Below are positions 1-64,000 of a DNA stretch of 64,000 bases, in pieces. The stretch covers positions 11,074 through 75,073 of the forward strand of contig JBEGVQ010000109.1 of NCBI GenBank assembly GCA_041178345.1. Direction: 5' to 3'. Positions within the stretch are counted from its first letter, which is position 1. Every line of letters begins with the position of its first letter. Source of the DNA: Acidobacteriota bacterium (GTDB taxonomy: Bacteria > Acidobacteriota > Vicinamibacteria > Vicinamibacterales > UBA2999). The notes under the pieces were generated by a model, which saw only the letters and a program-made list of their open reading frames with translations, was not told the origin of the DNA and searched no databases. Position numbers and translations under genes: made by a program.

Positions 1-105
1 TTGGGGTCGTTTTCGGGGCGGGGAACCCGGCGGCGGCCGGAAATGACGTCAGACATGTGCGCTTCCTTTGAAATGAGGGCGAACCCCTATTCTATCGAAG
101 GGCGT

Positions 106-111
106 TACAAT
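106..111 (+). promoter_or_regulatory. -10-like hexamer TACAAT, 5 nt upstream of the GTG start at 117 (possible leaderless transcript)
   Basis: An AT-rich TAnAAT hexamer is rare in this GC-rich DNA. It is positioned so that a transcription start would fall on or next to the start codon. No convincing -35 seen. Confidence 0.3.
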
Positions 112-116
112 TTGCC

Positions 117-2498
117 GTGGCGGTGTGCCGGCTCAGGCTCCTGTTCGTGGTCGGGACGCTCGCGGTGCTGACCACACCCGCGGCCGCGCAGCCCCCCGTC
201 GACCTGTCCACCGGCTGGTCCACCGTAGCGCAACGCGCGCGGGTGGAAGCGCAAAGCGCGAAGGTGGAGCCGACAGCGCTCGTGTTCGGCGGCGACCGAG
301 AGTTCCCCCCTTACGAGTATCTCGACGAAAGCGGCACCCCCCAGGGCTTCAACGTCGAGCTGATCCGCGCGCTGGCGCGCGAGGCCGGCGTGGCCATCGA
401 GATCCGGCTCGGGACCCGCGACGAGCGCGTCGCTGCCTTCGAGTCCGGCCAAACCGACGTGATGTTCCTCTCGTACTCGGACGAGCGTGCGGCCCGTTAC
501 CAGTTGCTCGACCAGACGTGGACGCTCTCGCAGGTCATCATGATGCGCCCGGGCCTGCCCCACGACCCGCGCGGCCTCGACGACCTGTGGGGCGTGCGGG
601 TCGCGGTCGACCACGGCTCGATCAACCACCGGCTGCTCGCCGCCCTGCCCGAAGCGCGACGGCCCGCGCTGCAAGTGGTCGCCACCCGGGGAGACGCGGT
701 CCGCGCCTTCGAGCGCGGCGAAGTCGACGGGGTGGCCGGCAACCACCTGACCCTCAGGATCCTGATGGGGCCGCTGGCCGACGACGCCGAAGAGGTGCCG
801 TTGCTCTCTCGCCCGTATCAAATGGCGGTGTTGAAAGGGCGGGACCTGGCGGTCGCGCCCCTGCGCGTCGCGCTCGATCGCCTCAAGGCCACCGGCGAGT
901 TCGATCGCATTGTCGAAGCGCAACTGGGCGCGCCCAGGCGACGCACCTGGCTCGAGCGCTACTCCGCCATCCTCGGCCTGGCCGGCGGCCTGGCGCTGCT
1001 GCTCGTCGCCGGCGGCACGGCCTGGAACCGGTGGCTGCAGACACAGGTACGCGCCCGCACGCAGTCGGTCGAGCGCACCGAGCGCCGCTACCGCGACCTG
1101 GTCGACAACGCCAGCGACATGATCTACCGCACCGATCCGTACGGGCGGTTTACCCTCGTCAACCCGGTCGCGACCCGCATTCTCGGCTACGCCGAAAGCG
1201 AACTGCTGGCGATGAAGTACTTCGAGCTGATGCGGCCCGACTGGGTGCCGCGCGCGATGGCGTTCTACGAGCAGTCGGCCAGGGCCCGCGAGGCGTCGTA
1301 CCTGGAGTTTCCGGTCAGGCGGAAAGACGGCACCGAGATCTGGGTCGGCCAGCACGTGCGCGCGATCCTGGCGGCCGGGCAGATCGAGGGCTACCAGGGC
1401 ATGGCCCGGGAGATCACCGACCGCGTCAACGCCCAGGCCGAACTGCGCGCCGAGCGCGATTTCGTGTCGGCGATTCTCGACATGGCGCCGGTGCTCGTGA
1501 CGGTGACGGATCAGGCCTCGCGCCTGGTGCGCTTCAACCGCGCGTGCGAGCAGCTGACCGGCCTCGCCGCCGAACAGGTGCTGGGCCAGCGGTTCTGGGA
1601 ACTGCCGGTCCTGCGCGAGCAGGACCGGGCCGGCATGCGCGAGCGGATCGCCGGCTACGCCGAGAGCAGCGCGGCGACCCGCGTGGACGGCATCTGGATT
1701 GACCACGCGGGCGCGCCGCGCATGATCGAGTGGGCGATCGCGCCCCTGCGCAGCCGCGAGGGACATCCGGCATTCGTCATCGCCATCGGCATCGACGTGA
1801 CGGCCACCCGGGAGCTGGAGGGCCTGAAGTCGCAGTTTGTGTCGATGGTCAGCCACGAACTGCGGACGCCGCTCACCTCGATCCGCGCCTCGATGCAGCT
1901 GCTAATCGCGGAAGAGATGACCGGCAGCAAGGACGGCGACCAGCTGGTGCGGGTCGCGCTCGCCAACACCAATCGCCTGATCCGCATCGTCAACGACATT
2001 CTCGACATGTCGAAGATCGAGGCCGGCGAGATGACGGCAGCCCTGAAGCGCACGCCGCTCGGGCCAATCATCGAGGACTCGGTACGAACGGTCGAGGGCT
2101 TCGCCCGCAGTGCCGGCGTGACCATTACGAGGCCGGCCGGCGACCTGGGCGAGGTTACGGCCGACCACGGGCATTCCATCCAGGTGCTGGTCAACCTGCT
2201 CTCGAACGCGATCAAGCACGCCCCGGCCGGCTCGCAGATCGAAGTATCAGCGCAGCGCGAGGGTGCCATGATGGCGATTGCCGTCCGCGACCACGGCCCC
2301 GGGATCCCGGCTCACAAGGTCGCTTTCATCTTCGAGCCGTTCACGCAGCTGGACGGCAGCGACAGGCGCCGGATTGCGGGAACGGGCCTGGGGTTGACGA
2401 TCGCCCGCGCGCTCGCCGATAAACAGGGCGGGGCCATTCGGGTCGCCTCGCGCGAGGGCGACGGCGCGACCTTCACGCTCACCCTGCCGATCGCTTAA
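117..2498 (+). CDS. Sensor histidine kinase with periplasmic solute-binding-like domain, PAS repeats, HisKA and HATPase_c; no adjacent response regulator
   Basis: 793-codon ORF. N-terminal signal/anchor MAVCRLRLLFVVGTLAVLTTPAAAQ and second TM YSAILGLAGGLALLLVAGG. PAS-like blocks (YRDLVDNASDMIYRTD, RDFVSAILDMAPVLV). H-box FVSMVSHELRTPLTSI. ATPase boxes LLSNAIKHAP, DHGPGIP, GTGLGLTIAR. Confidence 0.9.
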   Translation: MAVCRLRLLFVVGTLAVLTTPAAAQPPVDLSTGWSTVAQRARVEAQSAKVEPTALVFGGDREFPPYEYLDESGTPQGFNVELIRALAREAGVAIEIRLGTRDERVAAFESGQTDVMFLSYSDERAARYQLLDQTWTLSQVIMMRPGLPHDPRGLDDLWGVRVAVDHGSINHRLLAALPEARRPALQVVATRGDAVRAFERGEVDGVAGNHLTLRILMGPLADDAEEVPLLSRPYQMAVLKGRDLAVAPLRVALDRLKATGEFDRIVEAQLGAPRRRTWLERYSAILGLAGGLALLLVAGGTAWNRWLQTQVRARTQSVERTERRYRDLVDNASDMIYRTDPYGRFTLVNPVATRILGYAESELLAMKYFELMRPDWVPRAMAFYEQSARAREASYLEFPVRRKDGTEIWVGQHVRAILAAGQIEGYQGMAREITDRVNAQAELRAERDFVSAILDMAPVLVTVTDQASRLVRFNRACEQLTGLAAEQVLGQRFWELPVLREQDRAGMRERIAGYAESSAATRVDGIWIDHAGAPRMIEWAIAPLRSREGHPAFVIAIGIDVTATRELEGLKSQFVSMVSHELRTPLTSIRASMQLLIAEEMTGSKDGDQLVRVALANTNRLIRIVNDILDMSKIEAGEMTAALKRTPLGPIIEDSVRTVEGFARSAGVTITRPAGDLGEVTADHGHSIQVLVNLLSNAIKHAPAGSQIEVSAQREGAMMAIAVRDHGPGIPAHKVAFIFEPFTQLDGSDRRRIAGTGLGLTIARALADKQGGAIRVASREGDGATFTLTLPIA

Positions 2499-2517
2499 CC
2501 GGCGACCGAGAGGTCGT

Positions 2518-3918
2518 TTAGTGGGCGACGACGATGTTGCGCCACTTGCCCTGCCGGAATCGCATGACCGTCAGCACGCAGCGGGTGAAGTGGCCCAGGA
2601 CGATCGCGAGCCAGATGTCGCCGGCCTGCAGCGGACGGGTCGCCTGGATCAGCGTGCACATGCCGATCGGCACCGCCACCTGCGAGGCCAGCGTGATGAA
2701 CAGCGGGCTGCGGGTGTCGCCGGTGCCCTGCAGGCCGCCGGTGTAGGTCAGCGCGAGCGTGATGAAGAAGCCCGACACGGCGAGGTACTGGAGCAGTTGC
2801 TGGCCAAGTGCCGCCACCGCCGGTTCGGTGGCGCCGAAGGCGCCGAGCAGGACCTGGGGAATCGTCACGAACAGGATCCCGACGAACGCGGCCACGGCCA
2901 GGCCGATCCGCGAGGCCGCGTGCACACCCAGCATGGCGCGCTCGGGGTGGCCGGCGCCGAGGTTCTGCCCGGCAATCGTCGCGGCGGCGCCCATCAGGCC
3001 CACCGAGGTCCACGTGATCATCGAAAACAGCTCGGTGTAGCCGATCGTGAATGCGGCCTGGGCCGCCGCGCTCTGCGGCAGCGAGCCGATGTAGCGCAGC
3101 ATCAACACGCCGGCGACGTTCATAGCAATGCCCTGCACGCCGGTGGGCAGCCCGAAACGAAACAGCGAGCGGATGATGGTCCAGTCGGGACGCCAGTCCA
3201 TGTGGCGCGACACCCGGAACACCAGCCGGCCCTTGAACAGCTGGTAGAGCGCAAACGCGCTGACCGAACTCGAGGCGATGGCGGTGCCGAGCGCGGAGCC
3301 GGCGGTGCCGAGCGCGGGGATCGGGCCGAGTCCCGGGATCAGGATCAGGTTGAAGATGACGTTCAACACCGTCATGGTCACGCCGAGCCGAAGCGGCGTC
3401 CTGGTGTCGCCGGCCGCGCGCAGCGCCGAGGTCAGCATGAAGAACGACAGCATGCCGAAGCTCAGGGCGAAGTTGATGCGGAGGAACGGCAACGCCAGCG
3501 CCCTGACCTCGCCCGAGGCGTTGACCATCTCCAGCAGGTACGGCGCCGCGAAGTACCCGACCGGCCCCATCACCGCGTACATGGCGATGGCCGTCAGCAG
3601 CGCCTGCTGGACGGTCTTGTTGACCCGGTCGACGTCGCCGGCACCGACGAAACGCGCCACCAGCACGGCCTGGCCGGTGAACAGCGAGGCAATAAAGACG
3701 ATCACGACCAGGAAGATCTGCCAGCTGACCCCGATGGCGGCGTTGCCGGCATAGCCAATCAGGTGGCCCACCAGGATGTGATCGACGACGCCCTGCAGGC
3801 CGGCGATCACGTTTTGGAGCATGGTCGGCCACGCCAGCTTCCAAACGGCGGGACCAATGGGGCCTTCGACGAGCGACCGATCGAACGGCGACTTCTTCTG
3901 CTGAATCGGGTCAGACAT
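2518..3918 (-). CDS. MATE family efflux transporter
   Basis: Polytopic membrane ORF with a typical MATE N-terminus ([35 protein letters not shown]). Preferred start is the ATG at 3918 (MSDPIQQKK), which overlaps the parE-like stop by 8 nt. The ORF is open up to 3975. Confidence 0.85.
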
Positions 3919-5815
3919 CGAGTTCGACGGCGTCCTCGGCCCGGTCCATGATGAAGCGAAACCGCGCCGACGCATCCTTGCCCATCAATTCGTTGATCAC
4001 ACGGTCCGTCACCAGCTGGTCGGCGACTTCGACCTTCAGCAGCCGCCGCGTCCGCGGGTTGAGCGTGGTTTCCCACAACACCTTCGGCATCATCTCGCCG
4101 AGGCCCTTGAAGCGGGTGATCTCGGGGTTGGCGCGCCCGGTCCTGGTCTTGAGGATCTGCTCCTTCTGCTGCTCGTCGAGGGCCCAGAAGGTTTCCTTGC
4201 CGATGTCGATGCGATAGAGCGGCGGCTGCGCCAGGTAGACGCGGCCCGCGGCCATCAGCTGCGGCAGGTGCCGGAAGATAAACGTCAGCAGCAATGTCGC
4301 GATGTGATGGCCATCGGAATCGGCGTCGGCCAGGATGATCACCTTGCCGTAGCGCATGCGGTTCAGGTCGAAGGTCTTGCCGACCCCGCACCCGAGAGCC
4401 GTCACCAGGTCGGCCAGCTCCTTGTTCTCGAGCACCTTGGCGGTGGACACGCCCTCGGTATTCAAGACCTTGCCGCGCAGCGGCAGGATTGCCTGGCGCG
4501 CGCGGTCGCGGCCCTGTTTGGCCGAACCGCCGGCCGAGTCGCCCTCGACCACGAACAACTCGCTCGTGATCGATCCGGGATTGGTGCAGTCGGCCAGCTT
4601 GCCCGGCAGGTTGACGCGACCGGCAGTGGGGCCCTTGCGCACCACTTCCGACGCGGCCGCCCGGCTCGCCTCGCGGGCCCGCGCCGACAGGATGATGCGC
4701 GCCACGATCGCCTCGGCGATCGACTGGTTGTTGTTCAGCCAGTGCTCGAGGCCGGGCCGCACCAGGCCGTCGACCGCCGACATCACCTCGGGGTTGTTCA
4801 GCCGGTCCTTGGTCTGGCCCTGGAACTGCGGTTCCTGGATGAACACCGACAGGATGCCGGTGAGGCCTTCGCGAATGTCCTCGGCGCTGAGCGTCACGCC
4901 CTTCGGCGACAGGTTGTGCGTCTCGATGTAGTTGCGGACGGCCTTGCCGAGGCCCGCGCGAAACCCGTTCTCGTGGGTGCCGCCCGACGCGGTGGGAATG
5001 CCGTTGACGTAGCTGCGCAGGCTCTCGTCGGTGGCCTCGGTCCACTGCAGGACCAGTTCCAGCTTGGTGGCGCCATCCTTCTCGAGCGTGAACGGCGCCT
5101 CGTGCACCGGCTTGGCGTGGCGCTCGCTGACGATTTTCTTGAGGTAGTCGACCAATCCTTCTGCGTGCTGGAAGACGTCCTTGTGGCCGGTGGTCTCGTC
5201 CTCGAACGTGACCTTGACGCCGCGATGCAGGTAGCTGGCGACTTCCAGCCGCTCGCGGATCAGCGCCGCCTCGAACTCGACCTTCGGGAAGATCTGCGGG
5301 TCGGGCCTGAAGAACACGGTGGTGCCGCTGCCGCGGGCCGGGCCGACCTTCTTCAGGCTGCCTTGCGGCTTGCCTTGCTTGAAGGTCATCTCGTACTGGT
5401 GGCCGTCGCGCCGCACTGTCGCCACCAACTCGCGCGACAGGGCGTTGACGACGCTCGCGCCGACGCCGTGCAGGCCGCCGGCGGTCTTGTAGTTGCCGGC
5501 CTCGAACTTGCCGCCGGCGTGGAGCACGGTGAAGATCACTTCGAGCGCGCTCTTCTTGGTCTTCGGATGCGCGTCGACCGGGATGCCGCGGCCATCGTCT
5601 TCGACGGTGATCGACGAGCCATCCTTGTGCAGCGTGACGCGGATGTTCGACGCATGACCGTTCATGGCCTCGTCGATCGAGTTGTCGAGCGTCTCCCAGA
5701 CGAGGTGGTGTAGTCCGGTGCTGCCGACGCCGCCGATGTACATGCCGGGGCGCTTGCGAACGGGCTCGAGCCCTTCGAGAACGGTAATGTCTTTTGCGGT
5801 GTAAGTGGTGGCCAC
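3911..5815 (-). CDS. parE: Type IIA DNA topoisomerase subunit B, topoisomerase IV ParE-like (GyrB not excluded)
   Basis: 634 aa. GHKL ATPase N-terminus ([39 protein letters not shown]) and Toprim/EGDSAGG motif ([40 protein letters not shown]). GTG start. The short length fits ParE or a short GyrB. Confidence 0.85.
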
Positions 5816-5825
5816 GCGAAGGACG

Positions 5826-5831
5826 ATTATA
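5826..5831 (-). promoter_or_regulatory. Perfect TATAAT (minus strand), 10 nt upstream of the parE-like GTG start
   Basis: Plus-strand attata at 5826-5831. It lies immediately downstream (minus sense) of the 5832-5861 hairpin. This implies a very short or absent 5' leader. Confidence 0.3.
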
Positions 5832-5861
5832 GAGGAACCTGAAGCGCGCTCCAGGTTCCTC
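5832..5861 (-). terminator. Hairpin after the NYN-domain gene (10-bp perfect stem GAGGAACCTG/CAGGTTCCTC, 10-nt loop)
   Basis: Read directly from the sequence. It lies 9 nt past the stop at 5870. No U-tract, so intrinsic-terminator function is inferred only. Confidence 0.45.
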
Positions 5862-5869
5862 GAGGTTTA

Positions 5870-7384
5870 CTACGCCTTCTTCTTGCGAGGCGCGGCTTTC
5901 TTCTTCTCGGCCTTCGCGGCTCGTGGAGGCAACCCTTTAGGGTTGCCTGACGCGGCCTCGGCCTTCTTCGCGCGTGGCGCCTTTCTGGCCTTGGCGGCGG
6001 TCTTCGGCGTCGCGGCGACGTTGCCGTCGACGTCAACCGGCTCCGCGATCGGCTCGGCCACCACCGGCGGCAGCGGCTCGACCAGCGGCGACGGCTCGAG
6101 CGACTCGAGCGGCGGCTGCGGGTTGTTCACGACGAGGCCCCACCCGTGCGGCACCGTCGCGCGCGCGGTGGCGCCGTTGGCGAACACGCGCAGGCCACCC
6201 TGGCGGTCGCGTTCGAGCCGCAGGATGCCGTCCTTCTGGCACGCGCGCATCAGGTCGGCGATCGAGCCGTAGCGGCGCTCGTCAAAGTCCGGTTGCGCGG
6301 CCTTCAGGAACTGCTTGAACTGCCGCGGATACATGGGCCAGCGCGGCGGCGTGGCCGCCTCGGCCAGGAGCCGGCGCACCAGAGCGACGCCGTCGCCAAG
6401 CGAGGCCGGCTCGGTCGGCGCCGGACGGGTTTCCTGCTCGTCGTCCAGCTCGGCGCCGCCGGGACCGGAGTCGGCCTGCTCCAGCAGTTCGCGCGCGGCG
6501 CGACGGCCGGCTTCACGCGACGCCGAGATCGACTCGCTGGGCAAATCCGGGACCAGCGTCGGAGCGGGCGCGGGCAGCGCGTCCACGGCACCCGGGTCGC
6601 CCTCGTTCAATTCCACCAGCGTGCTGCGGCCCTGGTGCTTCAGCGTGACAATGCCCTGCTTGGCCAGCTTGTCGGCAAAGTCGCGGAAGCTGCCGACGCC
6701 GTAGTCGCGTTCCGAGAACGACGAGTCGAGCTGCAGCAGCGTGCTCTTGAGCAGGCCCAGTTGCGGCGAGACCTCGCGGTCGGCCAGCACCTTGAGCGCG
6801 CGCTTGACGAGGGCCACCGACTGCTCGATCGGCTGCGTGCCGCTGCCCTGCTGGCGCGGCTGCCGCTCGCCGCCGCCGCTGCCGCGCTCGGGCCGCGGCT
6901 GGCTCGGGCGGCGATCGGGCACGACGTTCTCATAGGCAATGAACTCGGTGCAGTTCTTCTGCATCACCTGGCTGGTGAAGGCGCGGCCGCCGACCACGAA
7001 CACCTTGCGGTCGTACTGCTTCAGCTTCTCGACCAGCGTGATGAAGTCGCTGTCGCCGCCGACGATGACGAAGGCGTTGATATGGGAATGCGTGAACGCC
7101 ATTTCGAGGGCGTCGAGCGCGAGGTTGATGTCGGCGCCGTTCTTATCGCCGCCGGGCGTCGGCACGCGCTGCACCAGGCGCACGGCGTGCTGGGCCATGG
7201 CGCGGCCGTAGTCGCCGGAGCGCTTCCAGTCGCCGTACGCGACCTTGGTGATGATCTCACCGCGTTCCTTGATCGCCTCGAGCACGGCGCCGATATCGAA
7301 GGGCAGCCCAAGGGTCGTCTTCACGCCGATTTCGACGTTGTCGAAATCGATGAACACGGCAATCTTCAGTCTTTGATCTGACAT
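5870..7384 (-). CDS. NYN (LabA/PIN-like) domain protein with two OST-HTH/LOTUS-like domains and a Lys/Ala-rich basic tail
   Basis: N-terminus KIAVFIDFDNVEIG...DINLALDALEMAF...FVIVGGDSDFITLVEKLK matches the NYN/LabA pattern. Two helical blocks resemble OST-HTH (LLKSTLLQLDSSFSERDYGVGSFRDFADKLAKQGIV; FKQFLKAAQPDFDERRYGSIADLMRACQKDGIL). C-terminus KTAAKARKAPRAKKAEAASG...AAKAEKKKAAPRKKKA. Confidence 0.8.
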   Translation of the reverse strand: MSDQRLKIAVFIDFDNVEIGVKTTLGLPFDIGAVLEAIKERGEIITKVAYGDWKRSGDYGRAMAQHAVRLVQRVPTPGGDKNGADINLALDALEMAFTHSHINAFVIVGGDSDFITLVEKLKQYDRKVFVVGGRAFTSQVMQKNCTEFIAYENVVPDRRPSQPRPERGSGGGERQPRQQGSGTQPIEQSVALVKRALKVLADREVSPQLGLLKSTLLQLDSSFSERDYGVGSFRDFADKLAKQGIVTLKHQGRSTLVELNEGDPGAVDALPAPAPTLVPDLPSESISASREAGRRAARELLEQADSGPGGAELDDEQETRPAPTEPASLGDGVALVRRLLAEAATPPRWPMYPRQFKQFLKAAQPDFDERRYGSIADLMRACQKDGILRLERDRQGGLRVFANGATARATVPHGWGLVVNNPQPPLESLEPSPLVEPLPPVVAEPIAEPVDVDGNVAATPKTAAKARKAPRAKKAEAASGNPKGLPPRAAKAEKKKAAPRKKKA

Positions 7385-7564
7385 GTAGTTTCGTTACTTT
7401 CGAATTAGAGAAACCTTGGGGGCGTGGAGGCTTGGCGCGTAGCCGGAGTGGCTAAAGGTTGCGAGCCACCAAGTCTGCAGGCTTCCGAGGGGTCACCCAG
7501 GGAGGTGTCGCTACAGTATACCTGTCGGCACGGTGGTTGCAGTAAGGAATGGTGGAGTAGTCAA

Positions 7565-8188
7565 ATGAAGTCAATGTGCACACGAAACCGGACGCTTTTC
7601 GCCGCAATGCTCGCCCTGAGCGTGTGGATTGTGCCCGGCGCGCCGGTAATTTCGGCGGCGGCGGCGCAGAAGCCGGAAGTCCAGCGGCTTTTCCAGTCGG
7701 GCAGTTACGAGCAGGTGGTCGAAGCCGCGCGTGACGGTGACCCCGCGTCGACCTACCTGGCGGCCCAGGCGTTGCTCAAGCTCAACAACCTGGAAGGGGT
7801 GGCCGCCGAGTTCGCGCGCCTCAAGGGGAACGGTCCGGCTTGGAGCCTCGTCGGCGAGTCGGGCGAAGCGCTCGCCGCCAACGACGAGGGCCGCGCGGTC
7901 GAGCTGGCGCGCCGGGCCACGGAAACCGACGGCGAGAACCCGTTCGCGTTCTATCAACTCGGGCTGTCGGCGAGCAAAGGCCGCGACTGGGGCGGCGCCA
8001 CGGCGGCGTTCAACCGCGCTCTCGAGCTGAAGCCCGACCTGGCCTACGCGCATTACTACGCGGCCCTCGCGGCCCAACGCCAACGACAACTGCCGAAGGC
8101 GGCCGCGCACTTCGAGGCGTTCCTGCGCCTTGCGCCCGAAGCGCCCGAACGCCAGGCAGTGCAGGCGATCATGCGCAGCCTGAAGTAG
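7565..8188 (+). CDS. Secreted TPR-repeat protein
   Basis: ATG at 7565 follows GGTGGAG. Signal peptide MKSMCTRNRTLFAAMLALSVWIVPGAPVISAAAAQ. TPR-like helices (AFYQLGLSASKGRDWGGATAAFNRALELKPDLAYAHYYAALAA). The ORF track start at 7424 looks non-coding. Confidence 0.7.
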   Translation: MKSMCTRNRTLFAAMLALSVWIVPGAPVISAAAAQKPEVQRLFQSGSYEQVVEAARDGDPASTYLAAQALLKLNNLEGVAAEFARLKGNGPAWSLVGESGEALAANDEGRAVELARRATETDGENPFAFYQLGLSASKGRDWGGATAAFNRALELKPDLAYAHYYAALAAQRQRQLPKAAAHFEAFLRLAPEAPERQAVQAIMRSLK

Positions 8189-8190
8189 TA

Positions 8191-8241
8191 CCAGAAGGCC
8201 AGCACTTCAGTGCTGGCAGAACTAAAGTGCTGCCCTTCTGG
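8191..8241. terminator. Compound inverted repeat between convergent genes
   Basis: Outer arms CCAGAAGG (8191-8198) and CCTTCTGG (8234-8241). Inner perfect hairpin GCCAGCAC-TTCA-GTGCTGGC (8198-8217). A third GTGCTGC copy allows alternative pairing. Confidence 0.5.
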
Positions 8242-11200
8242 TTAGAAGATGTGCCCAATCCCGAAGTACCAACGGCCTCCGCTGAGGCTGTTGGGCTTCC
8301 GGGTCGAGGTGGTCGGGAATTCCGAGGCGGGAATACCGAAATCCACGCGCAGCATCCCGACCGGCGTCGAGAAGCGAAGTCCCCCGCCGTAGCCGATCTT
8401 CAGGGCGCTCCAGCTGAACGCCTGGTCGATCCCCAGCAGGTCTCCCGCATCGACAAAACCCACGCCGTTGATCCATCGATAGATCGGAAAGCGCACTTCC
8501 TGGTTCAGCACCAGCAGCGTTTCGCCGCCGAGCGGCAGGCCAAAGAAGTCGCGCGGACCCAGGCTGCCTTCGCCGTAGCCGCGCACGCTGGTCGCACCGC
8601 CGGCGTTGAAGCGGGCGCTCGGCAACAGCGGGTCGGGCCCAAACTTCTTGCCCCACTGGAGGCGCGATGCCAAGACGACGCGGCCGAGGGGTGCGAACGC
8701 GTACTGCTGCACCAGCAGCTTGCGATTGCTGACGTCGGAACCGAGCCACGACGCCGCATGATCGAGCGATGCCGACGAGAACGTGCCCCTGACCGGCGCC
8801 AGCGGATCATCGCGGCGGTCCCACAGCGCGGCGCTGCTGAGCGAGGCGAGGTTGCTGACAAAGTCGAGCGGCACCACGTCGTTGCCGGGCTCAGGGTCGT
8901 AGGTCCGCGATCGCTCGAAGCGGTAGCCGTAGACCACCTGCAGGCCGCGCGGCCGCCAGCGCTGGTCGGCGCTGAAGCCCTGGACGTCGTTGATCGCGAC
9001 GATCTCCTGCCCGCCATCGTCGCGAATGTGATCGCGCGAGTAGAACCCGTACAGACTGGACCGGGCGCGCCAGCCGAACAGCCGTGACGTCGCCAGGAAC
9101 AGCGTCGCGTCCTGGCGATCGTACTGATACATGCCGAACGCGCCGAAGGTGAGGGCGCGGCCGAACAGGTTCGGGTTCTTCAGCTCGGCCACCACGCCGG
9201 CATTGCGGGTGCTCGTGAACTCATCCAGCTCGAGTTCGCGGTTGCCTTCCAGCTGAAGGCCGTAGCGGAACGTCCACTGGGGGTACTCCTGCACCACCAC
9301 CACGGCCTTCACCGGCTGGACGCCATCGACCGCCTCGCCAACCGGCACGGCCTGGACGTCCACGAGCCGGAACACGTTGGTGTCGTACAGGCGCTTGCGC
9401 GCCACCGACCACTCGTCGAGATCCACCGGCTGGCCCAACTCGAAGCGCAGCGCGCCGGTGAGCACGTCGCCGCGCGTGATCTCGAGACCGCTCGTCTCGA
9501 CCTCCTGCAGCACCTGCTGCGGCCCCTCCGTGATCGCGAACGTGAGGCGGACGGTGTCGTCGCCCGCCACTTCCGGCAGCACTTCGACGTCGGCCGCATT
9601 GAAGCCGTCTCGCCGGTACTGCTCCTCCACCCGGACGCGGGCGGCGCTGACCTCGGTGGCCACGTACGGCGCGGGGGTCGGCATGACAGCCACCTTCTGG
9701 ATGGCCGCGAGGCGGCGCTCGGGCACGCCCTCGAACTGGACACTCGTCACTTGCGTCTGCGGACCTTCGACAATGGTGATGGGCAGGACGCCGGTGTCGC
9801 CGTCGATGGTCAACGGGCCGCCCGTCACCCGGGCCTTGAGATACCCGGCCTCGTGGTAGGCGCTGACCAGCAGTTCCTCAACCGGCGTGCGGTTGAGCCA
9901 CGCATCCACGTCCAGCCCCTGCGCGACGATCGCGTCGAGCAGCCGGTCCCCAGCGAGCGCCTGCTGACCGGTGACCCGAATCTCGCGGCTGCTGACCCGC
10001 ACGCCCTCGGTCACCTCGATCGTCAGCCGCTTGGTGTCGGGCAGCGACCGATCGACCGTGCCCACCACGACGCTGCCGAGCTCGTTGGTGCCGACCAGGT
10101 AGCGGCGAACCCGGTGCGTGAGATCGTCGATCAGGAACTGGTCGAACGCGTTGCGGTGCCAGGCCTCCTCGAGTTCAGCGGTGAGGCTCGCCGGCAGCGT
10201 CGTGCCAACGATGGCGAGTTCCGTGCGGGGGCCGCGATCGACCGTGTACTCGACCGTCACGGTGCCTGACCCCGGCACCTCGACGCGGCGGGTCCGTACG
10301 CGCGCCTCGAAATATCCCTGGGCCTTGAAGCGATCGCGCACCCGGTCGACATCGCGCTGCAGCACCAGAAAATCAAAATCGTCGCCGGGGCCGAGGGCGA
10401 TCTCGGCGCGCACCTCCCGCTCGATGGCGGGCTCGACGCCGGCAAACGCGATCGCCGCGACCGTGGGCTTCACGCGCAGTTCCGCGGGCTTGCGCCCGAC
10501 GCCGCCGCCAAACGTCACCTGGTGCCGAATGCCGAGGCTCGCCGTGTCGTCGTCACGCGACAACGCGCGAATCTCGATCGTCGGCGTGACGTAGTAGCTG
10601 ATGACGAAGGTGGTGTTGCCGCTCTCGCGCAAGTTCTGCGACACCGTGAACTCGACCTGCCGGCTCAACCGCTTCGACAGCGTCAAGCGCGTGGTCGGGT
10701 CGGTGCGGTCGTTGCCGACGAGCGACGGGTCGTCGCGGAAGTCGGGATCCTCGAAGTCGCCGCGTTCGACGCGGAAGGTGTCGAGGCCGATAGCTCGCCC
10801 GGTCACGCCCAGCAGGTCGGCCGACAGGAGCGTGAGCGCCGTGCCGGTATTGGTCTGGCCCAGTAGTTGTGCCGCCAGCTCGCCCGGCGTGCTCGACCCG
10901 TCTTCCGAGGTGAGGTCGATCGACGGTCGTTCCAGCGTGCCGGTCAAGGTGAGGGTCGCCGTGTCGCCACCGCCAAGCGGCGCCTCGGCGACGATATTGA
11001 ACTCGGGCCGGATGCGGCGGAGATCGGTGAACGAGATGTCGCCGCGGGTCAGGCGGAAAGTGCGGCCGGCCAGGAAGATCTCGCCACCTTCGCGCAACGT
11101 GATCCGTCCGTCCATGCCGGGCGCCGCCGCGGTGCCGGTGACGCGAACGTTGACGGCCGCGCCGAGCCGGCCATAGTTATTGTCGACGGTCAGGTCGTCG

Positions 11201-14200
11201 CTGGTCGTGACGTTCAGGTTCAGCCGGACGCGATCGAGGTACGGCTGTTGTGGCGTGGGCGAGACCGGCAGGGTGGCGCGGCGGGCCAGCGCGGTGAGGG
11301 TGATGGTGTCGGTATAGGCGCTTTGCAGCACCCGGATATCGCCGGTCACGATCGGCCCTTTCGGATCGGGGCGAAACGTGATCAGCGCGTCGACCTCGCT
11401 GCGGAGTCCGGCAATCAGCTCAATCGGCACGCCCTGGGCCTGGATGTTGACGGCGCCGTCGAGCGCGTCGACGCCCGATCCCTGCAGCGATCCGTCCAGG
11501 CTGAGCGTGCCACCATTGGCGAGACCGCGAATGCCGTCGAGCACCACCCGCTGGCCGTCGAGCAGGATCAAGCCGTTGAGGCCGGAGAGCACCAGGCGTG
11601 GTTCCGCGATCGCGACCTCCGCGTCCCGCAGGCCCACCTCGCCGTTGAACAGCGGGCGCGACACGGTGCCGCCAATCACGGTGTTGAGGTTGGCGTTGCC
11701 GTCGAACGCCAGCGTGCTGACGAAAGCCGACAGCACGCGCAGGTCAACCAGGCCCTGGACCGACAGGTCGAGCGGCGGGTCCTCGGCGGCAAAGCCCACT
11801 GACCCGTCAATCACCAGCGGGTTGTGCGCCACCGACCACGAGATATCGGCCACCGCCAGCGTGCCGCGCGCGAACTCGACCCGCGAGGGCCGCTGCTGCT
11901 CGACCGGGATGCCGGAGAACGTGAACTTGGCGGCATCGACGGTGAGCTCTCCGGCGACGGCGGTGAGTGCGAGGACCGGGACCTCGGCCCGGGCGGTAGC
12001 GGCGAAGCTGCCCACCACGCCGCCGCTGGCGACATCGCCGGAGAGCCGTGACACGGTCAGCGCCTCGCCCTGCAGCACGGCCTCGACGTTCAGGTTCGTG
12101 ACCGCTTGCGGGCCACCGCCCCAGTTGAAGGTGCCGGCCTTGAGCGACAGGGTCGCGAGCGTGCCGGCGCGGCTGCCGTTTGACCGGAGGTCCAGCGACA
12201 GCGGGCCCGAGCCGTCGAAGGTGACCGGCACGCCGACCGCCCGGCCCATGCGGATGGCGTCCTGGAACTCGCCGCTGAACTGTCCCTGGAACGCACCGTC
12301 GAGTTTCGTGTTCCACTCGCCCGCTGCCGTCAACCGGCCCGCGCCGATGCGGACATCGAGGTCCGTCAGCGTCACCTCGTCGCCGCGCCACACCACGCTG
12401 GCCGGCGCGTTCACGCTCACGGGCACGCCGCCAATGCCGGCGTCGAGTTCGGTGAGGTTGACAATGGCCAGGCGGTCGCGGGCGTCGGCGAGCCGGCCCG
12501 AGGCGGTCACGCTGCCGCTGGCAAAGCCGAGGATCTCGGACGAGACGGCGTCGAGAAACGGCGACAACCGCGCCAGCTCCAGGCGGTCGAGCCCGGCGGT
12601 CGCGCGATAGTCGTAGGGCGAGGCGGTGGCGATGTCGGCGGTGACGAGCGCGCCGACCGACGGCAAGCGGACGACGACCCGCGCCTGGTCGCCCATTAGA
12701 TCCGCGGTCAGGTCGCCGGCGCCGATCACCGTGCCGGCCTTGCCGCCGGTGAGCGAGAAGTCGACGCGGGCCTGGCCGCCTGGGCGCGCCGTGGTCCCGG
12801 TGCCGTCGAACTGCATCGAGAACATGGCTTGCGTGTCGTTGGGTGCCAGTACGCTCCCCTGCCAGGTCAGCCGATCGCCCTTGAGGTTGGCGGCATAGGC
12901 GCCCGTTTCCCAGGCGTAGCGCACGCGGCCGTCGAGGAAGCCGGCGCCCTGGCGCAGTTCGAGCGACGTGACGTCGATGTCGGCGGCCGTCACCATCGCC
13001 TTGGCAGTGGCGCTCGCGAGCGGCTGACCGGCCCAGGTCAGCGTCGTCCCGGTGATCGTGGTGTCGAGCGTGTAGTCGTCGAACGTGCCGCCCAGCAGGG
13101 CGGTGGCGCGCATCGGCCCGACGACCCGCCACGCCTCGGGCACGTCGGCCTGGAGTTCCTCGACGCGCGGCGCGTCGACGGTGAAACTCCCGCGCCACGT
13201 CTCGCCGGTGATGTCGGCAACGGCCTGGCCCCTGATCGTCGCCGTGCCGCGGCGGACGTCGATGCCCCTGATGTCGGCGCGGCGCGTGTCGGCGACCACG
13301 TGCGCGGCGGCTTGCACGCGCCCCAGCAGGGGCACCTCGACCGCGTCGCCGGTCACCTGCGTCTCGACCTGCGGCAGCTGGTAGGAACCTGCCAGGGTCA
13401 TGGGCACGTCAATCGCGCCATGAACGTCGGCGGCGATCTCGGGAACGGGAAAGCCCAGCGTCGCCAGGCCTTGCGCCGCCGTGGCCACGTCGCTCACCCG
13501 CGCATGCGCGGGGCCGGTCATGGTGGACAGCAACGCGGACTCGCGGTCGATGCGGCCCGCCATGCGGCCCTCGATCGCGGCACCCGGCAACGTGTGATTG
13601 TGATCGAAGCGGTAGTCGTCGCCGACGATCGTCGCCCGGAGGGTGCCGGACATGGGCACGTGGTTGCGCGTGGCGCGGCCGGTCGCGCGGTTGGTGATCT
13701 CGAAGCGGCGCGGCTCGCCGAACTCGAAGGTGCCGCTGCCGTCGAAGCCGGCGGCAATGGCCCGGGGGGTGACGTCGGCCAGGTCGAGCGCGGTTTGCGC
13801 GTCGAGCGCCCGCCACGACGCGGTGGCCTTGCTGATCGCGGTGCCGCCCCAGGGCACGTTGAAGTCGGCGCGAATCTCGCCACCCGAGCGCGGCGTGATG
13901 GCCAGCGCGGTGCCCGAGAACGATTCGAAGGTGACCAGCACGGGGCCCGACAGCGTGAGCTGGCGTGCGCGGCCGACGGCCAGCGTGGTGCTTGACGCGC
14001 GCAGCGTCGTGACGACGTCGCTGGGCGGTCCGGTGACGGTGCCGTCGATGGTGACCAGGCCGCCGACCGGCACGGGCGGCGGCGGGACCCAGGTCGTGGC
14101 GTGCTCGAGATCGACGGTGCCCTCGAGGGTGAGGGCGAGGCGTGGCGAATCCAGCACGCGGTGGATCGTGCCGCTCAAGAAGGCGTTCAGTTCCGGCGAG

Positions 14201-14865
14201 ACCAGCCGGGCGTCGGCCAACGTCAGGTCGGAACCATCGAAGGTCATGACGGTATCGAACGGGGCCATGGTCAAGATGCGCTCGCGCAGCCGCACGGCGA
14301 GCGGACCGCGCACGGCGAACGCGCCCTCGGCGCCGAGCGCGCCGCTCGTGAGCGCCGACTCGATCTGCGGAATCTTGACGCCCCAGTCGCGGACCATGTC
14401 GGCGTACTGCACGTCGAGGCCGCGCAGCGTCAGGCCGCGAAGGTCGAGGCGACGCGGTGTGTCCGGCGTGGGTTGTCCGGAACCCGGCGGCAAGTTGGTC
14501 ACGCCGTTCTCGTCGCGAACGATGTCGACAATGGCGTGGTCGACGCGCAGGTGATCGATGGCGAAGCGGCCGCGGAACACCATCCACGGCAGCGTGACCT
14601 CGACGCGCTGGGCGACCAGGAACGGCCGGTCGTCGTGCCCTTCGGCCGCGAGGCGCACGTCGGTGAGCGTAATGCGGCGGGTCAGCGCGTTGTAGCTCAG
14701 GTCGTTCGCGCGGAGCACCAGGTCATGGCGCGAGACGAAATCGCCGGCCCACGCCAGGGCGCGGGTGCGGGCCCATGGGGTGTGAATGAGCAGCAGGGCG
14801 GCCACAATGACCACGGCGGCGATTGCCGCCGGTACGACCAGCCCCCGCCGCACCCAAACTCTCAC
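8242..14865 (-). CDS. TamB/AsmA-like translocation-and-assembly protein fused to a POTRA + Omp85 (BamA/TamA family) outer-membrane beta-barrel
   Basis: Uninterrupted 2207-codon ORF with a GTG start. N-terminal anchor VVPAAIAAVVIVAALLLI. A long beta-rich repetitive region ends in a DUF490-like block (RLTLSKRLSRQVEFTVSQNL...VISYYVTPTIEIRALSRDDDTASLGIRHQVTFGG). POTRA-like repeats follow (VAAIAFAGVEP..., VSSREIRVTGQQAL..., VTSVQFEGVPERR..., LQEVETSGLEITRGDV...). The Omp85 barrel ends GGLRFSTPVGMLRVDFGIP...RWYFGIGHIF. Confidence 0.85.
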   Translation of the reverse strand: MRVWVRRGLVVPAAIAAVVIVAALLLIHTPWARTRALAWAGDFVSRHDLVLRANDLSYNALTRRITLTDVRLAAEGHDDRPFLVAQRVEVTLPWMVFRGRFAIDHLRVDHAIVDIVRDENGVTNLPPGSGQPTPDTPRRLDLRGLTLRGLDVQYADMVRDWGVKIPQIESALTSGALGAEGAFAVRGPLAVRLRERILTMAPFDTVMTFDGSDLTLADARLVSPELNAFLSGTIHRVLDSPRLALTLEGTVDLEHATTWVPPPPVPVGGLVTIDGTVTGPPSDVVTTLRASSTTLAVGRARQLTLSGPVLVTFESFSGTALAITPRSGGEIRADFNVPWGGTAISKATASWRALDAQTALDLADVTPRAIAAGFDGSGTFEFGEPRRFEITNRATGRATRNHVPMSGTLRATIVGDDYRFDHNHTLPGAAIEGRMAGRIDRESALLSTMTGPAHARVSDVATAAQGLATLGFPVPEIAADVHGAIDVPMTLAGSYQLPQVETQVTGDAVEVPLLGRVQAAAHVVADTRRADIRGIDVRRGTATIRGQAVADITGETWRGSFTVDAPRVEELQADVPEAWRVVGPMRATALLGGTFDDYTLDTTITGTTLTWAGQPLASATAKAMVTAADIDVTSLELRQGAGFLDGRVRYAWETGAYAANLKGDRLTWQGSVLAPNDTQAMFSMQFDGTGTTARPGGQARVDFSLTGGKAGTVIGAGDLTADLMGDQARVVVRLPSVGALVTADIATASPYDYRATAGLDRLELARLSPFLDAVSSEILGFASGSVTASGRLADARDRLAIVNLTELDAGIGGVPVSVNAPASVVWRGDEVTLTDLDVRIGAGRLTAAGEWNTKLDGAFQGQFSGEFQDAIRMGRAVGVPVTFDGSGPLSLDLRSNGSRAGTLATLSLKAGTFNWGGGPQAVTNLNVEAVLQGEALTVSRLSGDVASGGVVGSFAATARAEVPVLALTAVAGELTVDAAKFTFSGIPVEQQRPSRVEFARGTLAVADISWSVAHNPLVIDGSVGFAAEDPPLDLSVQGLVDLRVLSAFVSTLAFDGNANLNTVIGGTVSRPLFNGEVGLRDAEVAIAEPRLVLSGLNGLILLDGQRVVLDGIRGLANGGTLSLDGSLQGSGVDALDGAVNIQAQGVPIELIAGLRSEVDALITFRPDPKGPIVTGDIRVLQSAYTDTITLTALARRATLPVSPTPQQPYLDRVRLNLNVTTSDDLTVDNNYGRLGAAVNVRVTGTAAAPGMDGRITLREGGEIFLAGRTFRLTRGDISFTDLRRIRPEFNIVAEAPLGGGDTATLTLTGTLERPSIDLTSEDGSSTPGELAAQLLGQTNTGTALTLLSADLLGVTGRAIGLDTFRVERGDFEDPDFRDDPSLVGNDRTDPTTRLTLSKRLSRQVEFTVSQNLRESGNTTFVISYYVTPTIEIRALSRDDDTASLGIRHQVTFGGGVGRKPAELRVKPTVAAIAFAGVEPAIEREVRAEIALGPGDDFDFLVLQRDVDRVRDRFKAQGYFEARVRTRRVEVPGSGTVTVEYTVDRGPRTELAIVGTTLPASLTAELEEAWHRNAFDQFLIDDLTHRVRRYLVGTNELGSVVVGTVDRSLPDTKRLTIEVTEGVRVSSREIRVTGQQALAGDRLLDAIVAQGLDVDAWLNRTPVEELLVSAYHEAGYLKARVTGGPLTIDGDTGVLPITIVEGPQTQVTSVQFEGVPERRLAAIQKVAVMPTPAPYVATEVSAARVRVEEQYRRDGFNAADVEVLPEVAGDDTVRLTFAITEGPQQVLQEVETSGLEITRGDVLTGALRFELGQPVDLDEWSVARKRLYDTNVFRLVDVQAVPVGEAVDGVQPVKAVVVVQEYPQWTFRYGLQLEGNRELELDEFTSTRNAGVVAELKNPNLFGRALTFGAFGMYQYDRQDATLFLATSRLFGWRARSSLYGFYSRDHIRDDGGQEIVAINDVQGFSADQRWRPRGLQVVYGYRFERSRTYDPEPGNDVVPLDFVSNLASLSSAALWDRRDDPLAPVRGTFSSASLDHAASWLGSDVSNRKLLVQQYAFAPLGRVVLASRLQWGKKFGPDPLLPSARFNAGGATSVRGYGEGSLGPRDFFGLPLGGETLLVLNQEVRFPIYRWINGVGFVDAGDLLGIDQAFSWSALKIGYGGGLRFSTPVGMLRVDFGIPASEFPTTSTRKPNSLSGGRWYFGIGHIF
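8245..9288 (-). other. Omp85/surface-antigen beta-barrel portion of the fusion ORF (about residues 1861-2207)
   Basis: Alternating-hydrophobic strands, SVRGYGEGSLGP motif and C-terminal aromatic residue (IF). Confidence 0.7.
9289..10500 (-). other. POTRA-repeat portion of the fusion ORF (about residues 1456-1860)
   Basis: About 400 aa of repeated beta-alpha-alpha-beta-beta-like units between the DUF490-like block and the barrel. Boundaries approximate. Confidence 0.55.
10501..14865 (-). other. TamB/AsmA-like portion of the fusion ORF (about residues 1-1455)
   Basis: Boundary placed by counting residues back from the C-terminus to the end of the DUF490-like block. Approximate to about 20 codons. 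Confidence 0.6.
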
Positions 14866-14919
14866 AGTTCGATTCTAGTCCTGCAATTGAGGTACCATTC
14901 GCCGGTGGAGGATCAGCTC

Positions 14920-15468
14920 ATGCGTATGAAGTCATGGCTCACGGTCGGCCTCGGCGCCGCCCTGAGTCTGGTGACGAGCGCGGCGGGCATGGCCCAGGCA
15001 CCAGCGGCATTGAAGGTTGGTGACATGGCCCCCGCGTTCTCGGCGCCCGGATCGGATGGTAAGACCCACACGCTGGCCGAGTCGAAAGGCAAGCAGGCGG
15101 TGGTACTCGCGTGGTTCCCGAAAGCCTTTACCGGTGGTTGAACGGCCGAATGCAAGTCGCTCCGTGAGAGCGGCGATCTCATCCGGCAGTACAACGTCGC
15201 GTATTACATGATCAGCACGGACACGATTGAGGACAACACCAAGTTCGCGCAGATGCACGAGGCGGACTATCCCATCCTCAGCGATGTGACCAAGCAGATT
15301 GGCACCAATTACGGCGTTCTCGGTGTCACGGGCATGGCGCGGCGGTGGACGTTCTACATCGACCCGGACGGCAAGATCCTCCACATCGACACCGCCGTGA
15401 AAGCGGCGTCGGCGGGTCCCGACATGGTGGCGAAACTCGGCGAACTGAAGATCGCAAAGCGTAAGTAG
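14920..15468 (+). CDS. Secreted Bcp/PrxQ-type peroxiredoxin with an in-frame TGA (15139-15141) at the peroxidatic-Cys position; candidate selenoprotein (alternatively a nonsense pseudogene)
   Basis: ATG at 14920 follows GGTGGAGGA. Signal peptide MRMKSWLTVGLGAALSLVTSAAGMAQA. The frame is continuous from 14920 to 15468 except for one TGA. Translation reads ...VVLAWFPKAFTGG[TGA]TAECKSLRES...YPILSDVTKQIGTNYGV...ARRWTFYIDPDGKI. So the universal Prx motif PxxxTxxC reads PKAFTGG-U with a resolving-type Cys 4 residues later. Confidence 0.6.
15145..15187 (+). promoter_or_regulatory. SECIS-like extended hairpin starting 4 nt after the in-frame TGA
   Basis: Upper stem GTCGCTC (15156-15162) pairs with GAGCGGC (15168-15174): 7 bp including one G-U, with loop CGUGA containing GU. 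Lower pairs are ATG (15150-15152) with CAT (15080+100 i.e. 15180-15182), and GCCG (15145-15148) with CGGC (15184-15187). Paired by eye only. Confidence 0.4.
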
Positions 15469-15501
15469 AATCCGGCTTCAGCCGTAATAACTAAACCACG
15501 A

Positions 15502-15537
15502 CCGACCTGGCCCGCAGCAACGGCGCGGCCAGGTCGG
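15502..15537 (+). terminator. Hairpin downstream of the peroxiredoxin gene (11-bp perfect stem CCGACCTGGCC/GGCCAGGTCGG, 14-nt loop)
   Basis: Read directly from the sequence, 34 nt after the stop at 15468. No U-tract. Confidence 0.4.
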
Positions 15538-15684
15538 CCTCTCCCGCCACCGTGACGCGCCGTCCGAGCACCGTTCCCGCCAGCGCGTAATCGAACCTCC
15601 GCCACCCATCATCGGCCGCGATCGTGACCAGCAGGTCGGGCGCCGCCGGGCCATGCTATTCGGGGCGGGCTGTCGCCAAAGGTC

Positions 15685-15713
15685 TTGACACCACGGCCAG
15701 TCCCCCTTAATGT
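15685..15713 (+). promoter_or_regulatory. Sigma70-like promoter for the TonB-dependent receptor gene
   Basis: Consensus -35 TTGACA (15685-15690), 17-nt spacer, -10 TAATGT (15708-13). About 50 nt upstream of the ATG at 15771, which follows GAGGGAG. Confidence 0.4.
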
Positions 15714-15770
15714 CCGCGGCGGATGCCCGGCTTCACTTCTATCAATCCATCGAACCCGAGGGAGTCAAAC

Positions 15771-18650
15771 ATGCGTCGAGTTGTCTTGTGCGCAGTAGTC
15801 CTCTGTGTGGCGTTATTCATCACGTCCCGGGAGGCCAGTGCGCAGGCCTCAATCGCGGGTGTGGTCCGCGACGGGTCGGGCGCCGTGCTGCCCGGGGTCA
15901 CCGTCGAGGCCTCGAGTCCGGCGTTGATCGAAAAAGCGCGCACCGTCGTCACCGACGGGTCCGGGCAGTACCGGATCGTGGATCTCAGCCCCGGGCGCTA
16001 TCAGGTCGTGTTTACCCTGGCCGGGTTCAAGACGGTGCGGCGCGAGGACGTGGTGCTCGAGGGTACCTTTTCGGCGCAAATTAACGTTGGACTCGAAGTT
16101 GGCGCGCTCGAAGAGTCGGTCACGGTCACCGGCGTGACGCCGACCGTTGACGTGACCAACAACCGCACCCAGTTCGTGGCCAACCGCGACATTCTCGATT
16201 CGATTCCCACGCCCATCCGCAACACGCCGGCCCGCGCGCTGCTGCTGCCGGGCACGGTGGTGACACCGAACGTCCTGGGCCAGTACAACATGAGCGTGCA
16301 CGGCTCGAACAACTCCGACATGGTGATTGCCATCGACGGCCTGCGCGTCAACAACCTGTGCGGCAGCGGCCAGTTCAGCGGCTTTTACATGAACGACGCG
16401 AGCGTTCAGGAAGTCACCTTCACGACCGGGGCCGAGTCGGCGGAAATGCAAAACGGCGGGTTGCGGATCAACAGCATCCCGAAGGATGGCGGCAACCAGT
16501 TCTCGGGCACGCTGTTCGCCTACGGCATGAACGGCGGCTTGCAGGCGGACAATCGCTCCGACGAGGTGAAGGCCGCCGGCGTCCCGCAGCCCAGCATTGC
16601 CTATACCTACCAGATCAACCCGTCGTTCGGCGGCCCGATCAAGCGCGACAAGCTGTGGTTCTACTTCACCTACAAGTACGAGGACAACAAGACCTACGTC
16701 GCCAGCTCCGCGTTCGCCGACGGCAGCAAGGCGTATCGCCAGGCCATGGGCAACTACAGCGCCGTCACGAGATTGACGTGGCAGGCCACGCAGAAGGACA
16801 AGATTCGCTTCTATCTCGACCGCCAGTACAACGGCGAGTTCTACAACGGCTTCAATACGTTACCGACCACGTCACCCGAAGCCTCGACCGACGCGTTCGG
16901 GTTGGGCTGGGTGCCGCAACTCAAGTGGACGCAGACCACCACCAACAAGTTGTTGCTCGAGGCCGGCATCTCCTACTACACCCAGGACTACGAACAGAAC
17001 TGCACGGACAGCGTGAAGCCCAGCGACCTGCCCCGCCTCGAACAGACCACCGGCCGGCTGACCGTAGCCTGCGGCAACACGATTCCGCCGTACACCAGCT
17101 GGACCAAGAGCTACAGCTCGGCGGCGTCGGCCAGCTACATCACCGGCTCGCACGCCTTCAAGACCGGCGTCACGGCGCAGTGGGGCACGAACGCGAGAAC
17201 GTTCTCGTCGAACGGCCAGATCAACACGCTGGTGTTCAACAACGGCCTGCTCGGCGCCCCCGCCAGCGCCACCAACCCCGTGCCCTGCGTGGCGTTGCCC
17301 TGTCCGATCGCCGTCGCCGTGAGCAACGGCGCGACCACGGCTCAGCAAGAGGTCAAGAGCGACCTGGGCTTCTTCATTCAGGACACCTGGACGATGGACC
17401 GGCTCACGCTCAACCTGGGCGGCCGCTTCGACCACTTCAATGCGATGGTGCCGGCGCAATCGGCAGCGGCAAGCACGTGGATCCAGGCGCGTAATTTCGC
17501 CGAGATCAAGGACGTCCCCAACTGGAACGACTGGTCACTCCGCATGGCCGCGGCCTACGACGTGTTCGGCAATGGCAAGACCGCGCTCAAGGTGAATGCG
17601 AGCAAGTACATCGCGTCAGCCGCGGCCGGCTACGCCGCCATCTTCAACGGCATGACCTACTCGACGCAAACGCGCGCGTGGTTCGACCTCGACGGCAACA
17701 AGTCGCTGTTCGACTCGGCCGGCAACATCCAGTTCGGCGAGGTGTTCGGCGGCACGTCGAATTTCGGCGGCATCACCAGCCGGCCCGATCCGGACCTGCT
17801 GCGGGGCTACAACTGGGAATACAACGCCTCGGTGCAGCACCAGCTGATCGATCGCCTGTCGATGACGGCCGGCGTCTACCGGCGCCAGTTCTACAACCTG
17901 GATGTCACCGACAACACCAACCTGGCGGTCACCGACTGGTCGCCGTTCTCGATCACCACCCCGACCGATCCGCGGTTGCCGGCCTCAGGCTCGGCCATCA
18001 CCATGCACTCGCTGAACCCGAACAAGGTCGGTGTCCCCACCGACAACCTGCGGACGTTCTCGGACATCAACACCTCGGTCTACAACGGGTTTGAGCTGAG
18101 CGCCAACGCGCGGTTTACCAAGCTGCTCCTGTTCGGCGGCATCACCACCGATCGGCGGGCCACGACCAGCTGCGACGAACGTGACAACCCGAACAGCGCG
18201 CGCTTCTGTGACGCCGTGCCGCCCTTCCGCACCACGTTCAAGATGTCGGCCGCGTACCAGCTGCCGTATGAGTTCCAGCTGAGCGGCTCGTTCCTGTCGC
18301 GGCCGGGGCCGAGCGTTGCCGCCAACTACACGGTGACCGCCGGTATCGCCGGCCGTCCGATCATCGGCTCGACCGCAGGTGCCACCACCATCGGGGTCAA
18401 CCTGGTTCAACCGAGCACCGTGTTCCTGGATACTTTCAACCAACTCGACCTGCGTCTCGGCCGCACCTTCAGGATCGGCAGCCGCACCCGCATCCAGGGC
18501 TTCGCCGACTTCTTCAACATCCTGAACGCGGGCACCGTGACCCGGGTCAACGAAACGTATGGCGCCAATCCGGCGACCAACGCGTGGATGCGGCCGACGG
18601 CCATCATGGACGCGCGCTACGTCCGTTTCGGCATGCAGATGTCGTTCTAG
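15771..18650 (+). CDS. TonB-dependent outer-membrane receptor with N-terminal carboxypeptidase-regulatory-like domain
   Basis: Signal peptide MRRVVLCAVVLCVALFITSREASAQ. CarboxypepD_reg pattern IAGVVRDGSGAVLPGVTVEA...TDGSGQYRIVDLSPGRYQVVFTLAGF. Plug-like region and a long beta-strand-rich barrel ending YVRFGMQMSF. Confidence 0.85.
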   Translation: MRRVVLCAVVLCVALFITSREASAQASIAGVVRDGSGAVLPGVTVEASSPALIEKARTVVTDGSGQYRIVDLSPGRYQVVFTLAGFKTVRREDVVLEGTFSAQINVGLEVGALEESVTVTGVTPTVDVTNNRTQFVANRDILDSIPTPIRNTPARALLLPGTVVTPNVLGQYNMSVHGSNNSDMVIAIDGLRVNNLCGSGQFSGFYMNDASVQEVTFTTGAESAEMQNGGLRINSIPKDGGNQFSGTLFAYGMNGGLQADNRSDEVKAAGVPQPSIAYTYQINPSFGGPIKRDKLWFYFTYKYEDNKTYVASSAFADGSKAYRQAMGNYSAVTRLTWQATQKDKIRFYLDRQYNGEFYNGFNTLPTTSPEASTDAFGLGWVPQLKWTQTTTNKLLLEAGISYYTQDYEQNCTDSVKPSDLPRLEQTTGRLTVACGNTIPPYTSWTKSYSSAASASYITGSHAFKTGVTAQWGTNARTFSSNGQINTLVFNNGLLGAPASATNPVPCVALPCPIAVAVSNGATTAQQEVKSDLGFFIQDTWTMDRLTLNLGGRFDHFNAMVPAQSAAASTWIQARNFAEIKDVPNWNDWSLRMAAAYDVFGNGKTALKVNASKYIASAAAGYAAIFNGMTYSTQTRAWFDLDGNKSLFDSAGNIQFGEVFGGTSNFGGITSRPDPDLLRGYNWEYNASVQHQLIDRLSMTAGVYRRQFYNLDVTDNTNLAVTDWSPFSITTPTDPRLPASGSAITMHSLNPNKVGVPTDNLRTFSDINTSVYNGFELSANARFTKLLLFGGITTDRRATTSCDERDNPNSARFCDAVPPFRTTFKMSAAYQLPYEFQLSGSFLSRPGPSVAANYTVTAGIAGRPIIGSTAGATTIGVNLVQPSTVFLDTFNQLDLRLGRTFRIGSRTRIQGFADFFNILNAGTVTRVNETYGANPATNAWMRPTAIMDARYVRFGMQMSF

Positions 18651-18660
18651 GGAAGAGCCG

Positions 18661-18707
18661 GCCACCGAGGACACCGCGGACCCAGAGTCCTTGGTGTCCT
18701 CAGTGGC
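18661..18707. terminator. Long hairpin between convergent genes (15-bp arms with one mismatch, plus inner GGAC/GTCC stem)
   Basis: GCCACCGAGGACACC (18661-18675) pairs with GGTGTCCTCAGTGGC (18693-18707). It abuts the stop of the M28 peptidase gene. Confidence 0.5.
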
Positions 18708-20087
18708 TCACTTGATTACTTTCACCTCGGCCGATCGCCGTACCGGCGACACATAGGCGCTGACCAGGCTCTCGTGGCCGTCGGCGCCAATCGCCGCCAC
18801 TCCAAAGACAAAGTCATCAATCGACACGTTGGGCAGGGCGAACTGCGTCACGTTGCCAATCGTCTGCGAGCGCTGCCAGTCGTTCGACCAGGTGTCGCGC
18901 CAGTAGATGCGATAGGCCACGGCCCCGGGCGAGGGGGCCCAGCGCAGGTCGGCGTCGTAGCCCGAGGCACCGCGGCCGAGCAGGTTCTGCCCGCGTTCGC
19001 CGGTCACCTTCGGCGCCGGCGGCGCCAGGCCGAGCGCGGCCACGCCCGCGGCGTTGACCCGGGCGTTCTGCGCCAGATACGCAAAGTCGACGCCATCGAT
19101 GGTGTCGCGGGCCGAGTGCTGCCTGCTGAAGTTCTCGTTGGCCTCGCGGAACACGATCGCGGGATAACCGGCCTGGGAGAACGACGACTGGTCGCTGCCG
19201 CGGCCAAACCGATCCTCGCGGGCCATCAGCCGAATCTGGTGCGACGGCACGTAGATGGCGGCGGTCTTCGCAATGTGCCGCGCCAATGACCGCGCCATTG
19301 AATCTTCCGGTCCCACCGCATATACGCGCACACTCTCGGCGTCGACCACGCCGTTGCCGCCGTGGCTGTTGCCGACGATGTCGTTGTTGAACAGGGCTTC
19401 GACGGTGGCCTTGGCGGCCACCAGGTTCTGGGCGTGCGCCGCGGACCCGATCAGGCCCTGCTCTTCGCCGGCCCAGCAGATGAACACCAGCGTGGCATCG
19501 AACTCGAGGCCGCTCTCCGCAAACACTCTCGCCAGCTCCATCGTCAGCACCGTGCCGCTGCCATCGTCGTTGGCGCCGGGGGCTTCGACGTCGTGATTGA
19601 ACTCGGCGGTCGCCTGCGGGTTGGCGCCGGCGCCGGTGTTGAGGCCGGCCTGGCCGCGGTCGCCGAGGTTGAGCGAGTCGTAGTGGCCGCTGACGTAAAT
19701 GCGGCGCGCCGACTTGCCGGGCAGCACGGCCATCACGTTGCGCAGGTCCACCTGGCGGGTGATACGCCCTTGCGGCGCAATCATATGGGTGTCGAACGAC
19801 ACCTGCAGGCGGGGACTCGACCGCTTCATCTCGTCGAGAATCCACTGGCGGGCGCCGCCAATGGCGCGGGTGGTGCCATCCTGGTTCGACAGCGTCTCGC
19901 GCGTGCCGAAGCTCACCAGCCGGGTCAGCAGCTGCTGCAGTCGCTCTTGCGAGACCGCGGCCACGATCGTCTGGACGCGTGGGTCGGCGTCGGGCCTGAT
20001 CGGGGCCTGCGCGGCGGCCACGGCCGGGAGCGCGACAAGCACGGCGGCGATCATCGAGGTAGACAGCTTGAACGGTAATGGCGTCAT
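18708..20087 (-). CDS. M28 family metallopeptidase (aminopeptidase-like) with C-terminal FN3-like domain
   Basis: Preferred start is ATG at 20087 (MTPLPFKLSTSMIAAVLVALPAVAAAQA signal peptide), overlapping the upstream stop as ATGA. Zn-ligand region VSGHYDS...PGANDDGSGTVLTMELARVF...FICWAGEEQGLIGS. Confidence 0.8.
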   Translation of the reverse strand: MTPLPFKLSTSMIAAVLVALPAVAAAQAPIRPDADPRVQTIVAAVSQERLQQLLTRLVSFGTRETLSNQDGTTRAIGGARQWILDEMKRSSPRLQVSFDTHMIAPQGRITRQVDLRNVMAVLPGKSARRIYVSGHYDSLNLGDRGQAGLNTGAGANPQATAEFNHDVEAPGANDDGSGTVLTMELARVFAESGLEFDATLVFICWAGEEQGLIGSAAHAQNLVAAKATVEALFNNDIVGNSHGGNGVVDAESVRVYAVGPEDSMARSLARHIAKTAAIYVPSHQIRLMAREDRFGRGSDQSSFSQAGYPAIVFREANENFSRQHSARDTIDGVDFAYLAQNARVNAAGVAALGLAPPAPKVTGERGQNLLGRGASGYDADLRWAPSPGAVAYRIYWRDTWSNDWQRSQTIGNVTQFALPNVSIDDFVFGVAAIGADGHESLVSAYVSPVRRSAEVKVIK

Positions 20088-20644
20088 GACTTCTCCGTAA
20101 GCGCACCGAGCTTGAGCACGGTGTTCCAGTTGCGGGCGGTGCCCGTGGTGCCGAGTTTCTTTTCGATCGCCGTGATGGTGAGCTTGGAACTGCCGATGCC
20201 ATCCGGGTAGAGGAAGTAGGCGTGCCGGCCCTTCGCCTTGACGACCTCCCGGCCCTTGATGGCGTCCTGCAGGGCCTTGACGGCCGCCGGCGGCGCCGCG
20301 TCTTTCAGGCACATCAGCACGGTGTGACTGGGATCGCGCGTCGCCTCTTTCGGGAACGGGTTGTCGGCGATGGCTTGCTGCCACTCTGCACCCGTGCGGA
20401 CGAAGAAGTCGGTCTGGAGACCCAGCTTCTTGGCCGCTGCGGTCTCGAGCAGGGTCTCCAGAGAGCCGGTGGCGCGGGCGGTGCTCTCGAACACCAGGTT
20501 GCCGCTCTGCAGCAGGCTTTGCGGATTCTGCAGGCCGAGCCCGGCCAGCAGCGCCTTCAGGTCGGCCATCGACACCTTGTTGTGGGAACCCAGATTGATG
20601 GCTCGCAGCAGACCGATATAGGTCGCCTTCATCTTGACTGGCAA
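20084..20644 (-). CDS. DUF1697 domain protein
   Basis: N-terminus TYIGLLRAINLGSHNKVSMADLKALL...LLQSGNLVFES matches the DUF1697 family pattern. Start may be the second ATG (20632). Confidence 0.75.
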   Translation of the reverse strand: MPVKMKATYIGLLRAINLGSHNKVSMADLKALLAGLGLQNPQSLLQSGNLVFESTARATGSLETLLETAAAKKLGLQTDFFVRTGAEWQQAIADNPFPKEATRDPSHTVLMCLKDAAPPAAVKALQDAIKGREVVKAKGRHAYFLYPDGIGSSKLTITAIEKKLGTTGTARNWNTVLKLGALTEKS

Positions 20645-20721
20645 TTGTACTCAGCCCGCGGCAGAGAGCGGGCTCCGCGCTCCTTGCGGGCCGGAGGCCA
20701 AGCGTCGATAATCACGTCGAC

Positions 20722-22068
20722 TTGGAGGGCCAATTGCGAAACACGCGCACTCGATTGCTTTCATCCCTTGCCGCCGCGGCCGTCGTCGCCGCCGTGCTGG
20801 CGCCGACCGCGGTCTACACCCAGCGCCGTACGGCCGTGGCCACCGCGCCGGCGTTGCCGGTCGCTGCCCCCGAAACCGTCGGGTTCACCGCCGGCGGCCT
20901 CGACCGGATGGACGCCGGCATGCAGGACCTTGTCGACAAGAAGCAGCTGGCTGGCGTCGTGACCCTGGTGGCGCGCAAAGGCAAGGTCGTGCAGCACAAG
21001 TCGTACGGCTATCAGGACCTCGACAAGCAGACGCCGATGCGCACCGACACCATTGCGCGCATCTACTCGATGACCAAGCCGGTGACCGGCGTCGCCATGA
21101 TGATGCTGTACGAGGAAGGCAAGTGGAAGCCTACCGATCCGATCGCCCGGCACATCCCCGAGTTCGCGAACCTGAAGGTGTATGCCGGCGAGAAAGACGG
21201 CGCGATGATGCTCGAGGCGCCGGGGCACGCGCCGACGATGGGCGAGTTGATGTCGCACACCGCGGGATTCACCTATGGACTGTTCGGCAACTCGCCGGTT
21301 GACAAGTTGTACCAGGCGGCGAATCCCTTGGGACAGCGTGACCTCAAGTCGTTCATCAACACGATGGCCACGCTGCCGCTGCTCTATCAGCCCGGCAGCC
21401 GCTGGGTCTACAGCGTGTCGGTTGACATCCAGGGATACCTGGTGGAGAAGCTCTCGGGTCAGACCTTCCCCGAGTTCCTGCGGACGCGGCTGTTCGATCC
21501 GCTGGGGATGATCGACACCGCCTTTTACGTGCCAGCGGACAAACTGTCGCGGGTCGCGACCGTCTACGCCTACGACAAGGCCAAGGCCGGGCTCGCGCCG
21601 GCGCCTGGCGAGAGCACCGTGACGAGCGCGCCGGGACTGCCTTCCGGAGGCGGCGGTCTTTACGGGACGGCCGCCGACTACTTCCGCTTTGCGCAGATGT
21701 TGCTCAACGGCGGCGAGCTCGATGGCCGGCGTTACCTGAAGAGGGCCACCGTCGACATGATGCGCACGAACGTGTTGAGCGAGCAGGTGCTCAATTCGAA
21801 ATCGGGCATCGGCCAGGCGCAGTTCTCGCCCGCCCAGGGCTTCGGCTACGACTTCGCAGTGGTCCTCGATCCGGCGGCGGCGAAGCGGCAGGTCGGCAAG
21901 GGCAGCTACTGGTGGTGGGGCATTGCGGGCACCTGGTTCTGGATCGACCCTGCCAATGAGGTCGTCTTCGTCGGCATCATCCAGCGGCGCGGCGGCGTGC
22001 CCGGCGCGGCCAACCACGAGGACGTCTCGCGTCGCGTGATTGCCGAGGCGCTGGCACCGGGCCAGTGA
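20722..22068 (+). CDS. Serine hydrolase of the beta-lactamase/transpeptidase (class C-like) family, secreted
   Basis: SxxK motif IYSMTKPVTG and overall AmpC/esterase-like pattern. Signal-like N-terminus LLSSLAAAAVVAAVLAPTAVYTQ. Start uncertain (TTG at 20722 or 20734 after GGAGGG). Confidence 0.8.
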   Translation: MEGQLRNTRTRLLSSLAAAAVVAAVLAPTAVYTQRRTAVATAPALPVAAPETVGFTAGGLDRMDAGMQDLVDKKQLAGVVTLVARKGKVVQHKSYGYQDLDKQTPMRTDTIARIYSMTKPVTGVAMMMLYEEGKWKPTDPIARHIPEFANLKVYAGEKDGAMMLEAPGHAPTMGELMSHTAGFTYGLFGNSPVDKLYQAANPLGQRDLKSFINTMATLPLLYQPGSRWVYSVSVDIQGYLVEKLSGQTFPEFLRTRLFDPLGMIDTAFYVPADKLSRVATVYAYDKAKAGLAPAPGESTVTSAPGLPSGGGGLYGTAADYFRFAQMLLNGGELDGRRYLKRATVDMMRTNVLSEQVLNSKSGIGQAQFSPAQGFGYDFAVVLDPAAAKRQVGKGSYWWWGIAGTWFWIDPANEVVFVGIIQRRGGVPGAANHEDVSRRVIAEALAPGQ

Positions 22069-22093
22069 CCGGGTCGCGCCAGGCGCTCGCGGG

Positions 22094-22282
22094 TCACTCG
22101 GAGCGACTCCGCTTGTGGGCGGTTAGGCCCACGGCCAACAGCGCCCCGCCGAGCCCCATGTAGACGGGTGATTGCCCGAAGGTTCCCAAAGCGAGGAACG
22201 CGGAACCCATCCCGATCCAGACCATGGGATGGGTGCGCTTGAACGCGACCGCGCATCGCTGCAGCCACCCGCCATTCGCCAT
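22094..22282 (-). CDS. Possible small two-TM membrane protein
   Basis: 62-aa ORF with two hydrophobic segments (MVWIGMGSAFLALGTF, VYMGLGGALLAVGL), co-directional with and downstream of the PNPOx-like gene. No homology recognised. Confidence 0.3.
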   Translation of the reverse strand: MANGGWLQRCAVAFKRTHPMVWIGMGSAFLALGTFGQSPVYMGLGGALLAVGLTAHKRSRSE

Positions 22283-22324
22283 GCCGTGATTGTGCCACGA
22301 CTCATGCAGGGCTCGGGCCGCCGG

Positions 22325-22846
22325 TCAGGGGAAGGTCACCGCCAGCGGCAGCCAGGTCCTGGGGTCGGAGGTCAGGCCGCGCGCCTCGCTGACCACTTCC
22401 ATGCGCAAGGGCTCCAGGCGAATCAGCACCACGGCGTCGCCTTTGGGGCCGCCGGAGTAGAACGGCGTCCAGGCCGCCTTCCAATGGCGCGCCTTTTCCT
22501 CGGCGTCGGTGACGATGGCGGCCTTGGCGAGCACGGTCGCGTAGCTCGCGGTGGTGGCGTCGAAGCACAGCAGCGTGGCGCGCGGATCGCGACGAATTTG
22601 ATCGACCTTCCGGGTCAGCGGATTGGTGGCGATGTGGAACGTGAAGCTCTCGTCGGGGCCGAGCGGATCGACGATGCGCGCCTGCGGGTGGCCGTCTACG
22701 CCGGCGGTAATGAACGAGCAGTAGCCCGCCTTCTGGATGATGTCGCGGCCGCCGGCCAGGATCTGGCTGCGCGAGGGTTGCCCCTGTGCCGCCGGCAGGG
22801 CCGGCAGCATCAAGGACAGGAGGAGCCAGGCGCGCCCTGCGATCAT
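22325..22846 (-). CDS. Pyridoxamine 5'-phosphate oxidase family (FMN-binding split barrel) protein with signal peptide
   Basis: 173 aa. MIAGRAWLLLSLMLPALPAAQG, then a PNPOx-like pattern (YCSFITAGVDGHPQARIVDP...FHIATNPLTRKVDQIRRDPRATLLCFD). Starts 6 nt after the parC-like stop. Confidence 0.65.
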   Translation of the reverse strand: MIAGRAWLLLSLMLPALPAAQGQPSRSQILAGGRDIIQKAGYCSFITAGVDGHPQARIVDPLGPDESFTFHIATNPLTRKVDQIRRDPRATLLCFDATTASYATVLAKAAIVTDAEEKARHWKAAWTPFYSGGPKGDAVVLIRLEPLRMEVVSEARGLTSDPRTWLPLAVTFP

Positions 22847-22852
22847 AGGCCG

Positions 22853-25270
<2,418 letters not shown>

Positions 25271-26656
25271 TTACGCTTCGGGGATCAGTTTACCCGGATT
25301 CATGAGATTGGCCGGGTCGAGGGCGCGCTTGATCGCGCGCATGACGTCGAGCGAGGCGCCGTGCTCCTTCGCCAAGTACTTCAGCTTGCCGATGCCCACG
25401 CCATGTTCGCCGCTGCAGGTGCCGCCGAACTTCAACGACCGCTCGACCAGCCGTTCGTTCAGGCGCGAGATCTGGTCGAATTCCTTCGGGTCGTTCGCGT
25501 CGAGCATGAAGATCAAGTGGAAGTTTCCGTCGCCGGCGTGACCGACGAGGGGCGCAACCACGCCGGCCTCTTTCAGGTCGGCCTGGGTCTCGAGAATGCA
25601 CTCGGCCAGGTGCGAGATCGGCACGCAGATGTCGGTGGTCCAGGCACGGGCGCCGGGACGCGACGCCACCGTCGCGTAGTAGGCGTTGTGGCGAGCCGTC
25701 CACAGCGTATTGCGGTCTTCGAGGGTCGAGGCCCACTGGAAGCCCCTGGCGCCCTGCTCGCGCGCGATCTCCTCGACCGCCTTGATTTGCTCGTCCACCA
25801 TCACGTCGCTGATGCCGTGGAACTCGAAGAACAGCGTCGGCCCAATTGGGTAGTTGGTCTTGGAGTAGGCGTTGACGACGCGCAGTTGCGCTTCGTCCAC
25901 GATCTCGATGCGGGCGACGGGGATGCCCAACTGGATGGTCTGGATCACGGTGGCGGCGGCCCCGGCCATCGACTCGAATGGGCAGACCGCGGCGCGGACC
26001 GCTTCGGGCTTGCCGTGCAGCCTGAGCGTGACCTCGGTGATCACCCCCAGCGTGCCTTCGGAGCCGACCCACAGCCGCGTGAGGTCGTATCCGGACGACG
26101 ACTTGCGGGCACGGCCGCCAGTCTTGATGATCTGGCCATCGGCCAGCACCGCCGTCAGGCCCAGCACGTTGTCGCGCATGGTCCCGTAGCGGACCGCGGT
26201 CGTGCCGGAGGCGCGCGTCGCCGTCATGCCGCCAATGGTGGCGTCGGCACCCGGGTCGATCGGAAACATCAACCCGGTGTTCTTCAGGTGGGCATCCAGC
26301 TGCAACCGCGTCAGCCCTGCCTCCACGGTGACATCGAGATCCTCGGGACTGAGCCGCAGCACCCGCGTCATCCGGGTCATGTCGATCGAGACGCCGCCGT
26401 GGATGGCGTTGACGTGACCCTCGAGCGAACTGCCCATGCCAAACGCCACGATCGGCGTGCCGTGCGCGGCGCAGATCCGGACGATGGCGCTGACCTCAGC
26501 GGTCGAAGTCGGGAACACCACCGCCTCGGGCATGCCGGCGGCGTGCCACGACTCGCCGTGGCTGTGGTGTTCGCGCACCGCCGCGGCCGTCGACACCCGG
26601 TCGCCAAGGAGACTTCTCAGTTCGTCAATCACTACGACATTATAGGTGTCTGCCAT
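25271..26656 (-). CDS. FAD-linked oxidase (D-lactate dehydrogenase/GlcD family)
   Basis: FAD_binding_4 pattern (PEAVVFPTSTAEVSAIVRICAAHGTPIVAFGMGSSLEGH, GADATIGGMTATRASG, YDLTRLWVGSEGTLGVITEVTLRL) and C-terminal FAD-oxidase_C (GTCSGEHGVGIGK). The stop abuts the parC-like ATG (TAAATG). ATG at 26656 preferred; the ORF is open to 26704. Confidence 0.85.
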   Translation of the reverse strand: MADTYNVVVIDELRSLLGDRVSTAAAVREHHSHGESWHAAGMPEAVVFPTSTAEVSAIVRICAAHGTPIVAFGMGSSLEGHVNAIHGGVSIDMTRMTRVLRLSPEDLDVTVEAGLTRLQLDAHLKNTGLMFPIDPGADATIGGMTATRASGTTAVRYGTMRDNVLGLTAVLADGQIIKTGGRARKSSSGYDLTRLWVGSEGTLGVITEVTLRLHGKPEAVRAAVCPFESMAGAAATVIQTIQLGIPVARIEIVDEAQLRVVNAYSKTNYPIGPTLFFEFHGISDVMVDEQIKAVEEIAREQGARGFQWASTLEDRNTLWTARHNAYYATVASRPGARAWTTDICVPISHLAECILETQADLKEAGVVAPLVGHAGDGNFHLIFMLDANDPKEFDQISRLNERLVERSLKFGGTCSGEHGVGIGKLKYLAKEHGASLDVMRAIKRALDPANLMNPGKLIPEA

Positions 26657-27350
26657 GTTCACACCGAAGACGTTGTCGTTCCTGAAGTCGCTCAAGCGCA
26701 ACAACCAGCGAGAGTGGTTTCACGCTCATCGCGATCGGTTCGAGGCCGAGTGCCGCGCGCCGATGGTCGCCGTGGTCGAACGGCTGGCCCTCGACCTGCC
26801 GGCGTTCGCACCGGAGTTGCTGGTCGGGCCGAAGGAGTCGTTGTTCCGGCAGTTTCGCGACACGCGGTTCAGCGGCGACAAGACGCCCATGAAAACCAAC
26901 ATTGCCGCGACGTTTCCGCATCGCGCGCTCGGCCGCATGGACGGCGCCAGCTGCTATTTCGAAGTAGGGCCTGATTACGTCTGGATTGGCGGCGGCGTCT
27001 ACCGGCCCGACACCTCGCAACTGCAACTGCTCCGCGAGCATATTGCCGCCAACCACCGTCAACTCGAGGCCATTGTCAGCTCGCCGGCATTCAAGAAGCT
27101 GGGCGGGCTGCGCGGCGACACACTCACGCGGGTGCCGCGCGGGTTCGACAAGCACCACCCGGCCGCCCGCTACTTGATGCACAAGCAGTTCATGGCCTTC
27201 CGCGAAGAGCCCGGCACGTTCGCGACGTCGAAGGACTTCTACAAGAGCCTGCTGGCGACGTTCAAGACCCTGTCGCCGATGGTGAAGTTCCTGAACGAAC
27301 CGCTGATCGCGGCGGAGTCGCCATCGCGCAAGGCGCGTCTAGACTTTTAG
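26655..27350 (+). CDS. DUF2461 (TIGR02453) family protein
   Basis: MFTPKTLSFLKSLKRNNQREWFHAHRDRFEAECRAPM... matches the family N-terminus. A GTG at 26646 is an alternative start. Confidence 0.75.
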   Translation: MFTPKTLSFLKSLKRNNQREWFHAHRDRFEAECRAPMVAVVERLALDLPAFAPELLVGPKESLFRQFRDTRFSGDKTPMKTNIAATFPHRALGRMDGASCYFEVGPDYVWIGGGVYRPDTSQLQLLREHIAANHRQLEAIVSSPAFKKLGGLRGDTLTRVPRGFDKHHPAARYLMHKQFMAFREEPGTFATSKDFYKSLLATFKTLSPMVKFLNEPLIAAESPSRKARLDF

Positions 27351-28676
27351 TCGCGTCGCGACGAAGAACAAGACCGCGCCGGCGGCGAGGGCGGCGGCGC
27401 CGGCTGTCAGCTGAGCCTGGCTCGCACCCGCCAGGATTCCCAGGGCCACGATCGACGCAACCACCGGGATCACCGGGCCCAGGGGAACGGTGAACTTCGC
27501 GGGAGCGACCGCCCCATCCAGATCGCTGAAGTGCGAGCCGACCTGCGCGGCGATCTCCCGGTCGTGCTTCCTGAGCACCAGCGTCGAAGCGCACACCGCC
27601 AGGTACATCACCAGGCGCGCGATGGCCGACACCGCCGCGAGCGCCACGAACGAACCGGTGAGCGCCAGCGTCAGGGCCACCACCGCCGTGAACAGGATGG
27701 CGTTCGAGGGCGTGAGGTACGCGGGGTGAACGCGCGCGAACCACTTGGGCAGGTCGCCGTTCTCGGCCAGTGCGAAGAGAGTGCGCGACCCGTTCAGGAT
27801 CTGCCCCATGTTGTTGCCGGTCATCGACACCGCCGAGCCGATCGAAATCATCAGCGCGCCGGCCGCGCCGATGAAAATGGCCGCGCCGTCGGCCAGCGGC
27901 GTGCGGCTCGCGCCCAGGTCCGGCAGCACCCCGGTCGCCACCAGTGACGTCAGCGACATGACCACGGCCACCGTGATCAGCGTCGCCACGAAGGCAAACG
28001 GCACGTCGCGCCGCGGGTGGGCCGCCTCGCCGGCCAGCACCCCGGTGACCTCGTACCCGCCATACGCGAAGATCAGCAGGATCAGCGCGCTCGACAGTTG
28101 CTGCTGCGTGACCGCGGGCATCTCGGCGAACCGCGCCGGGTCGATGTACCAGATCCCGGCGATGATGAAGAGGGCGAGCGGCGCCAGCTTGCCGAGGGTC
28201 AGCGCGTTGACAACCCACGACGACTGCTTGATGCCGCGCACGTTGATCCAGGTGATCGCGATGGTCAGCCCGGCGATCAGCGTCATGCGCGGCAGGCCCG
28301 CCGCCAGCGCCGGCCAATAGAAAGCCAGCGCCAGGGCGAGCCCGTTGGCGACCGACGCCTGGCTGGTGACGCGCGTGAACCACATCATCCAGCCGACCTC
28401 GAATCCGACGAAGCGGCCAAAGGCCGCGCGCGCCGGCAGGTACGGGCCGCCGGTCTTCTCGAAGCGGCTGCTGACTTCCGCAAAGCACAGGGCGATCGAC
28501 AGCGACAGCAGGCCAACCGCCATGAACGCCAGCGGTCCCCATGGACCAACCAGCCGCGCCACGTCGGCCGGCAGCAGGAAGATGGCGCTGCCAATGACCT
28601 GGTTCACGCCGATGGCGGTCAGGTCCCAGCGCCCGAGCGCGCGCTTGAGGGCAGGTGTCTCAGCCGTTCCAGCCAT
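27339..28676 (-). CDS. APC superfamily amino acid permease
   Basis: 445 aa with about 12 hydrophobic segments. N-terminal signature LKRALGRWDLTAIGVNQVIGSAIFLLPA. Confidence 0.85.
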   Translation of the reverse strand: MAGTAETPALKRALGRWDLTAIGVNQVIGSAIFLLPADVARLVGPWGPLAFMAVGLLSLSIALCFAEVSSRFEKTGGPYLPARAAFGRFVGFEVGWMMWFTRVTSQASVANGLALALAFYWPALAAGLPRMTLIAGLTIAITWINVRGIKQSSWVVNALTLGKLAPLALFIIAGIWYIDPARFAEMPAVTQQQLSSALILLIFAYGGYEVTGVLAGEAAHPRRDVPFAFVATLITVAVVMSLTSLVATGVLPDLGASRTPLADGAAIFIGAAGALMISIGSAVSMTGNNMGQILNGSRTLFALAENGDLPKWFARVHPAYLTPSNAILFTAVVALTLALTGSFVALAAVSAIARLVMYLAVCASTLVLRKHDREIAAQVGSHFSDLDGAVAPAKFTVPLGPVIPVVASIVALGILAGASQAQLTAGAAALAAGAVLFFVATRLKV

Positions 28677-28824
28677 CGGGCTCCTTCGTTCCGGACGGCC
28701 TGGCAGCGAGGGCCCGCATGATCACGCAACCGGCGAGACCGAGTGTCAGGTGGCGGCAGTGAAAGTGCGTACGTGGCACGGGCAGACTGGAAGGATCGAA
28801 CGCCGGTTGTATCATGATTTCCGC

Positions 28825-29512
28825 ATGAGCACCACTTCCCCGGGCGGCGTGCGCTCGACGCTCGAGGCACGGGCGTACACCGAGCCGGCCTGGTTCCAGT
28901 CCGAGAGCGACCGGATCTTCGCGCGGATGTGGCTGGCCGTCGGCCGCGCGCCCGAGCTGGCGCAGCCAGGCGCGTTCATCACCCGCGACATTGCCGGTGC
29001 GAGCGTGATCGTGGTGCGCGCCGCTGATGGCCGGCTCACGGCGTTTCATAACGTCTGCCGTCATCGCGGCACACGCCTGTGCGTGACGGACGAGGGGACG
29101 TTCGCGGGCAGCCTCCAGTGTCCATATCACGCCTGGACCTATGGGCTCGACGGCGCGTTGCTGGCCGCGCCGCAAATGGACGCCGCACCCGGGTTCGACA
29201 TCAACCTGTCGGCTGCCCCGCCGCCGCTTGGCGAACAGATCCGCGGCGATCCATCCGCTGCTGAACCGGATGCACCACTACCTCGGCGCCGAGAACGTGC
29301 CGTCCACCGAGACCTACTGCGGCGGGGCGATGGGATTCAAGGACGGGGTCGAGACGCTCAGCACCGACGGCAGGCGCCGCCGGGCGGTGCTGCCCGGTCT
29401 TGGCGAGCGCGAACGGGACCTGGTCAACTACTTTGCGATCTACCCGAACTTCCTGCATCAGTTCGTCCTGAAGGCACTCAAACACGAAGATCACGAAGGG
29501 CGCGAGGCCTGA
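28825..29512 (+). pseudogene. Degraded Rieske non-heme iron oxygenase alpha subunit (intact Rieske domain, internal deletion/frameshift, truncated catalytic domain)
   Basis: Frame 1 holds the Rieske domain with CRHRG...CPYHAWTY, then degenerates after ...APPPLGEQI. A second frame (ORF 29141-29512) carries catalytic-domain remnants (IHPLLNRM..., YCGGAMGFKDGVETLSTDG, VNYFAIYPNFL) and stops early. About 230 codons remain, versus the 350-450 expected. Confidence 0.7.
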
Positions 29513-29532
29513 TTTCGTTCGTGGTCTTCGTG
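29483..29532. terminator. 15-bp inverted repeat (one mismatch) between the oxygenase remnant and the convergent C-N hydrolase gene
   Basis: CACGAAGATCACGAA (29483-29497) and TTCGTGGTCTTCGTG (29518-29532), with a 20-nt loop. Confidence 0.45.
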
Positions 29533-29542
29533 ACCCGCGTGG

Positions 29543-30364
29543 TCACTTGCCAATCCAGCCGGCGTAGATCTCAGGCCGCCGGTGCTTGAGGAACAAGCGC
29601 CGCGCATTTGATTCGGCCGTCTTGCCCAGATCAATCTCGGCATAGACGATCTCGTCGGCGCCTTTCGCCCCGCGCGCGAGCACGTCGCCGTCGGGGCCGC
29701 ACACGAACGACTCACCCGCGAAGTCGAGGCACTCCTCTTTCCCGACCCGGTTGCAGAGCGCGGTGAAGTAGCCGTTCTGGAAGGCGGCCACGCGCATTTC
29801 GGCTTCGTACAACCCCTCGGGCCACTCGTCCACCGCGCCGGCCTGCGGCACAATCACCAGGTCCGCGCCGTTCACGGCGAGGGCGCGCATGTATTCCGGG
29901 AAATGACGGTCGTAGCAAATCGCCACGCCGACCTTGCCGACCTTGGTCTTGAAGACCGGCACGCCCTTGTCGCCAGGGGTGTAGTAACCCTGTTCGTGGA
30001 AGCACGGATACTCGGTGATGTGGACCATGCGGGTGACGCCGAGCAGCGTGCCGTCGGCGTCGATCACCGGCGAACTGTCGAAGGTCTGGTGGCCCTCTCG
30101 CTCGTAGAGGTTGATCACCACCACGATGCCCAACTCGCGGGCCTTCTGCTGAAACGCCTTGACGGTCGGGCCATCGAGCGGCTCGGCCAGTTCGCGGAAG
30201 CCGCGCTCGGCCGGGCGTTGCGGGTAAAACCACTCGAATGCCAGTTCGGCGAAGCACGCCAGCTGCGCGCCATTCTGCGCGGCGGTATCGAGCGCGGCGA
30301 GGCCGCGCGCGACGTTGGCGGTCTTGTCGGTGGTGGCATGCTGCTGGATCAGCGCAATCTTCAT
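29543..30364 (-). CDS. Carbon-nitrogen hydrolase (nitrilase superfamily) protein
   Basis: MKIALIQQH..., catalytic Glu region LACFAELAF, Cys region KVGVAICYDRHFPE. An alternative ATG at 30382 adds 6 codons. Confidence 0.85.
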   Translation of the reverse strand: MKIALIQQHATTDKTANVARGLAALDTAAQNGAQLACFAELAFEWFYPQRPAERGFRELAEPLDGPTVKAFQQKARELGIVVVINLYEREGHQTFDSSPVIDADGTLLGVTRMVHITEYPCFHEQGYYTPGDKGVPVFKTKVGKVGVAICYDRHFPEYMRALAVNGADLVIVPQAGAVDEWPEGLYEAEMRVAAFQNGYFTALCNRVGKEECLDFAGESFVCGPDGDVLARGAKGADEIVYAEIDLGKTAESNARRLFLKHRRPEIYAGWIGK

Positions 30365-30451
30365 CTGCTCACGATAGTTCAATCACGGGGGTTCCATCAC
30401 GAGAGCTCATCACGGTGGTTCTGGGCCGGAAGGGGTTATCATGGCGCTGCC

Positions 30452-30814
30452 ATGCCATCCACTACACGCCTGTTCGGCCTCATCCTGATCGTGCTCGGCA
30501 TCGCCAGTTACATGGCGACCGGACGGACGAGCGTGACCGCGCTCATCCCCGCTATTTTCGGGTCGATCTTCGTGATCTGCGCACTGATCGCCCGGACCGA
30601 GTCCATGCGCAAGCACGCCATGCACGTCGCGGTGGCGGTCGGCCTGATCGGCGCGCTGGCGTCACTCGGGCGTGCCATTCCGGCGGTGATCGACGGCGGC
30701 GCGGCCCGGCCCGCCGTGATGTCGCAGCTCGTGATGGCCGCGCTGTTGATCGGCTACGTCTACCTGGGCGTGCAGTCGTTCATCGCTGCCCGCAAGGCAC
30801 GGCTCGGCAAGTAG
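30452..30814 (+). CDS. Small integral membrane protein (4 predicted TM segments), unknown function
   Basis: 120 aa. LFGLILIVLGIASYM, ALIPAIFGSIFVICALI, MHVAVAVGLIGALASL, LVMAALLIGYVYLGV. Confidence 0.55.
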   Translation: MPSTTRLFGLILIVLGIASYMATGRTSVTALIPAIFGSIFVICALIARTESMRKHAMHVAVAVGLIGALASLGRAIPAVIDGGAARPAVMSQLVMAALLIGYVYLGVQSFIAARKARLGK

Positions 30815-30868
30815 TCCGGCTCGGCGTGATCCGGCCGACGCCGGACGCTACCGGTGTGGTGGCCGCCT

Positions 30869-32062
30869 TCAGGCGGACCCGGTCTTGCGCGCTGGGTTGA
30901 AGAACGGCGTCGGCACCACCGTCGCCTTGGCCCGATGGCGCACGGCATCCACCGTCATTTCCATTTCCAGCCGCGTCCCTGTTGCGAAATGCGGGGCGTC
31001 GATGGTCGCGAGCGCAATCAGCTTCTTCAGGACCGGCGACCAGGCGGTGGAGGTTGCGCGGCCGACCTGCGCGCGGCCCTGGTAGACGGGCACAGCGACA
31101 CGCGAGGTGCCCGCTGGGGCGGTCGGCGGCAGGCCCACGGCTTCGTACAACTTCTCCACGTCCGTCCACTCGAGCTCGAGTCCGACGATCTGTCTGGCCC
31201 GGCCGCGGCGGATTGCCTCGGCCAGCGCCTTGCGGCCAATGAAGGGGCCCTTCTGCAGGTCAACCAGCCGCGCCATGCCCAACTCGAACGGCGTGTACTT
31301 CTGCGACTCGATCAGGGCCTTGCGGCTGCCGTGGAAGTCGACGTCGATCAGCAACAGTCCAGCCTCGATGCGCGAGATGTCGAGCGCGAGCATGCCGACC
31401 GGGTGCAGGTCGAACGCGGGACCGGCCGCCACGATCGCGTCCCAGACCTGCAACGCGGCATCCCACGGCATCCAGATTTCATAGCCGAGGTCGCCGGTAT
31501 AACCCGTTCGCGAGATGTCCACCGGAATGCCGGCAATGGTCGCGCTCGTGGCGCGGAAATAGCGCAGCGAATCCAGGTTGGCGTCACTGACGCGGCGCAG
31601 CAGGGCAGCCGACGTGGGGCCCTGCAACGCCAGCGCGGCCACTTGCTCGGAGACGTCTTCGACCTGGACGTCGAGCCCCGACGAGTTCTGCGTCAGCCAG
31701 CGCAGGCTGGGGTCGGCCGCCGTCCAGCGATACGACTGCTCCGCCACCCGCGTCACCGTCCCATCATCGATGACCTTCCCATCGTCATCGCACCAGGGGG
31801 TGTAGTAGACCTGCCCGACGGCCATCTTCGTGGCATCGCGCGTGATGATGCGGTTGACCAGGCGGGTCGCGTCCTGGCCCGACACGCGGTATTTGAAAAG
31901 CGGCGAGATGTCGATCAGGCCGCAGGCGTTGCGCAGGGCGTTGTATTCGTGCTCGTAGTGGGTCTCGTAGGCACTGACGGCGTAGTAGCCGGCCCAGTCG
32001 CGATAGCTGAGGCTTTCGCACAATTCGCGCGTGCGGGCATGGAAGGCGGAACCAACGGGCAC
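30869..32062 (-). CDS. Aminomethyltransferase (GcvT/DmdA-like, folate-binding) family protein
   Basis: GLIDISPLFKYRVSGQDA, ALALQGPTS, ISRTGYTGDLGYEIWMP and C-terminal barrel pattern. The only plausible start that avoids the divergent gene is the GTG at 32062. The ORF track extension to 32278 overlaps that neighbour. Confidence 0.8.
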   Translation of the reverse strand: MPVGSAFHARTRELCESLSYRDWAGYYAVSAYETHYEHEYNALRNACGLIDISPLFKYRVSGQDATRLVNRIITRDATKMAVGQVYYTPWCDDDGKVIDDGTVTRVAEQSYRWTAADPSLRWLTQNSSGLDVQVEDVSEQVAALALQGPTSAALLRRVSDANLDSLRYFRATSATIAGIPVDISRTGYTGDLGYEIWMPWDAALQVWDAIVAAGPAFDLHPVGMLALDISRIEAGLLLIDVDFHGSRKALIESQKYTPFELGMARLVDLQKGPFIGRKALAEAIRRGRARQIVGLELEWTDVEKLYEAVGLPPTAPAGTSRVAVPVYQGRAQVGRATSTAWSPVLKKLIALATIDAPHFATGTRLEMEMTVDAVRHRAKATVVPTPFFNPARKTGSA

Positions 32063-32064
32063 GG

Positions 32065-32080
32065 CGAAAGTATACTTTCG
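32065..32080. promoter_or_regulatory. Perfect 16-bp palindrome CGAAAGTATACTTTCG in the divergent control region
   Basis: Read directly from the sequence. It is an AT-rich core in GC-rich DNA, and it contains TATACT, which could also be a -10 element for the plus-strand operon. Confidence 0.4.
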
Positions 32081-32082
32081 TC

Positions 32083-32101
32083 GGGCCTGCGGAGCAGGCC
32101 C
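32083..32101. promoter_or_regulatory. Perfect 8-bp-arm palindrome/hairpin GGGCCTGC-GGA-GCAGGCCC
   Basis: Read directly from the sequence. Lies between the 16-bp palindrome and the GAGG ribosome-binding site of the downstream flavoprotein gene. Confidence 0.35.
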
Positions 32102-32129
32102 GCCGAGCGGAGCGAGGTTGAATAAAACC

Positions 32130-33707
32130 GTGTATGACGCGATTGTGATTGGCGGCGGGCACAACGGCCTGACCTGCGCTGCGTATCTCGCCCGGGCCGG
32201 GCGCAAGGTCCTGGTGCTCGAGCGCCGCCATGTCCTCGGTGGCGCCGCCGTCACCGAAGAGGTGTTCCCCGGCTTCAAGTTCTCGGTCTGCTCCTACGTG
32301 GTCTCGCTGCTCAGGCCCGAGATCATTCGCGAGCTCGACCTGCCGCGCCACGGCATGGAGTTATTGCCGCTCGACGGCACCATGACCCCCATGCCGAACG
32401 GCGACTACCTGTGGCGCGTCAACGATCACGACAAGACCCGCCGCGAAATCGCCCGCCACTCGCGCCTCGACGCCGAGGCGTACGACGAGTACGGCAAGGC
32501 CATGGTCGAGATGGGCCGGTTCGCCAAGCCGATCATGGGCATGCTGCCGCCCGACCCGACCTCGCTCGACCCGCGCGGCCTGCTCGAGCTGCTGGGCATG
32601 GGCAAGCGGTTCCGCGACATGCGCTTCCACGACAAGGTGAACCAGGTCCAGCTGCTCACCATGAGCGCGGTGGATTTTCTCGATCAATGGTTCGAGACCG
32701 ACGTGCTGAAGGCGACCATGTCGGCGTCGGGCATTATCGGGACCTTCCTGGGGGTCCGTTCACCGGGCACGGCCTACGTGCTGCTGCATCACTACATGGG
32801 CGAGATCGACGGCGCCTTCCGGTCATGGGGCCTGTCGCGTGGCGGCACTGGGGCGGTCTCGAACGCCATCGCCGCGGCCGCCATCGAGTTCGGCGCCGAG
32901 ATACGCACCGAGGCCACGGTGGCGCAGATTCTCAGCAAGAACGGACGGGCCACCGGCGTCGCGCTGGCCAACGGCGACGAGATTCACGCGAAGGTGGTGG
33001 TCTCGAGCGTGGACCCCAACCTGACGTTTCTGAAGTTCATGAACGAGCGGGACCTGCCTGGCGAGTTCGTCGAGGGCGTGAAGCGCTACAAGTACCGCGG
33101 CTCGTCGGGCAAGGTGAACCTCGCGCTCGACGCGCTGCCCAATTTCACGTGCCTGCCCGGCGCCGGTCCGCACCTGCGCGGCGCCATCTCCATTTCTCCC
33201 AGCGTCGACTACATGGAGCGCGCCTACGACGATGCGAAGTACGGGAGGTTCTCGAGCCGCCCGTACATGGACATGGTGATCCCGTCGCTGACCGATCCGT
33301 CGGTCGCGCCGCCGGGCAAGCACGTGATGTCGTGCTTCGTGCAGTACGCGCCGTATCACCTCAAGGACGGCGTGTGGGACGACCGCCAGCGCGAGGCGTT
33401 CGGCGATGCCGTGATCGATACCATCGCGGAATACGCGCCGAACATCAAGGACATCATCCTGCACCGGCAGGTGCTGACGCCGCTCGACATCGAACGCGAC
33501 TTCGGCCTCACCGAAGGCAACATTTTCCAGGGCGAGCTGACACTCGAACAGCTGTTCTTCCTGCGGCCGGTGCCCGGCTATGCCCAGTACGCCACGCCGA
33601 TTGATCGCTTGTACATGTGTGGATCGGCGACGCACCCCGGCGGCGGCATCATGGGCGCGCCAGGCCGAAACGCCGCCACGCGAATCCTCAAAGAGGTGTC
33701 GCGATGA
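32130..33707 (+). CDS. NAD(P)/FAD-dependent oxidoreductase, phytoene desaturase (CrtI)/amine oxidase superfamily, copy 1
   Basis: Dinucleotide fold YDAIVIGGGHNGLTCAAYLARAGRKVLVLERRHVLGGAA. C-terminal LYMCGSATHPGGGIMGAPG. GTG at 32130 (GAGG upstream) or TTG at 32118. Confidence 0.8.
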   Translation: MYDAIVIGGGHNGLTCAAYLARAGRKVLVLERRHVLGGAAVTEEVFPGFKFSVCSYVVSLLRPEIIRELDLPRHGMELLPLDGTMTPMPNGDYLWRVNDHDKTRREIARHSRLDAEAYDEYGKAMVEMGRFAKPIMGMLPPDPTSLDPRGLLELLGMGKRFRDMRFHDKVNQVQLLTMSAVDFLDQWFETDVLKATMSASGIIGTFLGVRSPGTAYVLLHHYMGEIDGAFRSWGLSRGGTGAVSNAIAAAAIEFGAEIRTEATVAQILSKNGRATGVALANGDEIHAKVVVSSVDPNLTFLKFMNERDLPGEFVEGVKRYKYRGSSGKVNLALDALPNFTCLPGAGPHLRGAISISPSVDYMERAYDDAKYGRFSSRPYMDMVIPSLTDPSVAPPGKHVMSCFVQYAPYHLKDGVWDDRQREAFGDAVIDTIAEYAPNIKDIILHRQVLTPLDIERDFGLTEGNIFQGELTLEQLFFLRPVPGYAQYATPIDRLYMCGSATHPGGGIMGAPGRNAATRILKEVSR

Positions 33708-35284
33708 AGGCCCCGCCACGCTACGACGCGATCGTGATCGGCGGTGGCGTGAACGGACTGACGTGCGCCGCCATGCTCGGCAAGGCGGGCGTGCGCACGG
33801 TGCTCGTCGAGCAGCGCGACGACGTCGGCGGCTGCGCCGCTGAAAGCGAGATTGCGCCAGGCTTCCGCGTACCGACGCTGGCGCATGCCACCGGCCCGGT
33901 CCGCCGCGATGTCGTCGAGCACCTCCAGCTGTACCTGCACGGCCTCACGTTTCTCGATCGGGCGATTGATGTCAGCAGCCTGTCACCTGACGGGCGCGCG
34001 CTGCCCCTGTGGCACGACCCTCGCAGGACCGCCGACGGATTGGCCGCGTGGTCGCAGCGGGATGCGCAGGCCTGGCCGGCCTTTCACCAGTCGCTCGCGC
34101 GGCTTGGCGGGCTGATCGGCTCGCTGTTCCAGTCGGCGCCGCCCTCGATTGATGCGCCGAATGCACGCGATCTGTTCGCGCTGATGCACACGCTGTCGGC
34201 CTTCCGCGGACTGCCCAAGGCCGACCAGTGGCGGTTGCTGCGATGGGGACCGATGGCGGTCGCCGACCTGGTGAGCGAGTCGGTGGAGAACGAACTGCTG
34301 CGGGCGACGCTGGCGGCCGACGGCATTTTCGGCGCGATGCTGGGCCCATGGTCGGCTGGCAGCGGCTTGCAGTTGCTGCTGAGCGCGGCCAACCGGTCAC
34401 TGGCCTGGCCGGGCGGCCAGGTGGTCGCCGGCGGACCTGTCGCCTTGGCGCGCGCACTGCGCGGCGCGGCCGAACGGCACGGCGTCGAGATCCGGACCGG
34501 AGCGGCCGTGGCGCGGATCGAGGTAAAGAACGACCGCGCCGCGGGCGTGACGCTGGCGACTGGTGCACACATCGAGGGACGGGCGGTGGTGTCGGGCGTT
34601 GACCCGAAGCGCACCTTCCTTGCGCTCTGCGAAGCCGACCACCTGCCGCCGGAGTTCTCGTGGCGGATCGCGAACTACCGCTCGCGCGGCACGCTCGCCA
34701 AGGTCAACTTCGCGCTATCGGCGTGGCCCTCGTTCACCGGCGCAACGCGCGAGATGTTATCGGGGCGCGTGCGCCTGGCGCCGGACCTCGACTACCTGGA
34801 GCGCGCGTTCGATCACGCGAAGTACGGGCGCTACTCAACCCATCCGTGGATCGAGTTCACCGTGCCCTCGATCGACAATCCCGCGCTGGCGCCTGAAGGC
34901 GCGCACGTGCTGTCGGCGTACGCGCAGTTCGCGCCGTTCCAACTCCGCGACACTAACTGGGACGCCGAGCGCGATCGCCTTGGCGACATCGTCACCACGA
35001 CGCTCGAACAGTACGCGCCCGGTTTCTCCGCCTCGATCGTTGCGCGACAGGTGCTTACGCCGCTGGACCTCGAACGCGGCTGGGGGCTGAGCGGCGGACA
35101 GATTTTTCATGGCGAGCTGGCGCTCGACCAGTTCTTCACCATGCGCCCGGTACTGGGATTTGGCAGCCACCGCACGCCGATTCGCGACCTTTTTCTGTGC
35201 AGTTCGGGGTCCCACCCCGGCACCGGCCTCACGGGGGGCTCAGGGGCCAACGCCGCGGCGGTGATTGCACGCGAGCTGGCTTGA
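33704..35284 (+). CDS. NAD(P)/FAD-dependent oxidoreductase, CrtI/amine oxidase superfamily, copy 2 (paralog of the upstream gene)
   Basis: YDAIVIGGGVNGLTCAAMLGKAGVRTVLVEQRDDVGGCAA. C-terminal LFLCSSGSHPGTGLTGGSG. The ATG overlaps the upstream stop (ATGA). Confidence 0.8.
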   Translation: MKAPPRYDAIVIGGGVNGLTCAAMLGKAGVRTVLVEQRDDVGGCAAESEIAPGFRVPTLAHATGPVRRDVVEHLQLYLHGLTFLDRAIDVSSLSPDGRALPLWHDPRRTADGLAAWSQRDAQAWPAFHQSLARLGGLIGSLFQSAPPSIDAPNARDLFALMHTLSAFRGLPKADQWRLLRWGPMAVADLVSESVENELLRATLAADGIFGAMLGPWSAGSGLQLLLSAANRSLAWPGGQVVAGGPVALARALRGAAERHGVEIRTGAAVARIEVKNDRAAGVTLATGAHIEGRAVVSGVDPKRTFLALCEADHLPPEFSWRIANYRSRGTLAKVNFALSAWPSFTGATREMLSGRVRLAPDLDYLERAFDHAKYGRYSTHPWIEFTVPSIDNPALAPEGAHVLSAYAQFAPFQLRDTNWDAERDRLGDIVTTTLEQYAPGFSASIVARQVLTPLDLERGWGLSGGQIFHGELALDQFFTMRPVLGFGSHRTPIRDLFLCSSGSHPGTGLTGGSGANAAAVIARELA

Positions 35285-35348
35285 CCAGGTCGCCGTCCGC
35301 GGCGACCATCCAGACAAGCGCGCTTACAACGTCGTCTTACTGATCCTG

Positions 35349-35362
35349 TCGGGAGTCGGGAG
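35349..35362 (+). repeat. Two tandem copies of the heptamer TCGGGAG
   Basis: TCGGGAGTCGGGAG, read directly from the sequence. It is the same unit as the repeat at 52194-52228, and it overlaps the Shine-Dalgarno-like GGGAGGG in front of the mini-ORF. Confidence 0.85.
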
Positions 35363-35372
35363 GGTCGATCAT

Positions 35373-35576
35373 GTGTTCCTTGCCTTCGTCCTCATCGTTG
35401 GAATGACTGCCACGGTGCTTGCTCAGGCCCCGCTGGTCGTGGTCCAGAACCTCGAATCGGGACAGGGCGCCGACCCGGAGTTCCTCACGCGCGCCCGCGA
35501 AGAGGCCAGGCCGGTGTCATTGAATGAAGGGGAAACGAAGGCCGTCGACGTCACACTTTCGAAGTTAACGCCGTAG
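35373..35576 (+). CDS. Mini-ORF: signal peptide fused to a copy of the C-terminal module of the downstream CarboxypepD_reg protein (functional small secreted protein or duplication remnant)
   Basis: GTG start 8 nt after GGGAGGG. MFLAFVLIVGMTATVLAQA, then LVVVQNLESGQGADPEFLTRAREEARPVSLNEGETKAVDVTLSKL. This aligns at roughly half identity with LIVAVQGLEDGQAGDPEFLAAVKEAAATFTLADGEAKAVDVKLPAP at the end of the next gene. Confidence 0.45.
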   Translation: MFLAFVLIVGMTATVLAQAPLVVVQNLESGQGADPEFLTRAREEARPVSLNEGETKAVDVTLSKLTP

Positions 35577-35600
35577 GCGCCACGCTCGTATGCTGTAGGT

Positions 35601-37334
35601 GTGAAGCAACTTCTTCTGGCTCTTCTGTGCGCGGGCCTGGTTTCGACGGACGCCCTCGCCCAGGGCGGCGGACAACTACCTCCGGGTGGCGGCCAGGGGC
35701 TCCTGCGGGGACAGGCGCGCGCGACACCCTTGCGCGACGATGCGCCCCGCGGCACCGCCGTCATTCGCGGACAAATCGTATCCGCCGACACCGGCGCGCC
35801 CATTCGCCGGGCGCAGGTGCGTATTTCGTCGGCCGAGGCTCGCGAAAGCCGGGTGGCAGCCACCGACGCGCAGGGCCGCTTCGAGGTCAAGGAGCTGCCC
35901 GCGGGCCGCTACACCATCAATGCCAGCAAGGCTGGCTTCGTCACGCTGCAGTATGGCCAGCGACGCCCATCCGAATCGGGCACACCGATCGAGCTGGGCA
36001 ATGGGCAAGCGCTGGACAAGCTGACCATCGCCTTGCCGCGCGGCAGCGTGCTTGGCGGCCGCATCACCGACGAGTTCGGGGAGCCGGTCGCCAATGCCAG
36101 TGTGATCGCGATGCGCTACAGCTATGCCGGCGGCGGCCGGCGCCTGACCGCCGCGCCGGGATCCAACTCGCGCGACACCACCGACGATCAGGGCCACTAC
36201 CGCCTCTTCGGCCTGCCACCCGGCGAGTACTTCGTGAGCGCGACGTTGCGCTCCGGTCCCGAGGCCGCCGACCCCACCGGTGAAGTCTCAGGCTATGCCG
36301 CCACGTACTTTCCCGGCACGGCGAACCTGAACGAGGCATCGCGCGTGACGCTGGCCGTGTCGCAAGAGAACACAACCGTGTCGTTCGGGCTGATTGCCAC
36401 CAGGCTGGTGCGGATCTCGGGCCAGGTGCTCACCTCGTCCGGCGAGCCCGCTGCGGGCGGCAGCGTGATCCTGATGCCGGGGGGCACCGCCGGGGGGCGC
36501 GGCATCCTGATGCAGCAGGGCGGCGGCGGCGGACGCATCGATCGCACCGGCGCCTTCACCATTGCGAACGTCGCGCCAGGACGGTACCAAGTGCAAGCGC
36601 GAAGCGGCGGCCGCGGCGGCGAAGGAGAAATGGCCAAGATGGATCTGGCGGTGGGCGTCGAGGACGTCTCCGGCGTGACCATGGTCACGGCGCCCGGCGC
36701 CATCGTTACTGGCCTGGTCGTGAGCGACACCGGCGAGCCGCTCGACTTTCCGGCCCAGCAACTGCAGGTCGCCGCCCGTGCCGCCAGTCCTGACGCACCC
36801 GGCCCCGGCGCGGGTGGCGGCGCGCGGGTCGGCACGAACTGGACCTTCGAACTGCGCGGCCTGACCGACGCCCGCCTGTTCCGCGTCAACGCACCGCAGG
36901 GTTGGACGCTGAAGTCGGTCGCCCTGAACGGCCAGGACATCACCGACGTGCCTACGGAACTGCCGCCGGGCCAGTCGGTGGCGGGCATGCAGATCGTGCT
37001 GACGAAAAAGACCACGACCCTGTCGGGCGTGGTGTCGGACTCGCGCGGCAAGCCGCTGCTCGACGCGACCGTCGTGGTGTTTCCCGCGAACGAGCAGTTG
37101 TGGACGTTCCAGTCACGGTTCATCAAGGCGGCGCGGCCCGATCAAGAGGGCACATACCGCGTGGCGGGCCTGCCCGCGTTGGAGGATTACCTGATCGTCG
37201 CCGTGCAGGGCCTTGAAGACGGCCAGGCCGGCGACCCCGAGTTCCTGGCCGCGGTGAAGGAGGCGGCCGCGACATTCACGCTGGCCGACGGTGAAGCCAA
37301 GGCCGTTGACGTTAAACTCCCCGCACCGAAATGA
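35601..37334 (+). CDS. Secreted protein with multiple carboxypeptidase-regulatory-like (CarboxypepD_reg) domains
   Basis: GTG start and signal peptide MKQLLLALLCAGLVSTDALAQ. Repeated motifs (IRGQIVSADTGAPIRRAQVRI...TDAQGRFEVKELPAGRYTINASKAGF; GGRITDEFGEPVANASV...DDQGHYRLFGLPPGEYFVSA; TGAFTIANVAPGRYQV). Confidence 0.8.
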   Translation: MKQLLLALLCAGLVSTDALAQGGGQLPPGGGQGLLRGQARATPLRDDAPRGTAVIRGQIVSADTGAPIRRAQVRISSAEARESRVAATDAQGRFEVKELPAGRYTINASKAGFVTLQYGQRRPSESGTPIELGNGQALDKLTIALPRGSVLGGRITDEFGEPVANASVIAMRYSYAGGGRRLTAAPGSNSRDTTDDQGHYRLFGLPPGEYFVSATLRSGPEAADPTGEVSGYAATYFPGTANLNEASRVTLAVSQENTTVSFGLIATRLVRISGQVLTSSGEPAAGGSVILMPGGTAGGRGILMQQGGGGGRIDRTGAFTIANVAPGRYQVQARSGGRGGEGEMAKMDLAVGVEDVSGVTMVTAPGAIVTGLVVSDTGEPLDFPAQQLQVAARAASPDAPGPGAGGGARVGTNWTFELRGLTDARLFRVNAPQGWTLKSVALNGQDITDVPTELPPGQSVAGMQIVLTKKTTTLSGVVSDSRGKPLLDATVVVFPANEQLWTFQSRFIKAARPDQEGTYRVAGLPALEDYLIVAVQGLEDGQAGDPEFLAAVKEAAATFTLADGEAKAVDVKLPAPK

Positions 37335-37391
37335 GGACTGATCTGTGGGCGATCGACCCGGTGTCTTCGATCTCGGCCGCCGCAAGCAGCC

Positions 37392-38363
37392 CTAGAAGTG
37401 GTCGGAGTGCCAGCACACCACTTCGGCCGCGGCGAGCGGCGGCAGCGGCAACATCCGGTCGCGCAGCGGACGGATCATCAACACTTCCTGGGTCGGCCTC
37501 GTGGCCGCGACCTTGAGCTGCGGCGGCACCAGCGCCTGCGGCCACCAGCCGCGAATCTCCGGCAACTTCTCGCTCGGGTAACGCGCCAGCATCACCTGGA
37601 GCATGGCGCCCAGGCGTGCGCCGGCCGGGTCGCGATCGCCGGCCTCCTCGATCATCCACCGGCCGTCCTGTTCGGTGGCAACCAGATAAGCCACTGCCTG
37701 GTGGCCCTCTTCGGCCACAAGGAACTCGGTCGTCCGCACACCCGAGGGCGACAGGCCAGAGAGCAGCCGCTTGCGGGTGATCCCGAAGCGAATGAAGTCT
37801 TCGCTGCGATCGAGCGCCAGCCGCGCGCCGGCAGACCGAATGGCCGACATCTCGACAATGCTCGGCAGGTCGCGCTCGTCGCCGCTTCGCACCAGGATTG
37901 CTGGCGCCCCGCCTTTCTTCTGGTCGACTTCGAGCACCCATTCGGTGAGCGGCACCGGCACGAACTCCAGGCGTTCGTAGAACGCGGGCGGAATCTCGGA
38001 GAAGAGCATGGCGAACTCCTGCCCTTCGGTCACGGCGGTCTCGAGCATGCGGGCGATCAGCTCGCGCGCGGCGCCGCGGCCGCGATATGCCGCAGGAGTG
38101 AACACGGCGCCAATGCCCAGCACCCGGCGAATGCGGCCGTCGAGACGCAGCGACAGGTCGTAGCGCTTCGCGCTCGAGACGACGTGAGGACCGTCAATGA
38201 GCGCCACGCGGTCGAGGTGCGCGGATCCCCACGGCGTCTTGACCTGCGCCGCCCAGCTTTTGCCGTAGTGCGCGCGGGTCAGTCCGTCGTTCCAGAGGGA
38301 AAAAGTGTCGTCGAGCACGCGCTCGAGGACATCACCAACGGCAGGAACGACGTGAAATGGCAT
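37392..38363 (-). CDS. GNAT family N-acetyltransferase with extended C-terminal domain
   Basis: Acetyl-CoA binding pattern IGAVFTPAAYRGRGAARELIARML. 323 aa. Confidence 0.7.
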   Translation of the reverse strand: MPFHVVPAVGDVLERVLDDTFSLWNDGLTRAHYGKSWAAQVKTPWGSAHLDRVALIDGPHVVSSAKRYDLSLRLDGRIRRVLGIGAVFTPAAYRGRGAARELIARMLETAVTEGQEFAMLFSEIPPAFYERLEFVPVPLTEWVLEVDQKKGGAPAILVRSGDERDLPSIVEMSAIRSAGARLALDRSEDFIRFGITRKRLLSGLSPSGVRTTEFLVAEEGHQAVAYLVATEQDGRWMIEEAGDRDPAGARLGAMLQVMLARYPSEKLPEIRGWWPQALVPPQLKVAATRPTQEVLMIRPLRDRMLPLPPLAAAEVVCWHSDHF

Positions 38364-38418
38364 GGATTAAACGATGGCTCGACGCGGCGGGTCGAATCAG
38401 TCAGTAAGAGGTTAACTC

Positions 38419-39846
38419 ATGTGGACCCGTACCTTTGCCGTCTTGTCGTTGATCGCCGTCGCCGCCGGCCAGCCGCAGGCGGGCGCGCCCGACCCGCTGC
38501 CCACGAGCGAAGACGCCGCCACCCACGCGCTCAATCGGCTGACCTTTGGCCCGCGTCCGGGTGACGTAGCCCGCGTGAAAGCCGTGGGCCTGCAACGGTG
38601 GATCGACCAGCAGCTCGACCCGTCGCGGATCGATGATACGGCGCTCACCGCCACACTGGCTCGGCTGGAGACGCTGTCGCTCGACTCGCAGACGATCCAG
38701 CGCGAGTACTCGGGCCCGGCGATGGTGGAACGGCGCGAACGGCAGCAACAGGCAGGTCAGGCGGGTCAGGCCGGTGGGGCGAGTGGGGAGAGGGAAGCCA
38801 GCGCGGCGCAGCGGAAGGATCGGCAAGTCATCGCCGAACTCGAGGAAGCGAAGCTGTTGCGCGCGGTCCAGAGCGAGCGGCAACTGCAAGAAGTGCTGGT
38901 GGATTTCTGGTTCAACCACTTCAACGTATTCGCCGGCAAGGGCGCGACCCGCAACTACCTGAACGAGTACGAGCGCGAAGCCATTCGCCCGCATGTGCTC
39001 GGCCACTTTCGCGACATGCTGGAAGCCAGCGCGAAGAGCCCCGCCATGTTGTTCTACCTGGATAACTGGCAGAACGTGAGTGAAGATTCCCCGTCCCCGG
39101 GAGGCGCGCACCGAGGCGTCAACGAAAACTACGCGCGCGAACTCATGGAGCTCCACACCCTCGGCGTCGACGGCGGCTACACCCAGGCCGACGTCAAGAA
39201 TGTCGCGCGCGCGCTGACCGGCTGGACCATCCGGCCGCGCGAAGGGTCCGGCACGATGTTCGTGCCGCGCCGCCACGACGACAACGCCAAGACCGTGCTG
39301 GGACATGCCCTCAAGGCCGGCGGCGGCGAAGGCGACCTCGAACGGGTCCTCGACATCCTGGCCGCGCATCCCTCGACGGCGCGGCACATCGCCACCAAGC
39401 TTGCGATCCGGTTCGTCAGCGACACGCCGCCGGCCGCGCTCGTGGATCGCGCCGCGGCACGGTTCACGGCGACCAACGGCAACCTGCGCGAGGTAGTGCG
39501 GACCATCATCACGTCGCCGGAGTTCTTCGCGCCCGAGGCGTCTCGCGCCAAGGTGAAGACGCCGCTGGAGTTCGTGGCCAGCGCGCTGCGGGCCACCGGC
39601 GCCGAGGTGCGCACGGCGCTGCCGCTGGCGCGCGAGCTGCGCGACATGGGCATGCCGCTCTATTTCTGCCAGCCGCCGACCGGCTACGACGATACCGCGA
39701 CGACCTGGGTGTCGGCCGGGGCGCTGGTCAGTCGGATGAACTTCGCGGTGGCGCTCGGCAAGAACCAGGTCCGCGGCGTCCGGATTGCCAATCCGCCAGC
39801 CGATCTCGTTCAGGAGATTGGTTCACCCGCGTTCCAGAGACAGTGA
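38419..39846 (+). CDS. DUF1800 domain protein (secreted)
   Basis: Signal peptide MWTRTFAVLSLIAVAAGQ. Family signature LVDFWFNHFNVFAGKG...PAMLFYLDNWQN. Contains an imperfect 9-nt x3 repeat encoding QAGQAGQAG (38748-38774). Confidence 0.85.
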   Translation: MWTRTFAVLSLIAVAAGQPQAGAPDPLPTSEDAATHALNRLTFGPRPGDVARVKAVGLQRWIDQQLDPSRIDDTALTATLARLETLSLDSQTIQREYSGPAMVERRERQQQAGQAGQAGGASGEREASAAQRKDRQVIAELEEAKLLRAVQSERQLQEVLVDFWFNHFNVFAGKGATRNYLNEYEREAIRPHVLGHFRDMLEASAKSPAMLFYLDNWQNVSEDSPSPGGAHRGVNENYARELMELHTLGVDGGYTQADVKNVARALTGWTIRPREGSGTMFVPRRHDDNAKTVLGHALKAGGGEGDLERVLDILAAHPSTARHIATKLAIRFVSDTPPAALVDRAAARFTATNGNLREVVRTIITSPEFFAPEASRAKVKTPLEFVASALRATGAEVRTALPLARELRDMGMPLYFCQPPTGYDDTATTWVSAGALVSRMNFAVALGKNQVRGVRIANPPADLVQEIGSPAFQRQ

Positions 39847-39853
39847 GGCGGTC

Positions 39854-41107
39854 ATGACGTCACGACGAGTGTTTCTCAAGAGCGGGGCGATGGCGATGGT
39901 GACCATGGGGTTTGCGCCGTCGTTTCTCACCCGAACGGCGACGGCGGCCGGCACGCGCAAGAAGCTGTTGATCACGGTGTTTCAGCGCGGCGCGGTCGAT
40001 GGACTCAACATGGTGGTGCCGTACGGCGAGGCCGACTACTACCGGGCGCGGCCCTCCATTGCGATCGCCAGGCCCGGCACCGACGGCGGCGCCATCGATC
40101 TCAATGGGTTCTTCGGCTTGCATCCGCGGCTGTCGTCGTTCAAGCCACTGTGGGACCGCGGTGAGCTCGCCGTCGTGCAGGCGTCGGGATCGCACGACAC
40201 CACGCGATCGCATTTCGATGCGCAGGACTACATGGAGTCGGCGACGCCGGGGGTCAAGAGTACGAAGGACGGCTGGCTCAATCGCTACCTGGCCGCCTCT
40301 GCGGCAGCGCACGATGCCGCGGTCGCCGCGGGCCGCAACCCGTTGCGGGCGGTTGCGCTCACCTCGCAGATGCCGCGGACGCTGCAGGGCGCCGCGCCGG
40401 CGCTTGCGGTCGGCAAGACTGCCGACTTCGCGGTGGCCGACATGAGCGCGCGCGCGTCATTCGAGGAGGTCTACCAGGCGACGCGGGACCAGTCGCTGAA
40501 CGGCACTGCCGGCGAGGCTTTTGATGCCATGCGGGCCCTCGCTGCGAAGACGGCCAGGCCGTACCGGCCGGCCAACGGCGCCGTCTATCCGCGGTCGCCA
40601 TTCGGGCAGGCGTTGCAGGAGATTGCGCGGCTCGCCAAGTCGGACGTCGGCCTCGAGATTGCCTTCGCCGAAAGCACGCAGTGGGACCATCACGTGAACC
40701 AGGGCGCGGCGACGGGACAGATGGCCAACCGGCTCGACGACTTCTCCCGCGGCATCGCGGCGCTCGCGCAAGATTTGGGCGAGCGCATGGCCGACACGAT
40801 CATCCTCACGATGTCGGAGTTCGGCCGGGCGGTGGCCGAGAACGGCAGCCGCGGCACCGACCACGGTCACGGCAACGCCATGTTCGTGATCGGCGGCAGC
40901 GTGAAGGGCAAGGAGGTCTACGGCAAGTGGCCGGGCCTGAAGGCCGACCAGCGCTTCGAAGGCCGCGACCTGGCGGTGACCACCGACTTCCGCGATGTGT
41001 TCAGCGAGGTGGTGGTGAAGCACCTCGGTGCCACGACTCACATGGCGGGGCCGGTGTTTCCGGGCTACGACGTGAAGGCGTCGGCATTCCGAGGGATCGT
41101 GCGATAG
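39854..41107 (+). CDS. DUF1501 domain protein (alkaline-phosphatase/sulfatase-like fold) with twin-arginine signal
   Basis: MTSRRVFLKSGAMAMVTMGF (Tat-like RRxFLK). Family motifs LTMSEFGRAVAENGSRGTDHGHGNAMFVIGG. Confidence 0.85.
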   Translation: MTSRRVFLKSGAMAMVTMGFAPSFLTRTATAAGTRKKLLITVFQRGAVDGLNMVVPYGEADYYRARPSIAIARPGTDGGAIDLNGFFGLHPRLSSFKPLWDRGELAVVQASGSHDTTRSHFDAQDYMESATPGVKSTKDGWLNRYLAASAAAHDAAVAAGRNPLRAVALTSQMPRTLQGAAPALAVGKTADFAVADMSARASFEEVYQATRDQSLNGTAGEAFDAMRALAAKTARPYRPANGAVYPRSPFGQALQEIARLAKSDVGLEIAFAESTQWDHHVNQGAATGQMANRLDDFSRGIAALAQDLGERMADTIILTMSEFGRAVAENGSRGTDHGHGNAMFVIGGSVKGKEVYGKWPGLKADQRFEGRDLAVTTDFRDVFSEVVVKHLGATTHMAGPVFPGYDVKASAFRGIVR

Positions 41108-41125
41108 GGATGCGGCCAAACCTCG

Positions 41126-41131
41126 TATAAT
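41126..41131 (+). promoter_or_regulatory. Perfect TATAAT hexamer in the 42-nt gap after the DUF1501 gene
   Basis: Read directly from the sequence. Followed by AGGGGG (41141-41146) and ATG at 41156. No clear -35. Confidence 0.3.
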
Positions 41132-41155
41132 CCGCCCTTCAGGGGGTGAGTGCTT

Positions 41156-42019
41156 ATGCGGTGGGTTTCGGTTTTGAAGGCAGCGGCGGTCGCTGGAGTG
41201 GTCGCGGTCGCAGTCTCAATCACGGCCATGCCGTCGGTCACCGGGCAATCCCGGACCTCCGGGATACCACGCTTGAACGGCAAGCCGGATCTGAACGGCC
41301 TCTGGCAAACCATCAATACCGCCAACTGGGACATCCAGGCGCACTCGGCCAAGCCGGCCCTGGCCATGCGACCGGGACCGGTGGTGCCGGTACCAGCCAA
41401 GGAAGTGCTGGCGTTTGGCGCCGTCGGCGCCGTGCCGGCCGGACTCGGCGTAGTGGACGGCAACGACCTGCCGTACCTGCCTGAAGCGCTCAAGAAGAAG
41501 GAAGAGAACCAGGCCAACTGGCTGACGCGCGACCCGGAGATCAAGTGCTACCTCCCGGGCGTGCCGCGCGCCACCTACATGCCCTTCCCCTTCCAGATCT
41601 TTCAGGGCGACGGCACGTTCTTCATCGCCTACGAGTACGCCGGCGCGGTGCGCAACGTCTACATGAAGGCTCCCCAACCGGCCGCCATTGACAGCTGGAT
41701 GGGCGAGTCGTACGGCCGCTGGGAAGGCGACACGCTCGTCGTCGAGGTCTCGGGCTTCAACGATCAGTCGTGGTTCGATCGCGCCGGCAACCACCACACC
41801 GAACAACTGAAGGTCACCGAGCGCTACACCATGACCGGCCCGGACCATATCAACTACCAGGCCACCATCACCGACCCGGGCACGTTCTCCAAGCCGTGGA
41901 CCATGAGCATGCCGCTTTATCGGCGGGTCGAACGCGGAGCGCGGCTCGGCCAGTTCAAGTGCGTCGAGTTCGTCACGGAATTGATGTATGGCCACCTGCG
42001 AAAGGAGCCCATCAAATGA
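41156..42019 (+). CDS. Secreted protein of unknown function (paralog A; shares the GRWEGDTLVVE / LKVTER module with the next gene)
   Basis: Signal peptide MRWVSVLKAAAVAGVVAVAVSITAMPSVTGQ. ...SWMGESYGRWEGDTLVVEVSGFNDQSWFDRAGNHHTEQLKVTERYTM...ATITDPGTFSKPW. A GTG at 41150 is an alternative start. Confidence 0.7.
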   Translation: MRWVSVLKAAAVAGVVAVAVSITAMPSVTGQSRTSGIPRLNGKPDLNGLWQTINTANWDIQAHSAKPALAMRPGPVVPVPAKEVLAFGAVGAVPAGLGVVDGNDLPYLPEALKKKEENQANWLTRDPEIKCYLPGVPRATYMPFPFQIFQGDGTFFIAYEYAGAVRNVYMKAPQPAAIDSWMGESYGRWEGDTLVVEVSGFNDQSWFDRAGNHHTEQLKVTERYTMTGPDHINYQATITDPGTFSKPWTMSMPLYRRVERGARLGQFKCVEFVTELMYGHLRKEPIK

Positions 42020-43149
42020 AACTCGTCGGCCTGACCTTGGCGGCCGCGGTACTCGGGCTCGCCGCGGCCGGCGCGCAGGCGCCCGCGGCCAAACCCGCGG
42101 CCGGCCAGAGGCCCGCCGCCCAGAAACCCGCGGCGCCGCGGGCCGGCGCCATTCCACGCACCAGTGACGGGCGGCCCAGCCTCCAGGGCAACTGGACCAA
42201 TGCCACCATCACGCCGCTCGAGCGGCTTGGCGCCAACCTGCCGCTCGTGCTGACTGAAGAGGCAGCGGCGGAAGAAGAACGCAAGACACAGAACGCGATT
42301 GAGGCCCGTGAAGCTGACAGCGATCCGAATCGCGGCGCCCCACCGGTCGGCGGCGAAGCGCGCAAGAGCCCCAATGCCGAACCGACCTACCTCGAGCGCG
42401 TGTGGCAGGCCGGGGCCGGCGTGGTCGGCGGCTACAACTCGTTCTGGGTGGATCCCGGCGATCGCGTGCTGCGCGTCGATGGCCAGCCGCGGAGTTCGAT
42501 CCTGATCGATCCGCCCAACGGCCGCGTCCCGGCGCTGACACCCCAAGCGCGGGCGCGCCTGGCGGAAGCGGCGGCCGAGCGCAAGAAAGCCGGCGGCGAG
42601 TTCGACCATCCCGAGCTGCGGCCGCTCGCCGAGCGCTGCATCACATCGTTTGGCAACAACCTCGGGCCGCCGATGCTGCCCAACTACTTCTACAACAACA
42701 GCTACAGCATCGTGCAGACCAAGGACAACGTGATGATCCTCACGGAGATGGTGCACGACGTGCGGACGGTCCGGCTGGGCGGCACGCATCCGCCCGCGAG
42801 CTTCCGCCAGTGGTTCGGCGACTCGATTGGCCGATGGGAGGGTGACACGCTGGTGGTCGAGACCACCAACTTCCACCCGAATCACGGCTTCCGCGGATCG
42901 TGGGAGAACCTGAAGGTGACCGAGCGCTTCACCCGCAAGGATGCCACCACGCTGAAGTACCGATTCACCGTGGAGGATCCGACGACGTTCACGGCGCCGT
43001 TCACCGGCGAGCTGGAGTTCCGCGCGATGGCGCCCGACGAGCAGGTCTACGAGTACGCCTGCCACGAGGCCAACTACGGCCTCGAGGGCGTGATGAGCGG
43101 CGCCCGCGCGCAGGAGCGGGAAGCCGCGAAGAAGAAGTCGCAGCAGTGA
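42016..43149 (+). CDS. Secreted protein of unknown function (paralog B)
   Basis: The ATG overlaps the upstream stop (ATGA) and follows AAAGGAG. Signal peptide MKLVGLTLAAAVLGLAAAGAQA. ...QWFGDSIGRWEGDTLVVETTNFHPNHGFRGSWENLKVTERFTR...FTVEDPTTFTAPF...YEYACHEANY. Confidence 0.7.
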   Translation: MKLVGLTLAAAVLGLAAAGAQAPAAKPAAGQRPAAQKPAAPRAGAIPRTSDGRPSLQGNWTNATITPLERLGANLPLVLTEEAAAEEERKTQNAIEAREADSDPNRGAPPVGGEARKSPNAEPTYLERVWQAGAGVVGGYNSFWVDPGDRVLRVDGQPRSSILIDPPNGRVPALTPQARARLAEAAAERKKAGGEFDHPELRPLAERCITSFGNNLGPPMLPNYFYNNSYSIVQTKDNVMILTEMVHDVRTVRLGGTHPPASFRQWFGDSIGRWEGDTLVVETTNFHPNHGFRGSWENLKVTERFTRKDATTLKYRFTVEDPTTFTAPFTGELEFRAMAPDEQVYEYACHEANYGLEGVMSGARAQEREAAKKKSQQ

Positions 43150-43177
43150 TCGCGGCGGCCGGGGCGGGAGTCTTGTC

Positions 43178-44290
43178 ATGAACATCGATCGGCTCGCCAC
43201 TCCGGCCGTCCTGGTCGATCGGGCCCGCACCGAGCGCAACCTCGATCGCATGCAGGCCGCGGCTAATGCCCGCGGCGTGCGCCTGCGGCCCCACACCAAG
43301 ACCCACAAGAGCCCCATCGTCGCCGGCTGGCAAATCGCGCGCGGCGCCATCGGCATCTGCTGCGCGAAGCTGGGCGAGGCCGCAGTGTTTGCGGCTCACG
43401 GCATCGCCGACATCCGGCTGCCCTACCCGCTGAACCCCGCCAGCGCCGAGCGCGTGATCGCGCTGCTCGATCGCACGCGCCTGTCGTTCATCGTCGATCA
43501 TCCGGGCGTCGCGAAGCAGTGGTCCGACGCCATGGCGCGCGCGGGCCAGCAGGTCGATGTGCTGGTGAAGGTGGACGTCGGCTTCCACCGCTGCGGCATC
43601 GACCCGGCGGCCGCGGGCGCGGTGGACATGATCAGGGGCGTGGCCGCGCTTCCCGGCCTGCGGCTGCGCGGCCTCCTCGCCCACGCGGGCCACGCGTATC
43701 ACGCGCATTCGGAAGACGAGTTGCGCCAGATGGCCGAGGGCGAGGCGTGGACCATGCGCGATCTCGCCGCACGGTGCCGCGCGGCCGGAGTCGTGATCGA
43801 TGAGGTGAGCGCGGGCGCCACGCCGCCGGCGCGGTTTTCGCTGCAACAGGACGGCTTCACCGAGTACCGGCCCGGCAACTACGTCTACTTCGACCGCACC
43901 CAGGTGGCGCTCGGCGCCGCGACGCTCGACGACTGCGCCCTCACGGTGCTGGCGCGCGTGGTGAGCAAGCCGACTGCAGACCGGGTCGTTCTGGACTCGG
44001 GCTCGAAGACGCTCACGAACGACGGCGCCAGGGGTTTCGCTCCCGCCCCCGGCTACGGCACCATCCTGCGCGACGGACGCGCAGATGACACGCTGCTGAT
44101 CGAACGGCTGTCTGAAGAGCACGCGACGGTCAAGGTCACGACCGGTTCGACCACGCTCGAACCCGGTGACCTCGTCCGGATCGTCCCGAATCACTCGTGC
44201 GTCGTGTCGAACCTGGTCGATCAGGCGTGGCTGGTGGACGGCGACCGCGTCGACCCCCTCCCCATCGCCGCCCGCGGGCGAAGTACGTGA
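43178..44290 (+). CDS. D-TA family PLP-dependent enzyme (D-threonine aldolase / D-serine dehydratase-like, alanine-racemase N-terminal fold)
   Basis: TPAVLVDRARTERNLDRMQA...LRPHTKTHKSP (PLP-lysine motif HxKTHK). C-terminal IVPNHSC pattern. Confidence 0.8.
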   Translation: MNIDRLATPAVLVDRARTERNLDRMQAAANARGVRLRPHTKTHKSPIVAGWQIARGAIGICCAKLGEAAVFAAHGIADIRLPYPLNPASAERVIALLDRTRLSFIVDHPGVAKQWSDAMARAGQQVDVLVKVDVGFHRCGIDPAAAGAVDMIRGVAALPGLRLRGLLAHAGHAYHAHSEDELRQMAEGEAWTMRDLAARCRAAGVVIDEVSAGATPPARFSLQQDGFTEYRPGNYVYFDRTQVALGAATLDDCALTVLARVVSKPTADRVVLDSGSKTLTNDGARGFAPAPGYGTILRDGRADDTLLIERLSEEHATVKVTTGSTTLEPGDLVRIVPNHSCVVSNLVDQAWLVDGDRVDPLPIAARGRST

Positions 44291-44322
44291 GCGGGCGCGG
44301 CCTGCTCCCCTATTGAAACGTG

Positions 44323-44328
44323 TAGAAT
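44323..44328 (+). promoter_or_regulatory. -10-like hexamer TAGAAT, 6 nt upstream of the GTG at 44335
   Basis: Read directly from the sequence. Implies either a leaderless GTG-initiated mRNA or a 36-nt leader to the ATG at 44371, which is preceded by GAGG. Confidence 0.3.
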
Positions 44329-44334
44329 GCTCGG

Positions 44335-44637
44335 GTGGCGAGCAAACCAGACGGCACCGAGGCAGTTGGCATGGTCGAAACCCGCGGGCTCGTGGGGATG
44401 ATCGAGGCGGCCGACGCCATGGTCAAGACCGCCAACGTGGTGTTTGTCGGCTGGCAGAAGGTCGACGCGGGCCTCGTCACGGCCATCGTGCGAGGCGACG
44501 TCGGGTCCGTCAAGGCCGCGACTGACGCCGGTGCGGCAGCGGCTCGCCGGGTTGGCGAACTGGTCGGCGTGCACGTCATTCCACGCCCGGCGGAAGATCT
44601 CGAGAAGATCTTCCCGATGCTCCGCCAAAAGATCTAG
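44335..44637 (+). CDS. Bacterial microcompartment shell protein, BMC-H (Pfam00936, PduA/EutM/CcmK-like)
   Basis: [86 protein letters not shown] is near-collinear with PduA-type hexamer proteins. Alternative start ATG at 44371. Confidence 0.9.
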
Positions 44638-45119
44638 CCGCGTCCCGCTTCCGCGTTTCCCTTGGCGCGCTTGCGCGCCGGACGCTCACGCGCAATCAGC
44701 TGTCGCAGCTTGATGCCCTCGCCCAGCATCAACAACGGCTGCGCCGCGTCGTCGAGCAGGTTGAACAGGTCGCCGGCGTCGTTCCTGGCGTAGATGTTGT
44801 CTCCGTCAATGAAGAGGGTGACGGCACCGCCGCCTTCGATCGCGTCGTAGAGACGCGTCTTGAAGCGCGACTTCAACACCTGCAGCAGCTTGCGGATCTT
44901 CTGGACGGTGAAGCCCTTGCGGCGCAGGTCGGCCAGCACCATCAGCTCCAGCAATTCAATTGGGGTGTAGCGGCGTTCGGTAAAGCCGCCGGACTCCGTC
45001 CTGTGCGAGGGCACCGCGGGGAGAAAGATCTTCCGCTGCGCCCACCACTGAAGCTGCCGCGCACTGAGGCCCGTGAGCTGCGCGACTTCCCGAGAGCTGT
45101 AAAGCTTCTTCAGTTTCAT
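44634..45119 (-). CDS. MerR family transcriptional regulator
   Basis: N-terminal [29 protein letters not shown]...[22 protein letters not shown]. Its stop codon shares the palindrome CTAG with the BMC-H stop. Confidence 0.75.
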
Positions 45120-45136
45120 CGCGGCTCACCGGGCCG

Positions 45137-45451
45137 TTAACCGTCGCCGAATTCCTCCAGGTGCGGCAGGCTGGCGGCGACCGCGTCGGCCATGGCGGCG
45201 CCGTCAATGTCCTTGGCGGTGACACCGCCCTCCGAGTGCGTGGAGTACGACAACAGGACCCGCTTGTAGTGAATCTCGATGTCGGGATGATGGTCGGCGT
45301 CTTCGGCGCCGGGCACGAGCGCGCTCACGAACAGCACGGCTTCAGGAAAATCCTGGAACGTGAACTCCTTGCGGATCGCGTCGCCGGCCTGGCTCCAGCC
45401 TGCCAGGGTCTTCAGTTGCTCGGTCAGCTCGGTTGGGGTCAAAACTGCCAT
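45137..45451 (-). CDS. Pterin-4a-carbinolamine dehydratase (PCD/DCoH)
   Basis: Canonical motif retained: EDADHHPDIEIHYKRVLLSYSTHSEGGVTAKD ([DE]x3HHPx5[YW]x9Hx8D). Confidence 0.85.
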   Translation of the reverse strand: MAVLTPTELTEQLKTLAGWSQAGDAIRKEFTFQDFPEAVLFVSALVPGAEDADHHPDIEIHYKRVLLSYSTHSEGGVTAKDIDGAAMADAVAASLPHLEEFGDG

Positions 45452-45469
45452 CTTGAACCCGATGATATG

Positions 45470-46585
45470 TCACAGCCGGCCATGACGGGCAGGGTCCAGG
45501 TCGCGGAGCGCCGGGTCGCCGGCCCGGTCGAAGACCAGGTCGTCCACCAGCTGCACCGTAAGGGGCGTCAGCATCACGCCGTTTCGGTAGTGGGCGGTGG
45601 CGTAGATCAGGCCCGGCACCGCGGCCGAGTGGCCCAGGATGGGCAGGTCATCGGGTCCGCGGGGACGCAAGCCCGTGCGCACGGCGGCGATGGGCGCATC
45701 GGCCAGGCTCGGCGCCAGCGCCTCGGCCGTCGCCCGCAGGCTGGCCACGCCCTCGTCCGTGTGACGTTCATCGAAGCCGACATCCTCGACCGTGGAGCCC
45801 ACGAGCACGGTGCCGTCGGGCCACGGCACCAGGTAGCCGGTGGGACCCCACATCACCCGTCGCAGGGCACCCGGCTCGGCTGCCAGCTGGATGAGCTGCC
45901 CGCGAATGGGCTTCACGGGCACACGATCGGCGCCCGCCACGCTGACCTGCGGCGACCAGCTGCCCGCGGCCAGCACCACGCGATCGGCATCCCAGCTGGC
46001 ACCAGCCGTCTGAACGCCAACGCGTCCCGCCGGCAGCGAATGGATCCGGATTGCCCCCGTCTCAATGGTGATCGACGCACCCAGCCGCTCGGCCGCGGCG
46101 GCCGCGGCCAGGGTCACCGAGGTGACGCCCACGAACCCGTGCGTCGCGATGAACAAGGCGCCGCGCGCGGCGGTTGACGCCAGCGGCTCGTAGTCGCCAA
46201 ACGCCTGCGGCGGAACCCAGCGATGGTCGAGACCGCCGCCCGTCAGCGCCGCCGACAACGCCGTGAGGCGGTCGACGTCCGCATCATCGAATGCCAGCTC
46301 GAACGTGCCGTTGCGCTGGTAGACCACGTCGTGGCCGCTGTCGGCACGCAGTTGGGCGATGAACGCATCGAAGAGGTCGAGACTGCGTCGGCCAAGCGCC
46401 CGCAACACCGCGGACTCGTGGCCTTCGATGTAGGGCGCGAGGATGCCGGCCGACGCGCGCGTGGCGCCCTGGCCCGGCTGGCGGGTTTCGATCACCCTGA
46501 CGTGCGCACCGGACCGGGCGAGTTGATGGGCGATGGTGCAGCCGACAATGCCGGCGCCGATGACGATGATGGAAGGGGAGGACAC
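45470..46585 (-). CDS. FAD-dependent oxidoreductase of the DAO family (glycine oxidase ThiO-like)
   Basis: IIVIGAGIVGCTIAHQLARSGAHVRVIE...GATRASAGILAPYIEGH. C-terminal ATAHYRNGVMLTPLT. Confidence 0.75.
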   Translation of the reverse strand: MSSPSIIVIGAGIVGCTIAHQLARSGAHVRVIETRQPGQGATRASAGILAPYIEGHESAVLRALGRRSLDLFDAFIAQLRADSGHDVVYQRNGTFELAFDDADVDRLTALSAALTGGGLDHRWVPPQAFGDYEPLASTAARGALFIATHGFVGVTSVTLAAAAAAERLGASITIETGAIRIHSLPAGRVGVQTAGASWDADRVVLAAGSWSPQVSVAGADRVPVKPIRGQLIQLAAEPGALRRVMWGPTGYLVPWPDGTVLVGSTVEDVGFDERHTDEGVASLRATAEALAPSLADAPIAAVRTGLRPRGPDDLPILGHSAAVPGLIYATAHYRNGVMLTPLTVQLVDDLVFDRAGDPALRDLDPARHGRL

Positions 46586-46609
46586 CCTTACAGATTACGC
46601 CGGCGGTTC

Positions 46610-49258
46610 TTAGAACCCGAAAGACGCGCCGATTTCGACTCGCCGCGCCGGGCCCGCCGAGGTCGGGGTGCCGAAGAACGCCGACTGCTGGTTGCCGATG
46701 AAGGCGTTGTAGTTCACGCGGTTGAACGCGTTCTGCATGTTCACGAACAGGTCGAGGCGATACTTCTGGTTGCCGCCCTCCATCACCATGATCTGCGGGC
46801 CGCCGCCGTCGCCGCCACCGGGACCACCGGGGCCGCGCTGAGCGGCCACGCCGCCCGACGGCGGGGGCATCGGCATGCCGCCCGGGAAACCGGCGCCGCC
46901 GGCGCGAGGGCCGCCGAGGCCGATCGACTTGTTCAGGCGCACGTTCGCGGTCCACTGCGACGCGCCCCTCGCGCTGTTGCGCGCCACGCCTTCCGGACGA
47001 TCGTTGAACACCGTGTCGCCGTTGGCGTCGAAGCCGGTGGTGATGTTGTAAGGCAGCGCCGACGACCCCTGCATGCCAAGGCTCAGGCGCACGCCGCGGC
47101 CGACCGGCGAGTTGAAGTTGAAGAAGATGCGGTGCCGCACGTCCTGCGCCGACGGTCCCCAATCGAGATCTGGGTTGAGGCTGTCGGAGGGGAGCGACGT
47201 CGCGCCATCGGCGTAGTTACGGGCGCTGCCCAGCTGATACATCACCATGCCGAGAATGCGCCGCGGGGCGTAGCGCATGTTGAGTGCCACCGTCGCGCGA
47301 TCCGAGGCGCGCTTGCCGCTCGACTGGATCTCGCTGATGTTGCCGACCGTGGGATCAGGCCGCACGCCATTGACCGGCGCGTTCACGTTGATCGACCGCA
47401 GCGTGTTGTAGCCGCGCGTCATCATGTAGTCGGCGCGCAGGTCGGCCCACGACGTGAGCGGGCGCTCGAACCCGACCGAGGCCTGGTGAATGATCGGCTG
47501 GCCGAGCGACGCCGAGCGGATGATGCTGGCCGGCAGCCGCGTGCCGCCGCCGTCAACGAACGGAAAGCCCGGGTTCTGGACGATCACGTCAACCTGGTGC
47601 TCGCCGTCGACGCGAATGGTCTGCTCGTAGAGGTTCGACTCGTACCAGTCGTAGAAAATGCCGTAGCCGCCACGCACCGTGGTCTTGCGGCTGGCGTTCC
47701 ACGTGAACGCCGCGCGCGGCGCCAGGTTGAACCGAGAATCCACCTGCGTCTGGATTTCCTGGCGCACGCCGAAGCTGAGCTGCAAGGTGCGCGACGGGCG
47801 GAAGTCGTCCTGCAGGAACCAGCCGGCCTTGACCTGCGAGTAGTCCACCAGCGGGTCGCCGACGCGGATCACGTAGTTGGCCGGCTGGCCGGCGTTGAAA
47901 GCATTGGTGCTGGTGAACGTGTAGGTGCCGTTGCCGTTGGTGCGCTGCGTGCTGTCCCACCAGCCCGCCTCGATCAGCACGCCGGCGCGCAGTGAGTGCT
48001 TGCGGCCGATGGTGAAGTCGAAGTTCTGCGCGATCTCCAGTTCACGCGCATTGCGGGTGCCCGACTGGCCGGCGCCGCCGGCCGTAAACGCGTCGTTAAC
48101 GCGAATGGTCGGATCGAGCGAACTGGGCAGCGTTGCATTGGTCGAGTTGTTGAACTCCACCCGGAACTCGCTGAACACCGACTTGCCGATCACGTTGGTG
48201 GACCGCAACCGGAAGGTGTCGGTATTCATCTCGGTGGCATAGGCGCGCTCGGGCAGGTCGAAATCGCCCACGCCGAGGTTGCTGCGCTCGTTCTGCCGGC
48301 GCGCGTACTCGGCCCGGATCTGGCTGCTGCCGCCCAGCAGGTGCTCGACCCGCGCGCTGAAGTTGAGGGCGTCGGTCGGCGACACCGCCAGGGCATTAAA
48401 GGTGCCGCTATTGGGCGATTGCGCGACGATGGTGCGCGAGTCGTAGGAGTTGTTGCCGTCGAACGACAGCGACAGCCCGGTGCGGCCCTTCGCGATCGGG
48501 CCCGAGAAGTTCACCATGTAGCGGCGCATCTGCTCGGGACCCTTTTCGTCGGCAAACGCATTGGTCGCGTTCAGCGATTCGTCGCGGAAACCGATGTTGG
48601 TGCCGCCGCGCCACTCGCCCGTGCCCGGCTTGGTGATCACTTCCACCCGGATCATCCCGGCCTCGTGGTACTCGGCCGAGAACGAGTTGGTGTGGAAGCG
48701 GATCTGCTGAATCTGGTCTTTGGGCGGCAGGCGGCCACCGCGGAACCCGTCCACGTAGATCTGCGCGCCGGGGCCGGCCATGCGCGCCAGCTCGTCGGCC
48801 ATCTCGTCCGGATCGTCGGGCAACGAATCGATTTCGTCCTGCGTGAGCGTGGTCGTGAAGCCGTTGTCGCGCCGGTCGGCCGCGCTCTGGTCCTGCACCA
48901 CCACCGTCTGCTCGATCGCGGCCACCGCCAGCCGCAAGGTGGTGCGGTTGTCACCGCGGCGCACGTTGACGGGCATGGCGATGGGCCGGAAGCTGTCGGC
49001 CGCGGCAGTGACCTGGTAGGTGCCGGGATTGAGGCCCTCGAACACCGCCACGCCACGCGCGTCGACCACCGCCGTGAGCGCGACGCCGGCCCCGTCCGTC
49101 ACCGTGACCCGGGCGATGAGCAGCGCGGCCTCCGTCTGGTCGAGCACGGTGACCCGCAACGTTCCGCCCACGCCCGTCCCCTGCACGACTTGTGCGTGCG
49201 CCATCGGCGCAACCAGGGACAACGCCGCAACCAACAGGCTTCCGATGATTCGTTTCAT
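46610..49258 (-). CDS. TonB-dependent outer-membrane receptor with CarboxypepD_reg N-terminal domain
   Basis: Preferred start ATG at 49258 (MKRIIGSLLVAALSLVAPMAHAQ). GTLRVTVLDQTEAALLIARVTV...GVAVFEGLNPGTYQVTAAADSF. Plug plus large barrel ending RVEIGASFGF. Confidence 0.85.
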   Translation of the reverse strand: MKRIIGSLLVAALSLVAPMAHAQVVQGTGVGGTLRVTVLDQTEAALLIARVTVTDGAGVALTAVVDARGVAVFEGLNPGTYQVTAAADSFRPIAMPVNVRRGDNRTTLRLAVAAIEQTVVVQDQSAADRRDNGFTTTLTQDEIDSLPDDPDEMADELARMAGPGAQIYVDGFRGGRLPPKDQIQQIRFHTNSFSAEYHEAGMIRVEVITKPGTGEWRGGTNIGFRDESLNATNAFADEKGPEQMRRYMVNFSGPIAKGRTGLSLSFDGNNSYDSRTIVAQSPNSGTFNALAVSPTDALNFSARVEHLLGGSSQIRAEYARRQNERSNLGVGDFDLPERAYATEMNTDTFRLRSTNVIGKSVFSEFRVEFNNSTNATLPSSLDPTIRVNDAFTAGGAGQSGTRNARELEIAQNFDFTIGRKHSLRAGVLIEAGWWDSTQRTNGNGTYTFTSTNAFNAGQPANYVIRVGDPLVDYSQVKAGWFLQDDFRPSRTLQLSFGVRQEIQTQVDSRFNLAPRAAFTWNASRKTTVRGGYGIFYDWYESNLYEQTIRVDGEHQVDVIVQNPGFPFVDGGGTRLPASIIRSASLGQPIIHQASVGFERPLTSWADLRADYMMTRGYNTLRSINVNAPVNGVRPDPTVGNISEIQSSGKRASDRATVALNMRYAPRRILGMVMYQLGSARNYADGATSLPSDSLNPDLDWGPSAQDVRHRIFFNFNSPVGRGVRLSLGMQGSSALPYNITTGFDANGDTVFNDRPEGVARNSARGASQWTANVRLNKSIGLGGPRAGGAGFPGGMPMPPPSGGVAAQRGPGGPGGGDGGGPQIMVMEGGNQKYRLDLFVNMQNAFNRVNYNAFIGNQQSAFFGTPTSAGPARRVEIGASFGF

Positions 49259-49288
49259 AACAGTCTCTGTTCCGACGTGGGGCGGCAC

Positions 49289-49310
49289 GGGCGGCACTAA
49301 AGTGCCGCCC
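49289..49310 (-). terminator. Hairpin GGGCGGCAC-TTTA-GTGCCGCCC (minus sense) after the 49327-50301 gene
   Basis: Perfect 9-bp stem read directly from the sequence. 18 of 21 nt are identical to the inner element of the 8191-8241 structure. Confidence 0.5.
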
Positions 49311-49326
49311 GTCCTGGCAATCCGCG

Positions 49327-50301
49327 TTATTTCTTCTCCCAAACGTCGGCTTTGATCGTGGGGTTGACCTTGTACTTCTCGACCGTCCATTCCTCGTTCG
49401 GCTGGCCGTCGAGGGAGATGTCGATCTTGTGCGGCAGCATGATCCCGTCGACCTTCTTGTAGTCGGCAAGGTGCATGGCGTAGGTGCCGAGCGCCGGTGG
49501 GTTCTTACGCATCTCTTCGGCGCGCTTCTGCATCTCTTCCTGCGTCATCTGCGGCGGCGGGCCGCCGGGGCCACCAGGGCCTCGGCCCCGACCACCGGGA
49601 CCGCCAGGACCACCGGCGATCATCACCATGGGCTTGGGGTCCTGGTACTGGACCATCAGGGGAAGGTGCGTGGCCTGATCGATAAAGAGGCGCAGAACGC
49701 GGCCGGTCTCTTCCTTGGTTTCGAGAATGTCGGCCTTGCCGTCGGGTGATTCGGCAATGCCCGCGTCGGTCCAGGCCGCGGGGCCATCGGCGACGAGCGC
49801 CGCCATCCACCGGTGCAACTGGACCCGCGCACGGCGCACGCGGGCTTCGTTCATCTGCTCTTCGGTCATCGCGGGACCACCGGGACCACCCGGGCCAGGG
49901 CCGGTACGCATCTCGATGCGCATGCCGCCACCCATGCCGCCGCGATTGGCGGTGTCGTCCCAGGCAATGTTGCCGGCCAGCACCGAGGTGCGCTCGATCA
50001 TCGGGCCGCCCACCATGCCGCCCATGGAGATCTCTTCAACCCGGCGCATCTTGTCGGGACGCACAATCGTCAGCGCCATCATGCCTTCCATGTCGCGGCC
50101 ACCCATGGAGCGGCGGAACGGCCCCTCGGCGGTCAGCCCCTTGAGCGCCGCCACTTTGTCTTCGCCGCCGAGCGCCTTCTTCACGTCGGCCAGCACGGCC
50201 GCCACCCGGTCTTGCGCGGCCAGCGGCAGTATTGAAATGCGTTCGACTTGAACGGTGGATGCCAGCAGCACGGCCGCCACGGTGGTTACAAAAGCTCGCA
50301 T
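49327..50301 (-). CDS. Secreted protein of unknown function with Gly/Pro-rich low-complexity inserts
   Basis: ATG follows a strong GAGGAG SD. Signal-like MRAFVTTVAAVLLASTVQ. Two GGPGGPGG-type tracts (TGPGPGGPGGPA; GGPGGPGGRGRGPGGPGGPPP) inside an otherwise globular-looking sequence. Confidence 0.6.
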   Translation of the reverse strand: MRAFVTTVAAVLLASTVQVERISILPLAAQDRVAAVLADVKKALGGEDKVAALKGLTAEGPFRRSMGGRDMEGMMALTIVRPDKMRRVEEISMGGMVGGPMIERTSVLAGNIAWDDTANRGGMGGGMRIEMRTGPGPGGPGGPAMTEEQMNEARVRRARVQLHRWMAALVADGPAAWTDAGIAESPDGKADILETKEETGRVLRLFIDQATHLPLMVQYQDPKPMVMIAGGPGGPGGRGRGPGGPGGPPPQMTQEEMQKRAEEMRKNPPALGTYAMHLADYKKVDGIMLPHKIDISLDGQPNEEWTVEKYKVNPTIKADVWEKK

Positions 50302-50321
50302 GATTTCTCCTCGTTAACAGA

Positions 50322-50346
50322 AACCGGAAACGGGTCCCGTTCGGTT
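50322..50346. promoter_or_regulatory. Imperfect palindrome AACCGGAAACGGG-T-CCCGTTCGGTT in the divergent control region
   Basis: Read directly from the sequence. 11 matched pairs with a 2-nt bulge. Confidence 0.3.
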
Positions 50347-50381
50347 CCAGTTGATATTACGGTGGTGCCGGGCAATCAGAC

Positions 50382-50416
50382 GTTAAGGGTGAGCAAAGGG
50401 ATTGTTAAGGATGTTA
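50382..50416 (+). promoter_or_regulatory. Direct repeats GTTAAGG (50382, 50404; 22-nt phasing) plus GTTAA (50412) upstream of the kinase/regulator operon
   Basis: Read directly from the sequence, in the most AT-rich intergenic stretch of the window. The spacing of two helical turns is typical of OmpR-family regulator sites (inference). Confidence 0.3.
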
Positions 50417-50468
50417 AATGCTTGATTTCGTGGGCTTTATGGCATTTTCTGCGTGCTAGACTTCGCCC

Positions 50469-52523
50469 ATGGAGTACGGAACGAACCAGCCGAAGGGCAT
50501 GTTCCTGAAGGGGGGTCGCGTCTCGGCCGTCACGGTGCTCGTGGGCCTCGTCATGCTGCTCGTGCCGGCCCTTGCCTACATGCAATACCAGTGGCTCGGC
50601 CAGCTGAGCACGGCCGAACGCGAACGCATGCAGCGCACCCTGCGCACGGCGGCGGCCCAGTTCGCCACCGAGTTCGACACCGAACTGTCGCGGGCCCTCG
50701 TCGGCCTGCAGGTCGACGGCGCCACCATCCGCGACCAAAACTGGACCGGCTACGCGCAACGCCATTCCGCCTGGACCAACAGCGCCTCGGAACCGCGCCT
50801 CGTGCGCGAGGTCCTGCTCGTGGACACCCTGCCTGGCACCGACCTGCCGGCGATCGGCTCGCAGGAGGCGGTGCCCATCGACCGTCTTCGCGTGCGGCGG
50901 TGGAATGCGCAGACCCTGGTGTTTGATGCCGCCGACTGGACCGGCGACCTCGTCACCATTCGCGCGTCGCTCGCCACGCACTTCATCGGGTTTCAGATGG
51001 AGCGCTCACGCAGCGGTGGCGGCCCCAATGGCGGTGTGCTGGGCGACCGCCGGCGCGAGAACTCTGTCGCGCTGTCACTCGGTGACGACAACACGCTGGT
51101 CTCGCCGATCACGCTGTTCGAGCTGCCCGACAACCGGCGCGGCGCGCCCAAAATCACCATTCTCGGCTTCACCGTCGTCCGGCTCGACCCGGTGGTGGTT
51201 CGCGACACGCTGCTCGCATCGCTCGCCGCCCGCCACTTCCACGGCGACGATGAAGAGGTGGACTACCGCGTCGCCGTGGTTCACAAAGACGACGTGACCA
51301 ACGTGGTGTGGGAGTCGGAGCCGGGCGTGGCCGAGCGCATCGCCGCCTCGCCGGACGTATCGCAGAACTTCATGGGGCCAAGGCCGGATCAGATGTTCGT
51401 CTTTGCCCGCGGCGGTTCAGGCTCCGTGCCGCCGCCACCCCCGCCGCCGGCCCCGCCGGCAGGTGGCACGGCGCCACCGCAGCTTGCCGTGGAAGACGCG
51501 GCCAAGGTCGTGGTGTCGATGGTCGAGCACGAAACCCGTGGCGCGGGCGGCGGCCGCGTCATCACCCGTTCAGCCTTCAACCCGTTCGATGGCCGATGGG
51601 TGCTGCTGGCCAAGCATCGCGCCGGCTCGCTCGAGGCGGCCGTGGCCGCCGTGCGTCAGCGCAACCTGCTGGTCAGCTCGAGCGTGCTGCTGCTGTTGAC
51701 GATGGCGATTGGGTTGATCGTGGTGTCGGCACGGCGGGCGCAGGAACTGGCGCGGCAGCAGATGGAGTTCGTGGCGGCGGTGTCGCACGAGCTGCGCACA
51801 CCGGTGTCGGTGATTGGCGCCGCGGCCGGTAACCTGGCCGACGGCGTGGTTGGCGATCCCGCTCGCGTGCGCAAGTACGGCGAGACCATCCAGGGCGAGG
51901 CCCGCCGGCTGGCGGAAACCGTCGAGCGCGTGCTACAGCTGGCCGGCATTGCCGCGGGCCGGGCCGCGGCGGCGCCAGTGCCGGTGTCGCCATCGGACTT
52001 GATTCACGGCTCGATCGGCGCCTGCCGGAACGAGATCGAGAACGCCGGCGTGCAGGTGGAGATCGCGGTGGCGCCGGACCTGCCGCCGGTGCTGGGCGAC
52101 GTCACGGCCCTGCGCTCGGCGCTGCAGAACCTGATCAGCAATGCGGTCAAATACGGCGGAGACGCCCGTTGGCTGCGCGTCTCGGCAACACGATCGGGAG
52201 TCGGGAGTCGGGAGTCGGGAGTCGGGGGCAAGAACGTCGTCTTCACCGTCGAAGACCACGGCCTGGGCATCGACACCGACGACCGCAAGCACATCTTCGA
52301 GCCGTTCTACCGGGGCCGCGAGGCCGTGTCGAAGCAGATCCAGGGCAGCGGCCTGGGCCTGAACCTGGTGGCGCGCATTGCCGAGGCGCACGGCGGCCAG
52401 GTGAACGTGACGAGCGAGACCGGCAAGGGCAGCGTGTTCACGCTGACGTTGCCGGCGGTCACCGATCGCGCGGCGGCGGAGTCGCAGGCCTTTGCGACCG
52501 GCCTCGAAACCTCCAGGTCCTGA
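50469..52523 (+). CDS. Sensor histidine kinase (two TM segments, large periplasmic domain, HisKA + HATPase_c)
   Basis: TM1 VSAVTVLVGLVMLLVPALAY and TM2 LLVSSSVLLLLTMAIGLIVV. H-box FVAAVSHELRTPVSVI. ATPase boxes LISNAVKYGG, VEDHGLGI, GSGLGLNLVARI. Pro-rich tract PPPPPPPAPPAGG. Start may be the ATG at 50499. Confidence 0.9.
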   Translation: MEYGTNQPKGMFLKGGRVSAVTVLVGLVMLLVPALAYMQYQWLGQLSTAERERMQRTLRTAAAQFATEFDTELSRALVGLQVDGATIRDQNWTGYAQRHSAWTNSASEPRLVREVLLVDTLPGTDLPAIGSQEAVPIDRLRVRRWNAQTLVFDAADWTGDLVTIRASLATHFIGFQMERSRSGGGPNGGVLGDRRRENSVALSLGDDNTLVSPITLFELPDNRRGAPKITILGFTVVRLDPVVVRDTLLASLAARHFHGDDEEVDYRVAVVHKDDVTNVVWESEPGVAERIAASPDVSQNFMGPRPDQMFVFARGGSGSVPPPPPPPAPPAGGTAPPQLAVEDAAKVVVSMVEHETRGAGGGRVITRSAFNPFDGRWVLLAKHRAGSLEAAVAAVRQRNLLVSSSVLLLLTMAIGLIVVSARRAQELARQQMEFVAAVSHELRTPVSVIGAAAGNLADGVVGDPARVRKYGETIQGEARRLAETVERVLQLAGIAAGRAAAAPVPVSPSDLIHGSIGACRNEIENAGVQVEIAVAPDLPPVLGDVTALRSALQNLISNAVKYGGDARWLRVSATRSGVGSRESGVGGKNVVFTVEDHGLGIDTDDRKHIFEPFYRGREAVSKQIQGSGLGLNLVARIAEAHGGQVNVTSETGKGSVFTLTLPAVTDRAAAESQAFATGLETSRS
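52194..52228 (+). repeat. Heptanucleotide tandem repeat (TCGGGAG)x4 followed by one degenerate unit TCGGGGG, inside the kinase ATPase domain
   Basis: Read directly from the sequence. Encodes SGVGSRESGVGG, an insertion between the N box and the DxGxG box. Confidence 0.95.
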
Positions 52524-52526
52524 TCC

Positions 52527-53219
52527 GTGTCAGAAAAGCGACTGCTCCTCGTCGAAGACGAGCCCGGCCTGCAACTGGCCCTCAGCGACCGGCTGTCGGC
52601 TGAAGGCTATTCGGTAGAGACCGCCGGCGACGGCAACGTCGCTGTGACGCGGGCCACGGGCGAGCCGTGGGACATCATCGTGCTCGACGTGATGCTGCCG
52701 GGCCGCGACGGCTTCGACGTGGCGAAGACCATTCGCCAGCAGGGCATCCAAACGCCCATTCTCATGCTCACCGCCCGCAGCCAGGTCGTCGATCGCGTCG
52801 TCGGACTGAAGCTCGGCGCCGATGACTACCTCACCAAGCCGTTCGAGACCATCGAGTTGCTCGCGCGCCTCGAGGCGTTGCTGCGCCGCGCGCCGAGCGG
52901 TTCGCCGGGGCTGTCGCTCGAGCGTTACAGCTTCGGCGACATCACCGTGGACGTGCGCAAGGCCGAGGTCATGAGCAAGGGGCAGCCGCTGGATCTGTCG
53001 GCGAAGGAGTTCCAGTTGCTCAGGTACTTCATCGAGCACCGCGGCGCCACGATCTCGAGAGACGAGTTACTCCACGAAGTGTGGGGCTACAGCGCCATGC
53101 CGTCCACGCGCACGGTGGACGTGCACGTCGCGTGGCTGCGGCAAAAGCTCGAGACCAACCCGCGCGCGCCCCAGTTCATCCTCACCGTGCACGGCCTCGG
53201 GTATAAGTTCGCGGGTTAG
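52527..53219 (+). CDS. OmpR/PhoB-family response regulator
   Basis: Receiver domain (LLLVEDEPGL, IIVLDVMLPGRDG, LTARS, KLGADDYLTKPF) plus winged-helix domain (LSAKEFQLLRYFIEHRG...VDVHVAWLRQKLE...ILTVHGLGYKF). GTG start 3 nt after the kinase stop. Confidence 0.9.
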   Translation: MSEKRLLLVEDEPGLQLALSDRLSAEGYSVETAGDGNVAVTRATGEPWDIIVLDVMLPGRDGFDVAKTIRQQGIQTPILMLTARSQVVDRVVGLKLGADDYLTKPFETIELLARLEALLRRAPSGSPGLSLERYSFGDITVDVRKAEVMSKGQPLDLSAKEFQLLRYFIEHRGATISRDELLHEVWGYSAMPSTRTVDVHVAWLRQKLETNPRAPQFILTVHGLGYKFAG

Positions 53220-53797
53220 GTCTCGCTGCGGTTGATCCACTTCGGGGCGTCCGGGATCTCGATCGTCGATAGGGTATCGAGTAGCCGCTCCGGGTGGTCA
53301 TCGACGACGATCGCCGCGCGGTGCACGGGCTTGATGAAGCCGTCGGTCACCGCCTGGTCGATGAAGATGGTCAGCGGGGTGTAGAAGCCCGCGACATTCA
53401 GCAGGCCGCAGGCCTTGCGGTGCAGGCCGAGTTGCGTCCAGGTGATGGCTTCGAAGAATTCCTCGAACGTGCCGACGCCACCGGGCATGGCCAGGAACGC
53501 GTCCGACAGGTCGGCCATCATGGCCTTGCGGGTGTGCATGGAGTCGACAATGCGGAGATCGGTGACGCCGTGGTGGGCCACCTCGCGATCGTGGAGCGCC
53601 CTGGGGATGACACCAATCACCTCCCCGCCGGCCGCGAGCGCCGCATCGGCGATCACGCCCATCAAGCCGACATTGCCGCCGCCGTAGACCAGGCCAATCC
53701 CTCGCCTGGCGAGCAACGTCCCCAAGGTCGTCGCGGCCTCCGCATAGGCGGGATTCACGCCAACACTCGATCCGCAAAACACACACAGTCTCTTCAT
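53216..53797 (-). CDS. LOG family protein (TIGR00730; cytokinin riboside 5'-monophosphate phosphoribohydrolase-like)
   Basis: CVFCGSS...GLVYGGGNVGLMG...RK...PGGVGTFEEFFE (PGGxGTxxE motif). Confidence 0.85.
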   Translation of the reverse strand: MKRLCVFCGSSVGVNPAYAEAATTLGTLLARRGIGLVYGGGNVGLMGVIADAALAAGGEVIGVIPRALHDREVAHHGVTDLRIVDSMHTRKAMMADLSDAFLAMPGGVGTFEEFFEAITWTQLGLHRKACGLLNVAGFYTPLTIFIDQAVTDGFIKPVHRAAIVVDDHPERLLDTLSTIEIPDAPKWINRSET

Positions 53798-53801
53798 ATC
53801 G

Positions 53802-56800
53802 TCAGGTCTTCAGTATGAGGCCAGATGCCGGCTGACCGGTGGCGCGGGTGACCGCGTCCAGGTAGATCGAGACCTGGCGGACATACGCATCCTCTGCCGT
53901 GGCGATCTCGATGTCGGTCTTGAAGTCGATCACCATCCAGCCGGCATCGGTTTCGTAGGCCAGGTCGATCTGGCCGTCGATGATCTGCGGCGTTCCGGTG
54001 CCGTCATCGATCCGAAGCGCCACGGGAACCTCGCGCCAAACGCGTCGGCCGGCCGCCTCGGCCGCGCGCGCTTCCGCCAGGCGGGGATGTTTCAGGACGT
54101 TGACCACCATGACGCGCGCCGCCGCCTGCTCTTCGTCGGTGGCGCCGAGCAGTTTGGCATGCAGTGCCGACAGTTCTTCCACTTCGCCAGAGGTCGCCGT
54201 CAGCGCGACCGAGGCCAGCAACGCGTGCACCAAAGTGCCGAATCGCTTGCCTGACGGACGCGGCAAGCGCACAGACGCATCCTCGACCACGACCGCCGAC
54301 ACTGGGCGCCCGTCATCGCCCGACTCCTTCAACTGCGTTGGCGTCGTGACGATTATCGACGGCGCTGATCCTTGCGCCTGCACGGCCGCGCGCCGCTCCT
54401 TCCACTCGTCGTAGCGCGCGCGGTCGGTGGCGACGTCGATGGGGCTGGCATCCTTCGAGATGAGATCGTCGCGGCGCAGTCCCAGCGGCACGTCGTCCGC
54501 GGTTTCGAGCAGCAGCGGATCCCACCACACCACCGAGTAGGCCTGGCCCGACTCGTCCGCGAGCTGGTAGGTGCCCGGACGCACCGTATCGTCAACCGGC
54601 TGTCCGTCGGCGCGGGCGTCGGGCATGATCGTCTGCTTGCCCTTGAACAACGGCACGCCCCGGGCGGGCGACGGCGATTGCCACTGGTCGCGCGGCGGAT
54701 AAAGTGCGCGAGTGAGCGGGCGCAACCATCCCTGGTCGTACGGTCCGTCACCGACGGCCGGCACGATCAGCACGTCGCGGGCGCGGGTCGCCGCGACATA
54801 GGCCAGCCTGATCCCTTCGGCTTCATCGCGCTTGGCCTCCTGGTCGTTGTGCTCCAGGAGCTCGACCGGCGACCAGCCGCCAATGCGCATGGCGCACAGC
54901 CGGTTCGCCGGATCGAGATACCGCGAGGCGTCCTCCAGGCTCAGCTTGCAGGCGATGTCGGCCAGGACGACCACCGGAAACTCGAGGCCCTTGGCCTTGT
55001 GCACGGTCATCATGCGCACACCGTCGCTGCCCTCTTCGAGGATCGGCGCTTCGGGCGAATCGGCCCGGCCCGAAGCGTCGTGCAACGTGTCAACGAAACC
55101 GCGAAACGAGAGCCCGCCTTCCGCTTCGTAGCGACGCGCCAGGTCCGAGATGTGCAGGACGTTGGCGAGCACCTGCTCGCCGCCACGCCACAGGATGAAG
55201 CCGGCATGCGCCCGGGTGATCGCAATCAGCCGGCCAATGGTGTCGGCCACCGGCCGGTGGTTGCGCGCGGCGTGCAGTTCGCGCAGCGTGGTCAGCGCCT
55301 TCGCCACCGGCTGCAACCGCTCCGGCAGCTCCTTCGGCACGCGGTACGGATGAAAGGCGCGCGCGATCGAGTGATACTCGAGCAGCTCTTCCTCGCCAAT
55401 CGCGAACAACGGGCCGTGGAGCGAGGCGTACACCGACAGTTCGTCCTCGGGCCACTCGATGGCGGTCAGGGCGGTCCGAATCGCATCCACCTCCTCGCGC
55501 TCGTGAAAGGTCTTGCCGCCGACCAGCAGGTGGGGAATGCCGGCGCCTTCGAGGGCCTCGACATACCCGCGTGTGATGTCCTGGCCGAAATGCAGGAATC
55601 GCCTGAACAGCAGGCAGACATCGCTGGCCACGATCTTCCGGCGGGTGCCACCGGCGTCCACCGTCCAAGTGCAGTCCGGCGACAGCAGCCACCCCAGGAA
55701 CGCCGCGATCGCGGGCGGCTGCGATTGGTTGAGGGCCGTCTGGGTCACCTGCGGCGGGCCGTACATCTGCCGGCCGTACGGGCGCGGCACCGGCAGCGCG
55801 ACGATCGACGGCTGCTCGGGGGTATCTTCCCGGTGACGCAGCAGCGGCACGTAGTCGGCCTGCAACGCGTCTTCGTCGCCGTCCATGTCGGGCTGGAACG
55901 CGGCGTTGACGAAATGCTGGATCGCGGGCACGCTGCGGAACGAGGTCTGCAGCGTCACGGCCATGGCGCCGCTCTTGGCCAGGCCGCTGGCAATGCGGCG
56001 ATAGGCGCCGACGTCGGCGCGGCGGAAGCGATAGATTGACTGCTTGGGGTCGCCAACAATGAACAACGCGCCGGGACGCAGCGCGCCCCGATCGTCGCCG
56101 GCGAGGCGCAGCAGCAACTCCGCCTGCAGCGAATCGGTGTCCTGGAACTCATCGACCAGGATCACGCGGAAGCGCTCGCGGAACTCGCGGCACACCTCGG
56201 CGTTGTCGCACACGAGGTCGCGCGCCTTGATCAGCAGGTCGAGAAAATCGAGGGCGCCGGCCTCCTGCTTGCGTTCCTCGTAGCGCCGCAGGCAGTCGCG
56301 CATCTCCTCGTGCAGCAAGGCCGCGAGGTCGGCATCGGCCAGGTCGCGAAACGCCTGCAGGTCGCGAACGATCTCGGCATGCGCCGCCAGTGCCTGCTCG
56401 CGCGTGACGCCAATCGCAAATGCCGCACCGGTGCCCTTCTTCGGATGCAGGAAGTCGCGATGGTCGGCCAGCGCGACCAGCGCGGCCTCCCAGCCGTCCC
56501 AGGTTCCCTCCGGCACCATGTCGCCGACCCGCCGGCGCTGGCGTTCGATGTCCTGGCTCGTGGTGATGGCGACAGCCACGGACGTCGAGAACTTGTCGTC
56601 GCGCTTGATCGGCTTGCCGGCCATCTCGGCAAACCCGCGCAACTTGTGAGTCAGCTGCTTGATCGCCGCCAGGCGGTCGTACGACGGCCGGCGCCACGGC
56701 GCCGAGTAGTCGCGCCACTCGCGCAGGCTGCGCGCCGCCACCCGCAAGCGCTCGATCGGGCCGTCCTCGCTGTCATCGTCAAACCGCCACTTGACGGGCC

Positions 56801-57296
56801 GTCGCAACGAGCGGCGGACGCCCTCCTGGGCATTGCCCAGCTGTTCGTGCAGCCAGGCCGTGAACGCCTCTTCGAACAGGCGCTCGGCCTGCGCGTCGGC
56901 CAGCACCGTGAACGCCGGGTCGACCCGCGCCTCGACGGGCCGCTCGCGCAGCAGCTCGGCGCAGAAGCCGTGAATGGTGGTGACGTGGGCTTCTTCGAAG
57001 TCGTGCACGGCGTCATCGAGGCGCCGCCCGGTTTCCGTCTCGGGCGAGGTGCGCGCCCGCGCGCGTTCCAGCTCTTCGCGCAACCGGAGCTTCAATTCAC
57101 CGGCGGCCTTCTCGCTGAACGTCACGGCGACGATCTGGTCGATGGTCGCCCGCTGATGTTCGATCAGCGCGACGATGCGGCCGACGAGTTCGGTGGTTTT
57201 GCCGGTGCCGGCCGCGGCCTCGACAATCAGTGTCTGGTCGAGCTCGCGAGCAATGAGCTGCCGGTTCTCCTCGACGGTCTTCTTGCCCCCCATCAT
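53802..57296 (-). CDS. addA: AddA-type UvrD/PcrA-family helicase with C-terminal PD-(D/E)XK nuclease
   Basis: Preferred start ATGATG at 57296, overlapping the addB stop. Walker A AAAGTGKTTELV, then DQIVAVTFSEKAA, VLVDEFQDTD, VGDPKQSIYRFR, MTVHKAKGLEF. Nuclease motif GQIDLAYETDAGWMVIDFKTD. Confidence 0.85.
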   Translation of the reverse strand: MMGGKKTVEENRQLIARELDQTLIVEAAAGTGKTTELVGRIVALIEHQRATIDQIVAVTFSEKAAGELKLRLREELERARARTSPETETGRRLDDAVHDFEEAHVTTIHGFCAELLRERPVEARVDPAFTVLADAQAERLFEEAFTAWLHEQLGNAQEGVRRSLRRPVKWRFDDDSEDGPIERLRVAARSLREWRDYSAPWRRPSYDRLAAIKQLTHKLRGFAEMAGKPIKRDDKFSTSVAVAITTSQDIERQRRRVGDMVPEGTWDGWEAALVALADHRDFLHPKKGTGAAFAIGVTREQALAAHAEIVRDLQAFRDLADADLAALLHEEMRDCLRRYEERKQEAGALDFLDLLIKARDLVCDNAEVCREFRERFRVILVDEFQDTDSLQAELLLRLAGDDRGALRPGALFIVGDPKQSIYRFRRADVGAYRRIASGLAKSGAMAVTLQTSFRSVPAIQHFVNAAFQPDMDGDEDALQADYVPLLRHREDTPEQPSIVALPVPRPYGRQMYGPPQVTQTALNQSQPPAIAAFLGWLLSPDCTWTVDAGGTRRKIVASDVCLLFRRFLHFGQDITRGYVEALEGAGIPHLLVGGKTFHEREEVDAIRTALTAIEWPEDELSVYASLHGPLFAIGEEELLEYHSIARAFHPYRVPKELPERLQPVAKALTTLRELHAARNHRPVADTIGRLIAITRAHAGFILWRGGEQVLANVLHISDLARRYEAEGGLSFRGFVDTLHDASGRADSPEAPILEEGSDGVRMMTVHKAKGLEFPVVVLADIACKLSLEDASRYLDPANRLCAMRIGGWSPVELLEHNDQEAKRDEAEGIRLAYVAATRARDVLIVPAVGDGPYDQGWLRPLTRALYPPRDQWQSPSPARGVPLFKGKQTIMPDARADGQPVDDTVRPGTYQLADESGQAYSVVWWDPLLLETADDVPLGLRRDDLISKDASPIDVATDRARYDEWKERRAAVQAQGSAPSIIVTTPTQLKESGDDGRPVSAVVVEDASVRLPRPSGKRFGTLVHALLASVALTATSGEVEELSALHAKLLGATDEEQAAARVMVVNVLKHPRLAEARAAEAAGRRVWREVPVALRIDDGTGTPQIIDGQIDLAYETDAGWMVIDFKTDIEIATAEDAYVRQVSIYLDAVTRATGQPASGLILKT

Positions 57297-60200
57297 GGGA
57301 TCTTCCTCAGCGCGTCGAGGTCGGCGAACAACTTCGCATCCTTGCGACGGGTGCGCTGCTCTTCGCCGCGCCCGCACACCACCTTGAAATCACACCACTT
57401 GCAGGCCTCGTGGGCAGGGCGGGCCGCGAGCGCGCCATTTTCGATCGCGCGATCGACGATCTCGAGCACTTCGAGGCCCCGCTTCGGCGCATCACCCATC
57501 AGCGGGATCTCGTACGGCTGGAACCCGCCGGCGGTGGTGCAGAAGAACAGCCGGCCCGAGAACACGGTTTCTTCCGGAAAGAGCGCCGTCAGCGCGAGGC
57601 CATAGATCACCGGCTGCAGCACGCGGCCGCCATCGACGACGGTCTGGCCGGATTTCGTGCGGTTCTTGCCGGTCTTGTGATCGGTGACGCGTAGGAAGCC
57701 GGTGTTGCGATGACGCTCGATCATGTCCATCGAGCCGCGCAACTTGAAGCGGCCGTCGACGAGCGCGGGCTCGGCCACGCTATGCGGGTCGCGTCCGTCC
57801 ATGTCGGGCAGGCCGAAGCTGAATTCGAACCGCTCCGGCGTCCAGTCCGCGCCCTCGTCCGCCAGCTTCTCGAGCCAGGTCTGGAGGTCGGCCGTCATCA
57901 AGCCGATCTCGTCGCGCCAGACGCGATCAATGGCGGGGTTGAGCCGGTCCTTCTCGCGATCGTGCACTTCCCGAATCGCCGTCGCCAGGTGCTCTTGCGC
58001 GGCCGGCAGGTTACCGGCCGACAGCGGCAACAGGCCCTCGGCCTGCAGCCGGCGAAGCGCCGCGGCCTGCATCTGGTGAAACAGGTCGCCTCGCGTCAGC
58101 GGATCCATCTTCTGCAGCGGCGCGGGCGCGTCGAGCGGGGCCAGGCGATAGACCGCGGCCATCAGGAACTGGTAGGGACAGGCGGAGTATCGCTGCAGCG
58201 CGGTCAGCGAGTACGGGCGCGCGCCCAGCCGTTGCGACGACAGGGCATCGCGAGTCGTCTCGGCCGATCGGACAATTCCGTCGGCGGGCTCCCACTGCTT
58301 GCGGTGATGCCGTAGCCATCGCGAGGTCAGCGACCGCTGCAGTTCCGGGCTGAGCTCGTAGAGATACCGGGCGCGGCCCTTCGCGGCGGCCGACTTGGTG
58401 CCGAGCAGCGCGGCCAGCGTCGACAGGTCGTGCTCGAAGTCGTCGATCGCGGTTGTGGGGTCCACCGGCGCGGGACGAGCCAGGGCCGAACCACCGGCCT
58501 GCAGCGCCCGCGCGGCGATGATCTGCGCCGGCGGAATATGGCCTTCGATCGCGCGCGCGATGTCGAGCACGTAGAACGACGGCACGCGCGGGCGCGACTC
58601 GTTCAACTCGATTCGCGGGAACGACACGTACAGCCGCTCGGCCGCGGCGCCGGCCGCCAGCGACAGCTGCAGGCGCTCGTCGGCCGCCCGGCGCGCCTGC
58701 GTGGCGAGCGCCGCATCGGCGGCTTCCCGCCGGCGATCGGGCAACAGCGAATCCTCGCGAATCCGCTGGGGGAACATCCGCTCCGCCAGCCCGGGTACGA
58801 ACACGACCTTGAACGAGCGGCCGCGGGCGGCGCTCGGCGTGCCCACAAACACGCGGCCGTGCCGGCGGCGCGGCGGCTCGTGGGTCAGCGACGACAGGCG
58901 CGGCGTGAGGACGTCGCGGACTTCTCGCAGGCTGACCGGGCCGATCGCCGACAGGGGCGCCAGCTCGCGCAGCACCCGGACCACGCGCTCGGGTTTCGCG
59001 AGCACCCGCGGCGCCAGCCGCTCGATGGCGGACAGCCAGTCGCCCCAGGTCTGCGCGGTTTGCCACTCGGCCATCTCGGCGAGAATCGGCTCCGCGAACG
59101 ACCGCAGAGCGCGCAACTGCTCGCGGTCGCGGACGAGCGCGCGCACGCGCGAAGCCTCGGGATCCTCGGAGCTGGCTTCGCGGACCCGGCGGTCGTACTC
59201 GTGCTCGAGCCCGGCGAGGCGCCGCTGCCAGCGATCGAACTTGCCGATCACCGCCGCTTCGACGATCAGGTCTTCCCACCGCCACGGCGCGCGCAGCGTG
59301 CCGGCCAGGTCGTAGGTGGACTCGCCGCGCGCGACCTGCGCGCGCGCCTCTTCGTCTGGCTGGGTATCTTCGGCCAGGTCGGCGGGTGGCAGCAGCGCTT
59401 CGACCAGTTCGTCGGCCGGCGGCGACCACTGGTCGGCATTGCCGGCATCCGTGAGCGGCACCTGGCCGAGCGAGACGTACTCGGCAAACCGGCGCGCCGA
59501 CAGTTCCTCGTCCGCGCACGCCAGCAGGGCGAGCATGGCGCGGCCGGCCGGATCGGGCCGCCGCGTGCCGCGGTGAAACCAGGCGGGAATGCCGGCGCGA
59601 TCGAGCGCGTGCTCGAGCACGCTCAGATAGGTACCCGGCGCGCGCAGCAGGATCGCCATCTCGTCGAACGCGATGCCGCGCGCGGCCTCCTGCAACAGGC
59701 GCCGGGCAATCTCGATCGATTCGCGTCCCTCGCCGGGCGCCGAGAACAGGATCACCGAGTCGTCTTCCTGGCCGGCCGGCGGAGTCTCGTCGGCGAACAG
59801 GTGGCGCTGCAAGCGCTGCAGGGCGCGGTCGCCTTGCAGGGGCGCCAACGAATCAATGCCGAGTTCATCCAGTGTTCGGCGATCGCCAGACGGCGCGGTG
59901 ACGATCACACTCTTCGCTGCGCCAATCACCGCCCTGACGAACACCGCCTCGGCTTGGGAGTGAATCGCGACATCGAGCAACACCACCGTTTTGCCTGAGA
60001 GCAACTCTCGGTGCGCGACGAGCTCCGCAGTGGCTGTCTCCAGCATCGTGGCGTAATCGATCGCGCCGGCCTTGCCGCGCTCCTCAATCGCCCGTTCGAG
60101 CAGTTGGGACAGGTCGTCGTTGGCCGGGTGGCCAGTCAACCGATCCGCATCAAGTCCAGCCATGCGCAACTCGCCGAGTGTCCGGCTGAGCGCACGTGGG

Positions 60201-60598
60201 AATCCAGGCATGTGGGCCACCGGCGCGAAGTAGCCGAGGTGCTGGCCTGTTAGCAGATCATCCGTGACCCGGGCGGCCACCGCTTCGTCACTGAGCGGAG
60301 CGCTCGGGGTGAGACCCCGTCGCGCCAGGGCCGGAACGGCCAGCTTCGCGACGAGCTCGGTCAGGCCGACCCGCGTGATGCCGAAGGTCGCCCCGCGCTC
60401 GGCCGCCAGCGCCAGCGCAAACTCGTCGGCTGCGCCCCGGCTGGCGCCGACGATCAGGATGGGCGGCGTGGCGGCATCGAGGCTCGCCCGCGCCTGGGCA
60501 ATCCGGGTCGCGCTTGAGGGCGAAACGATGGAGAGAATGGATTCGGACAAGAGGGACCCGGAAGCACGTCGAGGATACAACGCCGGGGACAGTTCCAC
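57293..60598 (-). CDS. addB: AddB-type subunit (degenerate helicase-like N-terminus, C-terminal RecB-family nuclease with Fe-S cysteines)
   Basis: N-terminal ILIVGASRGAADE (non-canonical P-loop). Nuclease GSMDMIERH...LRVTDHKTGK. Cys pattern YSACPYQF ... ACKWCDFKVVC (C, then CxxCx5C). GTG start. Confidence 0.8.
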   Translation of the reverse strand: MELSPALYPRRASGSLLSESILSIVSPSSATRIAQARASLDAATPPILIVGASRGAADEFALALAAERGATFGITRVGLTELVAKLAVPALARRGLTPSAPLSDEAVAARVTDDLLTGQHLGYFAPVAHMPGFPRALSRTLGELRMAGLDADRLTGHPANDDLSQLLERAIEERGKAGAIDYATMLETATAELVAHRELLSGKTVVLLDVAIHSQAEAVFVRAVIGAAKSVIVTAPSGDRRTLDELGIDSLAPLQGDRALQRLQRHLFADETPPAGQEDDSVILFSAPGEGRESIEIARRLLQEAARGIAFDEMAILLRAPGTYLSVLEHALDRAGIPAWFHRGTRRPDPAGRAMLALLACADEELSARRFAEYVSLGQVPLTDAGNADQWSPPADELVEALLPPADLAEDTQPDEEARAQVARGESTYDLAGTLRAPWRWEDLIVEAAVIGKFDRWQRRLAGLEHEYDRRVREASSEDPEASRVRALVRDREQLRALRSFAEPILAEMAEWQTAQTWGDWLSAIERLAPRVLAKPERVVRVLRELAPLSAIGPVSLREVRDVLTPRLSSLTHEPPRRRHGRVFVGTPSAARGRSFKVVFVPGLAERMFPQRIREDSLLPDRRREAADAALATQARRAADERLQLSLAAGAAAERLYVSFPRIELNESRPRVPSFYVLDIARAIEGHIPPAQIIAARALQAGGSALARPAPVDPTTAIDDFEHDLSTLAALLGTKSAAAKGRARYLYELSPELQRSLTSRWLRHHRKQWEPADGIVRSAETTRDALSSQRLGARPYSLTALQRYSACPYQFLMAAVYRLAPLDAPAPLQKMDPLTRGDLFHQMQAAALRRLQAEGLLPLSAGNLPAAQEHLATAIREVHDREKDRLNPAIDRVWRDEIGLMTADLQTWLEKLADEGADWTPERFEFSFGLPDMDGRDPHSVAEPALVDGRFKLRGSMDMIERHRNTGFLRVTDHKTGKNRTKSGQTVVDGGRVLQPVIYGLALTALFPEETVFSGRLFFCTTAGGFQPYEIPLMGDAPKRGLEVLEIVDRAIENGALAARPAHEACKWCDFKVVCGRGEEQRTRRKDAKLFADLDALRKIP

Positions 60599-60723
60599 GG
60601 ATCAGGACACCCGCGGCGAGCGCAAATCCGCGAATCCCGCGAAAACAGGCGTAGAATTCAAAATTCTTCGAGGCCTGGCCCGGCACGGCACTTGCTCAGC
60701 AGAGGTCAGACAGGGGAACGGTC

Positions 60724-61767
60724 ATGGAGTTCAACAAGCTGGTCTTCGCGGGATTGTCGATTGGGTGCCTGGCGGCGGCCGGCGGCGGGTCGTACCTCGC
60801 GGTCCGGCAGAATCAAACTTCGGGTGCCCTGCGTGCCTACGGCGCCTCAGCTGCCGCGGGCGCGCCGGTTGAACCCGCCGCGGCGACCCAACCGGACGCG
60901 CCCGTGACCGAGTCGGAAGGGGTCATTGCGCCGGAACCGTCGACTCCGGCCACGACGGTGCCCGGCACTCCTACCCTCCGCATGCAGGACATCGCCCAGG
61001 CCCCGGGCAAGCCGACCCGCGCTTCGGCCGCTTCGGCGCGCCCGGCCTCCCCCGCCCCCACGCGCCGGGCACCGGCTGTGCCCGAACCGCCGCCGGTCGC
61101 CGCCAGTGCGCCGCCTCCCGCGCCGGCACCGGCCGCCTCGGGCGGCACGATGTGGGAGTCGCGCCCGTCGGTGCAGGCCTCTGTGCCGGAGTATCCCGAG
61201 CCCGAACCACCGCCTCCGCCACCGCCGCCGGCACCCGAATTCGTTGACGTGACCGTGCCGTCTGACGCGGTGCTCGGCCTGCAGATCGAGCGGACCGTGT
61301 CGAGCGAACTGGCCCGCGTGGAAGACAAGGTCGAAGCCCGCGTGACGCGCGACGTGCGCGTGGAGAACCGCGTGGCCATCCCCGCGGGCTCGGCGGTGCG
61401 GGGGTCGGTCACCGAGGTCGACAAGGGCGGACGCGTGAAGGGCACGGCGCGCCTCGCCATCCGTTTCCACACGATCGTCCTGGCCGACGGCACCGAGCTC
61501 GCGCTGAAGAGCGATCCGGTCATTCGTGAAGGTCAGTCACCTGGCGGGGAGAGCGCGGCCAAGGTCGGCGGTGCGGCGATTGGCGGCGCGATCCTCGGCG
61601 CCATTCTCGGCGGCGGGCGCGGCGCGGCCATCGGCGGCGCGGTTGGCGCCGGCGCCGGCACGGCCGCGGCGATGAGCAACGATCGCAACCCGGCGACGCT
61701 GACGGCCGGCACTACGGTAACGGTCCGCATGCAGGCGCCCGTCACGGTGACGGTGCAGAAGGAATAG
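60724..61767 (+). CDS. Membrane-anchored protein with Pro/Ala-rich linker and C-terminal glycine-zipper segment, unknown function
   Basis: ATG follows AGGGGAA. TM FAGLSIGCLAAAGGGSYLAV. Proline-rich PEPPPVAASAPPPAPAPAA...EPEPPPPPPPPAPE. Glycine zipper GGAAIGGAILGAILGGGRGAAIGGAVGAGAG. Confidence 0.65.
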   Translation: MEFNKLVFAGLSIGCLAAAGGGSYLAVRQNQTSGALRAYGASAAAGAPVEPAAATQPDAPVTESEGVIAPEPSTPATTVPGTPTLRMQDIAQAPGKPTRASAASARPASPAPTRRAPAVPEPPPVAASAPPPAPAPAASGGTMWESRPSVQASVPEYPEPEPPPPPPPPAPEFVDVTVPSDAVLGLQIERTVSSELARVEDKVEARVTRDVRVENRVAIPAGSAVRGSVTEVDKGGRVKGTARLAIRFHTIVLADGTELALKSDPVIREGQSPGGESAAKVGGAAIGGAILGAILGGGRGAAIGGAVGAGAGTAAAMSNDRNPATLTAGTTVTVRMQAPVTVTVQKE

Positions 61768-61793
61768 CGCGGGCGGCCGCGCGCGCTGACGGC

Positions 61794-63233
61794 CTAGGGC
61801 GCCAGGACGCGAATCGTCCCGTCGCCCTTGTTCAGCAGGAACACCCGGCCACCGTTGCCTTCGCTGATGCGCAGGTCGGCGCGGGTCGACGGCTTCTTAC
61901 CCTGGGCGGCATTCTTCTCCTGGATCACCTGCAGCACCGTCTTCGCCGTGCCGTCCGCGTTGATCAGAATGCGGCGAATCGACGCCTGGCCGCCGTTGGG
62001 CAGGCGATCGGCGCTGACGTAGAAAATCTCGCCGCTCGGCATGTCGGTGAACATCAGCAGGTTGGCCAGTTGCGGCACTTCCTTGCCGCGATACACCATC
62101 AATCCGCTGGCGGCCGACTGGTTCTGCATCAACTTGTCGTTCTGGTCCCACTCGGCCACGGGATAGGTCATCGCCGGATCGCTTCGCGATTTCTCGATGC
62201 TCACGGCCTGCCGGCTGACGAACCGGAAGCTCCCCTCCCAATCGTTCCAGCCCAGGTTCGCGCCGGCAGTGACCGGGCTCACTTCCTCGACGATGTTCTG
62301 GCCGATGTCGGCGACGTAAAGGGCGCCGGTTTGCGAATCCCATGCGAACCGCTGTGGGTTCCTGGTGCCGTAGGCGTAGATCTCGCCGAGCGCGCCGGCG
62401 CGGGACACAAACGGGTTATTGGCCGGAATGCCGTACTTCTTGTTGGCGCTGCTGGTGCCGAGCGGATCGATGCGAAAGATCTTGCCGAACGCCGAACCCA
62501 GGTCTTGCGACAGGCGCAACGGATCGCCGCCGCTGCCCCCGTCCGCCACACCGGCATACAGCAACCCGAATTCGGGTGTGCCGGGTCTGGCCAGCGGGTT
62601 GAACGCCAGGTGACCGGCGTTGTGGTTGGCATAGGGCTGGCGGAAGCGCATCAGCTCGCGCGGGGGGCCGCCGTCGTAGGCCGGTGCGCCGGGCGTCTTC
62701 GCAGTCCACTCCAGCAGCACCGTGTCGTGCGTGGTGGCGGTGTGGCGGGTCGTGAAGTCCGGCGACGCGCCCTGGTTGGAGGTGTCGGTGTAGGTGTAGA
62801 ACTTGCCGAAGCCGGGCGTGCCCGGCTGGCCGAACTGCGGGTGGAAGGTGAAGCTCTGGAACCCGCGCTCGCGCCCGCCGGACTGCACGGCCACGCCCCA
62901 CGCCGGCGCGTTGATGTCGAGGTAGAGCGCGACCTGCCGCCCGTCGTAGCTGACGCTGTAGATCGGCCCGCGCATGTCGTTGACGAACAGCCGCCGCGTG
63001 GCCGGCTCGTCCACGAGGTTCATCATCCGCGCCGCCACGCCGTCGATGTCTGGCAACGACGCGAACTCGCGCGCGTTGACCCTGATCACCCCGGCCGTCG
63101 GCTCGATCGGTTCCGGAAAGGGGTCGTTGCTCTGCCCGGGCAGCAGCGGTGCGGCCGGCTGAGGTGGCTGCGCCGCCACCGGCGACGCGACGAGGAGCGC
63201 AATCAGGAGCAGGAGCGGGCAGGCAACCGGCAT
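61794..63233 (-). CDS. PQQ-dependent sugar (glucose/sorbosone) dehydrogenase family beta-propeller protein, secreted
   Basis: Signal peptide MPVACPLLLLIALLVASPVAAQ. Family blocks HNAGHLAFNP, GKIFRIDP, IYAYGTRNPQRFAWD, LYVADIGQNIVEEV, GANLGWNDWEG. Confidence 0.8.
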   Translation of the reverse strand: MPVACPLLLLIALLVASPVAAQPPQPAAPLLPGQSNDPFPEPIEPTAGVIRVNAREFASLPDIDGVAARMMNLVDEPATRRLFVNDMRGPIYSVSYDGRQVALYLDINAPAWGVAVQSGGRERGFQSFTFHPQFGQPGTPGFGKFYTYTDTSNQGASPDFTTRHTATTHDTVLLEWTAKTPGAPAYDGGPPRELMRFRQPYANHNAGHLAFNPLARPGTPEFGLLYAGVADGGSGGDPLRLSQDLGSAFGKIFRIDPLGTSSANKKYGIPANNPFVSRAGALGEIYAYGTRNPQRFAWDSQTGALYVADIGQNIVEEVSPVTAGANLGWNDWEGSFRFVSRQAVSIEKSRSDPAMTYPVAEWDQNDKLMQNQSAASGLMVYRGKEVPQLANLLMFTDMPSGEIFYVSADRLPNGGQASIRRILINADGTAKTVLQVIQEKNAAQGKKPSTRADLRISEGNGGRVFLLNKGDGTIRVLAP

Positions 63234-63310
63234 GTCGCTACTACGATAACCCCACCTTACCGATTCTCAACCGGCCCGCAGTCCCGTCGTATGATTGGTC
63301 CTGGAGGCTG

Positions 63311-63838
63311 ATGATCATGCGTTCACTTACCACCGCCCTGGTTCTCGCACTGGGCGTTGCCACTCTCGCGGCTCAGACGAAACAGGAACGAGCCGGCATC
63401 GTCAATTTCACGAAGGTCGACGCGGTCGTCGCCTGCGGCGGCGCCACCGAAACCGCGGCGCTCGAGGGCCTGGCCAAGGACGGCTTCAAGGCCGTGATCA
63501 ACCTGCGGATGCCGACGGAAAAGGGCGCCAACATCGAGGAGAACGCGGCGCGCGCGAAGCAGGTCGGGCTGAAGTACATCAACATCCCCTTCAACGGCCA
63601 ACAGCCGGATGCCAAGGTGTTCGACCAGTTCCTGGCGGCGATCGCGGACAAATCGAACCAGCCGGCCTACGTCCACTGCGCGTCGGCGACGCGCGTCGGC
63701 GCGGTCTGGCTCGCGAAGCGCGCGCTGCAGGATGGCTGGCCGATCGAGAAGGCCACGGAAGAGGCCCGGCTAATCGGCCTGGGCAACCCGGCGCTCGAGA
63801 AATTCGCGCTTTCGTACGTCGAGAGCCACAAGCAGTAA
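63311..63838 (+). CDS. DUF442/TIGR01244-like phosphatase-fold protein (PTP-loop HCxxxxR), secreted
   Basis: Signal peptide MIMRSLTTALVLALGVATLAAQ. AVINLRMPTE...KYINIPF...PAYVHCASATRVG. Start ATG at 63311 or 63317 after GGAGG. Confidence 0.65.
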   Translation: MIMRSLTTALVLALGVATLAAQTKQERAGIVNFTKVDAVVACGGATETAALEGLAKDGFKAVINLRMPTEKGANIEENAARAKQVGLKYINIPFNGQQPDAKVFDQFLAAIADKSNQPAYVHCASATRVGAVWLAKRALQDGWPIEKATEEARLIGLGNPALEKFALSYVESHKQ

Positions 63839-63853
63839 GCCGGGCCTGTTGCC

Positions 63854-63880
63854 GGTGCCGGGGTTTGACACTCCGGCACC
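63854..63880 (+). terminator. Hairpin GGTGCCGG-(11 nt)-CCGGCACC after the DUF442 gene
   Basis: Perfect 8-bp stem read directly from the sequence. No U-tract, and its loop contains the TTGACA listed below. Confidence 0.35.
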
Positions 63881-63894
63881 TCAACAGCGATACT
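63865..63894 (+). promoter_or_regulatory. Sigma70-like promoter candidate: TTGACA, 18-nt spacer, GATACT
   Basis: Consensus -35 read directly from the sequence. Downstream DNA to the window end forms three consecutive hairpins rather than an obvious ORF start. Confidence 0.3.
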
Positions 63895-64000
63895 GAACGG
63901 TCGTTGGTGCGGCGATTTCTCCGACTTGGTGGGCCGCACTAGTGAGCTTGGTCGCGCGTCCGGCGCGACGTCTCAAGCTCCGCTGCGCTTCGGCGCGGCG

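Follow-up and report, generated by a model that had tools for sequence, protein, structure and literature searches.

A TamB–Omp85 Fusion Protein of Vicinamibacterales as a Putative Single-Chain Counterpart of TAM

The Locus

The window, that is, the whole 64-kb stretch of DNA that was analyzed, carries a gene whose product joins an AsmA/TamB-like N-terminal part to POTRA domains and an Omp85 barrel in one polypeptide. The features of this gene, together with the evidence used to delimit them, are as follows:

8242..14865, minus strand: whole fused gene, a single unbroken ORF of 2207 codons plus stop, with a GTG start
14785..14841, minus strand: N-terminal hydrophobic signal-anchor helix, aa 9–27 (Kyte–Doolittle scan)
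10510..14865, minus strand: AsmA/TamB-like part, aa 1–1452, comprising the anchor, a second helix and about 70 beta strands (AlphaFold2)
10504..11526, minus strand: TamB/DUF490 domain, aa 1114–1454, with the conserved end ...RHxxxFGG (Pfam PF04357)
10462..10509, minus strand: interdomain linker, aa 1453–1468, GGGVGRKPAELRVKPT (alignment of 99 sequences)
9286..10461, minus strand: five POTRA domains, aa 1469–1860 (Pfam, PDB profile, AlphaFold2)
8245..9285, minus strand: 16-stranded Omp85 barrel, aa 1861–2207, with the C-terminal end ...GIGHIF (Pfam PF01103, AlphaFold2)

Translation of the minus-strand ORF agreed with the original prediction of an uninterrupted reading frame of 2207 codons and contained all three peptides quoted there (VVPAAIAAVVIVAALLLI, ...IRHQVTFGG and ...RWYFGIGHIF). 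The junction, which had been placed around nt 10500, was located at aa 1453–1468 (nt 10462–10509), and the sizes estimated for the C-terminal modules were correct, namely, 392 aa for the POTRA region with its five domains and approximately 347 aa for the barrel. A second GTG at position 14853, four codons into the frame, gives a 2203-aa form that is favored by gene callers; the cluster representative P0001, 99% identical to the window protein, is 2203 aa long. The GC3 of the ORF was 0.90, a typical coding value for a window with 67% GC, in which the G+C content ranged from 64 to 72% (2-kb bins).

The fused gene stands alone in a neighborhood that was conserved over 80 loci (the best 80 of the GTDB loci considered below). 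In locus order, its neighbors are the following:

Upstream: gyrA/parC-like gene
Adjoining the fused gene, divergent: peroxiredoxin gene
Convergent with the fused gene: gene for a small secreted TPR protein (73 of the 80 loci)
Beyond the TPR gene: gene for an NYN-domain protein (67 of the 80 loci)
Closing the order: gyrB/parE-like gene

The divergent neighbor is a conserved selenocysteine peroxiredoxin. Whether the convergent TPR protein might be a partner resembling BamD was considered; a signal peptide is present in it, but neither a lipobox nor a specific family match was found. Neither the 64-kb window nor the 6-kb flanking regions of the 80 loci contained a second Omp85 or TamB. The TAM layout of two subunits encoded by adjacent genes is absent here, with one ORF and no neighboring tamA, bamA or tamB.

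Domain Architecture

The segment aa 9–27 was the sole TM-like segment in the whole protein (Kyte–Doolittle mean of 3.1 over 19 aa), and an N-terminal segment of this kind was present in 89 of 99 aligned sequences (98 family representatives and the window protein). The AlphaFold2 model of aa 1–1150, built with a diverse alignment, had a mean pLDDT of 88.4 and was nearly all beta, with a helix at aa 3–27, a second helix and then approximately 70 strands in succession. Comparison of the N-terminus with Pfam gave matches below the gathering scores for DUF748 (32.4 bits, cut-off 50) and AsmA (15.1 bits, cut-off 29.8), as well as a weak sub-threshold match to the YhdP model; among the 13 family members scanned, such weak matches were found in nine for DUF748, in six for YhdP and in two for AsmA. 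A Foldseek search of the N-terminal model against the PDB did not retrieve TamB chains, and the top matches were the ApoB100 beta-belt and LptD, both of which are long lipid-binding beta-sheets; consequently, a fold match of this part to TamB is unproven.

The TamB/DUF490 domain was matched by PF04357 at aa 1114–1439 (E-value = 3.9 × 10−26, 92.6 bits, cut-off 22.4), covering profile positions 5–368 of 381, and the same domain was found in all 13 members scanned. The family profile was collinear with residues 1119–1198 of E. coli TamB (9xdc_B), although the match was weak. The PF04357 match, which at aa 1439 has reached position 368 of the 381 in the profile, and this collinearity together show the DUF490 domain to be complete. 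With phmmer, the DUF490 region had no match among PDB sequences, TamB being reached, weakly, by the family profiles alone. The TamB equivalog NF047952 (NCBIfam) scored 36.1 bits, below its cut-off of 825. In the AlphaFold2 model of aa 1008–2207, which was built with a shallow alignment, the DUF490 part was poor (pLDDT 66) and the pTM was 0.38.

In the same model, five beta-alpha-alpha-beta-beta units are followed by a barrel of 16 strands, both with a pLDDT of 85–90. The Pfam POTRA model PF07244 matched from aa 1467 (E-value = 5.5 × 10−21), and the family profile aligned aa 1468–1866 with BamA 24–425 (9pxj), spanning all five POTRA domains. The barrel was matched by PF01103 at aa 1899–2207 (E-value = 3.8 × 10−36), and Foldseek matched full-length BamA over approximately 830 columns (E-value = 1.7 × 10−34). 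An SVRGY motif of the VRG[F/Y] type lies in loop 6 (aa 2093–2097), where R2095 and G2096 were invariant, and a C-terminal Phe was found in 98 of the 99 aligned sequences. The fused protein thus has all the marks of the Omp85 superfamily: POTRA repeats, 16 strands, the VRG[F/Y] motif of loop 6 and an aromatic residue at the C-terminus. The nearest NCBIfam model was that of BamA (TIGR03303), with 176.8 bits against a cut-off of 297.15 despite the five POTRA domains, whereas the model of TamA (NF047950), a protein with three POTRA domains where the fused protein has five, gave 69.6 bits against a cut-off of 625. None of the curated equivalogs of BamA, TamA and TamB claims the fused protein. The POTRA and Omp85 C-terminus proposed in the original prediction was therefore recovered by PF07244, PF01103, AlphaFold2 and Foldseek; of the AsmA/TamB-like nature proposed there for the N-terminal 1450 aa, the terminal DUF490 domain held with PF04357, while the AsmA-family models remained sub-threshold.

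The Region Joining the Two Halves

In all 99 aligned sequences, the two halves were joined in frame by a linker of 14–26 aa (median 18), whose sequence was variable and rich in R, A, P and G. The order at the junction is the DUF490 end (...RHxxxFGG), the linker and then the start of POTRA1 (RVxxVxFxG). Both halves are conserved, most strongly at the DUF490 end and in the barrel, and the linker between them is predicted to be flexible, exposed and unstructured. Neither a hydrophobic core nor a signal peptide was found in the linker of any of the 99 sequences. Having no signal peptide, and with no second TM-like segment in the protein, the Omp85 half should therefore be exportable only within the whole chain. 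Independent translation of the Omp85 half was ruled out, as it has no signal peptide and the short versions of it are fragments. A protein search with the junction profile returned fragments only.

Occurrence in Other Genomes and Metagenomes

A cluster search covering 5.8 billion proteins yielded more than 120 protein clusters with 60–99% identity, lengths of 2186–2229 aa, full query coverage and an identical Pfam set, and the alignment of these clusters was gap-free at the junction. These proteins bear the NCBI name 'TamB domain-containing protein [Vicinamibacterales bacterium]'. HMMER was also run exhaustively against 1.84 billion cluster representatives (50% identity), with the C-terminal 1200 aa as the query. 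Most of the best 150 representatives were fused and were matched in one stretch through the junction; the matched stretches were 28%–75% identical, and the full-length proteins were 2047–2393 aa long. At least 98 of these best 150 representatives were 2000 aa or longer and formed 46 groups at about 38% identity, while full-length identity to the window protein fell to approximately 23%. Short matches, including P0139 and P0205, which start near POTRA1, were considered as stand-alone proteins and rejected as fragments, since they begin in mid-domain and have no signal peptide. A search with a diverse full-length profile mostly returned the close family again.

A relative was found in at least 108 GTDB species genomes, a lower bound in which distant clades are under-sampled, as the scan used two peptide patterns from a narrower alignment. 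The labels of the best 80 of the 108 loci were nearly all Vicinamibacterales or Acidobacteriota, with a few evidently mislabelled MAGs. Of these 80 loci, 54 were open over 2100 codons or more without a stop, 15 were ended by contig edges, and 11 were frame-broken; each of the latter came from a long-read MFD MAG and had a match length indivisible by three, and the breaks lay at scattered sites and never at the junction. Most of the divergent clusters carried no taxon label. The labels obtained for them were Bryobacteraceae bacterium, Acidobacteriota bacterium and Luteitalea sp., which suggests that the family may extend past Vicinamibacteria, within one phylum by the labels available.

The question raised in the original prediction, namely, whether orthologues are fused or separate, is answered by the 54 intact GTDB loci and the more than 120 clusters, in which they are fused. 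Judging from this distribution, the fusion is the standard form of the gene across Vicinamibacterales, among soil and freshwater Acidobacteriota. Chance is excluded, as hundreds of assemblies that were made independently contain this unbroken architecture, and the sequence comparisons indicate that the fusion is genuine, under selection and vertically inherited.

Discussion

Pairs of an AsmA-like protein and an Omp85 protein exist in lineage-specific variants, among them TamL–TamB of Bacteroidota and TIC236–TOC75 of plastids; both pairings are non-covalent, TamL being a lipoprotein, and TIC236 and TOC75 taking part in protein import. A large N-terminal module on an Omp85 barrel is also found in PlpD-type fusions, PlpD being named in PMC4104836. 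The passenger of PlpD is a secreted lipase and not an inner-membrane-anchored bridge. A single chain lies in both membranes in the case of VirB10, which crosses the outer membrane with helices and not with a beta barrel.

The closest comparison is with TAM of E. coli (cryo-EM structures 9xdc and 23sp), which shares with the fused protein an anchored AsmA-like part that ends in DUF490, and a barrel of the Omp85 type with POTRA domains and 16 strands; the beta-groove of the E. coli protein has a putative counterpart in the fused one. The E. coli TAM differs in being made of two chains from two genes and in the three POTRA domains of TamA, whereas the fusion is one chain with five POTRA domains and a BamA-like barrel; the TamB part comprises approximately 1450 aa in the fusion and 1259 aa in E. 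coli. In the E. coli complex, the last TamB strand pairs with beta-1 of TamA, and the preceding C-terminal strands lie inside the TamA barrel (PMC12800296); a stable hybrid barrel was proposed as the functional state (PMC12800296, PMC13119328). For Acidobacteria, Heinz et al. (2015) described a canonical BamA and a second BamA-like paralogue next to tamB (PMC4494059). This paralogue belongs to the same phylum as the fusion, is likewise BamA-like rather than TamA, has at least five POTRA domains and was inferred to partner TamB; however, it is encoded separately in the order bamA–tamB, whereas in the fusion TamB is N-terminal, and neither a stop codon nor another signal peptide lies between the two parts. 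The separate acidobacterial paralogue and tamB probably represent the ancestral state of the fusion. In spirochaetes (Borreliella; PMC5582053, PMC11361582), DUF490 similarly binds a five-POTRA BamA, and the gene order is tamB–bamA, but the two are separate polypeptides and BamA is there the sole and essential one.

Since all elements of the E. coli TAM are present, in an order that permits assembly in cis, the fused protein is probably a single-chain TAM, held in the inner membrane by its anchor and in the outer membrane by its barrel, that conducts phospholipids and perhaps also aids barrel assembly. By analogy with TamAB of E. coli, the whole chain would be exported through Sec, and the uncleaved N-terminal anchor would be kept in the inner membrane, while the C-terminal barrel would be inserted in the outer membrane in a BAM-dependent manner, a model of insertion that needs a canonical bamA. 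The DUF490 strands would then dock in cis on or in their own barrel and POTRA arm, so that a hybrid barrel would form within the one chain. The inner and outer membranes would thereby be bridged permanently and at a 1:1 ratio; phospholipids would move outward along the hydrophobic groove of the bridge, which may in addition assist the folding of some barrel proteins. We infer the 1:1 stoichiometry and the two-membrane topology of the fused chain. The short linker would demand that POTRA1 lie within roughly 50–90 Å of the DUF490 end, and if DUF490 resides in the barrel as it does in E. coli, a linker of 14 residues may not be long enough for an extended arm of five POTRA domains.

This geometric constraint would be lifted if the protein were a polyprotein that is exported whole and afterwards split by a periplasmic protease acting on the linker, yielding an ordinary two-subunit TamB/Omp85 complex. 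An unstructured, R/A/P/G-rich linker would be accessible to such a protease; however, no conserved cleavage motif was found, and the sequence of the linker is free, whereas its length alone (14–26 aa) is constrained, which suggests that the tether is in use. To our knowledge, there is no precedent for such cleavage in TAM systems, and processing of this kind is considered unlikely.

It is quite improbable that the Omp85 half is the sole housekeeping BamA, that is, an essential insertase kept on a permanent tether to TamB and thus to the inner membrane. Five POTRA domains are characteristic of BamA, the TIGR03303 score of 176.8 bits exceeds the TamA score of 69.6, the Foldseek and PDB profile matches were to full-length BamA, and TamB pairs with the only BamA in spirochaetes and Deinococcus (PMC4494059, PMC5582053). 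Nevertheless, 176.8 bits is well under the TIGR03303 cut-off of 297.15, Acidobacteria were reported to have a canonical BamA alongside the BamA-like paralogue that partners TamB (PMC4494059), and the barrel itself requires an insertase that is already present. If the half were the sole, uncleaved BamA, the barrel-folding machine would be covalently tied to the inner membrane via a lipid conduit, protein insertion and phospholipid supply would be coupled at fixed trans-envelope sites, and it would have to be asked how the very first barrel enters the membrane.

There is little chance that the barrel is a mere outer-membrane anchor and that DUF490 acts in trans with another Omp85, such as canonical BamA. 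The short linker may impede the entry of DUF490 into its own barrel in cis, and Borreliella TamB can bind the POTRA domains of BamA (PMC11361582); however, the barrel has retained features of a catalytic type, namely, the invariant R–G of VRGY, five POTRA domains and high conservation, none of which would be needed in an anchor. An artefactual merging of two adjacent genes through a lost stop codon or a frameshift, in favor of which there is nothing, although the 11 long-read MAG copies do have frame breaks, has virtually no chance of being correct in view of the 54 independent intact GTDB copies and hundreds in metagenomes, the gap-free in-frame linker, the absence of MAG breaks from the junction and an Omp85 half that has no signal peptide.

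In the literature searched, which included full texts and the main TAM and AsmA papers, no description of a natural TamB–Omp85 fusion was found. The words 'fusion' and 'fused' are absent from Heinz et al. 2015 (PMC4494059), the term 'DUF490' is absent from the available part of the 2014 Omp85 superfamily survey, and a natural fusion is mentioned neither in the 2023 review of AsmA-like proteins and the 2024 TAM review nor in the 2026 structure papers (PMC12800296, PMC13119328). As to whether the architecture is an already catalogued, common family, its sequences are catalogued in abundance under generic names, but they have not been recognized as a family. The value of the fusion as a Rosetta-stone link, which had been put forward initially, is limited, because the TamB–Omp85 partnership has already been solved structurally (PMC12800296, PMC13119328); the structures available for the TamA–TamB interaction limit the gain in the same way.

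The fused protein lies outside the equivalog cut-offs of BamA, TamA and TamB and outside the two-subunit definition of TAM, yet, by analogy with E. coli, it would most likely work like TAM. TamB-type bridges and Omp85 barrels are central to outer-membrane biogenesis and are still debated with regard to lipid transport versus protein assembly, a stable versus a transient hybrid barrel, and subunit stoichiometry. As a single-chain object, the fusion lends itself to structural work and complementation tests, and it would be a rare polypeptide integrated in both membranes, by a helix at one end and by a beta barrel at the other. The covalent fusion, long kept in an abundant soil and freshwater lineage, argues for an obligate, 1:1 partnership, and for one that tolerates a permanent tether of 14–26 residues between the DUF490 end and POTRA1, which would be a constraint on any mechanism.

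Genomic neighbourhood of the fused gene

The fused gene (8242..14865, minus strand), which encodes the TamB/AsmA-like part, the POTRA domains and the Omp85 barrel in one chain, was found within a conserved block, both in the window and in the flanks of the related loci, with a gyrA/parC-like gene on one side and a gyrB/parE-like gene on the other. A protein with NYN and OST-HTH/LOTUS domains, encoded next to the fused gene within this block, was present at 67 of the best 80 loci with relatives of the gene (L001–L080).

Features around the fused gene and elsewhere in the window
3911..7384 and 22853..25270 (both −): conserved block around the fused gene
7424..8188 (+): small secreted TPR protein, convergent to the fused gene and just downstream of it
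14920..15468 (+): secreted AhpC/TSA-type peroxiredoxin, adjoining the fused gene and divergent from it
15723..18650 (+), 46610..49390 (−) and 35601..37334 (+): two large outer-membrane barrel proteins and a third CarboxypepD_reg protein

The convergent TPR protein gene was retained at 73 of the 80 loci. Its true start is likely MKSMCTRNRTLF..., from which the protein has a signal peptide and no lipobox. Family searches returned no specific match for this protein, which could be an accessory periplasmic partner. As for the three remaining proteins, two are large TonB-dependent-receptor-like outer-membrane barrels with N-terminal CarboxypepD_reg domains, and the third contains this domain repeated four-fold; CarboxypepD_reg and TonB-dependent-receptor-like proteins are typical of Acidobacteriota.

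In-frame TGA in the peroxiredoxin gene

The peroxiredoxin gene, split into two separate calls in the gene-caller output, carries an in-frame TGA (15139..15141) exactly at the position of the peroxidatic Cys (AWFPKAFTGG[TGA]TAEC). This TGA was kept in all 64 peroxiredoxin copies found (window and GTDB loci), and in tblastn of the window's peroxiredoxin against the loci, the match ran on through the stop at 56–94% identity. Beginning 17 nt 3′ of the TGA is a hairpin (GTCGCTC-CGTGA-GAGCGGC) that hardly varies, being identical in 63 of the 64 copies. A Cys paralogue adjoins the TGA-bearing gene at four loci. No NCBIfam family scored above its cut-off for this protein, the best matches, including PrxU, all being below theirs. 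The gene very likely encodes a conserved selenocysteine peroxiredoxin.

Copies, record labels and interrupted frames

MAG JBBQSP01 has two copies of the fused gene, L001 with 88% and L007 with 73% identity to the window's fused protein; either this bin is mixed or the two are genuine paralogues. A typical Vicinamibacterales fused gene with its synteny lies on contigs whose records (L012, L015, L024, L030–L032, L034, L037, L044, L045, L054 and L061) assign them to MAGs of Acidimicrobiia, 'uncultured Bifidobacteriaceae' or Cyanobacteriota; these labels probably name the wrong taxon. In long-read 'MFD' MAGs (L034, L039, L042, L057, L060, L065, L067, L071, L076, L078 and L080), the 6.6-kb fused gene was frame-shifted at scattered positions, which look like indel errors. 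Two database proteins from one JGI contig, P0285 and P0300, may be another split call of the fused gene; the frame-shifted 'MFD' copies would give separate 'TamB' and 'BamA' gene calls.

Follow-up and report, generated by a model that had tools for sequence, protein, structure and literature searches.

A probable exported selenoprotein peroxiredoxin of Vicinamibacterales with a conserved UGA at the peroxidatic position

In the DNA stretch analysed here (64 kb, hereafter the window), a peroxiredoxin gene is interrupted by a TGA codon exactly where the peroxidatic cysteine (Cp) is expected. Does this TGA terminate the protein, or is it read as an amino acid, and is that amino acid selenocysteine (Sec)? 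We conclude that, very probably, the gene is real and expressed and its product is an exported enzyme that detoxifies peroxide and has a catalytic selenocysteine. All features described below lie on the forward (+) strand. From the ATG at 14920 to the TAG at 15466-15468 there is one frame of 183 codons, whose sole internal stop is the TGA at 15139-15141. Read through, this coding sequence (14920-15468) gives a putative Sec-peroxiredoxin precursor of 182 residues. We re-derived the frame, and the peptide flanking the stop (WFPKAFTGG*TAECKSLRE) was identical to that of a preliminary description of this DNA. That description placed the TGA at the peroxidatic Cys of the PxxxTxxC motif, and the codons of P67 (15118), T71 (15130) and the stop (15139) are indeed arranged in this way; the codons of C78 and R142 begin at 15151 and 15343.

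With the stop read as Cys, the protein matches the Pfam AhpC-TSA model at positions 1-123 of 124 (E=1.1e-28). The active-site motif P67-K-A-F-T71-G-G-U74 (PxxxTxxU) is encoded at 15118-15141, and W65, P67, T71 and G73 are invariant among homologues. The UGA position aligns with the Cp of 5epf and 2ywn, and with a Ser at that site in 3drn. The conserved catalytic Arg142 (15343-15345) belongs to the stretch R142-W-T-F-Y, which is invariant in the family alignments. Neither half of the frame can form a complete peroxiredoxin fold, as was supposed earlier, with T71 and residue 74 in one fragment and R142 in the other. A second Cys does follow four residues after the stop. This Cys78 (TGC, 15151-15153; TGC in 71 of 71 Sec forms) lies inside helix 72-83 of a model built with AF2 for a natural Cys ortholog (P0042, pLDDT 88.6), one helical turn past residue 74, and is the likely resolving Cys. 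Its spacing departs from the BCP/PrxQ assignment of the preliminary description: the pair is U74-x-x-x-C78 (Cp+4), whereas the canonical BCP/PrxQ spacing is CxxxxC (Cp+5), and in the alignment C78 precedes the Cr of 5epf by one residue. The Cys homologues likewise have CxxxC. At the N-terminus we predict a Sec-type signal peptide, MRMKSWLTVGLGAALSLVTSAAGMAQA (14920-15000), with cleavage after A-Q-A. As read from the sequence, its n-region is basic, its h-region hydrophobic and its c-region of the AxA type, and it has neither a twin-Arg motif nor a lipobox Cys. The peroxiredoxin domain begins at residue 32-33, and the ortholog model has no structure over the corresponding N-terminal part (pLDDT <50). 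The protein is therefore probably exported.

We compared codon 74 in 87 related gene copies, mostly from MAGs of Vicinamibacterales/Acidobacteriota, with an amino-acid identity of 54-95%. It turned out that this codon is TGA in 71 copies and TGC in the other 16, and is never TAA or TAG. The 71 TGA copies comprise 68 of 80 species-representative genomes, two JGI contigs and the window itself. Since the codon alternates between TGA and TGC in the homologues, the TGA is not specific to one strain. Downstream of it, the frame remains open for 105-123 codons in all 71 TGA copies, and dN/dS is 0.28 at a dS of 1.1. Such a dN/dS past a "stop" indicates purifying selection on the downstream part at the protein level.

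The preliminary description also pointed to an RNA structure after the TGA. Using RNAalifold, we obtained a single consensus helix, at 15156-15174, in which 99.8% of cells are paired (60 distinct sequences). This candidate SECIS core starts about 14-17 nt past the TGA and consists of a 7-bp stem (5' arm GUCGCUC, 15156-15162; 3' arm GAGCGGC, 15168-15174) closed by a pentaloop, CG[U/G]G[A/C] (CGUGA in the window, 15163-15167). The stem has one compensatory change, of G-C to A-U, and one change of U-A to U-G. In codons +4 to +11 (TGC AAG TCG CTC CGT GAG AGC GGC), dS falls to 0.07, against 1.1 in the flanks. Within the hairpin codons, TCG and CTC were found in 71 of 71 copies and AGC in 70 of 70, while upstream, equally conserved amino acids vary freely at synonymous sites (1.0-1.5 bits). 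Since the hairpin is nearly invariant, the support for it lies in the suppression of synonymous change, and true covariation is limited to a single event. In the Sec forms, C25, G26 and G28 of the loop are invariant, and position 27 is only U or G.

The structure is tied to the TGA. The mean fold energy of the hairpin region is -6.1 in the TGC forms versus -11.0 in the TGA forms, and the hairpin is absent or weak in typical Cys homologues. It is selected at the RNA level and coupled to the TGA. Two TGC sequences have Sec forms as their nearest relatives, and one of them (L083) lies at the same genomic position; we used nearest-neighbour relations alone, since a midpoint-rooted NJ tree left the monophyly of the Sec forms unsettled. 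In the two Sec-to-Cys revertants, the hairpin carries changes unseen in the 71 Sec forms (loop CGU to CGC; a broken closing pair). These recent revertants retain decaying SECIS copies.

The published bSECIS consensus has a loop of 3-9 nt, a stem of 4-16 bp, a UGA-to-loop distance of 16-37 nt and an MFE of at most -7.5, with a G at loop position 1-2, usually followed by G or U (PMC13188914). Our hairpin agrees with it in loop length (5 nt), stem length (7 bp), loop start (C-G-[U/G]) and UGA-to-loop distance (21 nt, 15142-15162, a length constant in the 71 copies). The MFE of the 24-nt core in the Sec forms averages -11.0 kcal/mol (range -12.4 to -7.2; -11.0 in the window), so at least one Sec copy falls just short of the cutoff. 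Like the SECIS of the E. coli fdhF type and bSECIS in general, the element is a protein-coding stem-loop inside the ORF, its loop 21 nt past the UGA and with a G followed by U/G. It differs from the fdhF type in having a plain 7-bp stem and pentaloop, without the conserved bulged U. The 43-nt extended hairpin proposed earlier (15145-15187) can be drawn (-21.1 kcal/mol), and its apical 19 nt are the conserved part, but the extended lower part is not conserved. The lower stem, 15145-15151 with 15181-15187, is paired in 79.5% of cells, has three pairs with rare double changes and a mismatch in the window itself, and was not recovered by RNAalifold; the data do not require it. The window sequence folds no better than its shuffles (z=-1.0; among 200 of them, 30 reach its stability), so the single-sequence fold is not evidence by itself. 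An Rfam scan of the window gave no match to a curated SECIS or tRNA-Sec family.

The conserved TGA, the selected frame and the hairpin coupled to the TGA together strongly support the selenocysteine reading of the preliminary description. We consider it highly likely that the locus encodes one protein, an exported peroxiredoxin of the BCP/PrxQ-AhpE type, in which the UGA is recoded as Sec74 via the hairpin. During translation, the hairpin at 15156-15174, a putative SelB recruitment site, would bring SelB-GTP-Sec-tRNA(Sec) to the ribosome at the UGA (15139-15141). The loop CGUGA would offer the G followed by U/G that is typical of bacterial SECIS elements, and Sec would be inserted instead of termination. 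The mature product would be a compact periplasmic protein of about 155 residues. Sec74, activated by Thr71 and Arg142, would attack the peroxide and become a selenenic acid. This acid may then be resolved to an intramolecular selenenylsulfide by Cys78, which lies one helical turn from Sec74, and a periplasmic thiol-disulfide reductant would regenerate the enzyme.

Acidobacteria include Sec-users (PMC1794560). In the 64-kb window and about 1.9 Mb of retrieved loci, we found no selA, selB, selD or tRNA-Sec, and ARAGORN, run on the window and all loci, called no tRNA-Sec. The tblastn queries, run against the window and the loci, were E. coli SelA, SelB and SelD, of which the SelA sequence was validated by a match with 43% identity. 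One tblastn match, in L015, is CysN/CysC, and another, in L051, is an AIR-synthase-like protein lacking the SelD N-terminal motif; neither is a Sec gene. L086 has a similar weak SelD match. A real SelA is encoded in L190, beside a chance copy of the 19-mer that makes up the hairpin. The database search assigns this SelA to Chloroflexota (Tepidiformaceae/Dehalococcoidia), and it is therefore uninformative on the Vicinamibacterales lineage.

What the evidence shows is selection for recoding, by whichever tRNA and factor and with whichever amino acid. The UGA could be recoded with the help of the hairpin while Cys (or Ser) is inserted by an opal-suppressor tRNA resembling tRNA-Sec, such as a selC* tRNA-Cys(UCA) together with a paralog of SelB, or by one of the allo-tRNAs of Acidobacteria. 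Such agents are on record: a selC* tRNA-Cys with a UCA anticodon and selB* have been described in Deltaproteobacteria, and the allo-tRNAs of Acidobacteria may act as nonsense suppressors (PMC5389517). The 16 homologues with TGC show that the enzyme is active with a Cys here, and no canonical Sec gene appeared in the sampled DNA. However, if Cys were the residue, TGC would serve without the cost of recoding, yet 68 species-level genomes retain the TGA and hairpin. The organisms for which selC* systems were reported are anaerobes with a full Sec apparatus, not Acidobacteria (PMC5389517), and neither the window nor the loci contain a tRNA of the selC* or allo-tRNA type. We therefore regard insertion of Cys or Ser as very unlikely. 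Taken more broadly, non-canonical decoding of the UGA and hairpin in Vicinamibacterales (by an allo-tRNA or a tRNA-Sec-like UCA tRNA inserting Cys/Ser, or with a divergent SelB) likewise has only a slim chance of being correct. If it were true, the invariant hairpin would be the recognition element of an uncharacterised recoding system.

Could the TGA be a true terminator, and the gene a pseudogene? The product would then be a 73-residue secreted peptide, perhaps with a separate 86-residue product from the ATG at 15208. Public gene calls list exactly these two fragments, and the Sec machinery did not appear in the window or the loci. Nevertheless, a TGA fixed at one codon in 71 copies over 54-95% identity, always as TGA, is not what a decaying gene would have, nor is a frame left undisrupted past the stop under purifying selection. 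Neither fragment has a complete peroxiredoxin fold, and the RNA structure just downstream is itself selected. These observations effectively refute the terminator reading, which we consider highly improbable.

The UGA might instead encode a standard amino acid, either under a variant code (Trp in code 4; Gly in code 25) or by leaky read-through independent of a SECIS. Among the best 120 database matches, 95 have Cys at the peroxidatic column, and 13 have a "W", which could be taken as a sign of Trp. It turned out that this W arises where the source translated TGA with table 4; in both matches whose DNA we checked, the codon is TGA. TGA ends 12 of the 26 confident genes in the window and is the commonest ordinary stop there, so there is no genome-wide reassignment of UGA. 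With Trp or Gly as its peroxidatic residue the enzyme would be inactive, which does not fit the invariance of the catalytic Thr and Arg, and leaky read-through leaves the nucleotide-invariant hairpin unexplained. A standard amino acid at this codon is thus scarcely credible.

The idea that sequencing or assembly turned a TGC or TGT into the TGA has nothing beyond its prior possibility to favour it, is already refuted and has a negligible chance of being correct: contigs from four independent metagenome studies have no difference at 15139-15141, eight RNA runs agree, and the same TGA occurs in 70 other genomes or contigs. In eight metatranscriptomes, a discrete transcript, from about 14912 to 15500-15600, spans the UGA without any change at the TGA. 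The depth of the RNA contigs is similar on both sides of the UGA and far above that of the neighbouring genes, although such depth is a poor measure of translation. The RNA contigs start at 14912-14917 in six of the eight runs, with one adapter junction at 14913, and none reach upstream. These mapped 5' ends leave a short leader (14912-14919), and GGAGGA at 14907-14912 lies at or just outside them. Contig ends are approximate, so the true start of the transcript may be a few nucleotides further upstream. The RNA contigs end at 15411-15660, most of them at 15475-15619, and one run has an adapter junction at 15556. A G+C-rich inverted repeat at 15500-15539, past the stop codon, can fold and is the probable 3' end or terminator of a monocistronic transcript. 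No U-tract follows it, and a simple intrinsic-terminator scan did not call it; a combined scan for sigma-70 promoters and intrinsic terminators gave nothing relevant.

Among the selenoproteins of bacteria, the Sec-peroxiredoxins with TxxU form an established family (PMC1794560; PMC13188914). Its prototype is PrxU of Eubacterium acidaminophilum, and other members are found in Deltaproteobacteria, Clostridia and further groups (PMC1794560; PMC13188914, citing Sohling et al. 2001). The locus adds a member to this family. It shares with the other members (PF00578) the AhpC/TSA fold, the UGA exactly at the peroxidatic Cys of PxxxTxxC, the existence of Cys homologues with repeated Sec/Cys switches, and the SECIS within the CDS just 3' of the UGA. 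PrxU is not its ortholog, given that the window protein scores 48 bits with the NCBIfam model peroxi_PrxU (NF040737), whose cutoff is 270. PrxU belongs to the AhpC/Prx1 type and works in the cytoplasm of strict anaerobes. The window protein, in contrast, is compact and BCP/PrxQ-AhpE-like, with a predicted signal peptide and the U-x-x-x-C pair. The MAGs from which the Vicinamibacterales Sec-peroxiredoxin genes come represent freshwater, drinking-water and soil metagenomes.

The PDB matches by sequence and fold are Bcp1 (3drn), BcpB (5epf), AhpE (1xxu) and PrxQ (3ixr). In a Foldseek search with the ortholog model, Bcp, AhpE and PrxQ structures were retrieved with a TM of 0.84-0.90 on the target. 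Bcp1 3drn is first by sequence (E=2e-18) and by fold, while AhpE (1xxu/4x1u) scores nearly equally and has a higher identity (34%). The window protein resembles the BCP/PrxQ enzymes (E. coli Bcp, Xanthomonas/Xylella PrxQ, Sulfolobus Bcp1, M. tuberculosis BcpB) and AhpE in size, in the Thr/Cp/Arg triad and in the position of Cp at the start of helix alpha-2. Those enzymes, however, are all Cys-using and cytoplasmic, whereas our protein has a predicted signal peptide. The best NCBIfam match, the Bcp equivalog PRK09437, reaches 76 bits, below its cutoff of 140, and the PrxQ model (Deinococcus type) reaches 65 bits against 260. The family is thus captured by no NCBIfam model. The Prx-like thiol:disulfide oxidoreductase selenoproteins (UxxC/UxxU, PF00578) also have a thioredoxin fold and a Sec with a nearby Cys, but they carry a CxxC-type motif and lack both PxxxTxxU and the catalytic Arg. 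The ResA-like WAxxUGC model matched negligibly (21 bits against 300).

The finding leaves the current understanding of selenoproteins unchanged. If the selenocysteine reading is correct, many species of Vicinamibacterales would be keeping up Sec-decoding, for an exported peroxidase at the least. The Sec forms, the recent Sec-to-Cys revertants with decaying SECIS and the old Cys paralogs would provide a natural series for studying how a SECIS constrains the coding sequence and how it decays after the loss of Sec. We also looked for other genes of this kind. Where two ORFs of one frame adjoin in the window, the stop between them is an ordinary gene end, and no second selenoprotein gene lies at these sites. 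A scan of 1.3 Mb for an in-frame TGA with a SECIS-like hairpin and a two-sided coding signal, whose sensitivity on known genes was 54 of 71, returned only the peroxiredoxin genes and 14 unconvincing sites. An exact look-up of the downstream 975-aa protein gave no record.

The preliminary description expected that annotation would split the gene, and the exact 73-aa and 86-aa fragments are present in public collections. IMG-type pipelines render the Sec codon as Trp, with short contigs switched to code 4. Thus, a widespread, well-expressed protein of a common freshwater and soil order, predicted to be an antioxidant enzyme, is systematically mis-annotated. Such genes can be found and corrected in a simple and specific way by means of the 19-nt hairpin with its TGA 17 nt upstream. 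We found the exact 19-mer on 120 metagenome contigs, and in 91 of them a TGA stands exactly 17 nt upstream. Of the 91, at least 89 are in peroxiredoxin genes, and the other two are so close to a contig end that their context is unreadable. A further contig with the 19-mer has TGC in a peroxiredoxin gene. The peroxiredoxin genes with both the 19-mer and the TGA include divergent ones, with FSAG*TAQC and ATPG*RAEC around the stop.

In the window, the frame from ATG 14920 to the TAG at 15466-15468 of the forward strand is interrupted by a single stop, the TGA at 15139-15141, within the peptide WFPKAFTGG*TAECKSLRE. The stop occupies the peroxidatic (Cp) position of the PxxxTxxC motif (P67, T71, stop at 74), and C78, the candidate resolving Cys, follows four residues later. 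When the stop is read as Cys, the product matches the Pfam AhpC-TSA family end to end (E=1.1e-28). Frame, flanking peptide and Pfam match thus agree with the preliminary description, which had placed the TGA at the peroxidatic cysteine of a peroxiredoxin (Prx). Judged from the sequence itself, residues 1-27 (MRMKSWLTVGLGAALSLVTSAAGMAQA), which precede the Prx domain, are a putative Sec-type signal peptide, with its n-h-c layout and AxA site.

To sample homologues, we scanned a genome collection with one genome per species. Of the 80 loci returned, almost all come from MAGs of Vicinamibacterales or other Acidobacteriota. In 68 of them Prx codon 74 itself is an in-frame stop, invariably TGA; the other 12 carry TGC. 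Two extra TGC copies are paralogs in loci L030 and L051 (each at about 9330-9900), where a Cys-type paralog (TQGC) lies immediately 5' of the selenocysteine (Sec)-type gene, so in some genomes both forms occur in tandem. Adding the window, two contigs from JGI and two further Cys sequences (L083, L084) brings the full tally to 71 TGA and 16 TGC, which answers the question whether homologues carry a Cys codon or TGA at this position. A pseudogene or true terminator is ruled out by a frame that stays open for 105-123 codons past the TGA to the conserved C-terminus in all 71 TGA copies, and by a dN/dS of 0.28 downstream of the TGA, with dS there at saturation (about 1.1). Genome-wide reassignment of UGA is also excluded, since TGA ends more of the window's genes than any other stop (12 of the 26 called with confidence). 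Nor is the TGA a sequencing error, as contigs from four independent freshwater/drinking-water studies covering 14850-15550 show no difference at this codon.

The closest database proteins are full-length, 59-76% identical to the query, and have 'W' at the catalytic position. The DNA behind two of them reads TGA in both cases; therefore, the 'W' is an artefact of short contigs translated with genetic code 4. Trp stands at the Sec position in the JGI/IMG calls of L001 (79-642) and L002 (858-1406), and also in the proteins P0001-P0006, P0008, P0010, P0023, P0027, P0041, P0071 and P0076. Code-4 translation of JGI/IMG contigs masks the selenoprotein and puts a spurious 'W' into the catalytic site, a systematic annotation error that this gene family exposes.

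The 43-nt extended hairpin proposed after the TGA (15145-15187) folds at -21.1 kcal/mol in the single G+C-rich window sequence, which is no better than shuffles (z=-1.0), so the window alone decides nothing. Among the homologues, synonymous sites vary as usual as far as the TGA (1.0-1.5 bits at codons for invariant Val, Leu, Ala and Pro), hardly at all over codons +4 to +11 (TGC AAG TCG CTC CGT GAG AGC GGC) and as usual again from +12. Within this stretch TCG and CTC are each invariant (71/71), as is AGC (70/70), and GGC is found in 69/71; pairwise dS is 0.07, vs 1.12 upstream and 1.10 downstream. Over the 60 nt that follow the UGA, RNAalifold gave a single consensus helix, a 7-bp stem GUCGCUC/GAGCGGC with a pentaloop C-G-[U/G]-G-[A/C] at 15156-15174. 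Pairing in the stem is kept in 99.8% of cells; L067 shows the one double change, from G-C to A-U, and L053 the one change from U-A to U-G. According to the bacterial SECIS consensus, the apical loop has 3-9 nt (here 5), the upper stem 4-16 bp (here 7), the loop begins with G at position 1-2 and then G or U (here C-G-[U/G]), the UGA-to-loop distance is 16-37 nt (here 21), and the MFE is -7.5 kcal/mol or lower (here -11.0) (PMC13188914). Thus, the apical part of the proposed hairpin is conserved and fits a bacterial SECIS. Its lower stem is not conserved, pairing in only 79.5% of cells and being absent from the RNAalifold consensus, and we treat it as optional. The codons flanking the UGA are biased in this 68% G+C genome (window 15133-15144, same codons in L001-L082): the preceding pair of Gly codons read GGT in 58/71 and 54/71 copies, and the following Thr codon is ACG in 67/71. 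Such a bias may reflect an influence of codon context on how efficiently the UGA is recoded.

Hairpin and TGA go together. In typical Cys homologues the peptide is KSLAENG where Sec forms have KSLRESG, and the mean fold of the region is -6.1 kcal/mol vs -11.0 in Sec forms. The Sec forms are the nearest relatives of two Cys sequences, P0042 (L083) and P0109 (L084), and the L083 gene holds the same genomic position, beside a giant TamB-Omp85 gene. Both retain a remnant of the hairpin: in L083 the loop CGU has become CGC, and in L084 GAG has become GAA, which breaks the closing pair; none of the 71 Sec forms shows these changes. Such changes are to be expected once constraint is relaxed by a recent switch from Sec to Cys. 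The hairpin is strong in Sec forms and weak or decaying in Cys forms, and the family makes a clean natural system for the study of SECIS constraint and decay. As a reverse test, metagenome contigs were searched for the exact 19-mer. Of 120 contigs found, 91 carry a TGA on the 5' side at a distance of exactly 17 nt. At least 89 of the 91 hits are in Prx genes, some of them more divergent (FSAG*TAQC, ATPG*RAEC), and two run too near the contig end for their context to be read. One contig has TGC, in a Prx gene, and 28 show scattered other contexts with no TGA at 17 nt. An exact copy in the Chloroflexota contig L190 (3588-3606), inside a nucleotidyltransferase-like ORF with no TGA upstream and 1.1 kb downstream of selA (929-2497 region) and a Rex-like gene, is probably a coincidence.

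By sequence, the nearest solved relatives are BCP-type peroxiredoxins, 3drn (2e-18), then 5epf and 2ywn; the TGA position aligns with Cp of 5epf and 2ywn and with Ser of 3drn. The AF2 model of a natural Cys ortholog is a compact peroxiredoxin (pLDDT 88.6), in which Cp starts helix 72-83 and C78 lies one turn later. Foldseek ranks Bcp1 (3drn), AhpE (1xxu/4x1u), BcpB (5epf) and PrxQ (3ixr) almost equally, and no curated NCBIfam equivalog passed (Bcp 76 vs 140, PrxQ 65 vs 260, PrxU 48 vs 270 bits). Since PrxQ canonically has CxxxxC and the spacing here is UxxxC, we call the product a BCP/PrxQ-AhpE-like Prx and assign it to neither subfamily.

RNA contigs start at 14912-14917 in six of eight metatranscriptome runs, never upstream, and the majority stop within 15475-15619. 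They run through an unchanged UGA at a depth that is similar on its two sides, and the flanking genes have a depth of 0-5. Therefore, the mRNA made from the gene in situ is short and monocistronic, and the gene appears well expressed. A transcript across the UGA is consistent with translation through it, without proving it. The 5' ends lie at or past the sole Shine-Dalgarno-like GGAGGA (14907-14912), so the leader before ATG 14920 may be only about 7 nt; a promoter scan found no sigma-70-like promoter upstream. In every metagenome and metatranscriptome examined, unitigs break and word depth jumps 2- to 8-fold at about 15130-15188, and loose ends continue into Prx homologues other than this one. 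In assembly the SECIS stretch acts as a repeat common to co-occurring relatives or strains and causes fragmentation, and the breaks are an independent sign of its extreme conservation.

Searches of the window and of some 1.9 Mb of retrieved loci turned up no tRNA-Sec, selA, selB or selD of this lineage, and the sampled DNA showed no further selenoprotein gene. The one SelA encountered, on L190 with its chance 19-mer, belongs to Chloroflexota. Sec-users exist among Acidobacteria (PMC1794560; PMC12013277); we found no literature on Sec use in Vicinamibacterales specifically. The TxxU peroxiredoxin is an experimentally established bacterial selenoprotein family with PrxU of Eubacterium acidaminophilum as its prototype, and it was already among 25 families in 2006, with several independent Cys-to-Sec conversions (PMC1794560; PMC13188914). 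The window gene would work alike and has every defining feature testable here, and specialists would find the reading unsurprising. PrxU itself is not its ortholog, and particular to the window gene are the Vicinamibacterales lineage, the putative signal peptide, the UxxxC pair and the order-wide SECIS nucleotide invariance. TGA conservation, open frame and coupled hairpin support the proposal of a Sec-decoded peroxiredoxin rather than a pseudogene, and the locus is very probably a true selenoprotein gene.

The divergent neighbour (8242-14865, reverse strand) encodes one protein of 2207 residues whose domains are DUF748, TamB, POTRA and, at the C-terminus, an Omp85 barrel, so that a single chain joins TamB to a barrel of TamA/BamA type. 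Normally TamA and TamB are made as two proteins. The giant gene is the immediate upstream neighbour of the Prx gene in L083 and at least 37 related loci. Several MAG records (L009, L011, L014, L015, L017, L021, L022, L030) bear the title Acidimicrobiia or Bifidobacteriaceae; their genes are 70-90% identical to Vicinamibacterales MAG genes, and all except L011 have the TamB-Omp85 neighbour. The taxonomic labels of these records look unreliable. At 57695-60517 of the forward strand, same-frame stop-to-stop segments have GC1 of 0.76-0.88 and GC3 of only 0.72-0.77, unlike other genes, which probably reflects a wrong choice of frame or strand, or an atypical region.
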